Notes under the pieces: generated by a model
The model's input: only the letters and a program-made list of their open reading frames with translations
What the model was told of the DNA's origin: nothing
Databases searched by the model: none
Shown: positions 1 to 64,000 of the stretch, piece after piece
Position numbering within the stretch: the stretch's first letter is position 1
Layout of the letters: each line of letters begins with the position of its first letter
Origin: Gemmatimonadota bacterium
Lineage (GTDB): Bacteria; Gemmatimonadota; Gemmatimonadetes; Palauibacterales; Palauibacteraceae
Direction: 5' to 3'
Length of the DNA stretch: 64,000 nucleotides
NCBI GenBank assembly: GCA_022825725.1
Contig: JAJDWE010000001.1
Location: 7,243-71,242 of the forward strand
Made by a program: the position numbers and the translations under genes

Positions 1-470
1 GCGCTCCCCACGTGCGCCCACCACGCCCAGCTGTTCTCCCGGCTCGCCGCGGCTGTGAGGATGAAGAGTCCCGTGAGGACGAGGACGCCGCCCACGAGTC
101 CCATCCCGATCCCCGTCAGGATCGAGGCGCGATGCTTCCGCTTCCACACCGTCGGCAGGTGCGCGGCGAGAAACCCGAACATGATCGCGGCCAGCAGGAG
201 CCCCACGCCGGTGTGCGTGAGCACCATCGCCTGGAACAGCTCCGGGAGGGAGTTCTCCCCCACCGCGAAGAACTCGAGCCCGAGCCCGTCCGCGAGCCGG
301 TTCGCGAGCAGGTAGAGCGTGTTCGCCAGCATGAAGACGGCCACGCCGAGCCCGAAGCGGAGCCAGCGCCGCTGCCCCGTCCCGAGGATGGAGGGCAGCA
401 CCCGCCTCTCCGGTCGGGCGTCCGAACCGCTCCCGGTCTCCTGCCCCTTATCCCGTCCTCTTCCGCTCAT
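1..470 (-). CDS. hypothetical integral membrane protein, N-terminal part (reading frame runs off the left edge)
   Basis: Minus-strand frame is open from ATG (470-468) to position 1 with no stop. It is absent from the ORF track because it is truncated. My translation is MSGRGRDKGQETGSGSDARPERRVLPSILGTGQRRWLRFGLGVAVFMLANTLYLLANRL...ILTGIGMGLVGGVLVLTGLFILTAA. It has several hydrophobic helices and strong G/C third-position bias. Preferred over the R/P-rich + ORF 12..545. Confidence 0.45.
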   Translation of the reverse strand, partial: MSGRGRDKGQETGSGSDARPERRVLPSILGTGQRRWLRFGLGVAVFMLANTLYLLANRLADGLGLEFFAVGENSLPELFQAMVLTHTGVGLLLAAIMFGFLAAHLPTVWKRKHRASILTGIGMGLVGGVLVLTGLFILTAAASRENSWAWWAHVGS

Positions 471-636
471 GCCTCAACGAGACTGCACGACGCAAACCGG
501 CGCAACGTCGGAGGTCACTCGGTAGCCGCTTTGACGACGCGGTGATGAAACCCGGCATCGTTCGTTCGAACCCCATGCACGATACCTTGCCTGCCTTCGC
601 AGGTCCGCAGAACTCAACGAGGAGCACGCCCCGGGA

Positions 637-1443
637 ATGAAGCTGCTGGTTATCGCCGGTCCGAACGGTGCCGGCAAAACGACGTTTTCACGACGATACC
701 TGCAGTTTGCAGGGGCCGAGATCCCGTTCGTAAACGGCGACGAAATCGCGGCAGGTTTGAATTCGGAAGCCCCCGAAGCGGCCGCGCAACAAGCTGGCCG
801 GATCGCGCTCAAGCGGATGGAATCATACGCGGCGCAGCGAATGGACTTCGCTTTCGAGACCACCCTGAGTGGCCGGAGCTATGCGCGCCGCCTCATCAGG
901 TGGCGTGAGCACGGCTACCGGATCGGCATGGTCTACCTTCGGCTCCCCTCGGCGCAACACGTCGTCAGACGGGTCGCGCGGCGCGTGCGCGAGGGCGGCC
1001 ACGACATCCCCGAGCCCGTCGCCCGCCGCCGGTTCGAGCGAAGCTGGCGCAACTTCGTCGAATTGTATCGCCCGATTGCAGATGAATGGCTGGTCTACGA
1101 CACTTCGAGCCGGTCCCCGACCCTCGTCGCCGCCTCGGAGCGGGCCGACATTCTGCCGCTGATTCCTGACCGTTGGCGCATGCGGGAGGTTCCGGCCGCG
1201 TCGGGCGCGGGCGTGCGGGAAGCGTCGGCCCGGCGAGATGATTCCACAGGGAGAGACGCCGTGACGAAGGATGCAACGCAGGCTCCGGACAGGTTCCCGG
1301 AGGGAGAGCCGTCGATCAAAAACGTGACGATGGCACTAATGCAAGCGCGCGACGACGCGCTGGCCCGCGCCGAGGCGGTTCGGCGACGCGACGCCGAGGC
1401 CGCGCAAGCTGAAAAGGCGTCGCCCGCCACAGAAGGCAGATAA
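637..1443 (+). CDS. zeta-toxin-family P-loop kinase/ATPase (COG4185-like) with a charged C-terminal extension of about 80 aa
   Basis: Walker [10 protein letters not shown] near the N-terminus. The core (about 185 aa: [22 protein letters not shown]...VNGDEIA...[10 protein letters not shown]...YLRLPS...[15 protein letters not shown]) looks like zeta/AAA kinase toxins. The tail ([14 protein letters not shown]...[20 protein letters not shown]) is low complexity. Confidence 0.7.
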
Positions 1444-1450
1444 CGGCACG

Positions 1451-2416
1451 ATGAATACAGAGACCGTCGTCATCATCGGCTCGGGCCCCGCGGCGTGGAC
1501 GGCGGCGATCTACGCGGCCCGGGCGAATCTCGGTCCGCTCGTGTTCGAGGGCGCGGGGAGCCGCACGATGATCCCCGGCGGACAGCTCATGTTCACGACG
1601 GATGTAGAGAACTATCCCGGTTTCCCCGAAGGGGTTAGCGGCATCGACATGATGTTGGACTTCAAGAAGCAGGCGGTGCGCTTCGACACGCGCGTCTTCA
1701 CCGAGGACATCGTCGAGGTGGACTTCTCCAATCGACCCTTCCTTCTGCGCTCGAGCGGGAAGCAGGAGGTGCGCGCGGAGACAGTGATCGTGGCGACGGG
1801 CGCCAACGCGCGCTGGCTGGGCGTGCCGGGCGAGGAACGGCTCGCGCAGAGCGGCGGCGGCGTATCCGCGTGCGCGGTGTGCGACGGCGCCCTGCCCGCC
1901 TTTCGGGACCAGGTTCTGGCCGTCGTCGGGGGTGGCGACAGCGCCATGGAGGAAGCGCTCTACCTCACGAAATTCGCGAGCGAGGTCCTGCTCATCCACC
2001 GGCGCGACGAACTGCGGGCCTCGCAGATCATGCAGGAGCGGGCCTTCGCCAGCGACAAGATCCGCTTCCTCTGGAACTCGACCGTGGAGGAGGTGCTGGG
2101 GGACGACGTGATCGTCGGCCTCCGCCTCCGCGACACCGTGTCGGGCGAGGCGTCCGAGATCGAGGTGGGCGGGATGTTCGTGGCCATCGGCCACATCCCC
2201 AACACGGAGTTCCTGCGAGGCCAGGTCGACCTCAAGGAGAACGGCTACGTGGAGATGCCCACACCGTGGCGGACGGAGACGAACGTGCCCGGCGTGTTCG
2301 CGGCCGGCGACGTCATGGACGACTACTACCGGCAGGCGGTGTCGGCGGCGGGCACGGGCTGCATGGCCGCGCTGGACGCCGAGCGCTTTCTCGCCCACAA
2401 CGGCGCCGGCGGCTGA
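1451..2416 (+). CDS. trxB: thioredoxin-disulfide reductase
   Basis: FAD motif [15 protein letters not shown], redox-active CAVCDG, NADPH motif [10 protein letters not shown]; 321 aa, typical TrxB length. Confidence 0.95.
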
Positions 2417-2458
2417 CGACGGTCCGGGCGTCCCGGCTCCGAGCCGCGGCGCCGCGCG

Positions 2459-2881
2459 TCACCCATCGGGCATCCGGGTCGGGATGCGTTGGCGTTTGCT
2501 TCTGCGGTAGATCCTGAAATCGCCGTCCAGGGTGAGGACCACGCTGCCGGGGTGCTGCTCGGACATCCGGACGAGGCACGCATCCGCCAGGGACATCGGT
2601 ACGTCGTCGTACTTCTTCATCATCCGCGCGACCGCGGCGGCCTCATCCGCCAGCCGGAACGACACGTCGAGCACCCCCCGCTCGACCAGCGAGACCACGG
2701 CTTCCGGTGCCCCGGAGGCGAGACGGTGCGCGAGGAAGCACGCCTCGGCGATGACGGCTTCGCAGGTGAGGAAGGGGGGCTCGACGCGGGCCCATTGTTC
2801 CCGTGCCCAGCGGTGATGTCCGTCCCGGGAGTTCAGGAAGGCGATCAGCGGGCCCGTATCGAGGATGGTCCCGCAGTTCAC
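2459..2881 (-). CDS. vapC: PIN-domain ribonuclease toxin VapC
   Basis: The track ORF 2459..3205 is over-extended. A GTG at 2881 overlaps the antitoxin stop (GTGA). The 140-aa product has the PIN acidic residues in ILDTGP, CEAVIAEA, LADACL and TLDGDF. Confidence 0.8.
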   Translation of the reverse strand: MNCGTILDTGPLIAFLNSRDGHHRWAREQWARVEPPFLTCEAVIAEACFLAHRLASGAPEAVVSLVERGVLDVSFRLADEAAAVARMMKKYDDVPMSLADACLVRMSEQHPGSVVLTLDGDFRIYRRSKRQRIPTRMPDG

Positions 2882-3117
2882 CGGCCGAAGCCACGCATGT
2901 AGTCCGGGTTCTCTGACAGGTCCTCGGGCCCGGCGAAGGCGCCGGCGAGATCGACGGCCCGGGACAGGGCGGAGACGGGGGGCGCGCTCCTCTCCCTGCG
3001 CAGAAAGACCTCGAGAGCCTCGCGGATCAGCGCGGATCTGCTCACGCCCCGCCGGCGCGCGGCCACGGAGACCTCCCGGGCGAGGTGTCCCGGCATCTTC
3101 AACGATATGGGCTTCAT
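2878..3117 (-). CDS. vapB: ribbon-helix-helix (CopG/VapB-type) antitoxin
   Basis: MKPISLKMPGHLAREVSVAARRRGVSRSALIREALEVFL is a typical RHH N-terminus. GGGAGG lies about 9 nt upstream of the ATG at 3117, an internal Met of track ORF 2878..3147. The stop overlaps the vapC start. Confidence 0.75.
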   Translation of the reverse strand: MKPISLKMPGHLAREVSVAARRRGVSRSALIREALEVFLRRERSAPPVSALSRAVDLAGAFAGPEDLSENPDYMRGFGR

Positions 3118-3137
3118 TCCGGCTGAATCCCTCCCGT

Positions 3138-3205
3138 TGTAATACAATTATGCGTACTACCATATTATCGCATTGAGTATTACACAGGTTGCCACGGGCC
3201 GTCAA
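3138..3205 (-). promoter_or_regulatory. putative sigma70-like promoter plus inverted-repeat operator of the vapBC module
   Basis: AT-rich island in a GC-rich genome. On the minus strand: TTGACG (3205-3200), 17-nt spacer, TAATAC (3182-3177). A perfect 8-bp inverted repeat TGTAATAC (3138-3145) / GTATTACA (3177-3184) overlaps the -10 box and brackets the region just upstream of the RBS. Confidence 0.4.
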
Positions 3206-3241
3206 TTCGGCGTCACGCGACGGCGGCGACGCTCCTGCGGC

Positions 3242-4771
3242 TCACCAGAAGATGATGTAGAGGACGGCCGCTCCCGCGATCACGCCTCCGGCCCAGAAGC
3301 CGGCGCGCGGGGCCGGTGTCAGATCCACGCCATCCGCGGTACGCGGCAGCCGGCGAGGGGCTGCGAGCGGACGTGCGCGGGTCACGAGGACGATCCAGGC
3401 GCTGATCGCGAGGAAGGTGATCGCCATGTGGTGGAGGAACGCGACCTCCGGCAGCAGCCACAGGAGGAGGCCGTAGACGGGGATCCCGAGCACCATCCCC
3501 CCGAAGGCCGCAACCGGCGGCGTGCGCGGCGCGAAGATGCCGAACAGGAACGCGGCCACGATCCCCGGCGAGATGAACCCCCAGAACATCTGGATGTACT
3601 CGAACACGCTCGGCGCCCGGGCCACGATCGGCGCCCACAGGCAGGCAACGACCGCGAGCACGCCCGTCGTCACGCGTCCCACCACCATCAGCCGCCGCGA
3701 CGAGGCACCGGGTCGCAGGTGCCGCTTGTAGAGGTCGACGCTGAAGATCGTCGCCGCCGAGTTCAGCATGGAGTCGAGCGAACTCATAACGGCCCCGAAC
3801 AGCGCCGCGAACATGAGGCCGGTCAGCCCGGCCGGGAGGAGTTCCCGCATCATCACGGGATAGGCCTGATCCGGGTGCGTCACCTGATCCGCGAACAGCT
3901 CCGCCGCCATGATCCCGGGGAAGATGATGATGAACGGGATCCCCAGCTTGATGAAGCCCGCCAGGAAGAGCCCCCGCTGCCCGTCCGCCAGGCTGCGCGC
4001 CGCGAGCGTGCGCTGCGTGATGAACTGGTTCAGTCCCCAGTAGAAGATGTTGGGGATCCACAGGCCGCCGATGAAGACGGCGAGCCACGGCATCTCGGGG
4101 TGGTTGAAGGGGAGGACCGTATGGAGCTTCCCGTCCGCCGCCTCGAGGAAGGGGCCGATGCCGCCCATGGCCCGGAACCCGAGGATGGTGACGAGCACGC
4201 CGCCGAGGAGGAGCGCGACGCCCTGGAGGAGGTCGGACCATACGACCGCCTTGAGTCCGCCGTAGATCGTGTAGCCGCCCGCGAGCACGCCGATGAGCCA
4301 GATGCCGGCCGACACATCGAGGCCGAAGATCGACTCCAGCGCGAGCGCGCCCGAGTACAGCACCGTCGCGAGGGCCACGAGCACGTACGCCGCGAGGATG
4401 AAGCCCGCCATCAGCGTGCGCGTGCGCACATCGTACCGGAACTCGAGGTACTCCGGGATGGTGTAGATCCCGGCCGCGAGAAACCGGGGGAGAAAAAAGA
4501 GGCCGACGAGGACGAGCGTGACGGCCGCCATCCATTCGTAGCTCGCGATCGCGAGGCCGATGTCGTAGCCCCGCCCCGCCATCCCCACGAAGTGCTCCGT
4601 GGAGGTGTTCGAGGCGATGAGCGAGAAGCCGATCAGCCACCACGGCAGGTTGCGCCCCGCGAGGAAGTATCCGGCCGCGTCGCGCCGCCCGCGCGAGGCG
4701 TAAAGCGACACCCCCACCACGAGCAGCAGAAACCCCGCAAAGGCCGCCACATCAAGCGGCTGAAAGGTCAT
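3242..4771 (-). CDS. sodium:solute symporter family (SSF/SGLT-like) transporter
   Basis: 509 aa, about 13 hydrophobic helices. The N-terminus YFLAGRNLPWWLIGFSLIASNTSTEHFVGMAG and GGLKAVVWSDLLQG are typical SSF signatures. Confidence 0.9.
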   Translation of the reverse strand: MTFQPLDVAAFAGFLLLVVGVSLYASRGRRDAAGYFLAGRNLPWWLIGFSLIASNTSTEHFVGMAGRGYDIGLAIASYEWMAAVTLVLVGLFFLPRFLAAGIYTIPEYLEFRYDVRTRTLMAGFILAAYVLVALATVLYSGALALESIFGLDVSAGIWLIGVLAGGYTIYGGLKAVVWSDLLQGVALLLGGVLVTILGFRAMGGIGPFLEAADGKLHTVLPFNHPEMPWLAVFIGGLWIPNIFYWGLNQFITQRTLAARSLADGQRGLFLAGFIKLGIPFIIIFPGIMAAELFADQVTHPDQAYPVMMRELLPAGLTGLMFAALFGAVMSSLDSMLNSAATIFSVDLYKRHLRPGASSRRLMVVGRVTTGVLAVVACLWAPIVARAPSVFEYIQMFWGFISPGIVAAFLFGIFAPRTPPVAAFGGMVLGIPVYGLLLWLLPEVAFLHHMAITFLAISAWIVLVTRARPLAAPRRLPRTADGVDLTPAPRAGFWAGGVIAGAAVLYIIFW

Positions 4772-4781
4772 TCGCGAAAGG

Positions 4782-5195
4782 TCAACCGTCCGGATATGCG
4801 AACGGGTTGAAGGTCTTCACGCCGAGTCGCTCGAAGTCCCGGACGTTGCGGGTCGCCACGGTCAGCCGGTTCGCGATGGCTGCGGCGCCGATCATGGCAT
4901 CCTGGAGGAGCGTATCCGATTGCCGGTGCATAAGCCTCGCCCATTCGCGGAACGTGGACGCGTCCACCGGCAGCACGTCGTACGTATCGAGCACCTTGTC
5001 GAGCCACGTCTCAAGTTCCGCGGCCTTGGCGGGATCCTGCTCGCGCGTGATTTCGATTCCGGCCTGAATCTCGCCGATCGTTACCGCGGACAGACGCAGA
5101 TCCGCGTCCGGAACCTCTCGAAACCACGCCAGAACGCCGCCGTGCGGTCTCGGACGCCGCAACTCCGAGACGATGTTCGTATCGAGCAGGAACAC
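4782..5195 (-). CDS. vapC: PIN-domain toxin (VapC/FitB-like)
   Basis: The GTG at 5195 is preceded by GGAG and lies 4 nt after the antitoxin stop. The product starts VFLLDTNIVSELRRPRP..., a classic VapC/FitB N-terminus, and later has TRNVRDFERLG. The track ORF 4782..5279 is over-extended. Confidence 0.8.
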   Translation of the reverse strand: MFLLDTNIVSELRRPRPHGGVLAWFREVPDADLRLSAVTIGEIQAGIEITREQDPAKAAELETWLDKVLDTYDVLPVDASTFREWARLMHRQSDTLLQDAMIGAAAIANRLTVATRNVRDFERLGVKTFNPFAYPDG

Positions 5196-5199
5196 TCCG

Positions 5200-5460
5200 C
5201 TATTCGAAGTCCGGGGCCGGCCGCTGCCGGATCTCGCGGCGTGGCGGCACGAGCGTGTCCGTACGGGCCTCCGGCGCAAGCAGCAGGTCCTTGAGGGTCG
5301 GCTTTGCCATCGTCTCCAATCGGCGCCAGTAGTCGACGGGAATCAGGACGGCGGTCTCGACCCCCCGTTTCGTGACAATCTGCGGTCCGTGCGTCAACGC
5401 GGTCTCAAGGAACGCGCTGAAGCGCGCCTTCGCTTCCTGAACCTGCCACGTGTTGTTCAT
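5200..5460 (-). CDS. Phd/YefM-family antitoxin
   Basis: MNNTWQVQEAKARFSAFLETALTHGPQIVTKRGVETAVLIPVDYWRRLE matches the Phd/YefM N-terminal fold pattern. GGAGGATCG sits directly before the ATG. Confidence 0.8.
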   Translation of the reverse strand: MNNTWQVQEAKARFSAFLETALTHGPQIVTKRGVETAVLIPVDYWRRLETMAKPTLKDLLLAPEARTDTLVPPRREIRQRPAPDFE

Positions 5461-5478
5461 CGATCCTCCGGAACCCGT

Positions 5479-5504
5479 TCTGACTAGACCTCAGACTAGT
5501 CTGA
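5479..5504. promoter_or_regulatory. palindromic operator-like site upstream of the phd/vapC module
   Basis: A perfect 14-nt palindrome TCAGACTAGTCTGA (5491-5504) is directly adjacent to the related half-site copy TCTGACTAGACC (5479-5490). It lies 19-44 nt upstream of the antitoxin ATG. Confidence 0.4.
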
Positions 5505-5534
5505 TGCCATCGCGCTGGCAACCCGGTCCCCGGT

Positions 5535-5768
5535 CTAGCGCCCGGCGTCATTACGCAACGAGTCGCGGATGGCCTGCTGTGCTTCTTCGTGCAGGCTCAC
5601 GGGCACGCGGAGGACCTTCGCGGCCGCCGTCGGGCCCCAGGACACCGGCGCGAACTCGCCCTCGACCCTGAAGGGGATGTCGCGCGCCTCGAGGGCGAGC
5701 CTTGCCGCGAGGAGTTCCGTCTCGTCCCACGCCTCGAACACGCGGACCATGTCATCGCCGCGCGTCAT
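5535..5768 (-). CDS. DUF2007-like small protein (putative signal-transducing protein fold)
   Basis: The internal Met at 5768 overlaps the stop of the upstream OsmC-family gene (ATGA). The product MTRGDDMVRVFEAWDETELLAARLALEARDIPFRVEG...LRVPVSLHEEAQQAI resembles DUF2007. Confidence 0.55.
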   Translation of the reverse strand: MTRGDDMVRVFEAWDETELLAARLALEARDIPFRVEGEFAPVSWGPTAAAKVLRVPVSLHEEAQQAIRDSLRNDAGR

Positions 5769-6235
5769 GACCGAGTCGGCGTCTCTTCGATGTCGGCGGT
5801 CCACGTCACCTTGATCGCGCCCTCCAGCGAGCGGGCGGTGGGGCACTTCGCGCCGTGGCCGGCGAGCGCGCGGTCCACCGTCTCCCGAGCCTCGGCGGGA
5901 ATTCGGAGACGGTAGTGGACGATGATCTCCTCCAGCGTGGGCATGCGGTCGCGGAGGCGGTTGATCCCCTCCACTTCGGCGGCGATGTCTTCGGGGGCCA
6001 GGCGGATGCCGCGCACTTCCAGTGCGCCGTTGAGCGTGCCCAGCATTCAGGCGCCGGTCGCGGCCACCTGGTAGTCGACGGGGAGCGGCAGGTCCTTCGC
6101 GTCGATCCGGTAATGGGATTTGATGGGTCCGTGGACGCCGAAGTCGATCTCGGTCCCCTCTTCGAGGCGGGCCCGGCGGTGCACTCCCCCGACCTTCTCG
6201 AGACGCGCGCGGGCGGTGTAGAACGGTTCGGACAC
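5765..6235 (-). CDS. OsmC/Ohr/YhfA-family protein with an in-frame TGA (6049-6047) at the first conserved Cys position; candidate selenoprotein
   Basis: Track ORFs 6047..6337 and 5765..6046 share one frame and are separated only by a TGA. The start is proposed at GTG 6235, 6 nt after GGAG. The joined 156-aa product reads ...LPVDYQVAATGA[TGA]MLGTLNGALEVRGI...GHGAKCPTARSLEG..., which gives OsmC-family length and both conserved Cys regions. Confidence 0.6.
6011..6027 (-). promoter_or_regulatory. SECIS-like stem-loop downstream of the in-frame UGA
   Basis: The mRNA reads UGA, then 19 nt, then GCGCAC-UGGAA-GUGCGC (6-bp G/C-rich stem, 5-nt loop with G at loop position 2). Spacing and loop fit the loose bacterial SECIS description. 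Confidence 0.4.
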
Positions 6236-6361
6236 GACGTTCTCCTTGTTCTTCCTGTTCCCCTTCGTGGGCTCACCTTTACGGACGCGCCTTCCCTGCC
6301 GCATTTTCGGGCGGCGAGATTCGGGCGTGACGCGCAAACGAAACGATCGAGAGCGGCCAGA

Positions 6362-8179
6362 ATGACGTCAACCCGTGACAGGAATCGCCTTCCGGGTGGA
6401 GCGGCGGGCCGAGCCGCGGTTCTGATCCTCATGGCGGGCGGGATCGCGGCCTGCGAGCGGGGGTCGGCCGAAACGGCGGACCCGGCCCCATCCAGCGACC
6501 TTTCGGCGCTCAGCGACCGCTTCTGGGACGCCTATCTCTCCTGGAACCCGCTGCAGGCGACCTATCTGGGGGAACACCGCCTCAGCGACCGCGTTCGCGA
6601 CATCTCGCCGTCCGGGCGCAACAATCGCCGCCGCGAGGTTCGTGCCCTCGCCGATGCCCTCGCCGCCATCGACCTTGCCTCGCTGCCGCCCGGGAACCGG
6701 CTGACCTATCTCGCGCTCGACCATCAGCTCTCGGCGGAGGTCGCCGAGCAGACGTGCGATCTCGAGGTGTGGGTGGTGGACCACCGCGAGGGATTCCAGC
6801 TCGACTTCCTCAACATCGTGGGCGCCCAGCCGCTCGAGACACCGGTCGACGGCGAGCGCATGATCCGGCGCTGGAACGCGTTCGCGGACTACATCGACGA
6901 CTACATCTCGAACCTTCGCACCGGTCTCGAGACGGGTCGGGTCGCGGCGCGCCCGTCGGTGAACCGCACGATCGTGCAGCTCGAAGCCCTCCTCGAACGA
7001 CCGGTGGAGGAATGGCCCATCTACGCCCCGGCGGGGACGCGGCTCGATGCATGGCCCGAGGGAACGCGCCACGACTTCCGGGCCGGGATCCGCGAGGCCG
7101 CCTCCGAGCGCATTCAGCCGGCGTATGCGAGACTCCGAGACTTCCTGCGCGACGAACTCTATCCGCACTCGCGCACGGGCGCGGAGGTCGGACTCTCCAG
7201 CCTGCCGGGCGGCAGCGACTGCTACGAGGCGATGATCCGCACCTTCACCACGCTCGAACTGACGCCGGCGGAGATCCACGCGCGCGGTCTGGCGGAGCTG
7301 GAGAGGGTCCACGAGGAACTGCGGACCCTCGGACGGAAGGCTCTCGGCGCGGCCGATCTGAAAGAGCTTCAGCAGCGGCTGCGATCGGACCCGGAGATGT
7401 ACTTCCGCTGGCCGGGCGAGATCGTGCAGCAGGCGGAGGAGGCCTACCAGCGGGCGGCCCTCGTCATGCCCGACTGGTTCGGCACGCCGCCGCAGACGGA
7501 GATGGTGATCCGTCCGATCCCGCTGTACGAAGCGCCGCAGAGCCAGCTCGCCTACTACCGCGAGCCCGCGCCGGATGGATCGCGTCCCGGCACGTACTAC
7601 GTGAACACGTACCGGCCCGAGATCCGGCCCAGGTACCAGGCCGACGTCCTGAGCTTCCATGAGGCGATTCCGGGGCACCACCTTCAGACGTCGATCGCCC
7701 AGGAGGTCGAAGGTCTGCCCGAGTTCCGGAAGCACCTCGGTTCGATCGCCTTCGTCGAGGGGTGGGGGCTGTACGCGGAGCGACTCGCCGATGAAATGGG
7801 TCTCTACGCGGATGACCTGAGCCGCATCGGCCTGGCCTCGTACGATGCCTGGCGGGCCAGCCGGCTCGTCGTCGACACCGGCATCCACGCCTTCGGCTGG
7901 ACGCGGGAGGAGGCGGTCGACTTCGTCCGCGAGAACACGCTGCTCGCCGAAGTGAACATCGAGAACGAGGTGGACCGCTACATCACTTCGCCCGCCCAGG
8001 CGCTCACCTACAAGCTGGGGCAGCTCGAGATCTCGCGGCTGCGCCGGGAGGCCGAGGCCAGGCTCGGGGAGGCGTTCTCCATCGCGGAGTTCCACGACCG
8101 GGTGCTGGAGAACGGCGCGCTGAGCCTCCCCGCGCTCGGCGACGCGATCGAGAGCTGGCTCGCCGAGACCGCCAGCTAG
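6362..8179 (+). CDS. DUF885-family lipoprotein
   Basis: The start is taken at ATG 6362, an internal Met of track ORF 5855..8179. Signal peptide with lipobox-like LMAGGIAAC. It also has a DUF885-like N-terminal pattern (WDAYLSWNPLQATYLGEHRLSDR) and the HEAIPGHHLQ motif. Confidence 0.8.
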   Translation: MTSTRDRNRLPGGAAGRAAVLILMAGGIAACERGSAETADPAPSSDLSALSDRFWDAYLSWNPLQATYLGEHRLSDRVRDISPSGRNNRRREVRALADALAAIDLASLPPGNRLTYLALDHQLSAEVAEQTCDLEVWVVDHREGFQLDFLNIVGAQPLETPVDGERMIRRWNAFADYIDDYISNLRTGLETGRVAARPSVNRTIVQLEALLERPVEEWPIYAPAGTRLDAWPEGTRHDFRAGIREAASERIQPAYARLRDFLRDELYPHSRTGAEVGLSSLPGGSDCYEAMIRTFTTLELTPAEIHARGLAELERVHEELRTLGRKALGAADLKELQQRLRSDPEMYFRWPGEIVQQAEEAYQRAALVMPDWFGTPPQTEMVIRPIPLYEAPQSQLAYYREPAPDGSRPGTYYVNTYRPEIRPRYQADVLSFHEAIPGHHLQTSIAQEVEGLPEFRKHLGSIAFVEGWGLYAERLADEMGLYADDLSRIGLASYDAWRASRLVVDTGIHAFGWTREEAVDFVRENTLLAEVNIENEVDRYITSPAQALTYKLGQLEISRLRREAEARLGEAFSIAEFHDRVLENGALSLPALGDAIESWLAETAS

Positions 8180-8243
8180 CCTCGAACCAGGAGTGCGGCG
8201 GCCGCGTTGAGGGGGTGTTGATCCGGCGCGGCACGTTCGGGTC

Positions 8244-9308
8244 ATGCGCTCTCTCGGCAGGATCCCGCGGCCCCGGGCCTTCCTGTGCCCAGGAGCGGAG
8301 CCTCGCGGCTTCGCGCTGCCCTCGGCCATGCTCACGCTGCTGCTCGTATCGCTCATGGCGGCGGGCGGTTTTCTCCTGACCTGGATCGACGGACAGTCCG
8401 CCCGCGCCTTCGCGCGTTCCACCGAGGCCTTCTACGTGGCCGAAAGCGGGCTCGCGACAGCGCTCGCGCTCGCCGAGATGCCAAACCCTTCCGTGCCGCC
8501 CCTCACGCTGGGCGTGGGAACCGCGACGGTCTCCTTCGAGCCGCTCCTCGAACTGCGGCGCGGAGAGACCGTGTACCGCGTAGAGTCCCGGGGACAGGTG
8601 GTCTACGGCGACGCAACCTTCGAACGGTCCGTGGGACAGCTTCTCTGGGTGGCCGGGCCGCCTCGGGTGCCCGGTGCGCTCGTCCTCGTGGGGAGTGCGG
8701 GCGCCATCCCTCCCAAGGGGACGATCTCGGGGCTCGATGCGTTCGGGAGCACCTGTCCGCAGCAGCCCTCGCCCGTAGCGGGCGTCGCGTACTGGGGCGG
8801 GCCGGCGCCGGCTCCGGATTCGACGTTGACGATCGCGGGGTCGCCCGCCGCACGATCGATGCCGGCCGGTGTGTCGGTAGCAGCCGAGACCGGCATCCGC
8901 TGGGCGGAGTTGCTCGCCGCGTTCGGCCCCATCCCCGACGCGACGGTGCCACCCGACACCTGGCCTGCCGCCGGCGCGGGCTCCCCCTACATCCGTATTC
9001 CCGGGTCGGGCTGGCTCGGCCCCGGTTCGAGCGGACGGGGCGCCCTGGTCGTGGAGGGGGACCTCACACTCGATGACGGCTTCGCCTGGACGGGGCTCAT
9101 CCTCGTGGGAGGCGCGCTGATCCTGAATGGGGACATCTCGGTCCAGGGAAGCGTGGCAAGCGGGCTCGCGGGGGGCGCAGGGGTCGCAGCGGACTTCGGC
9201 GGCCACCGCATCGATCTGCGCTTCAGCGCGTGCGCCGTCGCGGCGGCCGCCGAGGGGCTGACGGCGCCGGCAGCGGCGATGCCGGGCACGTGGTACGAAG
9301 TCTGGTAG
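8244..9308 (+). CDS. PilX-N-terminal-domain-like pilus assembly/minor pseudopilin-like protein
   Basis: RGFALPSAMLTLLLVSLMAAGGFLL...AFYVAESGL resembles the PilX_N hydrophobic N-terminus. The remainder is G/A/P-rich and beta-like (LVVEGDLTLDDGFAWTGLILVGGALILNGDISVQG). Confidence 0.5.
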   Translation: MRSLGRIPRPRAFLCPGAEPRGFALPSAMLTLLLVSLMAAGGFLLTWIDGQSARAFARSTEAFYVAESGLATALALAEMPNPSVPPLTLGVGTATVSFEPLLELRRGETVYRVESRGQVVYGDATFERSVGQLLWVAGPPRVPGALVLVGSAGAIPPKGTISGLDAFGSTCPQQPSPVAGVAYWGGPAPAPDSTLTIAGSPAARSMPAGVSVAAETGIRWAELLAAFGPIPDATVPPDTWPAAGAGSPYIRIPGSGWLGPGSSGRGALVVEGDLTLDDGFAWTGLILVGGALILNGDISVQGSVASGLAGGAGVAADFGGHRIDLRFSACAVAAAAEGLTAPAAAMPGTWYEVW

Positions 9309-9337
9309 CCATGCCGGCAGACGGTTGCCACGGGCTG

Positions 9338-10135
9338 CTACAGGTGGTCGCGGACGAGGCCGAGCAGGCCGTCGGGGTTGTCCACGTGCAGCCAGTGGCC
9401 GCCGGTGAGTTCGTGGAGATGTACGCGGCCGCTCAGAGCGGTCGCCCGGAGTCTCGCGAGGTCGTCCACCGAGAGCACGTCCGACCGGGCGGCCCGCACG
9501 ATGTGGGTTTCCGCCGGGGGGGCCGGCGTCTCGATGACGTCCCAGAGGTCGCGCCTGAAGTAGTCGGCGAGCAACTCTTCGACCGCGTCGGGATCCAGGC
9601 GCCACCGGTAGCCACCATCGACGAGGACGAGGTTCGTCGCCAGCCAGTGCGCGACGGGCGAGGCGAAGCCCTCGGCCTCCACCGCCGATACGGCGTAGCG
9701 CCTCGTCGCGAAGGGCCCAGGGTGTCGGCGAATCACGTCCAGCAGCCGGGCCGCCCCGCCGCCGGGCGAGCGGCGGGAGGGCGTCGCGTCGATCACCCAT
9801 GCCTGTCCCGGCGACGACGCGGCCGCCACCATCAGCGCCGCCTTGCCGCCGAAGGAGTGCCCGAGGACCGCGTCCACGGGCCGTCCCAGCGACTCGGAGA
9901 GTTCGAGCACGTCGTGCACGCACGCGGCAAGCGTGTGCGGCGGCTCGAAGCTCGGGGAGTGCCCGTGCAGCCGCAGGTCCACGAGCACGGCTCCCCACTC
10001 GGGGCGCCGGGCGACGAGTCGGCGGGCGAATGAAGCCCAGTTGCGGCCGGTGCCGTAGATGCCATGCAGTACGTAGAGCCAGCGCCGGGAACCCGCCCCC
10101 GCGACGGTGTACTGATGCAGGAATGATCGAGACAC
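9338..10135 (-). CDS. alpha/beta-fold hydrolase
   Basis: HG oxyanion region (YVLHGIYGTGRNW), nucleophile elbow GHSFGG, C-terminal GGHWLHVDNP (catalytic His region). Confidence 0.8.
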   Translation of the reverse strand: MSRSFLHQYTVAGAGSRRWLYVLHGIYGTGRNWASFARRLVARRPEWGAVLVDLRLHGHSPSFEPPHTLAACVHDVLELSESLGRPVDAVLGHSFGGKAALMVAAASSPGQAWVIDATPSRRSPGGGAARLLDVIRRHPGPFATRRYAVSAVEAEGFASPVAHWLATNLVLVDGGYRWRLDPDAVEELLADYFRRDLWDVIETPAPPAETHIVRAARSDVLSVDDLARLRATALSGRVHLHELTGGHWLHVDNPDGLLGLVRDHL

Positions 10136-10155
10136 GGAACGAAAGGTAACGGATC

Positions 10156-11166
10156 TTGAAGAATCTGTCGGCGTTCGAGCCGGCGCCGGGGCTCCGGAAT
10201 CCTCACCTGCAGACGGTGGTGGGACGGATGGTGCGCCGACGCACCGAGCCGCGGTACGAGCGGGTTCGGCTCGACACGGAAGATGGAGATTTCATCGATC
10301 TCGACCTCTGGCGGGGACCGGACACCCCGTCGGGTGCGTGCCTTCTTCTCCACGGGCTCGAAGGCAGCGCGCGCTCCGGATACATGGTGACGACGAGCGA
10401 GGCGCTGGAGGCCGCCGGCATCCAGGCCGTGGCGCTGAACTTCCGTTCGTGCAGCGGGGAGCCGAACCGCCTGCCGGGCGCCTACCACTCGGGTCGGACG
10501 GACGACATCGAGCGGGCGCTGGCCTGGATGGCGGCGCGTTACCGGGGCCTCCCGCGGACCGCGGTCGGGTTCTCGCTGGGCGGGAACGCGCTCCTCAACC
10601 TGCTCGGGCGCGAGGGTGGCGGCCGGGGTCTCGTCGCCGCAGCCGCCGTATCGGTCCCCTACGACCTCGAGGCCAGTGCCGATGCCCTGCAACGGGGGAT
10701 GGGGCGCGTGTACGGCCGGCGGTTCCTCCGCAGCCTGCGGGAGAAGGCCCGCGAGAAGGCGGCGAGGTTCCCGGACGTCGTGGCGCCCGGGGCGGCAAGG
10801 GCGCGAACGATCCGCGAGTTCGACGACCGGCTCACGGCGCCGATTCACGGCTTTCGCGACGCGGCCGACTACTACGCGCGCTGCAGCGCGAAACGTTTCG
10901 TCGACCCCGTGGCCCTTCCCATGCTCCTCGTCCACGCGCGGGATGATCCGCTCGCCCCAGGGAGTTCGGTGCCCATGGAAACGATCCGGCGACGCCCGAA
11001 CCTCTCCCTGGCACTCACGGAGAGAGGAGGACATCTCGGGTTCGTCGACCGGGGGCGCGGAAAGGTGCGGGCCGGCGCGCGGACCGGCTGGCTGGAAGAG
11101 ACCGTTTCCCGTTACATCTCGCGGGCCACGCACGGGACAACGCATCGGGTTTCCGGAGTGTTTTAA
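10156..11166 (+). CDS. YheT/ABHD1-3-like alpha/beta hydrolase
   Basis: N-terminal RNPHLQTV, LLLHGLEGS, nucleophile elbow GFSLGGN and DDPL region are typical of the COG0429 hydrolase group. TTG start as listed in the track. Confidence 0.8.
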   Translation: MKNLSAFEPAPGLRNPHLQTVVGRMVRRRTEPRYERVRLDTEDGDFIDLDLWRGPDTPSGACLLLHGLEGSARSGYMVTTSEALEAAGIQAVALNFRSCSGEPNRLPGAYHSGRTDDIERALAWMAARYRGLPRTAVGFSLGGNALLNLLGREGGGRGLVAAAAVSVPYDLEASADALQRGMGRVYGRRFLRSLREKAREKAARFPDVVAPGAARARTIREFDDRLTAPIHGFRDAADYYARCSAKRFVDPVALPMLLVHARDDPLAPGSSVPMETIRRRPNLSLALTERGGHLGFVDRGRGKVRAGARTGWLEETVSRYISRATHGTTHRVSGVF

Positions 11167-11214
11167 GTGGTTTGTACGACTATTGCCCGCAACCTTCAGG
11201 ATGGGAGTCATCTC

Positions 11215-13614
11215 ATGCGCGGATTTTCTCGAGTCGCGGCCCTTGCGGCCGCCTTCGCCTGCCTGGCCACGCCCGTCACGGGACAGGGTTTCGGACGAGG
11301 CCTCGCCGTCGCGGTGTCGTCCGACCAGGTCCTCATTGCCGAGACCGGCGGCCCGACGTCGACGGGAGCCGTCTACGTATACGAACGAGGCCAGGACGGA
11401 TGGGCCCTCTCCGCGGAACTCGCGCCCTACGCGGCGGAGGAGGGCGGCAGCTTCGGAATTTCGCTCGCGGTCGATGGCGACCGCATGCTCGTCGGCTCGC
11501 CCGGCGCGGCCCATGTCTTCGAGCGAGCCGGCAGAGGCTGGGAGGAAGCCGCAACTCTGAGGCCGGCCGACCTGCCGGAGGGTTACGTCTTCGGCGCCGG
11601 CGGGGCGATCGCGGGCGACCTCGCGCTGGTGGCGGCGCCGGGTCAGGGGGGCCGCGGGCGACCCGGTGCGGCCGGGCGCGTCTACCTCTTCGAATGGGAC
11701 GGCTCCGCGTGGAATGAAGCCGGAGTCATCGAATCGCCCGAGGCGGCCAACGGAGACGGCTTCGGCGCCGCGATGATCACCGACGGCCGGGTGGCGGCGA
11801 TCGGCGCTCCCGGAACCGCCGTGGGCAGCGTGAACCGCGCCGGCGCGGTCTTCTTCTTCACGCGGGCGGATGACGGGACCTGGGCGGCGGCGCCCGAACC
11901 CCTCACCGCGCCGGACGCGAGCGAGAACGCGGGCTTCGGGGGCGTCCTTTACGGCGAGGACACAGCGGAGGGCTTCCGGCTCGTCGTCGGAGCCCCCGGC
12001 GCCGGGGGCGTCGGCATCGCCTACACGTTCACTCCCGATGGCGATGCCTGGAGGCCCGAAGGCCGGCTCTATCCGCCGGTCGTCGCCGGGGGCGGCCGAT
12101 CCTTCGGCGGGAACTTCGCCAACGCCTTCGCGGCCGTGGGCGGAGAGATCTGGATCGGCGGGTCCGGCTCCGGTGCGGGCCGCGAGGGGCGGGTGCTTCG
12201 CTACTCGACCGACCCCGACGGCGGCGTCGAGCTCGCCGGCGCGGTCTCCGCCTCGAACCGGGCCGCGGGCGACGGCTTCGGCGGCAGCCTCGCCGCGCAG
12301 GGCGACGTCGCGGTCGTCGCGGCGAGCCGCAAGGACTACGGGATGGGGACCGCCTACATCTTCGAGCGGCGGGGCGACGAGTGGGTCGAAACCGCCGAGG
12401 TGTGGAGCGACGCGACAAACTACGCGGCGATCAACGGTCACGAGGTGGGCTGCGAGGAAGGGGTGTCGGCCGACTTCGACTGCAGCGAGGTGAACATCCT
12501 CTCCTTCATGCCGGTGCAGTCGCTCGGGGCGAACCGCGGCGTCCGCGTCAACGACGTGTGGGGCTGGACCGATCCGCAGACCGGTCGCGAGTACGCCCTC
12601 GTGGGGCTCACCGACCAGGCTTCGTTCATCGACATCACCGACTCGCAGAACCCGCGCTACATCGGGCGTCTTCCGATGACGGAGGGCGCGCGCGGCAGCG
12701 TGTGGCGGGACATCAAGGTCTTCAGCGATCATGCCTTCATCGTTTCCGACGGGGCGGGCGACCACGGGATGCAGGTGTTCGACCTCTCGCGCCTCCGAGA
12801 GGTGGGGAGCGAGCCGGTCACCTTCGAGGCGGACGCCCACTACGACGGGATCGCGTCCGCGCACAACATCGTGATCAACGAGGAGACGGGTTTCGCCTAC
12901 AGCGTGGGATCGAGCGGCGGGGGCGAGACGTGCGGTGGCGGCCTCCATATGATCGACATCAGCGAGCCGACGGAGCCGAGCTTCGCCGGCTGCTTCGGTC
13001 ACGAGGGCACGGGGCGCCGCGGCACCGGATACTCGCACGACGCGCTCTGCCTCATCTATGACGGCCCGGACCGCGAGCACGCCGGCAAGGAGATCTGCTT
13101 CGGATCGAACGAGACGGACGTCTCGATCGCCGACGTCACCGACAAGGACAATCCGATCCCCCTGTCGACGGCCACGTACGCGAACGTCGCCTACGCCCAC
13201 CAGGGCTGGGTGACGGAAGATCACCGTTTCTTCTACCTGGGAGACGAACTCGACGAACTGAGGACGCAGTTCTCGGGTACGCGGACGATGATCTTCGACA
13301 TCACCGACCTCGACGACCCCGTCCTCGTGAAGGAGCACTTCGGCGAGTCGACGGCGAGCGACCACAACATGTACGTGCTCGGCGACCTGCTCTATCAGTC
13401 GAACTACAACAGCGGACTCCGGATCCTGAACGTGAGCGACCCGGAGAATCCGGTCGAGGTCGGCTTCCTCGACACCGTGCCTCACGCGGAGGGCCCGGCG
13501 ATGGGCGGCTCGTGGAGCAACTATCCGTACTTCGCGAGCGGGACGATCATCGTGACGAGCGGGAGCGAGGGCCTGTTCATGGTGAAGTACCAGAAACCGG
13601 AGCTCGTGCCGTAA
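11215..13614 (+). CDS. secreted two-propeller protein: FG-GAP-like repeats + choice-of-anchor-B/LVIVD-type propeller (paralog A)
   Basis: Start at the Met giving signal peptide MRGFSRVAALAAAFACLATPVTGQ. About 7 repeats of FG..(L/V)A..GD.(L/V).VGAPG...GAVY(V/L)FE....W. The C-terminal 430 aa (NDVWGWTDPQTGREYALVG...HAFIVSDGAGDHGMQVFDL...GGLHMIDIS...QGWVTEDHRFFY...NYNSGLRILNVSDPENP) matches the choice-of-anchor-B family as I remember it. Confidence 0.8.
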   Translation: MRGFSRVAALAAAFACLATPVTGQGFGRGLAVAVSSDQVLIAETGGPTSTGAVYVYERGQDGWALSAELAPYAAEEGGSFGISLAVDGDRMLVGSPGAAHVFERAGRGWEEAATLRPADLPEGYVFGAGGAIAGDLALVAAPGQGGRGRPGAAGRVYLFEWDGSAWNEAGVIESPEAANGDGFGAAMITDGRVAAIGAPGTAVGSVNRAGAVFFFTRADDGTWAAAPEPLTAPDASENAGFGGVLYGEDTAEGFRLVVGAPGAGGVGIAYTFTPDGDAWRPEGRLYPPVVAGGGRSFGGNFANAFAAVGGEIWIGGSGSGAGREGRVLRYSTDPDGGVELAGAVSASNRAAGDGFGGSLAAQGDVAVVAASRKDYGMGTAYIFERRGDEWVETAEVWSDATNYAAINGHEVGCEEGVSADFDCSEVNILSFMPVQSLGANRGVRVNDVWGWTDPQTGREYALVGLTDQASFIDITDSQNPRYIGRLPMTEGARGSVWRDIKVFSDHAFIVSDGAGDHGMQVFDLSRLREVGSEPVTFEADAHYDGIASAHNIVINEETGFAYSVGSSGGGETCGGGLHMIDISEPTEPSFAGCFGHEGTGRRGTGYSHDALCLIYDGPDREHAGKEICFGSNETDVSIADVTDKDNPIPLSTATYANVAYAHQGWVTEDHRFFYLGDELDELRTQFSGTRTMIFDITDLDDPVLVKEHFGESTASDHNMYVLGDLLYQSNYNSGLRILNVSDPENPVEVGFLDTVPHAEGPAMGGSWSNYPYFASGTIIVTSGSEGLFMVKYQKPELVP

Positions 13615-14741
13615 TGGGGATCGCAGCGCTCTTGCCACGAGTTGCCGGCGCCGCGCGGTCCGGCCTCCTCGCCCTGGGGATGGCCGGACTCGTGGCCGTG
13701 CGGGCTGCCGCCGCGGTGGACGTGGCCGCCGCCTCCGCCGAAGGTCCGTTCCTCTACGTGGCGAACCAGGAGGCGGCTGCCGTGACCGTGATCGACCTCG
13801 AAACGCACGAGGTCGTCGAGGTCATCGACCTGGAGGCCATGGGGTACGGGGCGAACGCGAAACCGCACCACGTCGCGGTCGAGCCGGACGGATCGTTCTG
13901 GTACGTGTCGCTCATCGCGGCCAATCAGGTGCTCAAGTTCGACCGCGACAACGAACTCGTCGCCTCCGTCGAGTTCGAGCGGCCGGGCCTCCTCGCGCTC
14001 CACCCCTCGGAGCCGTGGCTCTTCGTCGGGCGGTCAATGGCCGCGGTGAACCCGCCGCAGCGCATCGGCCGCATCGACCGGATGTCGATGGAAGTCGAGG
14101 AATACGACGTCTTCATCCCGCGCCCGCACGCGCTGTTGGCGAGCCCCGACGGCGGGTGGGTCTACGCGGGCAGCCTGGGGGAGAACTCCGTCGTCACGGT
14201 CGAAGCGGAGAGCGGCGAGGCGGAGTTGCTCAGGCTTCCCGGTTCCGGGGCGATGCCCCACGTACTCGTGCAATACGCGATCTCCCCGGACGGCGAGACG
14301 CTCGTCGCAACAGCGGAGATGACCGCCAAGCTCCTCGTATTCGACGTCACGGAGCCGGCGGCGCCGAAGCTCGTGGGGGAGCTGGACGTGGGGGCGCGGC
14401 CGTGGCACCCGAGCTGGTCGGCGGACGGGCGCTGGATCTGGTTCGGCAACCTGGGCGCGAACGAGGTCACGCTCGTCGACACGTCCGACTGGTCCGTGGC
14501 CGCCGTGATTCGGGGCGAAGGCCTCGCCGAACCGCACGGCAGCGTGCTCTCGCCGGACGGATCCCGACTGTACGTGGCGAACCGGAACGAGACCGGCTCC
14601 TACGACTCGTCGGACCGGATGGGATACGACGCCCCGGGCGGCACGGTCGTCGTCATCGACACCGCGACCCGGGAGATCGTCGACGTCATCGAGACTCCGC
14701 CCTACGCGTCGGGCATCGGTCTCGCCTCCAGCCCGCGCTGA
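13614..14741 (+). CDS. secreted YVTN/YncE-type beta-propeller protein
   Basis: The ATG at 13614 overlaps the upstream TAA (TAATG). Signal peptide, then repeated units (LYVANQEAAAVTVIDLETHEVV, HHVAVEPDGSFWYVS, VYAGSLGENSVVTVEAESGE, LYVANRNETGS..VVVIDTATREIV) typical of YVTN repeats. Confidence 0.7.
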   Translation: MGIAALLPRVAGAARSGLLALGMAGLVAVRAAAAVDVAAASAEGPFLYVANQEAAAVTVIDLETHEVVEVIDLEAMGYGANAKPHHVAVEPDGSFWYVSLIAANQVLKFDRDNELVASVEFERPGLLALHPSEPWLFVGRSMAAVNPPQRIGRIDRMSMEVEEYDVFIPRPHALLASPDGGWVYAGSLGENSVVTVEAESGEAELLRLPGSGAMPHVLVQYAISPDGETLVATAEMTAKLLVFDVTEPAAPKLVGELDVGARPWHPSWSADGRWIWFGNLGANEVTLVDTSDWSVAAVIRGEGLAEPHGSVLSPDGSRLYVANRNETGSYDSSDRMGYDAPGGTVVVIDTATREIVDVIETPPYASGIGLASSPR

Positions 14742-14754
14742 GGGCCCCGGCGAC

Positions 14755-16677
14755 GTGAACCGCATGGCCGGACCCCAGAGCCCGCGGGCCGCGCCGGCCG
14801 CGCTGACCGCGGCACTCCTCGCGGCAGGATGCGCCTCGGGCGGCATCGGCCCGGGCGAGCTGGCGCCGGAGCGCGCAGCCGGCGACGAAACCGGATTCGT
14901 CCGCGCCGTCACCCCCTTTCCGGTGTTCGACGAATCGGGGAACGCGTACGAAATCCCCTTCCTGGGCGGCTTCAACGTCCCGCGCCCGCAGTGGGTGGAT
15001 ATCGACGGAGATGGCGACCTCGACCTCTTCGTGCAGGAGAGGACGGACCGCCTGCTGTTCTTCGAGCGCGAAGACACGCCGGACGGACGGCGCCACACCT
15101 GGCGGCCGGCTGCGTACTCGGATCTTGAGGTCGGGGAGTGGTTCCGCTTCGTCGATGTCGACGCCGACGGAGACCGGGACCTCCTCGCGGAGTCGCCCTT
15201 CAGCTACATGAAGCTCTATCGGAACACGGGCTCCGCGGGCGGCGCCGAATTCGAACTCATCGCGGACACCCTCCGCGACACGCGCGGGGAAGCGATCTTC
15301 TCGGATCGCCAGAACATTCCCAATGCGGCAGACATCGACTGCGACGGCCGCCTCGACCTCTTCATCGGTCGCCTCGTGGGGACGGTCACTCGCTACGAGG
15401 CCACCGGCGCGATCGGCGCGAACGCCTCGCCCTTCCGGCACATCACGGATCGCTTCGAGGACATCGAGATCGTCGCCGACCCGGCGGCGGCCGGGGGCGT
15501 GCCGCCCTTCGACGGGCCGGACGCGGGCGGGCCCTTCCCCACCCTGCACGGGGCGAACACGATGGCGCTCGCCGACTACGACGCGGACGGCGACACGGAC
15601 ATGTTCTGGGGCGACTTCTTCGAGGCCGGACTCCTCCTGATCGAGAACGCGGGCTCGTGCGAAGCTCCGAACCTCCGCGTGGAGCCGCGTCCCTTCCCCC
15701 TCGACGATCCGATCCGGACGAGCGGCTACAACGCCCCGACCTTCGGCGACTACGACGGCGACGGCGACCTCGATCTGCTCATGGGCGTGCTCGGCGGCGC
15801 GTACAACGCGAACACGACGACCGCCGACAACCTCATGCTCTTCTCCCAGGAGTCCGATGGCGGCTTCGAGCTTCGGACGCGCCGCTTCATCTCGCAGATC
15901 GATGTGGGCAGCGAGAGCGTGGCTTCGCTGGTGGATCTCGACGGCGACGGCGATCTCGACATGCTCCTCGGAAACAAGATCGACCCGGGGGACCTGTCGA
16001 ACTCGCGCGTCTTCCTGTTCGAGAACGAGGGGAGCGGGACGCGGCCGATCTACCGCCGGACCGGCGAGTTCGAGTTGCCGGGCGCCTACCACAACGCACC
16101 GGCCTTCGGCGACCTGGACGCGGACGGCGACCTCGACCTGCTGCTCGGCACCTGGCGCGACGAGATCCGCTACGTGCGGAACGAGGGGTCGGCCATGGAA
16201 CCCCGCCTCACTCTCGTGGACTCGGCGTTCGTCGAGATCACGCGCGGGAGCAACGCGACGCCCGCGCTCGGCGACCTCGACGGCGATGGCGATCTCGACC
16301 TCATGATCGGGGAGTCCTCGGGGGCGCTGAACTACTACGAGAACGTCGGCTCCCCCGCAGAGCCGAGCTTCGAATTCGTGAGCGACGAATACGCGGAGAT
16401 CGACATCGGCCGGCGGAGCTTCCCCAAGCTCCTCGACCACGACGGGGACGGCGACCTCGACCTCGTCGTCGGTACGGAATCCGACGGGATCCGCTACTTC
16501 CGGAACGATGGGAGTCCCGCGGCCGCGAACTTCGTTGAAGCCGACGGCGGCTTCCCCGCCCCCGAGGATCTGCCGCTGTTCGCGACGCCGGAATTCGGGG
16601 ATCTGGACGGGGACGGCGACCTCGACCTCGTCGTCGGCGCCGCAGGGGGGGGCATCTACTACTTCGAACGACGTTGA
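14755..16677 (+). CDS. FG-GAP/VCBS-repeat lipoprotein
   Basis: GTG start and lipobox-like LLAAGC. About 10 repeats carry (V/G)D(I/L/Y)D(G/A)DGDLDL followed by Y.N.G....F motifs. Confidence 0.8.
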   Translation: MNRMAGPQSPRAAPAALTAALLAAGCASGGIGPGELAPERAAGDETGFVRAVTPFPVFDESGNAYEIPFLGGFNVPRPQWVDIDGDGDLDLFVQERTDRLLFFEREDTPDGRRHTWRPAAYSDLEVGEWFRFVDVDADGDRDLLAESPFSYMKLYRNTGSAGGAEFELIADTLRDTRGEAIFSDRQNIPNAADIDCDGRLDLFIGRLVGTVTRYEATGAIGANASPFRHITDRFEDIEIVADPAAAGGVPPFDGPDAGGPFPTLHGANTMALADYDADGDTDMFWGDFFEAGLLLIENAGSCEAPNLRVEPRPFPLDDPIRTSGYNAPTFGDYDGDGDLDLLMGVLGGAYNANTTTADNLMLFSQESDGGFELRTRRFISQIDVGSESVASLVDLDGDGDLDMLLGNKIDPGDLSNSRVFLFENEGSGTRPIYRRTGEFELPGAYHNAPAFGDLDADGDLDLLLGTWRDEIRYVRNEGSAMEPRLTLVDSAFVEITRGSNATPALGDLDGDGDLDLMIGESSGALNYYENVGSPAEPSFEFVSDEYAEIDIGRRSFPKLLDHDGDGDLDLVVGTESDGIRYFRNDGSPAAANFVEADGGFPAPEDLPLFATPEFGDLDGDGDLDLVVGAAGGGIYYFERR

Positions 16678-16692
16678 ATCCCGTAGAAAAGG

Positions 16693-19161
16693 ATGTACCT
16701 GATGAATAGAACGCGGACCTTCTTCGTCGCGGCCGTCTGCGGCCTGCTGTTGGTGCCCGCGGCCGACGCGCAGCAGTTCGGCGAGACCGTCGTGCTCAGC
16801 GAGAGCCGGATCATCGTCAGCGAGCCCATCGATCCGGGTGCGGCACCCGCCGAGTCGGCGCCGCGCTCGCTGTACGTATACGAACGCGGCGACGGAGGCT
16901 GGACGCAGACCGGGACGCTCCGCGCCCCCGAGCACGACGGTCCCGACTACTTCGGCCGCTTCGTCATCGCCGACGGCGACCGGCTGCTCGTGGGAGCGAC
17001 GGCGCTCGACGAGGACGGGGACGGCGAGAGCGACGGCAGCGTCCTCGTCTTCCGCGAGGCCGGGGACGGTTGGGAATTCGAGCGTTACCTGCGCCCCGAG
17101 AGCGTGCCGCTCGGATCTTCCTTCGGTCGCTTCGCGGCGCTGGCGGGCGACCTTCTCGTGGCGACGGCCCTCGGCTACGAGGGGACCGGCGGCGCCTGGG
17201 TGTTCGAACGCGGCGCCGGCGGGGAGTGGGTCGAGCAGGGGATCCTGACGCCGTCGGATCCCGATCCGCAGCAGGAGTTCTTCGGCTGGGGCGTGCACAC
17301 GGACGGTGAGCGCGTCATCGTCGGCGCCTTCGCCGGCCCGCAGCTTCCCGGCGCCGCGTATGTGTTCGGGCGCGACGCGGGCGGCGCGTGGGTGCAGGAG
17401 GCTCGGCTCGGGCTCACGGGGGACGAGGCCCAGCCCGGCGCCGCGATCGCACTCGACCGCGCCCCCACGATCTCGGTCGGCGTCGATGGAGACCACGCGA
17501 TGCTGGGCCTCCCCGGCCTGGACGAGGGGGCGGGCGCGGTCCTCCTCTACGAGCGGCTCTCGACGGGCGACTGGGTGCGGAACGGATCGCTGGCGGCGTT
17601 CGACCGCCAGCCCGGCGCGGGGTTCGGGGCGTCCTTCACCTCGCACGACGGGGGGCTCTGGGTCGCCGCCCCCGGCGCGGACCTGTTCGGCGCCATTTAC
17701 GCCTTCGCGTGGGACGCCGAGGCGGGGCGCTTCGGTTCCGCGGCTAAAATCAATGCGGGCGCGGGCACCGATGCGGGTGACGGGTTCGGCATCTCCGTCG
17801 CCGCGGCGGGCGATCTCGCGGTCGTCGGACAGCCGTGGGACGACGGGTCGATGGGGTCGACGGTCGTATTCGAGCGCCGGGACGGGCGGTGGGCCGAGAC
17901 GGCGAAGATTTTCATCGCCGAGGAACGCCGTCCGCTGGCGACGCTCGCCGAAGTGGAGTGTGGCGAGGACGGCATGGCCGACCAGTTCGCCTGCGACCAG
18001 GTCGACGTGCTCTCGTTCCTGCCGCTCGACGCGATCGGGGGAACGGACCGCGGCATCGAGACGAACGACGTGTGGGGATGGACGGACCCGCAGACGGGCC
18101 GCGAATACGCGATCGTCGGCCGCACCGACGGCACGGCGTTCATCGACATCTCCAACCCGGAAGCGCCCGCGTATCTGGGCAGCCTGCCAAAGACGGCCGG
18201 GTCGATCACGAACTCGTGGCGTGACGTCAAGGTGTACGCGGACCACGCGTTCGTCGTCGCCGACGGCGCGGGCCGGCACGGGATGCAGGTGTTCGATCTC
18301 ACGCGGCTCCGCGACGTGGGCGACGTGCCGGTCGAGTTCGACGCCGATGCCCTGTACGACGGGATCGCGAGTTCCCACAACATCGTGATCAACGAGGAGA
18401 CCGGAACCGCGTACAGCGTGGGGTCGAACGGGGGCGGCGAGACGTGCGGCGGCGGTCTCCACATGATCGACGTCCGCGAGCCGAAGGATCCCCGCTTCAT
18501 CGGCTGCTTCGCCGACGACGGGACGCGATACCAGGGCCGGGGGTATACGCACGACGCACAGTGCGTGAACTACCGGGGACCCGACGCGGAACACCTCGGC
18601 AAGGAGATCTGCTTCGGGGCCAACGAGAGCTATCTCTCGATCGCCGACGTGACCGACCCGGAGAATCCCGTCTCGCTCGCGACCCAGAACTACCCGGCCG
18701 TCGCATATGCCCATCAGGGCTGGCTCACCGAAGACCACCGGTACTTCTATCAGAACGACGAGGGCGACGAGATGGCGTCGGTCGGTGCGGCGACACAGGC
18801 CGGGACCGAGCCGGACATGCGGGGCACGCGCACGCTCGTCTGGGACGTGTCGGATCTCGACGATCCGGTGTTGGTCAACGAGCACTTCGGGGAGACGTTC
18901 ACGATCGACCACAACCTCTACATCGTCGGCGATCTCATGTACCAGTCGAACTACGTGAGCGGGCTGCGCGTGCTCGACATCAGCGACCGCGAGAACCCGC
19001 GCGAGGTCGGCTTCTTCGACACCGTGCCGTGGGACGAGTCGGTCGTGTTCGACGGCTCGTGGTCGAACTACCCGTTCTTCGCGAGCGGAACGATCGTCGT
19101 GTCGAGCGGCAAGGAGGGCGTGTTCTTCCTCAAGTACCGCCGTCCGGAACTGGTGCCCTGA
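16693..19161 (+). CDS. secreted two-propeller protein: FG-GAP-like repeats + choice-of-anchor-B/LVIVD-type propeller (paralog B)
   Basis: Same architecture as 11215-13614. The C-terminal half is colinear and highly similar, for example NDVWGWTDPQTGREYAIVG, HAFVVADGAGRHGMQVFDL, ETCGGGLHMIDV, QGWLTEDHRYFY. Signal peptide FFVAAVCGLLLVPAADAQ. The second ATG at 16702 has the better AAAGGA spacing, so the start may be 16702. Confidence 0.8.
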   Translation: MYLMNRTRTFFVAAVCGLLLVPAADAQQFGETVVLSESRIIVSEPIDPGAAPAESAPRSLYVYERGDGGWTQTGTLRAPEHDGPDYFGRFVIADGDRLLVGATALDEDGDGESDGSVLVFREAGDGWEFERYLRPESVPLGSSFGRFAALAGDLLVATALGYEGTGGAWVFERGAGGEWVEQGILTPSDPDPQQEFFGWGVHTDGERVIVGAFAGPQLPGAAYVFGRDAGGAWVQEARLGLTGDEAQPGAAIALDRAPTISVGVDGDHAMLGLPGLDEGAGAVLLYERLSTGDWVRNGSLAAFDRQPGAGFGASFTSHDGGLWVAAPGADLFGAIYAFAWDAEAGRFGSAAKINAGAGTDAGDGFGISVAAAGDLAVVGQPWDDGSMGSTVVFERRDGRWAETAKIFIAEERRPLATLAEVECGEDGMADQFACDQVDVLSFLPLDAIGGTDRGIETNDVWGWTDPQTGREYAIVGRTDGTAFIDISNPEAPAYLGSLPKTAGSITNSWRDVKVYADHAFVVADGAGRHGMQVFDLTRLRDVGDVPVEFDADALYDGIASSHNIVINEETGTAYSVGSNGGGETCGGGLHMIDVREPKDPRFIGCFADDGTRYQGRGYTHDAQCVNYRGPDAEHLGKEICFGANESYLSIADVTDPENPVSLATQNYPAVAYAHQGWLTEDHRYFYQNDEGDEMASVGAATQAGTEPDMRGTRTLVWDVSDLDDPVLVNEHFGETFTIDHNLYIVGDLMYQSNYVSGLRVLDISDRENPREVGFFDTVPWDESVVFDGSWSNYPFFASGTIVVSSGKEGVFFLKYRRPELVP

Positions 19162-19217
19162 GACGCTCGGCGGATCCGCGCGCGCCGGCCGCCCGGCACG
19201 TCGGGGCGCGGAAGCAT

Positions 19218-20432
19218 GTGGCCGCCCGTCCGCTCCGCCTGCGCGGCCTCGCCCTCCTGACCGGCGCGGCCGGCTGGGCGGCGTGGGCGGCCGCAGGCTG
19301 TTCGGACGGCACCCTGGACTCCACTCCGCCTGTGCCAGCCCCGCCAAGGCCTCCGCCAATCGCCGGTTTCGAACTGGCGGCGAACGAAGTCCTGACCGGA
19401 CTCTCCCAGCCGGTGTTCCTCGCCGCCCCGCCCAGCGACCCGAGACTCTTCGTCGTCGAGCAGACGGGCCGCATCCGCATCTCGAACGCGAACGGGCAAC
19501 TCCTCGCGGATCCTTTCCTCGACCTTTCGGGCCGCGTGGGCACGGCCCCCGAAGGCGGCCTCCTCACGATGGCCTTCCACCCGCGGTACGCCGACAACGG
19601 CCAGGTCTTCGTCTACTACACCGACACGGGAGACGACACGGTGGTCGAGCGCTACACCGTCTCGGGGGACCCCGACCGTCTCGACCCGGGCTCCGCGAAG
19701 CGGATCCTCGCGGTCACCCAGCGGCGCCGGAACCATAACGGCGGGATGCTGCAGTTCGGGCCCGACGGGATGCTGTACGTCTTTCTCGGCGACGAGGGCG
19801 GGGCGGGCGATCCGTTCGGCAACGGACAGAATCCGGAGACGCTGCACGGTTCGATCCTCCGTATCGACGTGGACCGAGGCGACCCGTACGCGATCCCGGA
19901 CGACAACCCCTTCGTCGGAGAAGAAGGCGCGCGAGGCGAGATCTGGGCCATCGGCGTCCGGAATCCGTGGCGCTCGACGTTCGACCTCGCGGGCGATGTC
20001 CTTTACGTGGCGGACGTGGGTGAGAACGCACTCGAGGAGATCAACGCGGTGCCGGCGGGCCAGGCGGGCGTGAACTACGGCTGGAGCACGATGGAAGGAT
20101 CCGCCTGTTACCAGAGTTCCGGTTGCGACATGTCCGGTCTCACGCTGCCCGTCGTCGAGTACATCCACGACGGCAGCGTCTGCTCGGTGACCGGCGGATA
20201 CGTGTACCGCGGGTCACAGCTCCCCGAGATCGCGGGGCACTACTTCTACTCGGATTTCTGCACCGGCTTTCTTCGGAGCTTCCGCCTCGATGGCGGTCGG
20301 GCGACGGACGAGAGACGCTGGAACGTGGGAAGTCTCGGGGCGGTGTCCTCCTTCGGCGTCGACGGCTCCGGCGAACTCTACGTCGTGAACCTCACCGGCT
20401 CCGTGTCCCGCCTGGAACGCCGCCAGCCGTAG
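19218..20432 (+). CDS. PQQ-dependent sugar dehydrogenase-like (SGDH/sorbosone dehydrogenase family) lipoprotein
   Basis: Start proposed at GTG 19218, giving a signal peptide with lipobox-like AAAGC. Contains GLLTMAFHP, HNGGMLQFGPDGMLYVFLGDEG, GSILRIDV, IWAIGVRNPWR and NYGWSTMEG. The track ORF start at 18444 overlaps the previous gene and is rejected. Confidence 0.8.
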   Translation: MAARPLRLRGLALLTGAAGWAAWAAAGCSDGTLDSTPPVPAPPRPPPIAGFELAANEVLTGLSQPVFLAAPPSDPRLFVVEQTGRIRISNANGQLLADPFLDLSGRVGTAPEGGLLTMAFHPRYADNGQVFVYYTDTGDDTVVERYTVSGDPDRLDPGSAKRILAVTQRRRNHNGGMLQFGPDGMLYVFLGDEGGAGDPFGNGQNPETLHGSILRIDVDRGDPYAIPDDNPFVGEEGARGEIWAIGVRNPWRSTFDLAGDVLYVADVGENALEEINAVPAGQAGVNYGWSTMEGSACYQSSGCDMSGLTLPVVEYIHDGSVCSVTGGYVYRGSQLPEIAGHYFYSDFCTGFLRSFRLDGGRATDERRWNVGSLGAVSSFGVDGSGELYVVNLTGSVSRLERRQP

Positions 20433-20449
20433 CGGCCCGGGTCGGGCCG
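20433..20449. terminator. GC-rich hairpin between convergent genes (possible bidirectional terminator)
   Basis: CGGCCCG-ggt-CGGGCCG (7-bp perfect stem) sits immediately after the TAG at 20430-20432. There is no U-run, so this is weak. Confidence 0.3.
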
Positions 20450-20475
20450 CGGCATCCGCCGATCGTCACGAGCTG

Positions 20476-21285
20476 CTAGGCTCTGAACGTCAGCCCCAGC
20501 TGGAAGAGCACGAAGTCGACGTCGGAGGCGACGGGCGAGAACGAACTCCCGCCGAAGCCGTCCTCGACGATGCTCCCGGGCACGAGGTACTCCGTGCGGC
20601 CGTGCCTCCGGTATTGGACTTCCAGCCTCAGCACTCCCGGTTTGGCGGACCGGCTGATCGGGACCGCGAGCCCGCCGCCGAAGCCGTAGGCGGCGCGGAC
20701 ATCGTCGAAGTTCACCGTCGTCCCGTAATCGGGCGATTCGTACAGCTCCCAGCCGCGCTCGACGGAGCTGACCGTGAAGAAGTAGCCGAGTCCCGCGAAG
20801 CCGTTCACGTAGGGCTGGACGGGGCCGTACGGAAGGCGGATCTCGGGGCCGAGTCCGACGTAGCCCACGTTGTTGCGCGTGACGATATCGGTCAGGATCC
20901 GGTCCGTCACCGAGAATACGGGTACGCCAAGCGTCTCCGACCCGTAGTTCACGTAGCCGGCATCGAACCGGACCCGGAACGCGGGGGAATCTTCAAAGCC
21001 GAGCAAAGCGGTGAGCGCCGCCCCGAAACCGTCGTTGACGAACGAACTGAATTCCCCCTGCGGCGCCATCACGGAGAAGGTGCCGCCCAGATCCCACTGC
21101 GTGCCGCTGCCGCCTGAAGATGGCTCCCGGGACGGTTGGCCGGTGAAGGGTCCTCCGGGGACCTGCGCCGCCGCGCCTGCGGGCCCCGGCAACCCGAGCG
21201 CCGCCACTGCTCCGATCGCAGCCAGCGCGACGAGGCCGACCCCGGGAGCGCGCGTGCTCCGATTTCGCGTCCGTGTATGCATCAT
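20476..21285 (-). CDS. outer-membrane beta-barrel protein (OmpA-beta/OMP_b-brl-like)
   Basis: Signal peptide (VALAAIGAVAALGLPGPAGAAAQ). Alternating hydrophobic beta-strand pattern rich in G/Y/F (VNGFAGLGYFFTV, AAYGFGGGLAVPI). C-terminal FQLGLTFRA. Confidence 0.6.
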   Translation of the reverse strand: MMHTRTRNRSTRAPGVGLVALAAIGAVAALGLPGPAGAAAQVPGGPFTGQPSREPSSGGSGTQWDLGGTFSVMAPQGEFSSFVNDGFGAALTALLGFEDSPAFRVRFDAGYVNYGSETLGVPVFSVTDRILTDIVTRNNVGYVGLGPEIRLPYGPVQPYVNGFAGLGYFFTVSSVERGWELYESPDYGTTVNFDDVRAAYGFGGGLAVPISRSAKPGVLRLEVQYRRHGRTEYLVPGSIVEDGFGGSSFSPVASDVDFVLFQLGLTFRA

Positions 21286-21386
21286 CTGTCCCGCTCCCTC
21301 TCGCGTCGGCCCAGCGTCCGACCGGTCACCCGGCGTGGCGCCCGCTCTCCTCCGTCATCCCGTAGACGGCCGTACGCCGGAATCCG

Positions 21387-22190
21387 TCACAGCGTAATCT
21401 CGCCTGTAAGGTAGAGCGCCGCACGGCCGGCGATCGTCACGCGGTCCCCGAGGTGGCGACAGATGAGGGTGCCGCCGCGGGCGCTGATCTGCCGCGCCTC
21501 GAGCGGCGCCTCGCCGCGACCAAGCCGCTCGGCCCAGTAGGGCGCCAGCGTGCAGTGCGCGGAGCCCGTGACCGGATCCTCAGGCACGCCGACGCTGGGC
21601 GCAAAGAAGCGGGACACGAAATCCGCGCTCACGCCCGGCGCGCTCACGATGATCCCGAGGCGATCCAGTCCGCGCAGTCGGCTGAAATCCGGCTTCAGCT
21701 TCCGGACGTCGTCTTCGGCATCGAGGCGGACGAGATAATCCCGGTCCGACGCGAGTACCTCCGCGGGTGCCGCTCCCAAACCCTCCACGAGGGCGCGGGG
21801 GGCTTCGCGCGACACCGCCGGGCGCGCCGGAAAATCCATCACGAGGAGATCTCCCTCGCCCCGCTCCACGATGAGTTCGCCGCTTCTCGTCTCGAAACTC
21901 ACGCTCTCGCGGCCGGGCGCCAGCCTCTCCAAAATGACCCAGGCGGAGGCCAGCGTCGCGTGTCCGCACAGGTCGACCTCGGACACGGGCGTGAACCAGC
22001 GGAGCGCGAACCCGCCCTCCCCGCTCCCGTCGCCCCGAACGAAGAAGGCGGTCTCCGAGAGGTTGTTCTCCGCCGCGATCTTCTGCAGGACGTCGTCGTC
22101 GAGCCACGCCTCGAGCGGACAGACGGCGGCCGGATTGCCCTCGAAGGGGCGGTCCGAGAAGGCGTCGAGCTGATACAGCGGGATTTTCAT
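21387..22190 (-). CDS. PhzF-family isomerase
   Basis: MKIPLYQLDAFSDRPFEGNPAAVC...NNLSETAFFV...LRWFTPVSEVDLCGHATLA...DPVTGSAHCTLAPYW are typical PhzF-family signatures. Confidence 0.85.
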   Translation of the reverse strand: MKIPLYQLDAFSDRPFEGNPAAVCPLEAWLDDDVLQKIAAENNLSETAFFVRGDGSGEGGFALRWFTPVSEVDLCGHATLASAWVILERLAPGRESVSFETRSGELIVERGEGDLLVMDFPARPAVSREAPRALVEGLGAAPAEVLASDRDYLVRLDAEDDVRKLKPDFSRLRGLDRLGIIVSAPGVSADFVSRFFAPSVGVPEDPVTGSAHCTLAPYWAERLGRGEAPLEARQISARGGTLICRHLGDRVTIAGRAALYLTGEITL

Positions 22191-22428
22191 GCGTTCTCCG
22201 TGCGACGTGACGTCTCAAGGCGGCTGCGCACCTGCGGTCAGTCAAGATAGCGTCGTGCTGCAGAAATCCGCGAGCTAACAGCCCATGGCAAAAAGCCCTG
22301 CCGCGTTCGAGCGGCGAACCACGCCGCCGGGGTTCACGCTGCGGAGCCGTGCGGGTAGATTCGACCCGTCCGCGCGGATCGACCGCGCACCGACGGGATG
22401 CAGCGGAAGCGAGTAAGGAAGGCGTCAT

Positions 22429-22905
22429 ATGCCGGTTGAAATCACCGGATACTGGCTCGCCAAGACCGAGCCTCACGTGTACTCGATCGACGACTTCGCC
22501 CGGGACGGCGAGACGGAATGGGACGGCGTGCGGAACTACCAGGTCCGGAACTTCATGCGCGACCGGATGAACCCGGGGGAGAAGGTCCTCATCTATCATT
22601 CCAACACCCGGGTGCTCGGCGTCTACGGCGTCGCGGAAGTCGCGGGTCCGGCGCACCCGGACTCCACCCAGTTCGACCCCGACAGCCATTACTTCGACCC
22701 GAAATCGAGCCGCGAGAATCCCCGTTGGTGGTGCCCCGATTTCCGCTACGTGGAGACCTTCGGGACGCCGGTGACCCGGCAGATGATGAAAGAAGCGGCC
22801 GGCCTCGAGACTATTAATGTGATGAAACGCGGCATGCGACTCTCGGTTATGCCGGTGACGGAGGAGGAGTTCGAGATCATCCTCCGTCTGGGGCGTGGAG
22901 AATAG
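22429..22905 (+). CDS. EVE (PUA-like) domain protein
   Basis: YWLAKTEPHVYSIDDF...WDGVRNYQVRNFMRDRMNPGEKVLIYHSN is a typical EVE domain. AAGGAAGG lies upstream of the ATG. Confidence 0.85.
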   Translation: MPVEITGYWLAKTEPHVYSIDDFARDGETEWDGVRNYQVRNFMRDRMNPGEKVLIYHSNTRVLGVYGVAEVAGPAHPDSTQFDPDSHYFDPKSSRENPRWWCPDFRYVETFGTPVTRQMMKEAAGLETINVMKRGMRLSVMPVTEEEFEIILRLGRGE

Positions 22906-22923
22906 GAGAAACAGAGGCACGCC

Positions 22924-23472
22924 ATGTTCTGGTTCCTGATCGGACTCGCGGCAGTCGCCTTCATCATCATCGGGATGTACAACAGTCTCGTGCGGCTGCG
23001 CGTGCGCGTGAACGGCGCCTGGGCCGACATCGACGTCCAGCTCAAGCGCCGCTGGGACCTCATCCCCAACCTCACGAGGACGGTGGAGGCGTCCGCGGGC
23101 CACGAACGTGAGACGCTCGAGGCCGTGGTCGAGGCGAGGAACCGGGCCATGGGTGCGCGGGGGCCCGCCGAGGCGGGTGCGGCGGAGGGGGCGCTCGCGG
23201 TGGCGCTCGGAAGGCTCTTCGCGCTTTCGGAGGCTTATCCCCAGCTGCGGGCGGTCGAGGCGTTCACCGACCTCCAGCGCTCCCTCGACGAGATCGAGGA
23301 GGCGGTGCAGAACGCGCGACGCTATTACAACGCCGTCGTCCGGGACTACAACACGAAGACGCAGGTCTTCCCGACGAATCTGCTCGCCGGGATGTTCGGT
23401 CACACGCGCCGGGAGTTCTTCTCGCTCGACGACGAGCGGCAGCGCGAGGGGCCGGAGGTGGCGTTCTCGTGA
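22924..23472 (+). CDS. lemA: LemA family protein
   Basis: N-terminal TM helix followed by YNSLVRLRVRVNGAWADIDVQLKRRWDLIPNL...YPQLRA...FTDLQRSLDEIE...RRYYNAVVRDYN. Confidence 0.9.
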   Translation: MFWFLIGLAAVAFIIIGMYNSLVRLRVRVNGAWADIDVQLKRRWDLIPNLTRTVEASAGHERETLEAVVEARNRAMGARGPAEAGAAEGALAVALGRLFALSEAYPQLRAVEAFTDLQRSLDEIEEAVQNARRYYNAVVRDYNTKTQVFPTNLLAGMFGHTRREFFSLDDERQREGPEVAFS

Positions 23473-25271
23473 AACGGCGGCGTCCGCGACGAACCGGAGC
23501 GGCGGTCCGAGCCGCCATGCTGGCGGGCGCCACGGCAGGCGCCCTCTGTCTCTCTCCTTCCCCGGCGGCCGCGCAGGAGCGCTCCTGGCACATCGAGAGC
23601 TTCCACGCCGACATCCGGGTGCTGGAGGACGGGTCCATCGAGGTGACCGAAACGATCCGGCCCCGCTTCGAAGGAAGCTACAACGGGATCTACCGGACGA
23701 TTCGCGTCGAGTACCGAATCAACGGGTTCCGCTACAGGCTGCGCCTTTCCGTGAACGAGGTGACGGACGCGGACGGGAATCCCCTGCTCTACGAGTCGAG
23801 GCGAGATGGGGACGACCTGAATACGAAGATCTGGGTGCCCGGCGCGGCCGACACGGTCCGCACGGTCCGACTCTCCTACGGCGTGACGCACGGGCTCCGC
23901 TTCTTCGAGGCGGATGAAGGAGAAGACGGCATCGTCGAGCCGTACGACGAACTCTACTGGAACGTGACGGGGACCGAATGGCCCGTCCCGATCGAGTCGG
24001 CGAGCGCGACCGTGCGGCTCCCGCAGGCGGTCGCGGGCGTGCGCGCCCACGCCTTCACGGGGGGCTACGGCGCGACGGGACAGGACGCGGTGGTCGATGT
24101 CGCGGGAACGCGGGTCGACGTGCGAACCGACCGGCCGCTCGGCTTCCGCGAGGGCCTGACCATCGGGATCGGATGGAATGCCGGAGTCGTCCGGCGGCCC
24201 ACGGCGATCGATCTCGCCGCCATGTACCTGTTCGCGAACTGGCCGCTCTTCCTGCCCTTCTTCGCCTTCGCCTTCATGTACCGGCGCTGGAACGAGCGGG
24301 GTCGCGACCCGGAGATCGGGTCGATCGAGCCACGCTACGAGCCGCCCGGCGACCTGACGCCCGCCGAGGTCGGCGTCATCGTCGACAACCGGGCCGACCT
24401 GCGCGACATCACGGCGACGCTCGTCGACCTCGCCGTCCGGGGGCACCTCACGATCGAGGAACGCGAGGAGAAGCGCCTCCCGGGTCTCGCGTCGGGAAAG
24501 GACTACGTCTTCGAGCGACGCGATCTCCCGGGCGACGACCTGGCTCCGCACGAAGGCGCGCTGCTGCGGGCGGTCTTCGGGGGGCGCAGGACCCGCCGGC
24601 TCTCCGACCTCAAGGACCGATTCTACAAGGACCTGCCGGAGCTGAAGTCGACGTTGCTGGCGACGCTCATCGAGCACGGCGTCTACACGGCATCACCGAC
24701 CATCGTCGCCGGAAAGTACGTCGGGTTGGGGTTCCTGGTCGGAATCGTGATCCTTTTCGGCGGTCAACTCGCTCAGACCCAGCTGGCGCTCCCGCTCGCG
24801 ATGCCGGCCGTCCTGCTGGCGGCCATCACCTCGGCGCTCATCATCATGATATTCGGATTCTTCATGCCGGCGCGCACAAGGAAGGGCACGGAACTGCTGC
24901 GGCAGGTGAAGGGGTTCGAGGAGTTCCTCACGCGTGTCGAATCCGACCGCTACAGGCGGAAGATCACGGGTCCGGAGATGTTCGAGAGGTGCCTTCCGTA
25001 CGCCATGGCGCTGGGCGTCGGGGTGCAGTGGGCGCAGGCGTTCCGGGACCTGTATCGCGACCCCCCGGACTGGTATCATGGGCACGCTCTTTCGACGTTC
25101 AACTCTCACATCCTGATCTCGAACCTGAACAGCATGTCCGCGGAGACGCACAGCGTGATGCAGTCCGCGCCGCGCAGCGCCCAGGGGTCGAGCTTCTCGG
25201 GCGGCGGGATCCCGGGGGGCGGCGGCTTCTCGGGCGGCGGCTTCGGCGGAGGTGGAGGAGGCGCATTCTGA
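23469..25271 (+). CDS. DUF2207-family membrane protein with Gly-rich C-terminus
   Basis: The GTG start overlaps the lemA stop (GTGA). It has a signal/anchor, an extracellular domain (YNGIYRTI...YELYWNVTG.EW), three TM helices, and a C-terminal SFSGGGIPGGGGFSGGGFGGGGGGAF. This is the usual LemA partner. Confidence 0.8.
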   Translation: MKRRRPRRTGAAVRAAMLAGATAGALCLSPSPAAAQERSWHIESFHADIRVLEDGSIEVTETIRPRFEGSYNGIYRTIRVEYRINGFRYRLRLSVNEVTDADGNPLLYESRRDGDDLNTKIWVPGAADTVRTVRLSYGVTHGLRFFEADEGEDGIVEPYDELYWNVTGTEWPVPIESASATVRLPQAVAGVRAHAFTGGYGATGQDAVVDVAGTRVDVRTDRPLGFREGLTIGIGWNAGVVRRPTAIDLAAMYLFANWPLFLPFFAFAFMYRRWNERGRDPEIGSIEPRYEPPGDLTPAEVGVIVDNRADLRDITATLVDLAVRGHLTIEEREEKRLPGLASGKDYVFERRDLPGDDLAPHEGALLRAVFGGRRTRRLSDLKDRFYKDLPELKSTLLATLIEHGVYTASPTIVAGKYVGLGFLVGIVILFGGQLAQTQLALPLAMPAVLLAAITSALIIMIFGFFMPARTRKGTELLRQVKGFEEFLTRVESDRYRRKITGPEMFERCLPYAMALGVGVQWAQAFRDLYRDPPDWYHGHALSTFNSHILISNLNSMSAETHSVMQSAPRSAQGSSFSGGGIPGGGGFSGGGFGGGGGGAF

Positions 25272-25284
25272 CGTGGCTACCAGC

Positions 25285-25755
25285 ATGAAGATCTCGGTCG
25301 GCGACCGCGCGCAGCCGTTCACGCTGCCTTACGAAGCCGGAGGAACGATCGATCTGGGGGACTACCTCGGCCGTGACCGGATCGTGCTCCTCTTCTTCCC
25401 TCTTGCTTTCACCTCGGTCTGCACGGCCGAGATGTGCCGGCTCCGGGATGGGTGGAGCGCCTACGCGTCGCTCGACGCCGCCGTGTTCGCGATCTCCGTG
25501 GACAGCCCGTTCGTCACCTCGCGATTCAGGGCCGAGGAGAGCATCCCCTTCCCCATCCTCTCCGATTTCAACCGCACGGTTTCACGTGACTGGGGCGTGC
25601 TGTACGAGGAGTTTCACGGATTCCAGGGCGTCTCCAAGCGGTCGGCTTTCGTGATCGGGACGGACGGCAAGGTGGCGTACGCGTGGGTGTCGGAGGACGC
25701 GGGCGTCGAACCGGACTATGAGGAACTCCTGCAAGCGGTTGCCGACGCACCCTGA
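25285..25755 (+). CDS. peroxiredoxin (AhpC/TSA family, AhpE/BCP-like)
   Basis: LLFFPLAFTSVCTAEMC carries the peroxidatic Cys motif (T..C). SVDSPF...FPILSDF... is also typical. Start taken at the internal ATG at 25285 (MKISVGDRAQPF). Confidence 0.85.
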   Translation: MKISVGDRAQPFTLPYEAGGTIDLGDYLGRDRIVLLFFPLAFTSVCTAEMCRLRDGWSAYASLDAAVFAISVDSPFVTSRFRAEESIPFPILSDFNRTVSRDWGVLYEEFHGFQGVSKRSAFVIGTDGKVAYAWVSEDAGVEPDYEELLQAVADAP

Positions 25756-25790
25756 GGACAGAGACGAACAGCAGCCACGGAGACGATCCG

Positions 25791-26135
25791 ATGTCGATAC
25801 CGCTCCCGCAGCAGCAGTGCATTCCCTGTCGAGGCGGGGTCCCACCCCTGGAGGGAGAGGCCCTCGACGCGCTTGCGAAGGAACTCGGGGCCGACTGGAG
25901 GGTCGTGGACGGCCACCACCTCGAGAAGGAGTACCGCTTCCCGAACTTCGTGACGGCGCTCGACTTCGTGAATCGCGTGGGCGGGATGGCGGAGGAGCAG
26001 AACCATCACCCGGACCTGTTCCTCACGTGGGGACGGGTCGTCGTCCGGATCTGGACGCACAAGATCGACGGGCTGACGGAGAGTGATTTCGTGTTCGCGG
26101 CGAAGGCGGAAACGCTGCACCGACCCCACGCGTGA
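25791..26135 (+). CDS. 4a-hydroxytetrahydrobiopterin (pterin-4-alpha-carbinolamine) dehydratase
   Basis: W....gh.LEKEYRFPNFVTALDFVNRVGGMAEEQNHHPDL...W.RV.V..WTH...GLTE.DF is the canonical PCD signature. Confidence 0.9.
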   Translation: MSIPLPQQQCIPCRGGVPPLEGEALDALAKELGADWRVVDGHHLEKEYRFPNFVTALDFVNRVGGMAEEQNHHPDLFLTWGRVVVRIWTHKIDGLTESDFVFAAKAETLHRPHA

Positions 26136-27376
26136 AGCACACGACATCCCCGTCCCCGACAGCCATCGAGGAGCCCGGCGGCCGCGGACGACGGATCGGC
26201 GCCTACAGGGGCGCCGAGCCCGGGCCGCTCGTCATCTGTATCGCCGCCCTGCACGGGAACGAGCCGGCGGGTATCGGGGCGCTGGAACGGGTACTCGGAG
26301 TTCTCTCGGCGAACCGGGTTCGGATGCGCGGGGACCTGGTGGGTCTCCTCGGCAATCGGCAGGCGCACAAAGCGGGCACGCGGTTCATCGATGAGGATCT
26401 CAACCGCGTGTGGCAGCGCGACCGCGTGGACGCGTTGCTGGAATCGCTCGGCTCCGGAGGATCGACGCGGGACGGAGACGGAGCGCCGATGGTGGGAAGC
26501 GCCGAGTTGGCGGAACAACGGGATCTGCTGGCGGCTTTCCAGTCGGAACACCGGCGCGCGCGCGGGCCCATCCACGTACTCGACCTGCATACCACGTCAT
26601 CGGAAAGCGCGCCCTTCACGACGCTTGGGGACACGCTTCAAAACCGGGCACTCGCGCTCCGCCTTCCCGTCCCGGTGGTCCTGGGACTGGAAGAGCAGTT
26701 CGACGGGGCCATGCTTCACTACTTCGACCGCATGGGCTGGGTGAACATCGGCATCGAGGCAGGGCAGCACGAGGCCGCGTCGTCCATCGACGCGCACGAG
26801 GAGGCCGTGTGGATCCTGCTCGAGGCTCTCGGACTGATCGACGAGGAAAACGCCCCCGGGAGGGGAGACAGGAGAGCTCGTCTCGCCCGCCGCGCGGAGG
26901 GTCTGCCGCGCGTGCTGGACGTCCACTATCGCCACGTGGTGTCGGAAGAGGACGAATTCCGGATGCACCCGGGGTTCAGGAACTTCGATGTCGTCGAGGC
27001 GGGGCGGGAACTCGGCGCGGATCGGTGCGGACCGGTGCGAACGGCGCTCGCGGGCCGCGTTTTTCTCCCGCTCTACCAGCGACAGGGAGACGACGGTTTC
27101 TTCATCGTCCGGCAGCGCGCTCGCGTTTGGCTGACGGTGTCCTGGATTCTGCGGACGGCCGGCGCGGATCGCGTCGCCGCCTGGCTTCCGGGAGTACGGC
27201 CGCATCCCGCGCGGAGCGACGCCGTCGTCCTGGCGCGGTGGACCCGCAACCGATGGGTGATCGGGCTCCTCCACCTCCTCGGGTTCACCGCCCGGGGCGA
27301 GAGCGGCGGGGCGGTGATGGTGCGACGCCCGGAAAGGCCCGCCCGCCAGCCGGAGTCTGCGTCGACGGGCGGTTAG
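26132..27376 (+). CDS. succinylglutamate desuccinylase/aspartoacylase (AstE/AspA) family zinc hydrolase
   Basis: The GTG start overlaps the PCD stop (GTGA). Contains AALHGNEPAG (H..E zinc site), GNRQA...RFIDEDLNR and VLDLHTTSS. Confidence 0.75.
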   Translation: MKHTTSPSPTAIEEPGGRGRRIGAYRGAEPGPLVICIAALHGNEPAGIGALERVLGVLSANRVRMRGDLVGLLGNRQAHKAGTRFIDEDLNRVWQRDRVDALLESLGSGGSTRDGDGAPMVGSAELAEQRDLLAAFQSEHRRARGPIHVLDLHTTSSESAPFTTLGDTLQNRALALRLPVPVVLGLEEQFDGAMLHYFDRMGWVNIGIEAGQHEAASSIDAHEEAVWILLEALGLIDEENAPGRGDRRARLARRAEGLPRVLDVHYRHVVSEEDEFRMHPGFRNFDVVEAGRELGADRCGPVRTALAGRVFLPLYQRQGDDGFFIVRQRARVWLTVSWILRTAGADRVAAWLPGVRPHPARSDAVVLARWTRNRWVIGLLHLLGFTARGESGGAVMVRRPERPARQPESASTGG

Positions 27377-27382
27377 CGACCC

Positions 27383-30300
27383 GTGGCTCGTCGCCGACCC
27401 CGGTTCGGAACTGGCGCCGCCGCGGTCGCGCTCGCGGGCACCGCCGCGTGGGTGGTCGCGTGCGGGACGGAGGTCACGCCGCCGGAGCCCCCGAAAAACC
27501 GCAGCCCGGTGGCGGTGGACGCCCTGCCCGACCTCGACGTGCGGCTCGGGCATCCGGCCGTCATCGACGCCGCCGCCTGGTTCCGCGATCCGGACGGCGA
27601 TGCGCTGACGTTCGCCGCGCGATCCCTCGACGCCGGCGTGGCCCGCGCGACGGCCGCCGGGAGTCAAGTGACGGTGGAAGGGGTCGAACCGGGGTCCGCA
27701 ACGGTGGAGGTCACGGCCCGCGATGGTGGCGGGCTCTCGGTCGCGCAGCGCTTCGAGGCGACAGTCGGAGCCGGCGTCGCACTCTCCTTCGGCGTCGCGC
27801 AGGCGCGGGAGGGCGGCACCGCGCGAGTCGAAGTCGTGCTCGACGAGGCTGCGGCGTCGCCGCTGACCATGCGCTATTCGCTGGGCGTCGATGACGCGCG
27901 GCTGACGGATGACGCGGATTCGGCGGACGTCCTGGATGCGGGCGGGGGCGAGGTCGAAGTCCCCGCGGGAGCGACCGGCGCCGTCATCGAGATCCAGATC
28001 GCCGACGACGATGAGATCGAGCCGCCCCGGGAGGTCCTAACGCTCACACTCGACCGGCCCGCGACCGGGAGCGGCTTCGTGCTCGCCCCTCCTTCGAGCG
28101 CCGCGGTGGTCATCCGGGAGGGCGTGTGCGACCGGACGGCCGCCGTGCGCAACGCCATCGTGCGCGGGCTCCGGGCCGATGACTGCACTGCGCCCGACGG
28201 TCAGGCTCTGGCCGAACTCCGCACACTGAGGATCAGGCCGAGGGAGCCGGGCCTCGAGGCCGGCCCCGGGACGATCCTCGGCGGACTGCGCCCGGCGGAC
28301 CTGAGCGCCCTCTCCGGCCTGGAATGGCTCTCGCTCCAGGGCTACCGGCTGGGAGCCCTGCCCCGCGGCGCGTTCTCCGATCTCTCCAGTCTCGAGGTGC
28401 TCAATCTCGCGGGAAACCTGCTTGCCGACCTGCCGCCGGGCGTATTCGCCGGCCTCCGCAGGCTCGAATGGCTCTCCCTGGTCGACAATCGGCTGCAGGC
28501 GCTTCCGGCGGGCGTATTCGGCGATCTCGCCGGTCTGCGGGAACTCTACCTGCAGGACAACGAACTGCGCGCCCTGCCCCCCGGCGCGCTCACGGGCCTG
28601 CGGAGCCTGGAGCGGCTGACGCTGGGGGGGAACGAGACCGCCTTCGCCTTCCCCGTGCGGCTTGTGCGAACGGACGACGAGGACCCGACGGCTCCGGGCC
28701 CCGCCACGATCGAGGCCCGGATACTGGAGGGCGCGCCCTTCGATGTCCGGCTCCCGCTTCTCGCCCAAGGGGGGACGCTCTCGGTCGACTCGGTCCTGGT
28801 GCGCGCGGGCACCACGGCGAGCGCCGCCGTGACGCTCACTCCCGACGACGACGCCGATGCCCCGGTCTCCGTGACCGTCGGAACGGAAGAGGCGCTTACC
28901 GAAGCCTGCGCCGATCGTTGCGACGGTTTCGATCTCGTCGCGGGGGACCCGCTCGTCGTGTCGAACCCCGCGTCGGTCACGATGTCCGTGCCCCATGCGT
29001 ACCTCACGCAGGCGGCCCAGGACCGGGAGAGCGGCGTGCCGCTCGTCGCGAACCGGCGCGCCCTGCTTCGCGTCTTCGCGACGGCCGATGAAGTCAACGG
29101 CTTCCTGCCGGGAGCCACGGCGACCTTCTTCCACGACGGAGTGGAGAAGTATCGGACCGAACTCGACCCTCCGGGGGGAGGGATCCCGCTCGCGGTCGAC
29201 GAGAGCCGGCTCGAAAGGTCCTTCAACGCCGTCATACCGGGCCGCGTGCTACAGCCGGGCGTGAGCATGGTCGTGGAACTCGATCCGGACGGGGCGCTCC
29301 CCCTGACCTCCTCGAGCCGTTCCCGGTTCCCGGCCGAGGGCCGGCACGATCTCGACGTTCGGCAGATGCCCCCGCTGCGCGTGACCCTCGTTCCCGTGCA
29401 GTACCATTCGGAGGAAAACCGGGAGGTGAATCCGGGCGTCGCGGCGTTCGCGAGCGAACTCGCGGCGGCGGGGATGGACGGGGGTTCGGCCGTCGCCCGG
29501 AGCGTGCTGCGTTACGCCCGCACGGTGCTGCCGGCCGGCGACCTGCAGGTGACGCTCCGCGAACCCTACCATACGTGGGCGGACACCTCCGAGGCGGGGA
29601 TCGTCGGCCTCATCGGCGAGATCGAACTGCTCCGGATGATGGAGGCGGACGACCCCCGGGAGCACTACACCGGGATCTTCGGAGTCCCGAAACCGCTCTC
29701 GCGGCACCCCGACGCGTACTGGACCGACGGGCTCGGGATGCTGGGCGGGCGAAGCTCTCTCACGGGCTCGCACGGTCCGGACGGCCTGCTGCAGAGGACG
29801 GGTCGCCTCCGCCTCGTGTTCGCGCACGAGCTGGGGCACAACCTCGGGCGCCCGCACACCCCCTGTGACGCGCCCATCACCGATCCCGGGGCGGTGGATC
29901 CCGACTATCCGTGGCCGGATGGCCGGATCGGGGTGTGGGGACACGACTTCGGGGACAGCCGCGACGACAATGGCGGTGACGGAGCCGGCCTCGGGCATCT
30001 GTTCAATCCGGAGGGGTACCACGACCTGATGTCCTACTGCTATCCGCAGTGGATCAGCGACTACACCTTCACGAAGATGCTGGAGTTCCGCCTCGAGGAC
30101 GCCGGCCGAGCCGGGATCTCGGCGTCGTCGCGCACGGCGAATCGGGGAAGCTCGCGGGGCGACATGCTCCTGCTCTGGGGTGGCGTGGACGCTGGCGAAC
30201 TGCGGCTGGAACCCGCCTTCGTGTACCCGACGACCGCACGTCTTCCCTCGTCGGCGGGTCCGTACCGCCTGTCGGGCCGCGATGCGGCGGGACGGATCCT

Positions 30301-30613
30301 CTTCTCGCTCAGCTTCGCACCGACTTCGCTCGCCCACGGGACCGATGATGAGAACCGCGCATTCGCATTCGCGATCCCCTTCGATCCCGCGTGGACCGGG
30401 ACTCTCGACCGCTTGACGCTGCGGGGCCCCGAAGGCTCCGCGACAGTGGACCGCTCCCGGGGTGGCCGCGCGAGGCTGATCATCGACCGCAACGCGGGCC
30501 GCATCCGCGGCATCGTCCGCCATTGGCCCGGCCGGCTTCCACCGGCCCTGGCCCCGGATCGCGCGGTGCTGGACGTTGGCCGCGGACTGCCTCGCCTCGG
30601 GACCTCGCGCTGA
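27383..30613 (+). CDS. large multidomain lipoprotein: cadherin/He_PIG-like Ig domain + Calx-beta-like domain + leucine-rich repeats + metzincin-type zinc protease domain
   Basis: Signal peptide with lipobox VVAC. DPDGDALTF in an Ig-like module. IEIQIADDDEIEPPREVLTLTL is Calx-beta-like. Five 24-residue LRRs at about 28311-28640 (L..L..L.L..N.L..LP.G.F.G). HELGHNLGRPH (29825-29857, HExxHxxGxxH) has a downstream candidate Met-turn, DLMSYCY. Confidence 0.75.
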   Translation: MARRRPRFGTGAAAVALAGTAAWVVACGTEVTPPEPPKNRSPVAVDALPDLDVRLGHPAVIDAAAWFRDPDGDALTFAARSLDAGVARATAAGSQVTVEGVEPGSATVEVTARDGGGLSVAQRFEATVGAGVALSFGVAQAREGGTARVEVVLDEAAASPLTMRYSLGVDDARLTDDADSADVLDAGGGEVEVPAGATGAVIEIQIADDDEIEPPREVLTLTLDRPATGSGFVLAPPSSAAVVIREGVCDRTAAVRNAIVRGLRADDCTAPDGQALAELRTLRIRPREPGLEAGPGTILGGLRPADLSALSGLEWLSLQGYRLGALPRGAFSDLSSLEVLNLAGNLLADLPPGVFAGLRRLEWLSLVDNRLQALPAGVFGDLAGLRELYLQDNELRALPPGALTGLRSLERLTLGGNETAFAFPVRLVRTDDEDPTAPGPATIEARILEGAPFDVRLPLLAQGGTLSVDSVLVRAGTTASAAVTLTPDDDADAPVSVTVGTEEALTEACADRCDGFDLVAGDPLVVSNPASVTMSVPHAYLTQAAQDRESGVPLVANRRALLRVFATADEVNGFLPGATATFFHDGVEKYRTELDPPGGGIPLAVDESRLERSFNAVIPGRVLQPGVSMVVELDPDGALPLTSSSRSRFPAEGRHDLDVRQMPPLRVTLVPVQYHSEENREVNPGVAAFASELAAAGMDGGSAVARSVLRYARTVLPAGDLQVTLREPYHTWADTSEAGIVGLIGEIELLRMMEADDPREHYTGIFGVPKPLSRHPDAYWTDGLGMLGGRSSLTGSHGPDGLLQRTGRLRLVFAHELGHNLGRPHTPCDAPITDPGAVDPDYPWPDGRIGVWGHDFGDSRDDNGGDGAGLGHLFNPEGYHDLMSYCYPQWISDYTFTKMLEFRLEDAGRAGISASSRTANRGSSRGDMLLLWGGVDAGELRLEPAFVYPTTARLPSSAGPYRLSGRDAAGRILFSLSFAPTSLAHGTDDENRAFAFAIPFDPAWTGTLDRLTLRGPEGSATVDRSRGGRARLIIDRNAGRIRGIVRHWPGRLPPALAPDRAVLDVGRGLPRLGTSR

Positions 30614-30669
30614 ACTCGGCGTATCGACGCCGTTTGACGGTCGCCGCGGGGGGTTCCATCCTTCCGGGA

Positions 30670-31551
30670 ATGCAAAAGACCACTCGTAAGCAGCGGCTGG
30701 GTCTCGGCGTTCTCCTGGTCTGCCTGGCGTCGCCGGGCACGGCCGCGGCTCAGAGCGTCTTTGCCTCCATGCAGTCCGCGACGCTGCCGACCGCAGCCCC
30801 GTCTCGCGCGGGCAACCTGCATATCGAGATCTCCCACCGGTTCGGCTACCTGTCCGGGGGCGCAAGCGACCTTTGGGGACTCGACGGATTCGTGCTGAAT
30901 CGCCTCGGGTTGGCGTTCACACCGGAGGACCATCTCACGATTGGCGTACTTCGGTCCAACAGCCTGGAGTTCAACGCGCGCTTCGCCGGGATGGCCCTCG
31001 ATGGCGCCACCGGTCCCATCGAGTTCGCCGCGCAGACCGGGGTGGCGTGGAACCTGCAAGACACACCGGCAGACGACGGCCACGCCGGCCACGGGCACGC
31101 GCTCGTGCCCCGTAGCAGCGTGGTTGCGGGCGGCCGCGACAACGCCACGGCCGAGTCAAACGAGATGCAGGCGTACTTCCAGGCGATCGCCAACACGAGG
31201 GTCCACGACCGCATCGCACTCGGCGTCGTGCCCACCCTTCTCTGGAATCCCCGAATCGAGGACCGGGACCGGGAGACCACGGTTTCGGTCGGCGTGAACG
31301 GCCAGCTTTACCTCAGCCGCATGTGGAGCCTCTTCGGCGAGTGGATCTTCAGCAGCGCAAGGGAGGGTCAGGAATACGATTCCGCCTCCTTCGGCATCGA
31401 AATCCGCACGCCGGGGCACTTCTTCAAGATCGTGGTCACGAATCAGCACCAGATGAACCCGACGCAGACGCTCGCGGGGTCCGCCGAGGACTTCCTTGAC
31501 GCGAGTTCGTGGCGCCTCGGATTCAACATCCAGAGAAGACTCCGGCTCTAG
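30670..31551 (+). CDS. DUF5777-like membrane beta-barrel protein
   Basis: Start at internal ATG 30670, giving signal peptide LGLGVLLVCLASPGTAAAQ. Has an HRFG motif near the N-terminus (HIEISHRFGYL...LWGLDG), alternating beta pattern, and C-terminal WRLGFNIQRRLRL. Confidence 0.5.
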   Translation: MQKTTRKQRLGLGVLLVCLASPGTAAAQSVFASMQSATLPTAAPSRAGNLHIEISHRFGYLSGGASDLWGLDGFVLNRLGLAFTPEDHLTIGVLRSNSLEFNARFAGMALDGATGPIEFAAQTGVAWNLQDTPADDGHAGHGHALVPRSSVVAGGRDNATAESNEMQAYFQAIANTRVHDRIALGVVPTLLWNPRIEDRDRETTVSVGVNGQLYLSRMWSLFGEWIFSSAREGQEYDSASFGIEIRTPGHFFKIVVTNQHQMNPTQTLAGSAEDFLDASSWRLGFNIQRRLRL

Positions 31552-31557
31552 CGGTCA

Positions 31558-31594
31558 CCGGGTTCGCGCGACCCGGACCGGGTTCACGGCCCGG
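31558..31594. terminator. two adjacent GC hairpins between convergent genes
   Basis: CCGGGT-tcgcgcg-ACCCGG (31558-31576) and CCGGG-ttcacgg-CCCGG (31578-31594). No U-run. Confidence 0.25.
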
Positions 31595-31623
31595 ATAGCT
31601 GACGGTCGCGAGGACGCGCCGCC

Positions 31624-32793
31624 CTACTGATTCATGGCCGTTCCCGGCCCGCTCGCGGCGGAGACGGCGCCGCGCCGTGGCGCCCGAGCGTCGCCGGGAG
31701 CCCCCACGCTGCGGACCGACTCGGGGCGATGGTCGGAGGGAAAGAACTGCTGGTACCACCGCCGCAGACGCATCACCGGCCCGTCGTCACGGCAGAGCAT
31801 CGGGGGTGCCATGAAGGCCTTGTCCTGCCAGATATGGACATCGTTGCGCCACTGGGAAACCCAGTTCCCCACCGTGTACCACACCAGGAGTCTCGGAACC
31901 CTGCGATCGGCGAACCAGTGAAAGTGGACCTGCTGTTCGAGCGGCGCGACCGGAAGCTGGGTCTGGATGATCTCGACATCGCCGACGCCGGGAAACGCAA
32001 TCCTGAGGTTCAGGATGCTCCCGGCACCCGTGTACGTGACTCGAGTCTTCGCCCGGGTACGCTCGATACGATGGCCGAAAACCCTGAGCACGGTCTCGAG
32101 GAGAACCGGCATCCGCCAGGGTTCCCGGTCGTCGTCGAAGTCCAGGCGCGCCGAGTGTTCGAGTTCCACGCCGGGGACCGGAATCTGCGTCCAGGGAACG
32201 TTCATTCGGTTATGGAGATACGTGAAGTGCGCGGGGTCCGCGGCATTCTCGATGAGTTCGATCATGTGCATGCGAACGCGACCGGCGTCGTGGTGTCCGT
32301 GAAAGACAAAACTCCCGTCATCGACTTCCGGGATGCGGGGGACCGGGTGTGGGACCTCTTCGCCGGCCTGTTGTCGGGTTCCGCCGCCCCGATGATACAT
32401 GAAGATCTGTCCGTGCACCTCCTGCACGGGGAAACTCTCGGTAGCTACGCGGGTGGGCACCGTATCGCTGTAGGGCACGTGGGCCGCTCGCCCGTCGTCC
32501 GTGAACTGCCAGGCGTGAAATGGACACTCGATACGGTTCCTGCAGACGCGGCCGTGTGCGAGGTTCGCGCCGAGGTGAGGACAGAACGCGGACATCGCGA
32601 ATACGTCGTCCGCATCCTCGCTGCGCCAAACGACCAATGCTCGGCCCAGACACTCGATGTAGCGCACCTGCCCGCGCCGAAGCGATTTCGAACCGAGCAC
32701 CCGGTACCAGCCGTCGGGATAGGGCGGAGGGTAGCTGGCGAGGCGCAGATCATGTGAGTACGGAAGGGTTGGACCCGCTGTTTTCCGGCGCAT
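31624..32793 (-). CDS. Rieske [2Fe-2S] non-heme iron oxygenase (KshA/Neverland-like alpha subunit)
   Basis: Rieske motif CPHLGANLAHG...(17)...CPFHAWQF. Mononuclear iron motif ENAADPAHFTYLH (D..H....H). Confidence 0.8.
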   Translation of the reverse strand: MRRKTAGPTLPYSHDLRLASYPPPYPDGWYRVLGSKSLRRGQVRYIECLGRALVVWRSEDADDVFAMSAFCPHLGANLAHGRVCRNRIECPFHAWQFTDDGRAAHVPYSDTVPTRVATESFPVQEVHGQIFMYHRGGGTRQQAGEEVPHPVPRIPEVDDGSFVFHGHHDAGRVRMHMIELIENAADPAHFTYLHNRMNVPWTQIPVPGVELEHSARLDFDDDREPWRMPVLLETVLRVFGHRIERTRAKTRVTYTGAGSILNLRIAFPGVGDVEIIQTQLPVAPLEQQVHFHWFADRRVPRLLVWYTVGNWVSQWRNDVHIWQDKAFMAPPMLCRDDGPVMRLRRWYQQFFPSDHRPESVRSVGAPGDARAPRRGAVSAASGPGTAMNQ

Positions 32794-32862
32794 CGCGGAT
32801 CGTAACGAAGCAAGCGCATGAAATCAATGCGTTAATCCCGAAGACAGGCGCCGTGCCGAAGA

Positions 32863-34128
32863 CTACGCGAGGATTGCGAGGACCTGCCGTAGCGCGTCGA
32901 TGTCGCGCGGTTCGTTGTAGACGTTGGGCGAGACGCGCAGAGCATCTCCACGCAGCGAGGCGTAGACGCGGGCCTCGGCGAGGCGGGCGTCCACTTCGGC
33001 GAGGTCGAAGCCCGCGGGGAGGCGGACGCCGAGGATGTTTCCGGTGCGCCATTCGTCGTCCTCGATCGCCCAGCCGCGGACCCGCAGTTCGTCCGCCAGC
33101 CCGGCGAGGAGCGCACGGCAGTACTCCAGGATGTTCGCCGGGCCCCATGCGAGAATGAGGTCCAGCGCTTCGATCAACATGGGGATGAGGATGAAGTTGG
33201 ATGTCTGGCCAACATCGTATCGGGCGGCCCCTCCCCTGTATTCGTCGGTGTAGTCCACGAGACCCTGAAAGTCCTCGGAACCGCGCCGCGAGATCCACGT
33301 TTCCTCGAGCGGCGCGCCGTCATCGAAGCGGGGACCGTAGTAGCCGAAAGCGGTCGAATAGGGCCCGAGGAGCCACTTGTACCCGACGGTGATCAACGCG
33401 TCCGGACGAATGTGCTCCACGTCGAACGGTACGGCGCCGATGGATTGTGAGCCGTCTATGACGAGCGCGGCGCCGACTTCGCGCGCCCGTTCCCCGGCCG
33501 CTTCAAGGTCGATCCGGGTGCCGTCCGTCCAGTGGCAGTGAGGCAGCGCCACGACGGCGGTGTCCGGCCCGATCGCTTCAAGCAGCCGCTCGTTCCAGAG
33601 CGCGGCGGACGGGGGCGGCCCGGGACGGTCGACGGTTCGAACGTCGCACCCGTGGGCCGCCGCCTGGCGCCGCCAGGCGTAGACGTTGCTCGGGAATTGT
33701 TCGCCGAGGACAACGATGTTCTGCCCCGGTTCGAGCGGAAGATTCCGGGCCGCGACCTCGATGCCGTAGGACGCGGAGGGTGCGAGCGCGATCCGCTCCG
33801 GCGCAGCGTTGACGAGGCGCCCGAAGCGCTCTCGGGCGCGACCGCAGTCCGTGAAGAACGCCTCGCTCGGGAAGGGCGTGGGCGAGCACTTGCGGCGGAT
33901 TCCCTCCATCCCGGCCTCCGCGACCGAGCGCGGAAGGGGTCCGAGATAGGCGCAGTTGAGGAAGTGTGCGCCCTCTTCCAGTTGGAAGAGGTGCTTCCGG
34001 CACGCAAGCGTGGACTCCACCGCGATGTTCACCCGGCTGTCCGTCTCATTGGCTTCGACCCGTCCGGCGTCGCGGCCGTCCAAAGCTTCGTCATGAGGGA
34101 GCGACTCCCGCTGGGGGTTCAATTTCAA
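32863..34128 (-). CDS. class V aminotransferase-fold PLP-dependent enzyme
   Basis: FLNCAYLGPLP..., SASYGIE...., ALPHCHWTDG, ALVIDGSQSIGAVP and GYKWLLGPYS (Lys in the Schiff-base region) are typical of the class V fold. The TTG start at 34128 overlaps menE by 38 nt. An alternative GTG start is at 34032. Confidence 0.7.
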   Translation of the reverse strand: MKLNPQRESLPHDEALDGRDAGRVEANETDSRVNIAVESTLACRKHLFQLEEGAHFLNCAYLGPLPRSVAEAGMEGIRRKCSPTPFPSEAFFTDCGRARERFGRLVNAAPERIALAPSASYGIEVAARNLPLEPGQNIVVLGEQFPSNVYAWRRQAAAHGCDVRTVDRPGPPPSAALWNERLLEAIGPDTAVVALPHCHWTDGTRIDLEAAGERAREVGAALVIDGSQSIGAVPFDVEHIRPDALITVGYKWLLGPYSTAFGYYGPRFDDGAPLEETWISRRGSEDFQGLVDYTDEYRGGAARYDVGQTSNFILIPMLIEALDLILAWGPANILEYCRALLAGLADELRVRGWAIEDDEWRTGNILGVRLPAGFDLAEVDARLAEARVYASLRGDALRVSPNVYNEPRDIDALRQVLAILA

Positions 34129-35650
34129 GATCTTCGCCAGCGCCCCTGGATGTCAAAGAAGGCGCTGATTCGGCGAGGAGCGCTCTCAGTCTGGCGCGGT
34201 CCACCTTGCCCGTCGCCGTCCGGGGGAGACGGTCGAGCACCTCCCAGCGGCGGGGCACGCGCGGACCCGACAGCCGTTCGCGGCACCACGGATCGAGCCG
34301 GGCGGGGAGGTCGGGCTCTTCGCCGACGACGACGGCGACCACGACCTGCCCCCACCGGTGATCCGGCACGCCGACGACGGCGGTTTCCCGCACTTCCGGG
34401 TGGGCGGCGAGCACGGCTTCGACGTGGGCCGGGTCGACGTTCGCTCCTCCGCTCACGATCCGGTCGCGCAGCCGCCCCGTCACCTCCAGGCGACCCTGCC
34501 CGTCGAAACGGCCGAGGTCGCCCGTCGCGAACCATTCGCCGGTGGGCCGCGCGGGCTCTCCGACGTAGCCCCGGAACAGCGGGTCGCCGCGCACCTCGAT
34601 GTGGCCCGGGGCGGGCGCGCCGTCCGGCCCTTCGCCCGCGTCGCCGGGGGGGCGGATCCGCACTTCGACGCCGGTCAGCGGGACGCCGGCCGACCGGTCG
34701 CCGGCGCGCACCTCCGCCGGAGTCGCCGTGGTGACCTGCGACCCCGCCTCGGTCAATCCGTACGTCAGCGCGATCGGCCACCCGGCGGACAGGGCCCGCT
34801 CCGCCAGATCCGGCGGGGTCGCCGCGCCGCCGAGCAGGACGGCGCGCAGAGAGCCCGGCGGCCGGGTGCCGGCGGCCAGCAGCCCGTGCAGCATGGCCGG
34901 CACGAGCGAGAGGTGCGTCACGGCGAGTTCGCCGAGCGCCCGGGCGACGGAGGCGGCGTCGAACCGCGGCCCCGCCAGCGCGACCGTGGCGCCCGCGGCC
35001 GCGGCCCTCAGCGGCACGGCGAGGCCCCCGACGTGCGCCCAGGCGAGCGTCGCGAGCCACCGGTCGCCCGCAGCGAACCCGAGGCGCTCGTTCGAAGCGC
35101 TGGCGTTCGCGCGCAGCGACCGCCATTCGTGGACGACAAAGCGGGGCAGGCCTTCGGTTCCGGACGTCGCGAGGATGACGCCGGCTCCGGGGAGACCCGC
35201 CCGTGCCGAAGGCGCGGTCGGAGCGCGGAGATTCGCCGGAGCGGAATCCCGCAGATGCAGGGCGATCTCGCCGATCCCGGGGACCGCGAGCGACCGGGAC
35301 CTCCACCCGACGGTCGGCCACGCCGCGGCCTTGGCGGTGAGGGCGGCGTCCGGATGGAGCGCCGCGACAAAAGCGTCCCGCTCATGCGACGTCCACTCCC
35401 CGTGTGCGGGCGCGAGCACCCGGGCGCCCCCCGGCGCGGCTTGCGGCGCGACCGCGGCAAGGGCGGCCGCGCCGGCCGGATCCAGCGGGAACTGGTGAGC
35501 GACGACAGCCCCCGCCTCCACCCCCTCTTCTTCCAGAACCCCGGCCACCGTGTCGCCCGCGGCGCGGATCTCGGCGGCCGACCACCCCCGGTCTCGCGAC
35601 GCGAGCGCGAAGGACAGGGCCGGGACGGGAGTCGCGGGTTCGTTCACCAC
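34091..35650 (-). CDS. menE: AMP-dependent acyl-CoA ligase, probable o-succinylbenzoate-CoA ligase
   Basis: AMP-binding motifs ILATSGTEGLPRFV, TYGLTEAG, GEWFATGDLG and PRTATGKVDR. Assigned as menE from its position directly after menA/menB/menD/menF. Confidence 0.75.
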   Translation of the reverse strand: MVNEPATPVPALSFALASRDRGWSAAEIRAAGDTVAGVLEEEGVEAGAVVAHQFPLDPAGAAALAAVAPQAAPGGARVLAPAHGEWTSHERDAFVAALHPDAALTAKAAAWPTVGWRSRSLAVPGIGEIALHLRDSAPANLRAPTAPSARAGLPGAGVILATSGTEGLPRFVVHEWRSLRANASASNERLGFAAGDRWLATLAWAHVGGLAVPLRAAAAGATVALAGPRFDAASVARALGELAVTHLSLVPAMLHGLLAAGTRPPGSLRAVLLGGAATPPDLAERALSAGWPIALTYGLTEAGSQVTTATPAEVRAGDRSAGVPLTGVEVRIRPPGDAGEGPDGAPAPGHIEVRGDPLFRGYVGEPARPTGEWFATGDLGRFDGQGRLEVTGRLRDRIVSGGANVDPAHVEAVLAAHPEVRETAVVGVPDHRWGQVVVAVVVGEEPDLPARLDPWCRERLSGPRVPRRWEVLDRLPRTATGKVDRARLRALLAESAPSLTSRGAGEDLEIEPPAGVAPS

Positions 35651-36537
35651 AGGCAGCCCACCGCGAACAGGAGACCCCAGGCCCCGGTCGTCCGCGCCGT
35701 GGCGGCGAGGGCGGCGTTAAGCGCCCGCGGGTTCTCGTACGTCCACACGACCCGTAGCGGCGCGGCCGCGAACAGAACCGCGCCCGACGCGAGCAGCGTC
35801 CCCGCGGGCCACCATCCCGCCATGACGCCGACGGGCGGCGCGGCCGCGGCGACCGCGATGAGCAGCGAATATTGGACCCGTGTCGCGGCCGAGCCGATCC
35901 GCACCGCCAGCGTGCGCTTTCCCGCCGCGGCATCGGTCGTGATGTCGCGCAGGTTGTTCACCACCAGGATCGCCGTGGCGAGCGCCCCCGCGCCGAGTCC
36001 CGCGATCAGCGCCTCGGGCGCCCAGCGGAGGAGCTGCACGTAATACGTGCCGGCCACGGCGACGGGACCGAACAGGATCCACACGGCGAGATCGCCCAGC
36101 CCGTGGTAGCCGTACGGCCACGGCCCACCCGTGTAGCAGACGGCCAGCAGGATCGAGCCCACGCCGATCCACACGACCGGCCATCCACCCACGATCGCGA
36201 GATAGATGCCCACCGCGAAGGCCAGTGCGAACGAGACCGCCGCTCCGAGCCGGACGGCGGACGCGGTCAGGAGGCCGGCCTGCGTGACCCGCGGAGTGCC
36301 GAGCCGGTCGGCCGTGTCCGCCCCGCGCGCGAAGTCGGAGTAGTCGTTCGCGAAGTTCGTGCCGATCTGAATCAGCAGCGCGGCGCCGAGCGCCGCCAGA
36401 AAGGGCGCGACGGCGAAACCGCCGTCCTTCCACGCCAGCCCGCCGCCCGCGAGCACAGGCCCTGCCGCGGCCGGCAGCGTGCGCAGGCGCGCCCCTGCGA
36501 TCCACGCGCCCGGGCTGCCGGGCGTTACGGACGCCAA
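35644..36537 (-). CDS. menA: 1,4-dihydroxy-2-naphthoate polyprenyltransferase
   Basis: UbiA-family membrane protein with [14 protein letters not shown] (N..ND..D) and [20 protein letters not shown]. Start proposed at TTG 36537, overlapping the menB end by 13 nt. The track ORF extending to 37143 is rejected. Confidence 0.85.
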
Positions 36538-37385
36538 GGGTACTGTCGGAAGTTCGGCGCGCGCTTCTCGAGGAACGCGTTCTTCCCTTCCTGGCCCTCC
36601 TCCGTCATGTAGAAGAGCATCGTCGCGTGACCCGCGAGTTCCTGGAGCCCGGCCTGCCCGTCGCAATCCGCGTTCATCGCCGCCTTCAGGCACCGGATCG
36701 CGAGCGGGCTCTTCGCGAGGATCTCGCGCGCCCAGTCGACGCCCTCCGCCTCCATCCGCGCGAGCGGCACGACCTTGTTCACGAGCCCCATCCGCTCGGC
36801 TTCCTCCGCTCCGTACTGCCGGCACAGGTACCAGATCTCGCGCGCCTTCTTCTGGCCCACCGACCGCGCCAGGTACGAGGAACCGAACCCTCCGTCGAAG
36901 CTCCCCACCTTCGGCCCCGTCTGTCCGAACACGGCGTTGTCCGCCGCGATCGTGAGATCGCACACGACGTGCAGCACATGCCCGCCGCCGATCGCGTATC
37001 CGGCGACGAGCGCGATGACCGGCTTCGGCATCGAGCGGATGAGACGCTGGAGTTCGAGGACGTTCAGGCGCGCGACCCCGTCCTTCCCCACGTATCCGGC
37101 CGTACCGCGCACCCTCTGGTCGCCGCCGGAGCAGAAGGCCCACTTCCCGTCCCTGGAAGGTCCGTTGCCGGTGAGGAGGACGACGCCGATCTCCTCGTCA
37201 TCCCTCGCGTCCTGAAATGCCTCGTACATCTCGAACAGCGTGTCGGGACGGAATGCGTTGCGAACCTCGGGCCGGTTGAAGGCGATGCGGGCGATCCCGT
37301 CGCTCTTGTGATAGGTGATGTCCCCGTATTCGCCGGCCGGCTCCCAGTCGACGCCGCTTTCCGGGGGGGAAAAGGTCTCTGCCAT
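36525..37385 (-). CDS. menB: 1,4-dihydroxy-2-naphthoyl-CoA synthase
   Basis: [28 protein letters not shown]...[12 protein letters not shown]...[52 protein letters not shown] is near-canonical MenB. ATG 37385 follows GGGAG. Confidence 0.95.
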
Positions 37386-37398
37386 CTCGGGGTCTCCC

Positions 37399-39162
37399 TC
37401 AGATCTCGCGGCGCGCCGCCTCCTTCGCGCTTTCGGTCGCGGCGGTGCGCTGCTGCCAGTTGTGTTCACGCTCGACGCGCGCCTCCGTGAGGCGAAGGCC
37501 ACGGCCCTCCGACTCCGGACCCGGTGCCTGCACCGCCTCCCGCAATTCGGCGGCCGACGAGACGGGACGGTGCGGGATTCCGGCTGCGGCGGCAACCGCG
37601 CCCAGATCCACGGATTGGGGCATGACGACGTACGGAGTGAAGGGCGGGTCGTGCTCGCGGATCGGCAGCATGTGGAAGATGCCGCCGCCGCGGTTCTGGA
37701 TGACCACGAGGTGGAGCGAGATGCCGGGCGGGCGATCCACCAGCAGCGCCCCCACATCGTGGAGCAGCGTGAGGTCGCCGATGAGCGCGGCCGCGGGCCG
37801 TCCCGACGCGGCCGCGGCGCCGAGTGCCGCGCTCACGTTGCCATCGATCCCGCTCGCACCTCGAAGACCGAGGGCGTGGAGCGGTCGATCCGTCGCACGC
37901 GCGAAGGCGTCCACGTCGCGAATGGGCATCGAGTTGCCGATGAACCAGGGCGTCCCCTCCGGGAGACTTCGCGCCATGGTGTCGGCGACGGCGCCCTCGA
38001 ACCACGTCTCCGCCAGCGACGGCTCGACCGCGAGGCGCGCCGCGCGGTCCACTGTCCGCCACCGCTCGACCCAGGCCTCCTCCGCTTCCCCGGAGTCGGT
38101 GGCGGCCGCACTCTCGAGGGTCGCGACCGGATCGCCGGTCAGCGGTCGCGCGCCCGTGGCGAGATGATCCCGCCAGCCGTGCGTCGCGTCGAGCACGAAC
38201 TGGGGCGCGTCCGCGTGCCGCTCCAGGTAGCGGCAGACCGCCGCGGAGGTCGGCGCGCGGCCGACGCGAACGACCAGATCGGGGCGGAATGCCGCAGCCA
38301 CGTCATCGGCCCGGAGCGAGAGATCGGCGCTGCTCATCGTCCAGCGCTCCGCGCCGGAGCCGAAACGGGCGCCGGAGAGCGGATCGGCAATGAGCGGAGC
38401 GCGAACCCGGGCCGCCAGCGCCAGGGCGGCGCGGCCGATCCCGGACCGCTGGTTGGGACCGCAGACGAGGAGCGGTCGCCGCGCGCCTTGCAGCAGGGCA
38501 GCGAGTTCGCCACCCGCGTCCGGCGGCGAAGCTCCGGGCGCAGCGCCGAGCGTCGCGGAGCCGGGGAGGCGCGGCTCCAGACCGGGGGGCACGTCGCCTG
38601 GGACGGGGACCGGCTCGAGCGGCTTCGTGAACTGAACGTTCAGCTGCGCCGGCCCCGCGGGGGGCCCCAGCGCCGCGCGCCAGGCCGCCTCCACCGCGGT
38701 TCCAAGCCGGGCGAGCCCCGCGGCCGTCGGTTCCGGAAGCGCAAGGTCGATGGATCTCCGAGCGTAGCGGCCGAAGAGATCCCGCTGGTCGATCGTCTGG
38801 TTCGCATCCGTGCCCCTCAGCGCCGCCGGCCGGTCCGCCGTCAGCGCGAGGAACGGGATCTCGCTCCGGCTCGCTTCCACAACCGCCGGGAAGAGGTTGG
38901 ACGCAGCGGTGCCGGACGTCGTGACGACCGCAGCCGGCCGTCCGCTCGCCGCGCCCACGCCCAGAGCGAAGAAGCCGGCGCTCCGTTCATCCACATGAGG
39001 GTGAAGGGTGAACCGGTCGTCGGCGGCCAGCGCCTCCACGAGGGGGGCCGAGCGGGATCCGGAACCGATGCAGGCGTGCGACACGCCGCGGCGGCCGAGC
39101 CCGTCGATGAGCGCCCGCGCCCACAGTGCGTTCCGATTGGGCGCGGCCGGCGTCCGGCTCAC
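37399..39162 (-). CDS. menD: SEPHCHC synthase (2-succinyl-5-enolpyruvyl-6-hydroxy-3-cyclohexene-1-carboxylate synthase)
   Basis: ThDP enzyme with [12 protein letters not shown]...GSRSAPL...[11 protein letters not shown]...[16 protein letters not shown]...LTADRP..LR. The GTG at 39162 overlaps the menF stop (GTGA). Confidence 0.9.
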
Positions 39163-40592
39163 CGCATTCGCGCGACACCGAGCGCCGCGAGCATCGTCTG
39201 CAGCTTCACCCGGGTCTCGTCCCATTCCGCCCGCGCGCGGGAGTTGCTCACGAGGCCGGCGGCGGCGTAGAGCCGAAAGAGCGGGCCCCTGGCGACGCCG
39301 CCGCGCAACGCCGGAGCGAACTCCCCGTCACCCTCTTCGTCGAACCAGCCGACCGGACCCGCGTACCAGCCGCGACTCTCCGTCTCGCGCGCGCGGATCA
39401 TTTCGAGGGCGTTGGCGCGCGGATCGCCGCACACGGCCGCGGTGGGATGGAGCTTCTCCACAAGCGACAGGATATGCGTCCCGGGTCGCGTCTCCGCCTC
39501 CAGGTCCGTGCGCAGGTGCTGGATCCGCGGCAAGCGCAGGAGGGCGGGCTCCGGGATCGCTCCGATCCGGACACCGCCCTGGCGCAGCCGTTCGACGATG
39601 TCCTCGACAACGACGAGGTGTTCCTCCCGGTTCTTGCGGCTATCGATCAGCTGGCGGCCGAGCCAGGCGTCCGATGCCGGATCCGAGCCGCGCGGTGTCG
39701 ACCCCCCGACCGCCATCGTGCGAAAGCGCCGACCGCGCAGCGAACCGATCAGCTCGGGGGCGGCACCGACGAGGAAGCGGTCGCGCGCGAACTGCATCAG
39801 GTATAGGTGCGCGAGCGGGTTCGCCGTGCGCAGAGCGGTGAGAACCGCGGCGGAGTCCGGCGGTCTCCCGAGCGTGATGTCGATCGAGCGCGCGAGCACC
39901 ACCTTTCGCACCCGGCCGGACCGGATCTCGTCGAGGATCTCGTTCACGGCGCGCTGCCATTGCCGGCGATCCACAAGTTCCTCGATCGCGGTCGCGGACG
40001 GGACGGGCCCCGGCGTCGCCCCGCGGCGCTCGAGTCTGGCCAGTTGCTCGCGCGTGCGCGTCGCGCGCCGGCGGAGTCGATCGATGGCCCGGTCGCCGGA
40101 GGTGCCGGCGTCGAAGCGCCGCGTCACCGTCAGCCACGCGCCACGTTCGTCCGCCTCGACTTCGTAGGCCGGCAGCACGAAGCGCGCACCCGGGAACGCC
40201 TCCCAGAAACCTGGCTCCCGGTCCGCACGGCGCGCGGGGTCGAAAGCGAAGCCGCCGTGCATGCGCGGCCGCCGCGCCTCCCCGTCCAGGTCGAGGACCC
40301 ACGGTTCAGAGAACAGTGTCGCCGCGCGCTCCCGCGTCCAGGCGACGAGGTCTCCGGGCGGGGGTCCCGGCACGCCCTCCCGGCTGTCGATCTCCGCGGC
40401 GGAGCCCGCGTGCGCGATCCAGTGGGGGCCGCTCTGCCAGAAGCCGCGCACGCCGACCGTCGGCGAGGCGAGCACGGCCTCGGGCTCGATGCTCGGCAAA
40501 CGCAGCGTCACGCTGGCGAAATAGCCCGCCCCGCGCGCGGCCTCGACCGCCTCCTCCGTCCGCTTCTCGCGGGAGGGCCGTGCCGCCTTCAC
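39159..40592 (-). CDS. menF: isochorismate synthase
   Basis: Chorismate-binding C-terminal domain (KVVLAR...LHPTAAVCG.P...GWYAGPVGW.D..GDGEF.VALR). Placed in the men cluster. The GTG start overlaps the upstream stop. Confidence 0.85.
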   Translation of the reverse strand: MKAARPSREKRTEEAVEAARGAGYFASVTLRLPSIEPEAVLASPTVGVRGFWQSGPHWIAHAGSAAEIDSREGVPGPPPGDLVAWTRERAATLFSEPWVLDLDGEARRPRMHGGFAFDPARRADREPGFWEAFPGARFVLPAYEVEADERGAWLTVTRRFDAGTSGDRAIDRLRRRATRTREQLARLERRGATPGPVPSATAIEELVDRRQWQRAVNEILDEIRSGRVRKVVLARSIDITLGRPPDSAAVLTALRTANPLAHLYLMQFARDRFLVGAAPELIGSLRGRRFRTMAVGGSTPRGSDPASDAWLGRQLIDSRKNREEHLVVVEDIVERLRQGGVRIGAIPEPALLRLPRIQHLRTDLEAETRPGTHILSLVEKLHPTAAVCGDPRANALEMIRARETESRGWYAGPVGWFDEEGDGEFAPALRGGVARGPLFRLYAAAGLVSNSRARAEWDETRVKLQTMLAALGVARMR

Positions 40593-40630
40593 GCCGTCGC
40601 CCTCATGCCGTCGCCTTCATGCCGTCGCCC
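40589..40630. repeat. three tandem copies of a 14-nt unit at the HDAC-like/menF junction
   Basis: + strand: TCACGCCGTCGCCC / TCATGCCGTCGCCT / TCATGCCGTCGCCC. On the minus strand this reads GGGCGACGGCATGA AGGCGACGGCATGA GGGCGACGGCGTGA. Confidence 0.9.
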
Positions 40631-41545
40631 TTCGATCTCGCGCGCCGCCCTGTGCGCGATCGCGTGCAGTTCCGCCGTCTGTCGGGGCGTGGCCGCATAC
40701 CCGCCCGACAGGAGGAGCGTGAGCGGGAGCCCCTCCCCGCGCAACGTGCCGATGACCCATCGATCCCTTCGCTCCAGACCGGCGCGCGTGAGCGCCAGAC
40801 GTCCGAAACGGTCGCCGGCGACGACATCCACGCCCCCGAGGTAGAACACGAGGTCGGGACGCGACCGGGTCACGGCCTCGGGGAGAAATCGCCGCAGCGC
40901 CTCCTCGTATTCCCCGTCTCCCGCGCCATCGGGCAGGGCCACGTCGAGATCCGACGGAGTGGGCCTGAACGGGTAGTTCCCCGCCCCGTGCATGGAGAAG
41001 GTGAAGGTCTCGGGGTCATCGGCGAACACGGCGGCGGTGCCGTTCCCCTGATGGACGTCGAGATCCACGACGAGCGCGCGGCGAATCCACCCGCCGCGGC
41101 GAAGCACCCTGACGGCGACGCCCACATCGTTCAAGACGCAGAATCCCTCTCCGTGATCCGGGAACGCATGGTGCGTCCCTCCGGCCAGGTTCGCCGCCAC
41201 ACCATCTTCCAGCGCCATCCACGCCGCATTGACCGTGCCCCGGACGGCGAGTCGCGACCGGCGCACGAGCGCGGGCGACCACGGGAGCCCGAGGCGTCGC
41301 TCCTCCGCACGGCCGAGAGCGCCGTGCCGGAGCCTGTAGAGGTACTCCGGCGTGTGCACGAGCGCCAAGTCCTCCCACGGGGCCTCCTCCGGCTCGACGA
41401 TGTCCTTCGGGCGTATGATCCCGTCGCGTTCGAGGATCTGCCGCAGCGCAAGAAACTTCCCCATCGGGAAGCGGTGATCCGCTGGCAGCGGCACCGTGTA
41501 CCCGGCGCTGTAGGCGACGCGGAGTCTCGGCACGGCTGCGGACAC
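40589..41545 (-). CDS. histone deacetylase-family (arginase/deacetylase fold) enzyme
   Basis: GGTHHAFPDHGEGFCVLNDV, DLDVHQGNGTA, SMHG and LGGVDVVAGD are canonical HDAC/AcuC/Aph signatures. The GTG at 41545 overlaps the last base of the upstream stop (TAGTG). The track ORF extending to 42346 is rejected. Confidence 0.85.
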   Translation of the reverse strand: MSAAVPRLRVAYSAGYTVPLPADHRFPMGKFLALRQILERDGIIRPKDIVEPEEAPWEDLALVHTPEYLYRLRHGALGRAEERRLGLPWSPALVRRSRLAVRGTVNAAWMALEDGVAANLAGGTHHAFPDHGEGFCVLNDVGVAVRVLRRGGWIRRALVVDLDVHQGNGTAAVFADDPETFTFSMHGAGNYPFRPTPSDLDVALPDGAGDGEYEEALRRFLPEAVTRSRPDLVFYLGGVDVVAGDRFGRLALTRAGLERRDRWVIGTLRGEGLPLTLLLSGGYAATPRQTAELHAIAHRAAREIEGRRHEGDGMRATA

Positions 41546-43626
41546 TAGAAGAGCCGGAACTGGAGCCGCAGCAGACGGCCGGGCTGCGGCAGTCCGCACT
41601 GATCGAAGACCGTCGCGTCCCCGAGGTTGTCCAGCGACAGAGAGGTCTGAAGCGTCCGGAAGGGCCCGCCGACCGCAAACTCCCGACTCACGACGAGGTC
41701 GACGCGAGCCGTCGGGTCGAGGGCGACATCGGCGTCGAGATCCGGATCGACGCAGTACTGGCGTCCGATCGCCTCCACCGCGGCCCGTGCCCGGAGACCC
41801 GCGGGGAGCGGACCCTCCACGTGCGCCCCCACGGCGATCGCGGGCTGGTATTCCGCACGAAGCGCGAGGCCCTCGAACCGCCGGTCCGTGACCTCCACAT
41901 TCTGCCACGTCAGGTCGCCGCCAACGGAGACCCCGCCCCACCGCGCGTCGCCGAGAAGCTCGATCCCCGCCGCGTCCACGCGACGCCGGTTCTCTCGGCG
42001 GAACCTCCCGTCGCCGAGCCCCGTACGCACGATCGCGTTCGAGAAACTCTGGACGAAAAGCACGGCCTGTGCCTCGACCTCCGCCCCGAACGCCTCCACC
42101 GTCCCGGTGACGCCCCCCTCCGCCGCGCGGAGGATCTCCGACGCGAGTTCGTGGTTGGGGACGAAGCGGCCGAGCGCGCCCGAATACAGTTCCCGCAGCG
42201 ACGGAAAGCGGACGCGCCGGCTCGCCCCCATGTGGAAGCGAACGCGCCGCCCGATCTGCGCGGATCCTCCGACGCGAGCCCCCCAGTCGTCGATCGTCTC
42301 GCGCGCTTCGCGACCGCCGGTCTCCGGCGTGCTGCCGTGGTCCCAACTCGCCCCCAGGCTGACCCGGGCGCCCGACCAGAATCCCGCGCCGGGACTCGCG
42401 AGCGGCAACTCCACCTCGCCGCCGAGACTGAACAGGCGCTGGCGAAACGTGGACTCGCCACCCGGCGCGATACGCTCCACATGGCGAGTCTCGGCCACCG
42501 TGAGCGCCGTCCGCACGACCCCGTCGCCGAGTTCATGGTCGGACAGGCCGCGGAAGGTGAGGGTGCGGTCGTCCGCGAACTCCTGCCCCGCGATGTCCTC
42601 ATAGGCCAGCGTCTCGAACTCGTCGATCTGCGCATCGCCCGCGTCGATCCCAATGCTGACCTCGAAATCTCCCGTGCCGAAGGGAGTGCGGCCCCACCCG
42701 GTACCCGCCGAGACCGTGCTCACGACCCGCTTCGTCTCGGGCATCCTCCAGCGCCGCGGATTCATCGTGTGGAGTTCCGGCGGAACCCCCCGCTCCGCGC
42801 GATACCCGAAGGCGGAGGTGGAGACCCACGCGCCCCCTTCGGATTCGACCCGGCCCGTGAAGAAGGCGCTCGCGTGATCGAGGTCGCTGTTCAGACGCCG
42901 GTTCGGGTCGGCAGCGGCCGGCTGCACGACGCCGCCCGGAAGGGGCACGCCGTCGCGCGTCCGGTAGGCGCCGCCCGCCTGCACGGAGACGCCGCCCTCT
43001 CCCGAGCTCCACGTGCGTCCGAGGCGCACGCCGCCGAACGCCGCGCCTGTCGCGTCCATCCCGCCCTGCATCCCGTTGAGCCGCCGGTCCGCTTCCACGC
43101 TCCCGTGTCCGATCTCGATCGAAACCACGCCGCCGAGAACGTTGGGACCATGGAGGACCGAGGAGATGCCCCGGAAGAGCTGGATCTCGCGCGCCGCATC
43201 GACCGGAATGAGCGAAAGGTCGGTGCGCGCGTCCCAGCCGAGGGTCAGCGGCACGCCGTCGACGAGCACGGCGAGCTGGCGCGACTCGGTCCCCCGCAGC
43301 GTCGGCTGGGCCTCGCCGCGCGAGTTCTCGCGCACCTGAAGGAAGGGAATCTCGCGCAGCGCTTCCTCGAGCAGGGGGACTGCGGCCACGCGCGGCGACT
43401 GAAGGCTGAGGCGCACGGCGCTCGCGCCCGAGACGCTGGCGACCGGCCGCAGCGCCTCGATTCGGAGTTCGCGAAGCCGGAAGGAGACCGTATCCCGGGA
43501 CACGGTGTCCGGCACCTGCGCGGCCACGCTCTCCGCCCCCGGAAGATATGCGAGCGCGGCGAGAAGCGGCCACGCGCCACGCCGCGCGATGCGCCTTCCA
43601 ACCTTCCGTTCCATCCTCCGTTTCAT
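41545..43626 (-). CDS. TonB-dependent receptor
   Basis: Signal peptide, plug domain (LRGTESRQLAVLVDGVPL...IQLFRGISSVLHGPNVLGGVVSIE), long beta-barrel, C-terminal LRLQFRLF. Confidence 0.9.
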   Translation of the reverse strand: MKRRMERKVGRRIARRGAWPLLAALAYLPGAESVAAQVPDTVSRDTVSFRLRELRIEALRPVASVSGASAVRLSLQSPRVAAVPLLEEALREIPFLQVRENSRGEAQPTLRGTESRQLAVLVDGVPLTLGWDARTDLSLIPVDAAREIQLFRGISSVLHGPNVLGGVVSIEIGHGSVEADRRLNGMQGGMDATGAAFGGVRLGRTWSSGEGGVSVQAGGAYRTRDGVPLPGGVVQPAAADPNRRLNSDLDHASAFFTGRVESEGGAWVSTSAFGYRAERGVPPELHTMNPRRWRMPETKRVVSTVSAGTGWGRTPFGTGDFEVSIGIDAGDAQIDEFETLAYEDIAGQEFADDRTLTFRGLSDHELGDGVVRTALTVAETRHVERIAPGGESTFRQRLFSLGGEVELPLASPGAGFWSGARVSLGASWDHGSTPETGGREARETIDDWGARVGGSAQIGRRVRFHMGASRRVRFPSLRELYSGALGRFVPNHELASEILRAAEGGVTGTVEAFGAEVEAQAVLFVQSFSNAIVRTGLGDGRFRRENRRRVDAAGIELLGDARWGGVSVGGDLTWQNVEVTDRRFEGLALRAEYQPAIAVGAHVEGPLPAGLRARAAVEAIGRQYCVDPDLDADVALDPTARVDLVVSREFAVGGPFRTLQTSLSLDNLGDATVFDQCGLPQPGRLLRLQFRLF

Positions 43627-45290
43627 GCGCTCCCGCCTGCCGATTCCGCCGTCTCTCCCGAAACACTACGCCGCGCCTGGCCGCGCAGGTTGCGATCCTT
43701 CAGGAAAGACGCGCAGAGAGCAAGAAGCGCTGCCAGCGCGGCCAGGGTCCCCACGACGTCGCCGAAGCGCACGTACACGGTCAACCCGTCCGTCGTCGAC
43801 ACGTCCGCCACGAAGGACGCGGGCTCAAAGAGTTGGGTGCGGTGCGACACCCGCCCCAGCGGATCCACGACCTTGGAGATCCCCGTGTTCCCCGAGCGCG
43901 CCGCCCCCATCCGCGTCTCGATGGCACGCATGACGAGGTGCGCCGGGTGCTGCCACAGCGCGCTCGAGCGGCTCCACCACGCGTCGCGCCCGAACCACGA
44001 GTCGTTCGTGATGTTCACGAGGAAGTCCGCGCCGTTTCGCCGGTAGTGCCGCGCCAGCGGCGAGAAGATCGACTCGTAGCAGATCATCGTCCCGTACGCC
44101 GCGCTGCCATCCTCCGTGGCGATCTCGATCGGGGCCTGCCACTCGCCGATCCCGAAGTTCCCTCCCGCATAGGGGATGGCCTGGAACCACTCGGGAGGCA
44201 TGAAGGGCACCCGCTCCACGAACGGCACGAGAAAGCGCTTGTCATACCGGTTGACGACGCCCTCTCCGGGTCGAAAATGGTACGCGGAGTTGTACGGCTG
44301 AAACTCCGGGTCCCCGAGGTCGTCCGCCCCCAGGCCCCCGACCGCGACCTCCGCGTCGAGCGCTTCGGCGAGTTCGGCCGCCCATTCGCGCGCCGCCGTC
44401 CAGCCGGGGTAGCCGAAGGAGGCGAGCGGATCCACGTAGCGCAAGGCGAGCATCGTCTCGGGGAAGAGCACGAGGTCCATGCGTTCCCGGCCCGGCCACT
44501 CGGAGATCAGCGTCGCCGCCGACCGGAAGGCGCTGTCGGCCGACGCGGGGCGGTCCGTGATGCGCAGGTGTTGCGGGACGTTGGGCTGCACGACACCCAC
44601 CCGGGCCACCGGCCGCACGTCCAGCGTCTGCCAGCGCACGACCGAATAGGCGATGGGGAGCGCGAGCACGAGCAGGAGTCCGGCCGCCGGTCGCCGCAGC
44701 GCACGCCAGCCCCCGGACCGGTACGCCAGGAACCCCGACGCGACGAGGGCGTTCGCGAGCGCGAGCCAGAAGGACAGCCCTCGGGAGCCCACGAGGTCGG
44801 CCGCGCCCACGAGGATGGGATAGGCCGAGAGCGTGTCGCCGAACTGCATCCAGGGGAAGGAGACGTCGAGCAGGTGGGCCCGCAGCACCTCCCCGGCGGT
44901 CCAGAAGACGGGGAAGACGATGTAGAGCGGCCACCGGAAGCGCGCCCGCACCAGGTGGATCCCTCCCGCCACCCACGACATGAAGGTCGCGAGGATGAGG
45001 ATCGGGGCGAGGAAGGCGAAAAACGCCCACCACGTGTAGAAGATGAGCGCCACGAGGAGCCAGTACAGGACGAGCGTGTAGTAGACGAGCCCGAAGAGGA
45101 ATCCCCCCTTGCGAGCCTGCTTGCGGCCCTCCGGCGTCGCCGGGAGTCCCTCGAGCCAGACGATGAAGGGGACGAGCGCGACGAAGGACGTCACGAGAAG
45201 GTGGAAGGGCGGGTGGGCGAGCCCCATCAACACCCCGCCGAGGAGGAGGGGACCGGCCCGGTCGGGGACGATCCGCGCGCGCCAGTTCAA
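43623..45290 (-). CDS. lnt: apolipoprotein N-acyltransferase
   Basis: Multi-TM N-terminal domain followed by a CN-hydrolase domain (VVQPNV, YDKRFLVPFVERVPF, MICYESIF, VNITNDSWFG). Start proposed at TTG 45290, overlapping the hemL stop. Confidence 0.85.
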   Translation of the reverse strand: MNWRARIVPDRAGPLLLGGVLMGLAHPPFHLLVTSFVALVPFIVWLEGLPATPEGRKQARKGGFLFGLVYYTLVLYWLLVALIFYTWWAFFAFLAPILILATFMSWVAGGIHLVRARFRWPLYIVFPVFWTAGEVLRAHLLDVSFPWMQFGDTLSAYPILVGAADLVGSRGLSFWLALANALVASGFLAYRSGGWRALRRPAAGLLLVLALPIAYSVVRWQTLDVRPVARVGVVQPNVPQHLRITDRPASADSAFRSAATLISEWPGRERMDLVLFPETMLALRYVDPLASFGYPGWTAAREWAAELAEALDAEVAVGGLGADDLGDPEFQPYNSAYHFRPGEGVVNRYDKRFLVPFVERVPFMPPEWFQAIPYAGGNFGIGEWQAPIEIATEDGSAAYGTMICYESIFSPLARHYRRNGADFLVNITNDSWFGRDAWWSRSSALWQHPAHLVMRAIETRMGAARSGNTGISKVVDPLGRVSHRTQLFEPASFVADVSTTDGLTVYVRFGDVVGTLAALAALLALCASFLKDRNLRGQARRSVSGETAESAGGSA

Positions 45291-46624
45291 CCCGTGCCCT
45301 CCGGCGCCGCGTCCAGTGCCGCGTCCAGTGCCGCGTCCAGCGCCTCGCCCACGACCGTGAGCGTCTCCGCCACGTCCGCGTCCGTATGGGCGGTGGAGAG
45401 GAAACCCGCCTCGAAGGCGGAAGGCGCGAAGAAGACGCCCCGCTCGAAGCACGCCCGGTAGTAGCGGGCGAAGAAGTCCGTGTCCGCGCGCCGCGCGCCA
45501 TCGAAATCGAACACGGGGCCCTCGGTGAAGAAGACGCCCCACATCGAGCCCAGCGCGGTCCCGCAGGCCGCGATGCCGCGGGCGCTCGCCGCCGCCAGGA
45601 TACCGTCCACGAGCGTCGCGGCGCGCCGCTCCAGACCGTCGAAGGGGTCCGTCCGCTCGAGCTCGTCGAGTTGGGCGATGCCCGCGGCCATGCCGAGCGG
45701 GTTCCCCGACAGCGTCCCGGCCTGGTACACCTCCCCTTCCGGAGCCATCCGCCGCATCAGCTCGCGTGGGCCCGCGTACGCCGCGACCGGAAGCCCCGCG
45801 CCGAGGACCTTCCCGAGCGTGACGAGATCCGCAGCGACTCCGTAGCGCTCCTGCGCGCCACCCCGCGCGACCCGGAACCCGGTCATCACCTCGTCGAAGA
45901 TGAGGAGCGTTCCGGCGCGGTCGCAGCTCTCGCGGAGACCCTCCAGAAAGCCCTCGCGCGGCGGAATGAGGCCCGCGTTGCCCGCCACCGGCTCGACGAT
46001 GACGGCCGCGAGCCGCGAGCCGTGTTCCGCGAACATCGCCGCCACCGCCCCGACGTCGTTGTAGGGCGCCGTCAGAGTCAGGCCGGAGGTCGCCGCCGGA
46101 ACGCCCGGCGAATCGGGAAGCGACAGCGTGGCGACGCCCGATCCGGCCACGACGAGAAAGGCGTCCGCGTGGCCGTGATAGCAGCCCTCGAACTTCAGAA
46201 TCAGGTCACGGCCGGTCGCGGCGCGGGCGAGCCGCACGGCGGACATCGTGGCCTCGGTCCCGCTGTTCACGAAGCGCACCATCTCTACGCCGGGCACCCG
46301 GGCGGCGACGCGTTCCGCGAGTTCGACCTCGCGTGCCTGGCAGGCCCCGAAGCTCATGCCGTCGCGGGCCGCGCGCGCCACGGCCTCCACGACGGGCGGC
46401 GCGGCGTGGCCGAGGATGAGCGGACCCCAGGAAAGGACGTAGTCGAGATAGCCGCGCCCGGCCTCGTCGAAGATCCTCGCGCCCTCGCCGCGGGCGGCGA
46501 ACAGCGGCTCCATCCCGACGGCGCGGAACGCCCGCACGGGCGAACTCACGCCGCCCGGCATCACGCCGCGCGCCCGCCGAAACCAGTCGGAGGCGACGGC
46601 CGGCCGGCGAGGCCCGCGGCTCAC
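45287..46624 (-). CDS. hemL: glutamate-1-semialdehyde 2,1-aminomutase
   Basis: GGVSSPVRAF, DYVLSWGPLILGH, NSGTEATMSAVRLAR and DEVMTGFR...LGKVLGAGLP are canonical HemL. Confidence 0.95.
   Translation of the reverse strand: MSRGPRRPAVASDWFRRARGVMPGGVSSPVRAFRAVGMEPLFAARGEGARIFDEAGRGYLDYVLSWGPLILGHAAPPVVEAVARAARDGMSFGACQAREVELAERVAARVPGVEMVRFVNSGTEATMSAVRLARAATGRDLILKFEGCYHGHADAFLVVAGSGVATLSLPDSPGVPAATSGLTLTAPYNDVGAVAAMFAEHGSRLAAVIVEPVAGNAGLIPPREGFLEGLRESCDRAGTLLIFDEVMTGFRVARGGAQERYGVAADLVTLGKVLGAGLPVAAYAGPRELMRRMAPEGEVYQAGTLSGNPLGMAAGIAQLDELERTDPFDGLERRAATLVDGILAAASARGIAACGTALGSMWGVFFTEGPVFDFDGARRADTDFFARYYRACFERGVFFAPSAFEAGFLSTAHTDADVAETLTVVGEALDAALDAALDAAPEGTG
45309..45344. repeat. 12-nt x3 tandem repeat in the hemL 3' end
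   Basis: GCGTCCAGTGCC GCGTCCAGTGCC GCGTCCAGCGCC encodes (minus strand) ALDAALDAALDAA at the HemL C-terminus. Confidence 0.9.
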
Positions 46625-48072
46625 CGGCCCCAGGCGCTGTCGAGTCCCAGGACGGGAAGCCCCCGCCCCGGCTGCGCGGCCGCAGATGGCACCGCCCTTC
46701 CCCGCTCGGGCGCCCGGCGCACGACTTCACGGACGCGCCCCGCGAGGTCGAAGTCGGCGGCCCGCTGGATCTCGACCCGCACCAGCGAACCGGGGGCGAG
46801 GCCGTTCCCGCCCACGAGCACGGTCACGCCGTCCACGTCGTCCGCCTGGCTGTCGATCCGGCCGAGATGCGCCGCGCCCGGAGGGTCCGCATAGAGGAGT
46901 TCGAGCGTCGGCTCGTCCGGGGCCGCGGGCGCGTCCACGACGGCGACGCGTTCGCGGCCGACCTCCGCCGCAAGCCGCTCGCGGCTCACGGCCCGCTGGA
47001 CCTCGAGCACCTCCTCGAGACGGTCCCGCGCCAGCTCCGCGGGGACGAAGCTCTCCTCCATCGCGGCCGCGCGCGTCCCTTCCTGCGGCGAGAACGCGAA
47101 GGCGCCGAGCCGGTCGAACGGCACCTCATCGAGAAAATCCACGAGTTCGCGGAACTCCGCGTCCGTCTCGCCCGGGAACCCGACGAGCACCGTCGTCCTC
47201 AGCGTGAGTTCGGGGATCGCCTCCCGCAGCCGGGCGACCTTCGATCGCAGCGTCGCGGCCCGCTCCGGCCGGCGCATGCGGTGGAGCACGGTGTCGCTCG
47301 CGTGCTGGATCGGCATGTCGATGTACGAGAGGAGCCGCGTCTCGGACGCCATCAATTCGACGAGCGGTTCGCGCAGGCCCGCGGAGTAGATGTACAGGAG
47401 ACGGAACCAGGGGATCGAAGTCTCGCGCAGCAGCGCCTCCAGGAGCGTCGCGATGTCCGTCCCGTCCCGTTGCTCCCGGCCCCAGTGCGCAAGGTCCTGC
47501 GCCACCAGGTTCACCTCCACGGCACCCTGCGCCTCGAGGCGCTGCGCCTCGGCGACGATACGCTCCAGTTCGAAGGAGCGGTGCTTCCCCCGCCAGAGAG
47601 GAATCGCGCAGAAGGCGCACGCGTGGCTGCATCCCTCGCTCACCTTCAGGTAGCGGACATGGCGCGCCCCGACGGGGATCCGTTCTCCCGGGTGCGCGTC
47701 CCCGGCCGGAGCCGGTCCCTGGAGGAGTCCGCGCTCGCGCAGTTCCGGCACGAGGCGGTCGAGGTCTCGCAGCCCGAGAAGGAGGTCGACCTCCGGCAGC
47801 GCCTCCGCCATTTCCTCCCGATACCGCTCCACCATGCACCCGACCGCCACGACGCTGCGGCACGCCCCTTCGCGCTTCAGCCGCTCCGCCTCGAGGATCG
47901 TCTCGATCGACTCTTCCTTCGCGGCGTCGATGAACCCGCAGGTGTTGACGAGGATGACCTCCGCTTCCTCCAGACCGGTGCGCTCGGCTCCGTGGCGGAC
48001 GAGTTCGGCGAGCATGCGCTCGGAATCGACGGTGTTCTTGTCGCAGCCGAGGCTGATGAGCCCTAGTCGCAT
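46621..48072 (-). CDS. rimO: ribosomal protein S12 methylthiotransferase (radical SAM, MiaB/RimO family)
   Basis: The start MRLGLISLGCDKNTVDSERM is RimO-type. Also VNTCGFI, the radical SAM motif CSHACAFCAIP, and a C-terminal TRAM-like domain. Start at internal ATG 48072. Confidence 0.9.
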   Translation of the reverse strand: MRLGLISLGCDKNTVDSERMLAELVRHGAERTGLEEAEVILVNTCGFIDAAKEESIETILEAERLKREGACRSVVAVGCMVERYREEMAEALPEVDLLLGLRDLDRLVPELRERGLLQGPAPAGDAHPGERIPVGARHVRYLKVSEGCSHACAFCAIPLWRGKHRSFELERIVAEAQRLEAQGAVEVNLVAQDLAHWGREQRDGTDIATLLEALLRETSIPWFRLLYIYSAGLREPLVELMASETRLLSYIDMPIQHASDTVLHRMRRPERAATLRSKVARLREAIPELTLRTTVLVGFPGETDAEFRELVDFLDEVPFDRLGAFAFSPQEGTRAAAMEESFVPAELARDRLEEVLEVQRAVSRERLAAEVGRERVAVVDAPAAPDEPTLELLYADPPGAAHLGRIDSQADDVDGVTVLVGGNGLAPGSLVRVEIQRAADFDLAGRVREVVRRAPERGRAVPSAAAQPGRGLPVLGLDSAWGR

Positions 48073-49046
48073 CGCACGTCGTCGGGAAAGACGGGCACGC
48101 CCTCCGGGGGCGCGTACTCGAAGACGCCGGGGTCGATCCGGGCCTGCGGTTCGAGGGGGGTCAGCGTCACCGTGCGGAGCGTCTGGTTCTCCTCGCGAAT
48201 GCGGAAGCGGCGCACGTAGCGATCGGACACGCCGATCCACAGGCGGACCTCCACGTATCTCGCCGGGAGTTCCCGCGGCGTGAGCGACACGATCCGCGTC
48301 TCCACACCATCGATCTCGCCGGTTCCTTCATCGACCGCGTCGTAGGTCGTCCGCGCCTGCGAGAGCAGACGTCCGAGGATGTCGACAGTGCCGATTTCCA
48401 CACCGTCCTCGAGGGGGGAGACCATGACCTGATCGTGGAGCGAGGGTTCGTAGAGCCAGAGACAGGATCCGTCCGCCACGTAGATGTCGCCGGCCGGTTC
48501 GTCGAAATCCATCCGGAACCGGTTCCGTCCCTCCTGATACCAGGTGCCGCGGCCCTCGCGGGTGCGGCCGAGAAGCGGGTTCTCGATGCGCTGGGCAAAG
48601 GCCGCCTTGAGCCGGTCGAGCGAAGCGTAGGCCGAATTCGCAAGGGCGAGGAGCGAGTCGACGCCCACCTGGCCGGACTCGTCGTCCACCCGTCCAGGGT
48701 CGTCGTCCGTCGGCGCGGGCCCGTCATCCACATCCACCGGCCCTGTGCCCTCCGGATCGGGAAGCTCCGGGGCCGGAACGGGTGCGTCTTCACTCGGCGC
48801 CGCGCCGTCGGCCTCTTCCGGCTCCTCGACCCGCGGCTCGCTCTGCCCGGCCGCGGCATCCCCCGTGGCCGCAGGTCGCGCCGGCGCGTCGCGCGGGCCG
48901 AACTCCGCCTCGATCCGGGCACGTGCCTCTGCGACCTCCGCGGAATCCGCATCGGAGCACGCCAGCGCGAACGCACCCGCGAGGAATCCGGCCGCGAGGA
49001 AGCCGGAGCCCCACGGACCGGACGGCGGCGGACGGAAAGATCTCAT
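48063..49046 (-). CDS. LolA-like outer-membrane lipoprotein carrier family protein with a long acidic/Pro-rich linker
   Basis: Lipobox-like FALAC. The C-terminal 200 aa (L.A.F.Q......GR...G.G.W....NRFRMDF.EP.GD.YVADG..LWLYEP) looks like the LolA fold. It occupies the classic position downstream of ftsK. Confidence 0.6.
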   Translation of the reverse strand: MRSFRPPPSGPWGSGFLAAGFLAGAFALACSDADSAEVAEARARIEAEFGPRDAPARPAATGDAAAGQSEPRVEEPEEADGAAPSEDAPVPAPELPDPEGTGPVDVDDGPAPTDDDPGRVDDESGQVGVDSLLALANSAYASLDRLKAAFAQRIENPLLGRTREGRGTWYQEGRNRFRMDFDEPAGDIYVADGSCLWLYEPSLHDQVMVSPLEDGVEIGTVDILGRLLSQARTTYDAVDEGTGEIDGVETRIVSLTPRELPARYVEVRLWIGVSDRYVRRFRIREENQTLRTVTLTPLEPQARIDPGVFEYAPPEGVPVFPDDVRCD

Positions 49047-51355
49047 GGTTCGTCGACGTTCCCGGCGTCCAGATCGCCCAGCGTCGCGAGCACCTCCCGG
49101 GGCTTCGATCCCTCCGCGGGTCCCACGATTCCCGCTGCGTGCAGCTGGTCGATGATGCGCGCCGCCCGTCCGTACCCGATCTTGAGCCGGCGCTGAAGCA
49201 GGCTTGTCGAACCCGCCGCGTGCGAGATCACGATCTCGGCGGCCTGCCGGAACAACGGGTCCCGGTCCTCCGCACCCTCGTCCGAGACCCCGGATCCACC
49301 CTCTTCCTCCTCCAGTTCCTTCAGCAGGTCGAGGATGTCGCGCTCCGAAGCGGCCTCTTCCCCGGCTCTCTCGGCCTCTTCCTCGGCCTTCTCGGCCTCC
49401 GCACGCGCCTTCGCCTGTTCCCGGTACCAGTCGAGGAGGCGTTCCGTCTCCTCGGAGGAGATGTAGGCGCCCTGGATGCGGACAGGATCGGATTCGCCCG
49501 GCGGCAGGAAGAGCATGTCCCCGTTCCCGAGCAGGCTCTCCGCTCCGTTCTGGTCGAGGATCGTACGGCTGTCGATCTTCGACGCGACCCGGAACGCGAT
49601 TCGGCTCGGGATGTTCGCCTTGATGAGGCCGGTGAGGACATTGACCGAGGGGCGCTGCGTCGCGAGCACGAGGTGGATCCCGACCGCCCGGGCCTTCTGG
49701 GCCAGCATCGCGAGCGGCGTCTCGACCTCGGACTGCACCGTCATCATCAGGTCCGCCAGTTCGTCGATGACGAGGACGATGTAGGGGAGCGGCCCCTCGT
49801 CGTAGAGCGCCGGCTCATCCATGACGCCGCGCTTCGGGAGGAACACCTCGCGCCCGCGCGTGATCCGGCCGTTGAACTCCGCGACATTCCGGCATCCGTT
49901 CGCAGAGAGCAGTCCAAAACGGCGCTTCATCTCGTAGACCGACCACTTCAGGACGGACGCCGCCTCTTCGTTGTCCGTGATGACGGGGTGGCGGAGGTGC
50001 GGGAGGTCTCCGTAGACGGACAGCTCCACCATCTTCGGATCCACCATCAGGAGCCGGAGTTCGGCGGGCGTGTACCGGCATACGAGACTCGTGATGAGGG
50101 CGTTGATGCACACCGACTTCCCCGACCCGGTCTGGCCCGCGATGAGAAGGTGCGGCATCCGTGTCAGATCCGCGCACGTCGGCTTGCCGGAGAGGTCGCG
50201 GCCGAGCGCGAGCGGGAGAGTATGGCGTCCCCTGCGATAGGACGGGCTCTCGAGGATCTCGCGCACGAGCACGATCTCCGACGCGGGGTTCGGCACCTCG
50301 ACGCCGACGGCGCCCTTGCCGGGGATCGGCGCCACGATCCGGACGGACGGCGCCTTGAGGGCGAGCGCGATGTCATCCGCGCGGGCGGAGATCTGTCCCA
50401 CCTTGACGCCCGGCGCCGGGACGACCTCGAACTGCGTCACGACGGGGCCCGTGGTCCAGCCGCCAATCTCGCCGGCCACGCGGAAGGTCGCGAGCTTCTC
50501 GATGAGGATCTCGCCGAGGCGGTCGAGATCGCGCACGCCGAGGCCGCTGCCCCGTCCCGTCGGCTCATCGAACAGCGGTATTGGCGGGACATCCGAGGAG
50601 CCGGGATCGCCGGCTTCCTTCAGTTCCGGGACGGGAGGCGTCTCATCCTCCGGTGCCGGATCCGGCTCGGGCGGCGCGCTCGCCGGTTTCGCGGGCTTCC
50701 GTTTCTTCGCGGCGCGGCCGCGTCCGGTCGCCGCCTTCACCTTCGCTTCGCTCGACGGATCGGGCTTTGCGGGCGGCCGGGAAGAACGAGAAGGCCGCGC
50801 GCGGCCAGCGAAGGAGCGGCCGAGCCCGAGGACCGCGCCGCCGGCGGCCACGACGCCGCGGCGGAGCGAGCGCCCTCCCGCCGTCACGGCGCTCGTCAGC
50901 GACCACCGCATGGTGACGAAGAGGGTGAGCACGAGGACGCCCGCGGCGAGGAGCACCCCGCCGACGCGGCCGAACACCTGCGCGAGGCCATCCCCGGCGG
51001 TCGCGCCCAGCCAGCCGATATCGCCCACGCTCCCGGGTCCCGGTCCCGCGATGAGCCGGTACAGCGACGGGAGGACCGCAAGCAGAACGACCGAGAGGAT
51101 GGACCAGCGGAGGGCCCGGGCCGGATCGCCCCATCCGAGGAAATGCAGGCCCCACATGAACGCCGGGACCGCGACGAGCGGCGAAAGGACTCCGACGGCC
51201 CTCTCGAGGCTGTCGTGAAGCAGTTCCCCGGCCGGCCCGATCCAGTTGGCCCCCCCGGCGATCAGGGGCGACAGCAGCGCGAAGGCCACCAGGAGGCCGA
51301 GCAAGATCAGCGCGACGCCGAGCACCTCGCGCCGTTGCCGTTCATCCACCATCAC
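49043..51355 (-). CDS. ftsK: DNA translocase FtsK/SpoIIIE
   Basis: Four N-terminal TM helices, a Pro/Ala/Lys-rich linker, Walker A GQTGSGKSV, LVIDELADLMM, and the C-terminal gamma-domain winged helix (LLQRRLKIGYGRAARIIDQL). Confidence 0.95.
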   Translation of the reverse strand: MMVDERQRREVLGVALILLGLLVAFALLSPLIAGGANWIGPAGELLHDSLERAVGVLSPLVAVPAFMWGLHFLGWGDPARALRWSILSVVLLAVLPSLYRLIAGPGPGSVGDIGWLGATAGDGLAQVFGRVGGVLLAAGVLVLTLFVTMRWSLTSAVTAGGRSLRRGVVAAGGAVLGLGRSFAGRARPSRSSRPPAKPDPSSEAKVKAATGRGRAAKKRKPAKPASAPPEPDPAPEDETPPVPELKEAGDPGSSDVPPIPLFDEPTGRGSGLGVRDLDRLGEILIEKLATFRVAGEIGGWTTGPVVTQFEVVPAPGVKVGQISARADDIALALKAPSVRIVAPIPGKGAVGVEVPNPASEIVLVREILESPSYRRGRHTLPLALGRDLSGKPTCADLTRMPHLLIAGQTGSGKSVCINALITSLVCRYTPAELRLLMVDPKMVELSVYGDLPHLRHPVITDNEEAASVLKWSVYEMKRRFGLLSANGCRNVAEFNGRITRGREVFLPKRGVMDEPALYDEGPLPYIVLVIDELADLMMTVQSEVETPLAMLAQKARAVGIHLVLATQRPSVNVLTGLIKANIPSRIAFRVASKIDSRTILDQNGAESLLGNGDMLFLPPGESDPVRIQGAYISSEETERLLDWYREQAKARAEAEKAEEEAERAGEEAASERDILDLLKELEEEEGGSGVSDEGAEDRDPLFRQAAEIVISHAAGSTSLLQRRLKIGYGRAARIIDQLHAAGIVGPAEGSKPREVLATLGDLDAGNVDEP

Positions 51356-52104
51356 GCATCCTCCCCGCCCCGACTGCCAACGAGGGCGCCGTCCCGCCAG
51401 ACCGGCACGACCTCGAGATCATCCAGCCCCGCGCAAACCGCCAGATCCGCACTCCGGCCGATCGCGTGCAGCGCCCGGCCGGCCGCGGTACCGGCGAGAC
51501 CGGTCGCCGTCGGCGGTCCCAGGCGGGCGGAGAGGACCTGCGCGGCCCGTGCGCCATCGGTCAGTTCGGCCTCCGCGACCGTCCGGACCAGCCGCTCTAC
51601 AAGATGGCCCGCGCACCACGCGTCGTCCATGCTCACGCGCCCTCGCCGCCCGGCGCACACGATCGCGACGTCGCGCTCGGCCGCATTCGCGTCCGCCGCA
51701 ACCCGCCGCGCCACGGCGCCGGCGTTCCGGAAGCAGCCCAACCGGAGGGAGCCGACGCCGGCGGCGCGCGCCGCTTCGATCGCCGCCGTCCCGTTCGTCG
51801 TCGTGAACACCAGGGCACGGCCGGCCACCGATCCGCGTTGGAACTCGCCGGGCGCGTTCCCGCGATCGAAGCCGCGCGGCGGGAGGCCCCGGCGTTCTCC
51901 GCACAGGAGCGCCCCTCCATCTCGCGCCGCCTCCGCGCGAGCCTCCTCGACGGTCCGCACGGGAATCACGCACTCCGCTCCGGCCGCAAAGGCGGTTGCG
52001 ATGCTCGTCGTCGCCCGGATCACATCGACGACGATCGTGGCGCGTCCGCGCGGGGGGTCGGTCTCGAGTTCTTCGGGAAGCCACAGCACATCGATCGCGC
52101 TCAC
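51352..52104 (-). CDS. comB: 2-phosphosulfolactate phosphatase (ComB) family protein
   Basis: VVDVIRATTSIATAFAAGA, CGERRG...GFDRGNAPGEF and TTTNGTAAI match the ComB family pattern. Confidence 0.75.
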   Translation of the reverse strand: MSAIDVLWLPEELETDPPRGRATIVVDVIRATTSIATAFAAGAECVIPVRTVEEARAEAARDGGALLCGERRGLPPRGFDRGNAPGEFQRGSVAGRALVFTTTNGTAAIEAARAAGVGSLRLGCFRNAGAVARRVAADANAAERDVAIVCAGRRGRVSMDDAWCAGHLVERLVRTVAEAELTDGARAAQVLSARLGPPTATGLAGTAAGRALHAIGRSADLAVCAGLDDLEVVPVWRDGALVGSRGGEDA

Positions 52105-52117
52105 GGGCGACCGCCGC

Positions 52118-53461
<1,344 letters not shown>

Positions 53462-53477
53462 GGGCCCGGCCGCGGCT

Positions 53478-53966
53478 TCAGTCGGGCTCGATGCGGAAGA
53501 GCAGCGCGCCGTACTCCACCGGCTCGGCGTTCTCGACCGCGATCTCCCGCACGACGCCCGCGACGTCCGACTGCAGTTCGTTCATGAGCTTCATCGCTTC
53601 GAGGATGCAGAGCGTCTGGCCGGCCTCCACCCGGTCCCCCACGGATACGAAGGGGTCGGCGTCGGCCGCCGGCGCCCGGTAGAAGGTGCCGACCATGGGA
53701 GAGAGCACCTCGAACAGCCCGGACGCGGGCGCCGCCTCGGCCAGCGGGGCGTCGGGCGCGGCCGCCGGCGTCGGCGCGACCTCCACGCTGCCGACCGCCG
53801 CCGCAGGCACGGCCGCTGCGGGCACGGCCGCCGCCACGCGCGGGGACTTCCTGATCCTGACGCGGGTCGGGTCGCCCGTATCCGAACCCACAAGCTCGAT
53901 GTCGAGGCCGTCCACGCCCGAGTCCTCGACCAACTCGATGAGTCCCTTCAGCCAATCCAGGTCCAT
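53478..53966 (-). CDS. accB: acetyl-CoA carboxylase biotin carboxyl carrier protein
   Basis: A/P-rich linker followed by [11 protein letters not shown]....[22 protein letters not shown] (biotinyl-Lys motif EAMK). Confidence 0.9.
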
Positions 53967-53968
53967 GG

Positions 53969-54532
53969 TCAGGTCACCCGCGTGATGTACTTGTTTTCCG
54001 TCCTGTCGACGCGCACCACGTCGCCGGTTTCGAGGAAGAGCGGCACCTGGATCACGGCGCCGGCCGCCAGCCGGGCCGGCTTCGTTCCGCCCTGGGCCGT
54101 GTCCCCCCGCACTCCGGGGTCCGTCTCGACGATCTCCAGCTCGACGAACTGCGGCAGTTCGACCGCGAGCACGACGCCGTCACGGTTGAGGCTCTGACAC
54201 TCCATGTTCTCCTCCAGATACTGGAGCTGGTCCGCTCCGATCTGGTCTCCCGACATCGGAATCTGTTCGAAGGTCTCCATGTTCATGAAGTAGTGCAGGT
54301 GACCGTCCGTGTACGTGTACTGTACGGGTCGCCGTTCCAGACGCACCTCCCTGACCTTCTCGCCGGCGCGGAAGGTCTTGTCGATCACTCCTCCCTCCAT
54401 CACGTCCTTGAGCTTCGTGCGGACGAAGGCGCCGCCCTTTCCCGGCTTGACGTGCTGGAAGTACGTGATCGAGTAGAGGGTGCCGTTGAGTTCGATCACC
54501 ATCCCTCGACGAAAATCCGAAGTATCTGCCAT
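53969..54532 (-). CDS. efp: elongation factor P
   Basis: [39 protein letters not shown]...; 187 aa, canonical EF-P. Confidence 0.97.
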
Positions 54533-54553
54533 GGTATCCTGCCAGGTATCCTG

Positions 54554-55639
54554 CTAGAGCCGGACGAGGGCGCGTGGAAGGCGGGTCAGCGTGCGGGCAC
54601 CGGCCTCCCCGATCCGCACATCGTCCTCGATGCGCACGCCGCCGCGTCCGGGAAGATACAAGCCCGGTTCCACTGTCACCACGTTTCCCCGCTCGAGGAC
54701 ATCATCGGAGCGGGACGAGAGGCTTGGGCCCTCGTGCACATCGAGTCCGATCCCGTGTCCCGTGCTGTGACCGAAGAAGCCGTCCATGTCGTGGCGCGCG
54801 AACGTCTCCCGTACGACCTCGTCCACCTCCCGGCACGCGACCCCATCGCCGATCACCTCGCGCGCCTTCCTCTGAGCTTCGAGCACCTGCTCGTGGAGTG
54901 TCGCCTGCCAGGGCTCGGGCGTCCCCCTCACGAAGGTGCGCGTGAGATCGCTGCAGTAGCCGTCCACGCGGGCGCCGAAGTCGATGAGGAGGAGATCCCC
55001 GGGCTCGACGCGTCGGTCCGTGGGCGTCGCGTGGGGAAGCGCGGAGCGTTCTCCCGCCGCAACGATCGGGTCGAACGGCAGCGGACCCGAACCCCCGCGG
55101 CGGAGTTCCATCTCGAGCGCGGTCGCGACCTGGCGTTCGGTCGGTGAGGCGGACCATTCCATGGTCGACAGCAACCGGTTGAACGCACTCTCCGCCACCG
55201 CAATCGCCCGTTCGATGGCATCGACTTCGTCGGCGGTCTTCACCTGCCGCAACGTCCGGATGAGATTGCGGAGCGGGACGAAGGCGATATCGGGGAGCAT
55301 GCCGCGCAGAGACTCGTAGTCGGCGACCGTGAGCCCCTCGGCCTCGAACGCGATGGGGCCTGCGGCATCCGCCGCGACTTCGGCGACGCCGCGGATCCAC
55401 CCCTCGCGGCTGATGTGGGTGCGGATCGAACCCGCCACCTCGATGTCGACCTGCTGCTCGTAGCGAAAGTCCGTGACGAGCACCGGCGGACTCTCCAGCG
55501 GGATCCACAGAGCCCCGGCGGAGCCCGTGAAGCCGCTGAGGTACCTGACGCTGGATCGGGCGGTCACGAGGACCGACCGGCGATCGGCGGCCCTCGTCGC
55601 CGCTTCGATCCGAAGGCGCCGGGCTCCCGGCGGTGTCAC
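54554..55639 (-). CDS. M24-family Xaa-Pro aminopeptidase
   Basis: Creatinase-like N-domain plus the M24 metal ligands in LIDFGARVDGYCSDLTRT, HSTGHGIGLDVHE, VVTVEPGLY and VRIED. Confidence 0.9.
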   Translation of the reverse strand: MTPPGARRLRIEAATRAADRRSVLVTARSSVRYLSGFTGSAGALWIPLESPPVLVTDFRYEQQVDIEVAGSIRTHISREGWIRGVAEVAADAAGPIAFEAEGLTVADYESLRGMLPDIAFVPLRNLIRTLRQVKTADEVDAIERAIAVAESAFNRLLSTMEWSASPTERQVATALEMELRRGGSGPLPFDPIVAAGERSALPHATPTDRRVEPGDLLLIDFGARVDGYCSDLTRTFVRGTPEPWQATLHEQVLEAQRKAREVIGDGVACREVDEVVRETFARHDMDGFFGHSTGHGIGLDVHEGPSLSSRSDDVLERGNVVTVEPGLYLPGRGGVRIEDDVRIGEAGARTLTRLPRALVRL

Positions 55640-56103
55640 TCCGCTTTAGCCTCGGCGCTCCGGCGGAGATGCTGGATGAGCGCCTCGAGACCGAACAGGT
55701 AGCTGGAGTCCCGGAATCCCGTGATGACGCCGATCGCGAGGTCGGAGAGGAGCGACGTGTGCCGGAACGGCTCGCGAGCGAACACATTGGACAGGTGGAC
55801 CTCGACGAAGGGACGACCGGAGCCGGCGAGGGCGTCGCGGAGCGCCACGCTCGTGTGGGTCAGGGCGGCGGCGTTGACGAGCCACGCATCCACCGCGCCG
55901 GTGTTCGCCTGCACCCAGTCCACGATCTCGCCTTCGTCATTGGACTGGAGGAAGATGAGCGAGACGCCGCCCGCGTCCGCGCGCTCGCGCAGGAGCGATT
56001 CGATCTCGGCCAGTGTCCGCGTTCCGTAGTGGTGGGGCTCGCGGCGCCCCAGGAGATTGAGGTTCGGTCCGTTCAACACGCCGATGCGGATGGGTTCGCG
56101 CAC
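55636..56103 (-). CDS. aroQ: type II 3-dehydroquinate dehydratase
   Basis: IGVLNGPNLNLLGRREPHHYG, QSNDEGEIVDW, NAAALTHTSVALRDA and VEVHLSNV. Start at GTG 56103, 4 nt after the upstream stop. The track ORF extending to 56418 is rejected. Confidence 0.9.
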   Translation of the reverse strand: MREPIRIGVLNGPNLNLLGRREPHHYGTRTLAEIESLLRERADAGGVSLIFLQSNDEGEIVDWVQANTGAVDAWLVNAAALTHTSVALRDALAGSGRPFVEVHLSNVFAREPFRHTSLLSDLAIGVITGFRDSSYLFGLEALIQHLRRSAEAKAE

Positions 56104-56107
56104 CCGC

Positions 56108-56833
56108 TCAGTCCGATCCCGCGGGAGCGTCGCCGTCGAGGATTCGGCGAAGCTGCTCGCCAATCGACTCCGGGACGGCCGGATCCGCTGCCTCCGTCGC
56201 CTCCGGCGGGGGCGGAACCTCCCGAGGCTCCCTTGCCTCCCCCGCGCGGCGGCGCATCTCGGCGATCGCGGCGATAAGTTCGGCATCGTCCGGGTTGCGG
56301 GAAAGCATCTGCTCGTACACGGCAATGGCACGGTCGAAGAGACCCTGGTTCGCGTACAGTCCGGCGAGCGTCGACGTTTCGATGCTCTTCGTCGGAACGG
56401 GTGCGGCGCCCGTCGCATCGCCCTTCGGCGCGGCCCGCTCAGCGGCTTCAGCGCTCCGCCACGTTTCCTCGAGCGCCTCCAGCCAATCGTTCGTCGAGGC
56501 GCCGCCGGAACCGTCCGCCTTCGTCTCGACGCGCTCGACGCCCAGCGCGATGCAGGCGAGCGGGTTCGCGGGATCGAGGGTCAAAATGTGCTCGAATTCG
56601 ATCCGCGCGGCCTCCTCGTCACCGAGTTCGAGCAGCACGCGGGCGTGGAGCAGGCGCGCGTCCAGATAGTAGGGGTGTTCCCTCAAGCCATCCCGGATCA
56701 CGCCCAGAGCGCGTTCGCGCTCCCCCGCTTGCCGGTAGAGATCGGCGAGGCGCGCGAACGTGTGGGTCCGCGGCTCCGATTCTCCACGGCGCAGGAGTTG
56801 TTCGATCTCCACGGTCTGGTCGTCGGCGGCCAC
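56108..56833 (-). CDS. tetratricopeptide-repeat protein
   Basis: TPR-like helical pairs (FARLADLYRQAGERERALGVIRDGLREHPYYLDARLLHARVLLELGDEEAARIEFEHILTLDPANP; LAGLYANQGLFDRAIAVYEQMLSRNPDD). The start is uncertain. GTG 56833 is chosen because a promoter-like element lies just upstream. Confidence 0.55.
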   Translation of the reverse strand: MAADDQTVEIEQLLRRGESEPRTHTFARLADLYRQAGERERALGVIRDGLREHPYYLDARLLHARVLLELGDEEAARIEFEHILTLDPANPLACIALGVERVETKADGSGGASTNDWLEALEETWRSAEAAERAAPKGDATGAAPVPTKSIETSTLAGLYANQGLFDRAIAVYEQMLSRNPDDAELIAAIAEMRRRAGEAREPREVPPPPEATEAADPAVPESIGEQLRRILDGDAPAGSD

Positions 56834-56887
56834 AGGCTTCGCAGGGAGAAAAGCGGCAGGTTCGGGCCTTCCGACCCAGTCCCCGGC

Positions 56888-56917
56888 AACATACCGACCG
56901 TTTTTTTTGGTTGTCAA
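56888..56917 (-). promoter_or_regulatory. sigma70-like promoter candidate at the head of the long minus-strand gene run
   Basis: Minus strand: TTGACA (56917-56912), 18-nt spacer containing A8, TATGTT (56893-56888). It lies in the only sizeable AT-enriched gap (56834-57086) between the divergent TPR and ppiD-like genes. Confidence 0.4.
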
Positions 56918-57086
56918 CGAACGTCGCCGGAATGCGGTGGGGCTCCCGTCTTTCGTTGCCCGGAACGCCGGGCCGGCGTACGTTTTCGACCGATCACGGG
57001 ACCGGCGCGTTCGGTCGCGTTTCCGGCCCCGGCGCGGCCGCGCTCGGGCGATTCGATTCAAGACGACAAGGTGGGTTCGGCGTCTC

Positions 57087-58928
57087 ATGTTCATGCGGAA
57101 GATGCGCGGCAGCGCGAGCCTCGTGATGGGCATCATGGCCGCGGCCTTCGTGGGCTGGCTGGTGTTCGACGGTATCAACGCGATGCAGGGAGGGAACCTC
57201 GGCGGGCAGATCAACCCCGTCGTGGGGCAGGTCGGAGGACAGGACATCCGCTACAACGAGTGGAATATCTTCCTCCAGAACCAGCTCGCGGTGAGCCGCG
57301 CGGCCGACCGCGGCATGACGGATGAGGACGTGCGCGTCGTGACCGAACGGGCCTGGGAGAGCCTGATCAGCGCGACGCTGATTCAGGCGGAGCTGGACCG
57401 GCTCGGCGTCAGCGTCTCCGACGCGGAGGTGCGCCAGGCGTTCTTCACGCAGCCACCGCAGGAGATGTTGAGCTATCCCGGGTTCCAGACGGACGGGCAG
57501 TTCGACATCGACAAGTACCGCCGGTTCTTCACGGACCCCGCGACGGATGAGACGCAACTGCTGCAGATCGAGGGTTACTACCGCTCCATCCTTCCGCGCG
57601 CGAAGCTGCAGACGCTCGTCCAGAGCGGCATCTACGTGTCCGAGGAGGAAGCGTGGCGATTCTATCGGGACACGAACGAGCAGGCCCGCGTCCGTTTCGT
57701 GCGGGTCGACCCGGCCCTGACCGTGGAGGACTCCGAGGTTTCCGTTTCGGAGGACGAAGTCCGGCAGGTCTATGACCAACGCGTGGATGAGCTCATCCGA
57801 CCCGCCAGCGCCCGCGTGAACCTGGTCAGCATCTCGCTCCGACCCTCCGTCGCCGACTCGCTCGCCGCCCGCGAACGGGCCGCCGCCCTCGCGGACCGTG
57901 TGCGGGGGGGCGAGGATTTCGCGGAGGTGGCGATGGCGGAGTCCGCGGATTCGATCTCGGGCGTCGAGGGCGGCTTCATGGGCAAGCGTCCGACGAGCGC
58001 CTTCGACCCGCGACTCGCCGAGGTCGCCGCGGACGCCCCGCTGGGACAGGCCACGGACCCGGTCGAGACGCCGTTCGGGCTGCACGTCCTGCAGGTCGAC
58101 GAGCGTACCGCGGACTCCCTGGCGCTACGCCAGATCTACGTTCCGTTCGAGATTTCCGGCGCCACCGAGGACTCGGTGTTCACGCTTCTCGACGACCTGG
58201 AGGATCTTGCGCTGCGCACGGACCTCCTGACCGCCGGCGATTCCCTGGGAGTGACGATCCGCACCGACGTGCAACTCCTGGACGGCGTGGACTTCATTCC
58301 GGGCGCCGGCCAGCTGGGAGTGGCGAGGGAGTGGGCCCTCGGCCCCGAGAGCGAGATCGGGGACCTGTCCGACTCGTTCGAGAACCCGTCGGGGTTCCAT
58401 CTGCTCGAGCTTCTCGGACGGCGGGACGAGAGTACGATTCCGTTCGAGGAAGCCGAGATCGGGATTCGCGCGGAACTGCTCGTGGAGAAGAAGAAGGAAC
58501 GTGCCGCGGAACTGGCCGGCGGTCTGCTCGCCGCGGTCGCGGCGGGAAGTTCTCTCGACGAGGCGGCCGAGGAGCTCGGGTGGTCGGTCGAGGAGACCGA
58601 GTTATTCCGCCGGGGCGACTTCGTCCCGGGACTCGGTCAGGGCACCGAGGCGGTCGGATTCGGATTCGGGGCCGATGTCGGCGAGTTCAGCGGCGTCCTC
58701 GACGCCGGTGACGCGGTGGTCGTCGTGGAGGTCCTGGAGCGCGAAGAGACCACGCGGGAGGGGTTCGACGAGGTCAGGGATGCCGTGCTCGGGCAATTGA
58801 GCTTCGAGCGTTCCCAGCAGTACGTGCAAAAGTGGCTGGCTGCGCTTCGCGAAGACACGGTCGTCGAGGATCACCGTGCGAGGCTCCTCCTGCAGCAGGA
58901 CGCCCAGCCGATGATTCCGGGCTTCTGA
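57087..58928 (+). CDS. SurA-N/PpiD-like periplasmic chaperone with a parvulin-type PPIase domain
   Basis: Start at internal ATG 57087, giving an N-terminal TM anchor (SLVMGIMAAAFVGWLVF). SurA_N-like helical region. Parvulin-like segment (GGEDFAEVAMAESAD...GG.MG.....F.P........G....PVETPFGLHVLQV). Confidence 0.8.
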   Translation: MFMRKMRGSASLVMGIMAAAFVGWLVFDGINAMQGGNLGGQINPVVGQVGGQDIRYNEWNIFLQNQLAVSRAADRGMTDEDVRVVTERAWESLISATLIQAELDRLGVSVSDAEVRQAFFTQPPQEMLSYPGFQTDGQFDIDKYRRFFTDPATDETQLLQIEGYYRSILPRAKLQTLVQSGIYVSEEEAWRFYRDTNEQARVRFVRVDPALTVEDSEVSVSEDEVRQVYDQRVDELIRPASARVNLVSISLRPSVADSLAARERAAALADRVRGGEDFAEVAMAESADSISGVEGGFMGKRPTSAFDPRLAEVAADAPLGQATDPVETPFGLHVLQVDERTADSLALRQIYVPFEISGATEDSVFTLLDDLEDLALRTDLLTAGDSLGVTIRTDVQLLDGVDFIPGAGQLGVAREWALGPESEIGDLSDSFENPSGFHLLELLGRRDESTIPFEEAEIGIRAELLVEKKKERAAELAGGLLAAVAAGSSLDEAAEELGWSVEETELFRRGDFVPGLGQGTEAVGFGFGADVGEFSGVLDAGDAVVVVEVLEREETTREGFDEVRDAVLGQLSFERSQQYVQKWLAALREDTVVEDHRARLLLQQDAQPMIPGF

Positions 58929-59012
58929 TCCCGAGCCGCAAAAGACCCGTCGGGCCACTGCCCGGCGCGGGGCTGCGGCCGCCCGGGTCCGCCGGATCCC
59001 GCCCGGTTCGGG

Positions 59013-59255
59013 CTAGCTCTCCGTGTTGGCGGGACGGGCCTGCGCGGTCTCCTGGTTGGCGGCAGCAGCCGATGGAGGCGCGGTGTCCCCCGTGATCTCG
59101 GCCCGCACATCGCCCTCGACCTCCTTGATCGAGCCCTTGAACTCACGGATCCCGCGGCCGAGAGAACTCCCGATCTCGGGAAGCCGCTTTGCGCCGAAGA
59201 GGAGCAGGATAGCGAGGAATACGAGCAGCAACTCCCATGGGCTCAGACCGAACAT
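59013..59255 (-). CDS. tatA: twin-arginine translocase subunit TatA/E
   Basis: MFGLSPWELLLVFLAILLLFGAKRLPEIGSSLGRGIREFK is canonical TatA. Confidence 0.9.
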   Translation of the reverse strand: MFGLSPWELLLVFLAILLLFGAKRLPEIGSSLGRGIREFKGSIKEVEGDVRAEITGDTAPPSAAAANQETAQARPANTES

Positions 59256-59293
59256 CTCAGACTCCTTGGTTGTGGCTCATCTCCGGCGCCCGG

Positions 59294-59575
59294 TCAGAGA
59301 AGCGACCGGGCGAACCAGGCGACGAGCACGACCCCGACGACGCTCAACACGTTCAGGCGCAGGACGATCGGCCCCAGCGTGAATGCGAGCACCTTGAGAT
59401 CGAATGCAAGCGGCTGCAGTGAAGCCGCGACCGTTGTAACAAAAAACTGACGCGCCGCTGACGGGGGCAACGTAACCGTCGCGAGTTCGGTGAGCAGCCC
59501 CCCGAGCACGAATCCCCCCGCGATGATGAGGACCAGGCGTATCGGGGAACGATGGCGTCGACTTCCGAAGTTCAC
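59294..59575 (-). CDS. small membrane protein, DUF4321-like
   Basis: 93 aa with two TM segments and a central LQPLAFDLKVLAFTLGPIVLRLNVLSVVG pattern reminiscent of DUF4321. Strong GC3 bias. Confidence 0.45.
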   Translation of the reverse strand: MNFGSRRHRSPIRLVLIIAGGFVLGGLLTELATVTLPPSAARQFFVTTVAASLQPLAFDLKVLAFTLGPIVLRLNVLSVVGVVLVAWFARSLL

Positions 59576-59578
59576 TCG

Positions 59579-60565
59579 CTACCGTACTCTCTCGACTACG
59601 TAATCCACAGCGAGGCTCAGTGCCTCGAGGCACGGACTCGCCGGCAGGCGCCGGAGCCGGTCCCGGGCCCGGTCCGCCCGCGACCGCGCTTCCTCCCGAG
59701 CCGTCTCAACGCCTCCATGCGCTTCAACGAGCTCCAGGATCTCCTGCACGGCTTCGGGGGAGGGTTCCGGGTCCGCGAAGAGCCCTTCGACGGCGCGTCG
59801 CTCCCCCCACTCCATCTTGGGCAAAGCGGCGATCAGGGGCAACGTTACCTTGTGTTCCTGCAGATCCTGTCCGCGCGGCTTCCCCATCACCCGCGTCGAC
59901 GAGGAATAGTCGAGCAGATCGTCGACGATCTGGAAGGCCATCCCCAGATGATGCCCGTACTCGCGCAGGGCGTCCCGGTATTGCGGCGCCCCCGACAGTG
60001 TCCCGAGTTCGCACGCCGCAGACATCAGGGACGCCGTCTTGTGCTCGCACAGCCTCTCGTAGTCGTCGCGCGTGAAGTCGAGGCCGTCGTGGAGCACGAG
60101 CTGCCGCATCTCTCCGATCGTCATGCGGTTCGCCGTGTCGGCGAGGAGGGCGACCTGCTCGAGCCTTCCGAGCGCAACGACCTCGATGACCGCGCGCGAA
60201 TACAGGTAGTCTCCCGCGATGATCGCGACCTGGTGCGTCCAGCGATGGTTGACGGTGGGCCGGCCCCTTCGCCTTGCGGAGTGATCGACCGCATCGTCGT
60301 GCACGAGGGTCGCGACATGCAGCAGTTCGACGATGGCCCCCAGTTTCACGGCATCGGGGGAGGGGCGCCCTCCAACGCCGTTTGCGAGGAGGAGCAGGGT
60401 GGGCCGCAGGAGCTTCCCGGACCGCGCAAACAGGTAGTCGCCCACCTCGTCGAGGGCTTCGAACCCCGATGGCGCCATCCCGCGGAGCTCGCGCTCGACG
60501 GCAAGGAGCCGGTCCGCTACGGGCAGGCGGACTTGTTCCAGATCGATGACGGTGGTCGGGAGCAT
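59579..60565 (-). CDS. polyprenyl diphosphate synthase (IspB/HepT-like, long-chain)
   Basis: First DDxxD region LVHDDAVDHS...RRG and second FQIVDDLLDY. ATG 60565 follows GAGGAGGG. The track ORF extending to 60721 is rejected. Confidence 0.9.
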   Translation of the reverse strand: MLPTTVIDLEQVRLPVADRLLAVERELRGMAPSGFEALDEVGDYLFARSGKLLRPTLLLLANGVGGRPSPDAVKLGAIVELLHVATLVHDDAVDHSARRRGRPTVNHRWTHQVAIIAGDYLYSRAVIEVVALGRLEQVALLADTANRMTIGEMRQLVLHDGLDFTRDDYERLCEHKTASLMSAACELGTLSGAPQYRDALREYGHHLGMAFQIVDDLLDYSSSTRVMGKPRGQDLQEHKVTLPLIAALPKMEWGERRAVEGLFADPEPSPEAVQEILELVEAHGGVETAREEARSRADRARDRLRRLPASPCLEALSLAVDYVVERVR

Positions 60566-60629
60566 ACCCTCCTCGGTGCGCGAGCCGCGCATGAAGTGCA
60601 CGGGAATGTCGGAAGCCCCGAGAGGAATG

Positions 60630-63599
60630 TCAAAAGCGCCGGGGGCCCAGCCCGCCGCCACCGAAACCGCCCTGGCCGTCCTGCGTCTGCTGGTCGTAGT
60701 CGAACTTGAGATCGGGCGCATCCTGGAGGCTCACGCTCATCTGGAAGATGAAGTTCCCGTTCGGCGAGCGGGCGAACATGAAGGTCGCGATCCAGCGGTG
60801 CAGGGAGCGGTCGAGCGTGATGAGGTGCTCCCCGAATTCCTTGTTGGTGAGGTTGTACGTCGTCCGCCAGGCGAGACGCCAGCTCGGCGACGGATTGAGC
60901 GAAAGGACCGCGTTGAGCGACTGCCGGTCCTGTGCACTCTGCTCCGCCCGGCCGCGCTGAAGGGAATAGGTCAGCGCCAGCGTCCACGGGCCGCCGGCCC
61001 GCAGGCCCGGGTCCGCCGGATCCGGATTCTCGTCGAAACTCTGCAGCCGGTATCGGGAGTCGGCCGCATTCCGCAGGCGGTTCTGGGGGTCGGATCCGCC
61101 GCCTCCACCCCCGCCTCCCAGTCCGAGCAGCCCGCCGAGACCGCTGGCCGAGCTGAACGTGAAACTGCCCGTCAGGCTCGAAAGGATGGGGGCGAACATA
61201 CGATCCTCTCCGGTGCCGTCGAACAGGTCGAGAGACATGTTCAGCGACAGCCCCCTGAGCAGATCCGAGTTGACGCGGTGCGACCAGCGGTCCGTCGTCA
61301 ACGGCGACTCGTTCTCGCGGGACCAGTCGAAGGTGAGCGGACTCGAATTGATTCCCAGGAGGACGACGTTCCGGCGTGGCTGCGCGCGGCGCGGCGCATT
61401 GGGGTCCCCCGTGTCCGATCCGGTGCCGGCCGGCGCCTCCTGCGGGGCGGCTGCCAGCCCCCGGGCAGCCTCGGCGGGATCCTCTTCGGCCAGTTCGGTC
61501 TCCGGCGCCTGTACTCCGGCCGAATCGCCGGCCGCCGCGAGGGAATCCGCCTCGGTCGTCGCCGCGCCGGACTCCAGGTCGGTCGAGTCCGCTTCGAGCG
61601 AGCGGCCCTCCAGCAGCGCTTCCGCTTCGGGATCGAGTTCGACCTCCTCACGCAACTTGGCTTCGAAGGTCTGGTTCAGCGTGATGCGAAGCCGGTTCTC
61701 CTGCTTCGAGTTCGACACCGGAAACCCGGGGATCGCAAGCAGGGAATCGGAGGCCTGCACGGCCGGCGAATAGTCGTAGTGAAAGCGCGGCGAGACCTTG
61801 TGGCGGATCCGCTCGAACGGGCCGACGCCGGGGAAGAACCCGTAGAGATCGGTGGACACCGCGGCTCCGAAGCGGAGACGCGTCGGCGCGGTGATGAAGT
61901 CTCCGTTCGTATCGTCCGACTGAAACCGGCTCGCGTCGATGCTCAGGGTGGGACGAAGCGTCGTGCTCCCGACGAGGTCGATCTGGTATTCCGCCTGCGC
62001 CCCGTAGTCCAGCTTCGAAACGCTCCCGGGCGCCGCGGACGCCGTGGTGTCGGCGCCGGGCATCGGCTGGAACGGAAGTACGGTGTTCCGGTTGAAGTTC
62101 GTTCGTCCGCTGACCCCGAAGGAGCCGATGCGGATGGCGCTGTTCGCGGACGCCACCTCGGTTCTCTTGCCGTCGTTCTCTTCCTGGGTCCGGTCGAGGC
62201 GCGAAGCGGAGAAGGCGCCGTTGACGACGATGTTGTTGAACGGCCCGCTGCGGTTGCGGGGCGCGCGGAAGAGGGTCAGGGGCGAGAAGGTCATCTGAAG
62301 CTTGGGCAGCGTGAGGTCCGTCCGCCCCTTCTGCGCCCCCAGATCCTGGCGCCGGCTTCCGCTCAGGTTGACGGACGCGAAGGGGAACCGGTGCTGGACT
62401 CCGACGTCCGATGCGATTCGTTGCGTCTGGACCGTCGGGTCGAAGGTCTGACGCTCGAAGACGCTGGTGTTCGAGACGAAGTTGGCGTTGACCCGTATGT
62501 CCGTGACGGGGGTCAGCTCGTGATTGTGGCGCATCTGAAACTGCAGGGTCTTCTCGTTCCCGAAACTGTAGCTCGCGATGACGTTGCCCCGGAAGAACTT
62601 CTTGATCGAGCGGTATCGGAAGGCTCCGTTGAGGCGCGTGAACCGTCCGCTGAACCAGTCGGCCGTCGCCTGCGCGTCCATGAAATCGTTCCCCGCGAAG
62701 TAATACCCGAAGTCGGTGATGCTCCGCCGGGCGTTGCTGGAGGACGCCACGACATCGTTGAACCCGAAGCGCGGGGGCAGGAAGCCGCTCCTGCGTTCCT
62801 CCCGAATGTCCTGCGCAAAGAAGGGAAGCCAGGCGACGGGCACGTTCTGGATGTAGAGGGTCACGGGCCAGGCCACGACGATGTCGTCCGAGACGACCTT
62901 GATCTGTCCGGCGCGGAAGTAGTAGTGCGGTTCGTCGAGGTCGCACGACGTGAAGTTCCCGGTCTCGACGAAGGCGGTGCCGGAACCCCGCATGGTCATG
63001 AGCCCCCTGATGAACCAGTCGGCACCCTGCTGGGCGAACGACGTTCGCGCATCCACGACGGTGCCCTTGGTGGCGGAGACATCGTAGTTCAGACACTCGT
63101 CGGAGATCACGTTCTCCCCCTCCCCGGAGAGCGAGATGTTGCCGCACCCCCGCACAAACTGCAGACCCGCCTCGTAGGTGATCGTGTCCGCATCGATCGT
63201 GGACTGCTCGTACATGACCTGTGCCTCTCGATTGAGCTGCACACGCTGCCGGTCGACGTCCAGCTCGACGCCGCGCCCCTGATACTGGATGGCCTGATAG
63301 CCCGGCTCCCCGAGAAGTTGTCCGAAGATGTCGTCCTGTTGAGGGAAGGGCGGGTCCGCCGGAGCGGTATCGACGGTGTCGGCGACGGCCGAATCCGCGA
63401 CCGCGGCCGCCACGGCGCTCGAATCGCCGACCGCTGCCGAGTCAACCGTAGCCGAGTCGCCGACCGCTACGGAGTCGCCGACAGCAGCGGAATCGCCGGC
63501 CGCCGTCGAATCCGCCACGGGCACATCCAGCGTATCCCGCGCGGTGGAATCCCGGGGTACGGAATCCTGCGGGAGGGAGTCCCGCCCCACGACCACCAC
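60630..63599 (-). CDS. LptD/OstA-like outer-membrane LPS-assembly-type protein (the true start is probably upstream, near 63725)
   Basis: OstA-like N-domain (ITYEAGLQFVRG.GN..L......V.SD.L.YD), then NFTSCDLDEPHYYFRAGQIKV...WPVTLYIQNVPVAWLPFFAQDI...RRSGFLPPRFGF and a very long beta-barrel ending in F. The first canonical start (GTG 63599) leaves no signal peptide; see the findings. Confidence 0.6.
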   Translation of the reverse strand: MVVVGRDSLPQDSVPRDSTARDTLDVPVADSTAAGDSAAVGDSVAVGDSATVDSAAVGDSSAVAAAVADSAVADTVDTAPADPPFPQQDDIFGQLLGEPGYQAIQYQGRGVELDVDRQRVQLNREAQVMYEQSTIDADTITYEAGLQFVRGCGNISLSGEGENVISDECLNYDVSATKGTVVDARTSFAQQGADWFIRGLMTMRGSGTAFVETGNFTSCDLDEPHYYFRAGQIKVVSDDIVVAWPVTLYIQNVPVAWLPFFAQDIREERRSGFLPPRFGFNDVVASSSNARRSITDFGYYFAGNDFMDAQATADWFSGRFTRLNGAFRYRSIKKFFRGNVIASYSFGNEKTLQFQMRHNHELTPVTDIRVNANFVSNTSVFERQTFDPTVQTQRIASDVGVQHRFPFASVNLSGSRRQDLGAQKGRTDLTLPKLQMTFSPLTLFRAPRNRSGPFNNIVVNGAFSASRLDRTQEENDGKRTEVASANSAIRIGSFGVSGRTNFNRNTVLPFQPMPGADTTASAAPGSVSKLDYGAQAEYQIDLVGSTTLRPTLSIDASRFQSDDTNGDFITAPTRLRFGAAVSTDLYGFFPGVGPFERIRHKVSPRFHYDYSPAVQASDSLLAIPGFPVSNSKQENRLRITLNQTFEAKLREEVELDPEAEALLEGRSLEADSTDLESGAATTEADSLAAAGDSAGVQAPETELAEEDPAEAARGLAAAPQEAPAGTGSDTGDPNAPRRAQPRRNVVLLGINSSPLTFDWSRENESPLTTDRWSHRVNSDLLRGLSLNMSLDLFDGTGEDRMFAPILSSLTGSFTFSSASGLGGLLGLGGGGGGGGSDPQNRLRNAADSRYRLQSFDENPDPADPGLRAGGPWTLALTYSLQRGRAEQSAQDRQSLNAVLSLNPSPSWRLAWRTTYNLTNKEFGEHLITLDRSLHRWIATFMFARSPNGNFIFQMSVSLQDAPDLKFDYDQQTQDGQGGFGGGGLGPRRF
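63368..63522. repeat. imperfect tandem coding repeats (GDSxAV-type) in the LptD-like N-terminal region
   Basis: GA(A/G)TCGCCGAC-type units recur about every 15-18 nt. They encode ADSTAAGDSAAVGDSVAVGDSATVDSAAVGDSSAVAAAVADSAVADTVD. Confidence 0.8.
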
Positions 63600-63721
63600 C
63601 GTATCGGTATCCGCCCGGGCCGTGAACTCGAGGGGGCGGGCACCCGCAGGCGCGGCGCGCGCGGTTTCAGTTGCGCCGAGACCGCCGAGCAGGGCCGCCA
63701 GCGCGAGGAGCGTGCGCAGCC

Positions 63722-64000
63722 TCAGACCGAGCTTCCTTCCCCCGATGTCCCCTCCGCGGCCCGCTCCTCCCGGCGCCGCCGGAGGACGCGGGTCATGATC
63801 ACGGACACCTCGTAGAGAAACATCATCGGCAGCATCATCGCGAGCATCGTGTACGGGTCGGCGGGCGTGAGGAAGGCCGAGACCACGGCCATCACGACGA
63901 TCGCGTGACGCCGGTACTTCGCGAGCCCCTCCGGCGTCACGATCCCGAGCAGCGACAGGAAGACGAGCGCCACCGGCAACTCGAAGATGAGCCCGAACGC
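63722..64000 (-). CDS. tatC: twin-arginine translocase subunit TatC (C-terminal part; continues past the right edge)
   Basis: ...FELPVALVFLSLLGIVTPEGLAKYRRHAIVVMAVVSAFLTPADPYTMLAMMLPMMFLYEVSVIM is the conserved TatC C-terminal region. Confidence 0.85.
   Translation of the reverse strand, partial: AFGLIFELPVALVFLSLLGIVTPEGLAKYRRHAIVVMAVVSAFLTPADPYTMLAMMLPMMFLYEVSVIMTRVLRRRREERAAEGTSGEGSSV

Follow-up and report, generated by a model that had tools for sequence, protein, structure and literature searches.

An OsmC/Ohr-family gene of Gemmatimonadota with an in-frame UGA probably encodes a selenoprotein

On the minus strand of a 64-kb stretch of Gemmatimonadota DNA, which we analysed at its full length (the window), two open reading frames (ORFs; 6047..6337 and 5765..6046) lie in one frame and are parted only by a single TGA (6049-6047). 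This raises the question whether the locus holds two genes, a broken gene or one gene whose UGA is translated. The initial annotation had proposed a candidate selenoprotein, and this interpretation is supported by the aligned cysteine, the conservation of the TGA and the covariation of a downstream hairpin. We conclude that 6235..5765 is, with a probability of about 0.92, one gene for a thiol peroxidase of the OsmC/Ohr superfamily, in which the UGA at the catalytic cysteine would be read as selenocysteine (Sec) by means of a SECIS hairpin. Comparison of related genes strongly supports this selenoprotein reading.

The joined gene starts at a GTG codon (6233..6235; V/M-SEPFYTARARL...) that is preceded, at a distance of 6 nt, by a Shine-Dalgarno-like AAGGAG (6242..6247), and full-length homologues of 152–157 aa have the same MSEPFY start. 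From GTG 6235 to 5765, the minus strand encodes a product of 156 aa. Residues 2–62 (6050..6232) make up the N-terminal part of the OsmC domain, the in-frame UGA (6047..6049) is codon 63 in the context ...DYQVAATGA[TGA]MLGTLNGALEVRGI..., and residues 64–156 (5768..6046), with the Pfam OsmC match, make up the C-terminal part. The TGA stop (5765..5767) overlaps the ATG (5768-5766) of the next ORF, which encodes 77 aa (5535..5768) and is coupled to the gene via this ATGA. The G+C content at third codon positions (upstream half 0.80, downstream half 0.88) lies inside the range of the other coding ORFs of the window. The single separating TGA, the GTG start with an upstream GGAG, the 156-aa length, the third-position bias of both halves and the ATGA overlap had all been described in the initial annotation, and we found each of them on the sequence. 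The 77-aa ORF itself has no Pfam or NCBIfam match and is kept directly downstream in 14 Palauibacter-type loci only.

The joined protein matches the Pfam family OsmC (PF02566) with 45.6 bits (gathering threshold 27.5; E = 1e-11). An AlphaFold2 model of the 156 residues has a pLDDT of 95.8 and a pTM of 0.87, and Foldseek aligns it to Ohr/OsmC crystal structures over about 150 columns with TM scores of 0.6–0.77 and 11–22% identity; each of the top 50 PDB matches listed is an Ohr/OsmC-family or an OsmC-like structural-genomics entry. According to this model, both halves together are one complete OsmC/Ohr domain. The curated models of OsmC (TIGR03562) and Ohr (TIGR03561) give no match to the window protein at E <= 0.01, and of 15 relatives, six match the OsmC and two the Ohr model, all weakly (best E 3e-5 and 3e-4).

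In the OsmC/Ohr family, the first cysteine is established as the peroxidatic and the second as the resolving residue, with the first known as peroxidatic in OsmC and Ohr of E. coli. The TGA had been placed at the first of these positions, and the alignments bear this out: 14 rows of alignment A1 cover the column, 12 of them with Cys (GGCMLGTL), and in a profile search the column pairs with the Cys of AAHAGC in Thermus thermophilus OsmC (PDB 1ukk). The second family cysteine, likewise noted earlier, is retained as Cys131 in GAKCPTA (TGC codon at 5843..5845); its column is nearly invariant and aligned to the EGCPVS cysteine of 1ukk. Both catalytic positions are therefore present, with predicted Sec63 as the first and Cys131 as the putative resolving residue.

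We next consider how widely the TGA is conserved. Among the related genes sampled, 159 of 161 have TGA at this codon and two have TGC. All 80 best loci of GTDB species carry the TGA at identities of 61–97%, as do 78 of the 80 metagenome loci that were fetched with a Cys-form query; among the complete Ca. Palauibacter chromosomes with the OsmC gene are NZ_OZ253465.1, which is 96% identical at this gene, NZ_OZ244907.1, NZ_OZ250143.1 and OZ220691.1. The Sec forms belong chiefly to Gemmatimonadota from sponges, soils and sediments, and some metagenome-assembled genomes (MAGs) with this form are labelled Acidobacteriota. The Cys forms are single chains of 152–157 aa, and their DNAs (n=8) have TGC or TGT at the TGA column. 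Amino-acid identity is the same in the N-terminal (0.73) and the C-terminal half (0.73). Third-position divergence (0.43 and 0.42, respectively) is more than twice the divergence at first and second positions (0.18 and 0.17), which indicates purifying selection on both halves, and the approximately 154 loci with full coverage of the gene contain no extra stops or frameshifts. Within the window, this is the sole site with two coding-like same-frame ORFs parted by one TGA; elsewhere in it, neighbouring ORFs in a shared frame have TAA or TAG between them and are members of unrelated families. Since the site is unique in the window and the same TGA recurs in 159 of the 161 related genes, the split OsmC pair is far beyond chance. 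Judged by comparative sequence, the UGA at the first catalytic cysteine is translated through and not terminated at.

The second line of evidence is an RNA hairpin in the coding sequence downstream of the UGA (6011..6027, minus strand). Its 5' arm (6027-6021, GCGCACU) and 3' arm (6017-6011, AGUGCGC) enclose the apical loop GGA (6020-6018). The stem begins 19 nt past the UGA and the loop lies at 26 nt. The hairpin GCGCAC(U)-GGA-(A)GUGCGC is located where the initial annotation had placed it. A published model of bacterial SECIS elements (bSECIS; PMC13188914) describes an apical loop of 3–9 nt with a G in its first two positions, an upper stem of 4–16 bp, a distance of 16–37 nt between UGA and loop, and a minimum free energy of at most -7.5 kcal/mol. 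With a loop GGA (or U-GGA-R), 7 bp, 26-nt spacing and -11.3 kcal/mol (z = -3.5 for the 21-nt fold), the hairpin lies within all of these ranges. When 50–66 nt are folded alone in their GC-rich context, they are no stabler than shuffled sequences (z = -0.03 and -0.21), and the minimum-energy fold of 50 nt is a structure other than the hairpin; thus, the evidence for the hairpin is comparative, together with the 21-nt fold. A scan of the window against Rfam at gathering thresholds returned no match, nor would one be expected for a bSECIS that lies within coding sequence.

Across 142 distinct sequences, the stem cells are paired in 99.2% of cases and slid controls in 20–70%, and 0 of 500 shuffles attain the observed value; the percentage is itself raised by the conservation of the peptide GALEVR, part of which the hairpin encodes. 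RNA and protein constraint can be told apart by synonymous sites and compensatory changes. The stem contains three compensatory pairs, with GC<->CG exchanges in 12 sequences and AU<->GC exchanges in 24. In one relative (L160), Ala and Val are swapped across the stem and the adjacent pair C-G has become U-A. The same helix is predicted by RNAalifold, and both loop positions G36 and G37 are invariant. Codon choice within the hairpin differs strongly from the background: Ala is encoded by GCA in 74% (background 6%) and by GCC in 0% (44%), Val by GUG in 118/118 (49%) and Leu by CUG in 140/141 (42%). Furthermore, the Arg codon CGG occurs only opposite Ala GCC (12/12). The hairpin decays in the Cys forms, as far as eight control DNAs tell: the stem is broken in four and the loop G is lost in six. 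Covariation thus shows that a hairpin of 7 bp with the apical loop GGA lies downstream of the UGA, and its SECIS-like nature, suggested in the initial annotation, is supported by the bSECIS model, the covariation and the constraint on synonymous sites.

Could the locus nevertheless encode two separate polypeptides of 62 and 93 aa? Translation would then terminate at UGA 6049-6047 and re-initiate at the adjacent AUG 6046 (UGAAUG coupling), and the products would perhaps assemble non-covalently. An AUG does follow the UGA directly in most members, and public databases list halves of 93 and 85 aa as separate proteins. However, Met64 is a family residue that also follows the cysteine in the Cys forms (CMLGTL), six distinct Sec-form sequences of alignment A3 that stem from at least six loci carry a Leu codon (CUA or CUG) in its place and no AUG restart, and no Shine-Dalgarno motif precedes 6046. 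Such a split would remove the catalytic residue and would leave a covarying hairpin with an invariant loop GG without a role. The Cys-form relatives are unbroken chains. The initial annotation had asked whether the orthologues are two separately translated genes; the AUG missing from at least six loci, the identical rates of both halves and their modelling as a single OsmC/Ohr domain answer that they are not. We thus consider two polypeptides very improbable. Current database annotation implies this view.

Equally improbable in our estimate is a read-through in which a near-cognate or suppressor tRNA inserts a standard amino acid (Trp, Cys, Gly or Arg) at the UGA, stimulated by the hairpin and independent of Sec machinery. 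It would agree with the finding that selA, selB, selD and tRNA-Sec were absent from the 64-kb window and from about 1.3 Mb of related DNA in the 168 loci fetched. A tblastn search of the window and 160 loci with E. coli SelA, SelB and SelD gave matches to SelB only, in six loci; two ORFs that we inspected (L033 and L072) are the translation initiation factor IF-2 (MGHVDHGKT...ITQHIGAY) and not SelB. ARAGORN detected no tRNA in the window and one tRNA-Asn only in the 80 GTDB loci (L001-L080), and Pfam annotation of about 37 window ORFs revealed no selenium-related gene. Two relatives also fit an insertion of this kind: one has GGA (Gly) at the codon with the hairpin intact (L168), and one database protein shows W at the residue, though its DNA reads TGA (L167). 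Against this, Slaby et al. 2017 (PMC5649159) report the COGs of SelA, SelB and SelD in each of their two Gemmatimonadetes bins from sponges. Trp, Gly or Arg at the catalytic cysteine would inactivate an enzyme whose gene nevertheless experiences strong purifying selection. The only natural alternative at the codon is Cys (TGC or TGT), which is the classic pattern of Sec/Cys pairs, and the loop sequence, the size and the spacing of the hairpin all conform to the SelB-type bSECIS consensus. TGA is, moreover, an ordinary stop throughout the window and the commonest stop among its coding-like ORFs. A genetic-code reassignment of TGA was ruled out, as TGA ends most window genes. Among the window and 167 loci, about 20 other pairs of coding-like ORFs are parted by one TGA, and none of them has a redox motif or recurrent conservation. 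In the literature consulted on Palauibacterales and Gemmatimonadota, including genomic papers on the order and the phylum, we found no mention of selenium or OsmC.

The least probable reading, a pseudogene or a sequencing or assembly error in which TGC/TGT changed to TGA in a decaying OsmC gene, is suggested by the resemblance of a lone in-frame stop to a recent nonsense mutation in a single sequence, but comparison with the relatives already refutes it: 159/161 independent assemblies, whose divergence (61–97% identity) excludes copies of one sequence, share the TGA, neither half has a frameshift or further stop in the whole-gene loci, and both are under purifying selection. Of the four refuting conditions named in the initial annotation, three were applied and none refutes the selenoprotein reading: the TGA column is that of the family Cys, the orthologues are not split genes, and reads with TGC or TGT are countered indirectly, through the independent assemblies.

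Under the selenoprotein reading, UGA codon 63 would be decoded as Sec, with the hairpin acting as a bacterial SECIS that brings SelB-GTP-Sec-tRNA(Sec) to the ribosome. Homology to OsmC and Ohr suggests the chemistry: Sec63 would be the peroxidatic residue that attacks the hydroperoxide; a selenenyl-sulfide would then form between Sec63 and Cys131 of KCPTA and might be reduced by a thiol or dihydrolipoyl donor. Gene callers would halt at the UGA and restart at the conserved Met64, which results in two artificial ORFs. In public annotation, the C-terminal part appears as a separate 93-aa 'OsmC family protein' in Ca. Palauibacter and other Gemmatimonadota MAGs, sometimes together with an 85-aa hypothetical protein. 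The gene is broken into such fragments in at least 159 public loci, among them complete RefSeq chromosomes of Ca. Palauibacter, and the active-site residue is thus absent from every database copy. The selenoprotein reading corrects a systematic annotation error by which a subfamily is routinely cut in two, and it points to selenium use in the peroxide defence of both sponge-symbiont and free-living Gemmatimonadota. The locus also offers an unusually clean SECIS supported by covariation, in which amino-acid changes of a helix can be coupled to pairing in an overlapping RNA signal.

A further proposal, to which we give roughly even odds, is that these genes form a distinct OsmC subfamily apart from OsmC_like_Se, which would be almost obligately Sec-containing (about 99% TGA in 161 genes) and spread over the Gemmatimonadota. 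Its SECIS would co-evolve with the helix peptide, linking the substitutions Gly->Ala, Ala->Val and Val->Ala to base pairing in the RNA, and the gene might be a main reason why the phylum keeps Sec machinery. If this is true, selenium use in the phylum is largely unrecognised because the gene is systematically split in RefSeq and GenBank.

Lastly, we compared the gene to known systems. The selenoproteomes of the Sargasso Sea (Zhang, Fomenko & Gladyshev 2005) and of the GOS (2008) include a selenoprotein family named 'OsmC-like protein', in agreement with the initial annotation, which had mentioned OsmC-like Sec/Cys pairs in surveys of marine metagenomes. The published family is rare, with three Sargasso Sea and five GOS sequences against 161 Cys homologues in the GOS. 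The window gene resembles this family, which NCBI curates as NF041052 ('OsmC-related (seleno)protein'), in its PF02566 domain, a predicted Sec that substitutes for the first redox Cys, the occurrence of Sec/Cys pairs and a predicted bacterial SECIS directly downstream of the UGA. NF041052 is also the top NCBIfam match of the window protein and of all 15 tested relatives. However, the window protein scores 19.7 bits against a cut-off of 95 bits, and the relatives match at E values of 1.6e-7 to 0.01 only (e.g. P0014 with 23.8 bits, E 3.5e-5). In contrast to the published UxxT motif, the motif here is U-M-L-G-T (UxxxT) with Thr at +4, and Sec forms outnumber Cys forms by 159:2 in the sample. OsmC-like selenoproteins have been known since 2005, and the Gemmatimonadota clade, far below the NCBI OsmC_like_Se cut-off, is an added member of a known family type; the finding leaves the known workings of selenoproteins unchanged.

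With the OsmC/Ohr thiol peroxidases (E. coli OsmC 1nye/1qwi, T. thermophilus OsmC 1ukk, Ohr 1n2f/6ebg), the protein shares the modelled full-length fold and both catalytic positions, whereas a predicted Sec replaces the first Cys and identity is just 11–22%. Similarly, the hairpin agrees with the E. coli fdhF-type SECIS and the bSECIS consensus in being an in-frame element past the UGA with a small loop that begins with G-G, a spacing within 16–37 nt and a stable upper stem. Unlike the fdhF element, to which it has no sequence similarity, it has no lower stem next to the UGA that is conserved across the family, and its stem consists almost wholly of codons for a conserved helix peptide.

The minus-strand ORFs 6047..6337 and 5765..6046 are in the same frame and are parted by a single TGA (6049-6047), and on direct reading we confirmed the gene structure proposed in the initial annotation. 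Translation from the GTG at 6235-6233, with a Shine-Dalgarno-like AAGGAG 6 nt upstream (6247-6242, including the GGAG described before), gives 156 codons when the TGA is read through. The stop of the joined gene (TGA, 5767-5765) overlaps the ATG of the next gene, a 77-aa ORF (ATGA), and both halves have the claimed full third-position G/C bias (GC3 of 0.80 upstream and 0.88 downstream). With Cys set at the TGA codon, the joined product matches the Pfam OsmC model (PF02566, E = 1e-11, 45.6 bits, cut-off 27.5), and the C-terminal half alone gives a partial match. AlphaFold2 folds the joined 156 residues with very high confidence (pLDDT 95.8, pTM 0.87), and the model superposes on Ohr and OsmC crystal structures over ~150 columns with a TM of 0.66-0.77. 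Both 'ORFs' are thus parts of one domain.

Within the window, this is the only locus where a lone TGA separates two coding-like ORFs of the same frame. Four more same-frame pairs lie across a single stop (10150-13614, 22417-23472, 26087-30613 and 53969-55645), but their stops are TAA or TAG. Three of them were rejected as split genes, as they are ordinary neighbours with unrelated domains (EVE/LemA, AstE-like/LRR and M24 peptidase/EF-P); the fourth consists of a hydrolase followed by an FG-GAP protein, with the TAA at 11164-11166. The plus-strand regions 11167-19158 and 27377-30610 encode three FG-GAP repeat proteins (815, 722 and 824 aa) and one leucine-rich-repeat protein of 1078 aa, which are of the eukaryote-like repeat sort reported from sponge symbionts.

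A protein search found two kinds of relatives: full-length proteins of 152-157 aa and many fragments of 89-101 aa. The fragments come from Gemmatimonadota and Ca. Palauibacter, are labelled 'OsmC family protein' or 'hypothetical protein', and begin exactly at the Met after the TGA. When the relatives are aligned, the TGA column contains Cys in 12 of the 14 rows covering it (...AATGGC-MLGTL...), and a second Cys, Cys131 (KCPTA), is almost invariant. The alignment profile also found the OsmC of T. thermophilus (PDB 1ukk), where the TGA column pairs with the Cys of AAHAGC and KCPTA pairs with EGCPVS. From what is known of E. coli OsmC and Ohr, we take these positions to be the peroxidatic and resolving cysteines. 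Thus, the TGA lies at the first redox Cys and the second is retained downstream, as had been suggested.

A scan that covered each GTDB species with one genome found 341 relatives. The best 80 of these, from 80 species and mostly Gemmatimonadota, are 61-97% identical, the closest being Ca. Palauibacter sponge symbionts, and all 80 have TGA at the codon. A metagenome scan started from aligned Cys forms, yet it retrieved mostly TGA (78 of 80 loci, the other two TGC); the overall tally is 159 TGA to 2 TGC. Two entries deviate at this codon. For locus L167 (JGI Ga0643532_0110110), the protein entry P0033 shows Trp against TGA in its DNA, and the look-up is flagged 'translates to query: no'; apparently the source rendered TGA as Trp, a second route of mis-annotation for this OsmC subfamily. 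In L168 (Logan SRR34348099 contig), which encodes the closest full-length 'homologue' (P0001), GGA (Gly) replaces TGA at 548-550, and the hairpin is perfect, in a rare GCGUGC/GCACGC variant. Either the low-coverage unitig carries a T-to-G error here, or the gene was inactivated very recently.

The SECIS-like hairpin that had been noted 19 nt after the UGA (GCGCACU-GGA-AGUGCGC, 6027-6011, minus strand) also stands. The published consensus for bacterial SECIS elements (PMC13188914) is a loop of 3-9 nt, a stem of 4-16 bp, a spacing of 16-37 nt and an MFE <= -7.5 kcal/mol, with G in the first two loop positions, typically as N1-G-[G/U]-N-N2 with N1:N2 paired. The hairpin agrees with this description: its stem has 7 bp, its loop is GGA (or U-GGA-R with U:R paired) and begins after 26 nt, and the 21-nt element has -11.3 kcal/mol (z = -3.5). 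However, the surrounding 50-66 nt folded alone (69% GC context) are no more stable than shuffled sequence, so the case for the hairpin is comparative; the minimum-energy fold of 50 nt is another, lineage-specific pairing.

From 142 distinct Sec-form sequences, aligned without gaps, RNAalifold returned exactly the hairpin helix. Paired cells make up 99.2%, compared to 20-70% after a shift of the 3' arm by 1-3 columns, and none of 500 shuffles equalled the real alignment in pairing percentage or covariation score. Compensatory changes occur at three stem pairs. G-C and C-G are exchanged in 12 sequences, where Gly GGC->Ala GCC always comes with synonymous Arg CGC->CGG, and A-U and G-C in 24, where Val GUG->Ala GCG comes together with synonymous Ala GCA->GCG. 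A single sequence (L160) has Ala and Val exchanged across the stem, and the adjacent pair changed from C-G to U-A. The stem lies inside a conserved peptide, GALEVR, and we therefore compared its codon choice with that elsewhere in these genes. Ala +8 is GCA in 103/140 (background 6%) and GCC in 0/140 (44%), Val +11 is GUG in 118/118 (49%), Leu +9 is CUG in 140/141 (42%), and Gly +7 is GGC or GGU in 130/130 (65%); the G that ends the Leu codon serves as the invariant first base of the loop. Of the eight available Cys-form DNAs, four have lost 2-3 of the pairs and six have CUC as the Leu codon, with loss of the loop G, which looks like a SECIS relaxing after Sec-to-Cys replacement. The covariation data are unusually clean.

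Could translation instead terminate at the UGA and re-initiate at the adjoining AUG? We consider this very improbable: Met64 is a family residue that is also present in Cys forms, CUA or CUG replaces the AUG in six distinct Sec-form sequences (at least six loci), no Shine-Dalgarno motif precedes 6046, and the split would lose the catalytic residue. There is similarly little room for read-through with a standard amino acid, which leaves unexplained both a SelB-type hairpin and Cys as the sole natural alternative. A pseudogene or assembly error is excluded by the TGA tally, by the two halves being alike in amino-acid identity to the window gene (0.73 each) and in third- versus first/second-position differences (0.43 vs 0.18 in the N-half, 0.42 vs 0.17 in the C-half), and by the lack of a second in-frame stop in the ~154 loci covering the whole gene. 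Reassignment of TGA in the genetic code is ruled out, as most window genes end in TGA.

No tRNA-Sec, selA, selB or selD was found within the window or the fetched related loci, where the apparent SelB matches inspected are IF-2, and the flanks yielded no further selenoprotein candidates. Published data are the sole support for a Sec machinery in this lineage: COG1921 SelA, COG3276 SelB and COG0709 SelD are each present as a single copy in bin43 and in bin94, the two Gemmatimonadetes bins of the sponge Aplysina aerophoba (Slaby et al. 2017, PMC5649159, Table S4). The Palauibacterales and Gemmatimonadota genomics literature examined does not mention selenium.

Upstream of the OsmC gene lies a divergent DUF885 gene (6368-8176), syntenic in 35 loci; the coupled 77-aa ORF downstream was found in Palauibacter-type loci only. 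Between the operon and a sodium:solute symporter gene (3245-4771) is a minus-strand Phd/YefM antitoxin and PIN-domain toxin pair (4785-5460). Phd was detected in only 14 and PIN in only 9 of the related loci, and among close Palauibacter genomes full-length matches occur in some only, at varying distance from the OsmC gene; this patchiness suggests a mobile insertion. A thioredoxin-disulfide reductase gene (1340-2413, plus strand; TIGR01292, 375 bits, above cut-off) lies at a distance of 3.3 kb from the OsmC gene; 16 loci of the Palauibacter type share this synteny, and L064 has a weak (28%) match. An AhpC/TSA peroxiredoxin is encoded at 25159-25752 (plus strand). Neither gene was flagged for an in-frame TGA, and no dedicated reductant partner of the OsmC protein is evident in the neighbourhood. 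Further away, a minus-strand menaquinone-type cluster (34094-40616) encodes a chorismate-binding enzyme (MenF-like), a ThDP enzyme (MenD-like), an enoyl-CoA hydratase family protein (MenB-like) and an AMP-binding enzyme (MenE-like), and adjoins a class-V aminotransferase gene (32866-34152).

Among the related loci, a Gemmatimonadota MAG chromosome (L014, OY762926.1) has a second, truncated OsmC segment at ~9076-9200 (..AAGA-TGA-MLGTLIGALEVRGIRLDP.., then stops), ~2.9 kb downstream of the intact gene and close to the Phd/PIN module; part of the gene, with its UGA and hairpin, seems to have been duplicated. L007 (VXNP01000066.1), labelled Gammaproteobacteria bacterium SB0662_bin_11, has the match statistics (tblastn 93% identity, E 1e-92) and synteny (DUF885, SSF, TrxR) of the Ca. 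Palauibacter irciniicola contig L008 and is probably a mis-binned Gemmatimonadota contig. The Cys-form loci (L161, L162 and L163) differ from Sec forms in their neighbourhood, with a COX15/UbiA/cytochrome c oxidase cluster on one side (absent from the shorter flank of L163) and a GHL15 glycosyl-hydrolase-like gene and squalene/phytoene synthase on the other. Cys-form relatives appear to be a lineage separate from the Sec forms.

We put the probability that the finding is real and the predicted Sec interpretation right at about 0.92: the Cys column, the TGA tally of 159:2 and the hairpin covariation bear out the candidate selenoprotein of the initial annotation. The value of the finding lies in the annotation correction, in pointing to selenium use in Gemmatimonadota and in the clean covariation. 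The OsmC-like Sec/Cys pairs of marine metagenomes that the initial annotation mentioned are indeed in the literature. The Sargasso Sea survey (PMC1088965) described the 'OsmC-like protein' as a new selenoprotein family with three sequences (COG1765/PF02566, motif UxxT), GOS (PMC2398784) found it again with 5 Sec sequences versus 161 Cys homologues, and reviews of 2022 and 2026 include it; its curated NCBI model is NF041052, 'OsmC-related (seleno)protein'. The best NCBIfam match of the window protein and of 15/15 tested relatives is this model; however, the window protein scores 19.7 bits where the cut-off is 95, and its motif is U-M-L-G-T whereas that of the published family is UxxT. The gene would therefore work like the known OsmC-like selenoprotein, yet it lies outside the curated membership, and judged from sequence it is arguably a separate, Sec-dominated OsmC subfamily. 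Such a subfamily below the cut-off would explain the 93-aa fragment in annotated genomes, including RefSeq Ca. Palauibacter entries. As the mechanism does not depart from canonical bacterial Sec insertion and OsmC-like selenoproteins have been described before, we regard this as arguably a new subfamily of known selenoproteins.
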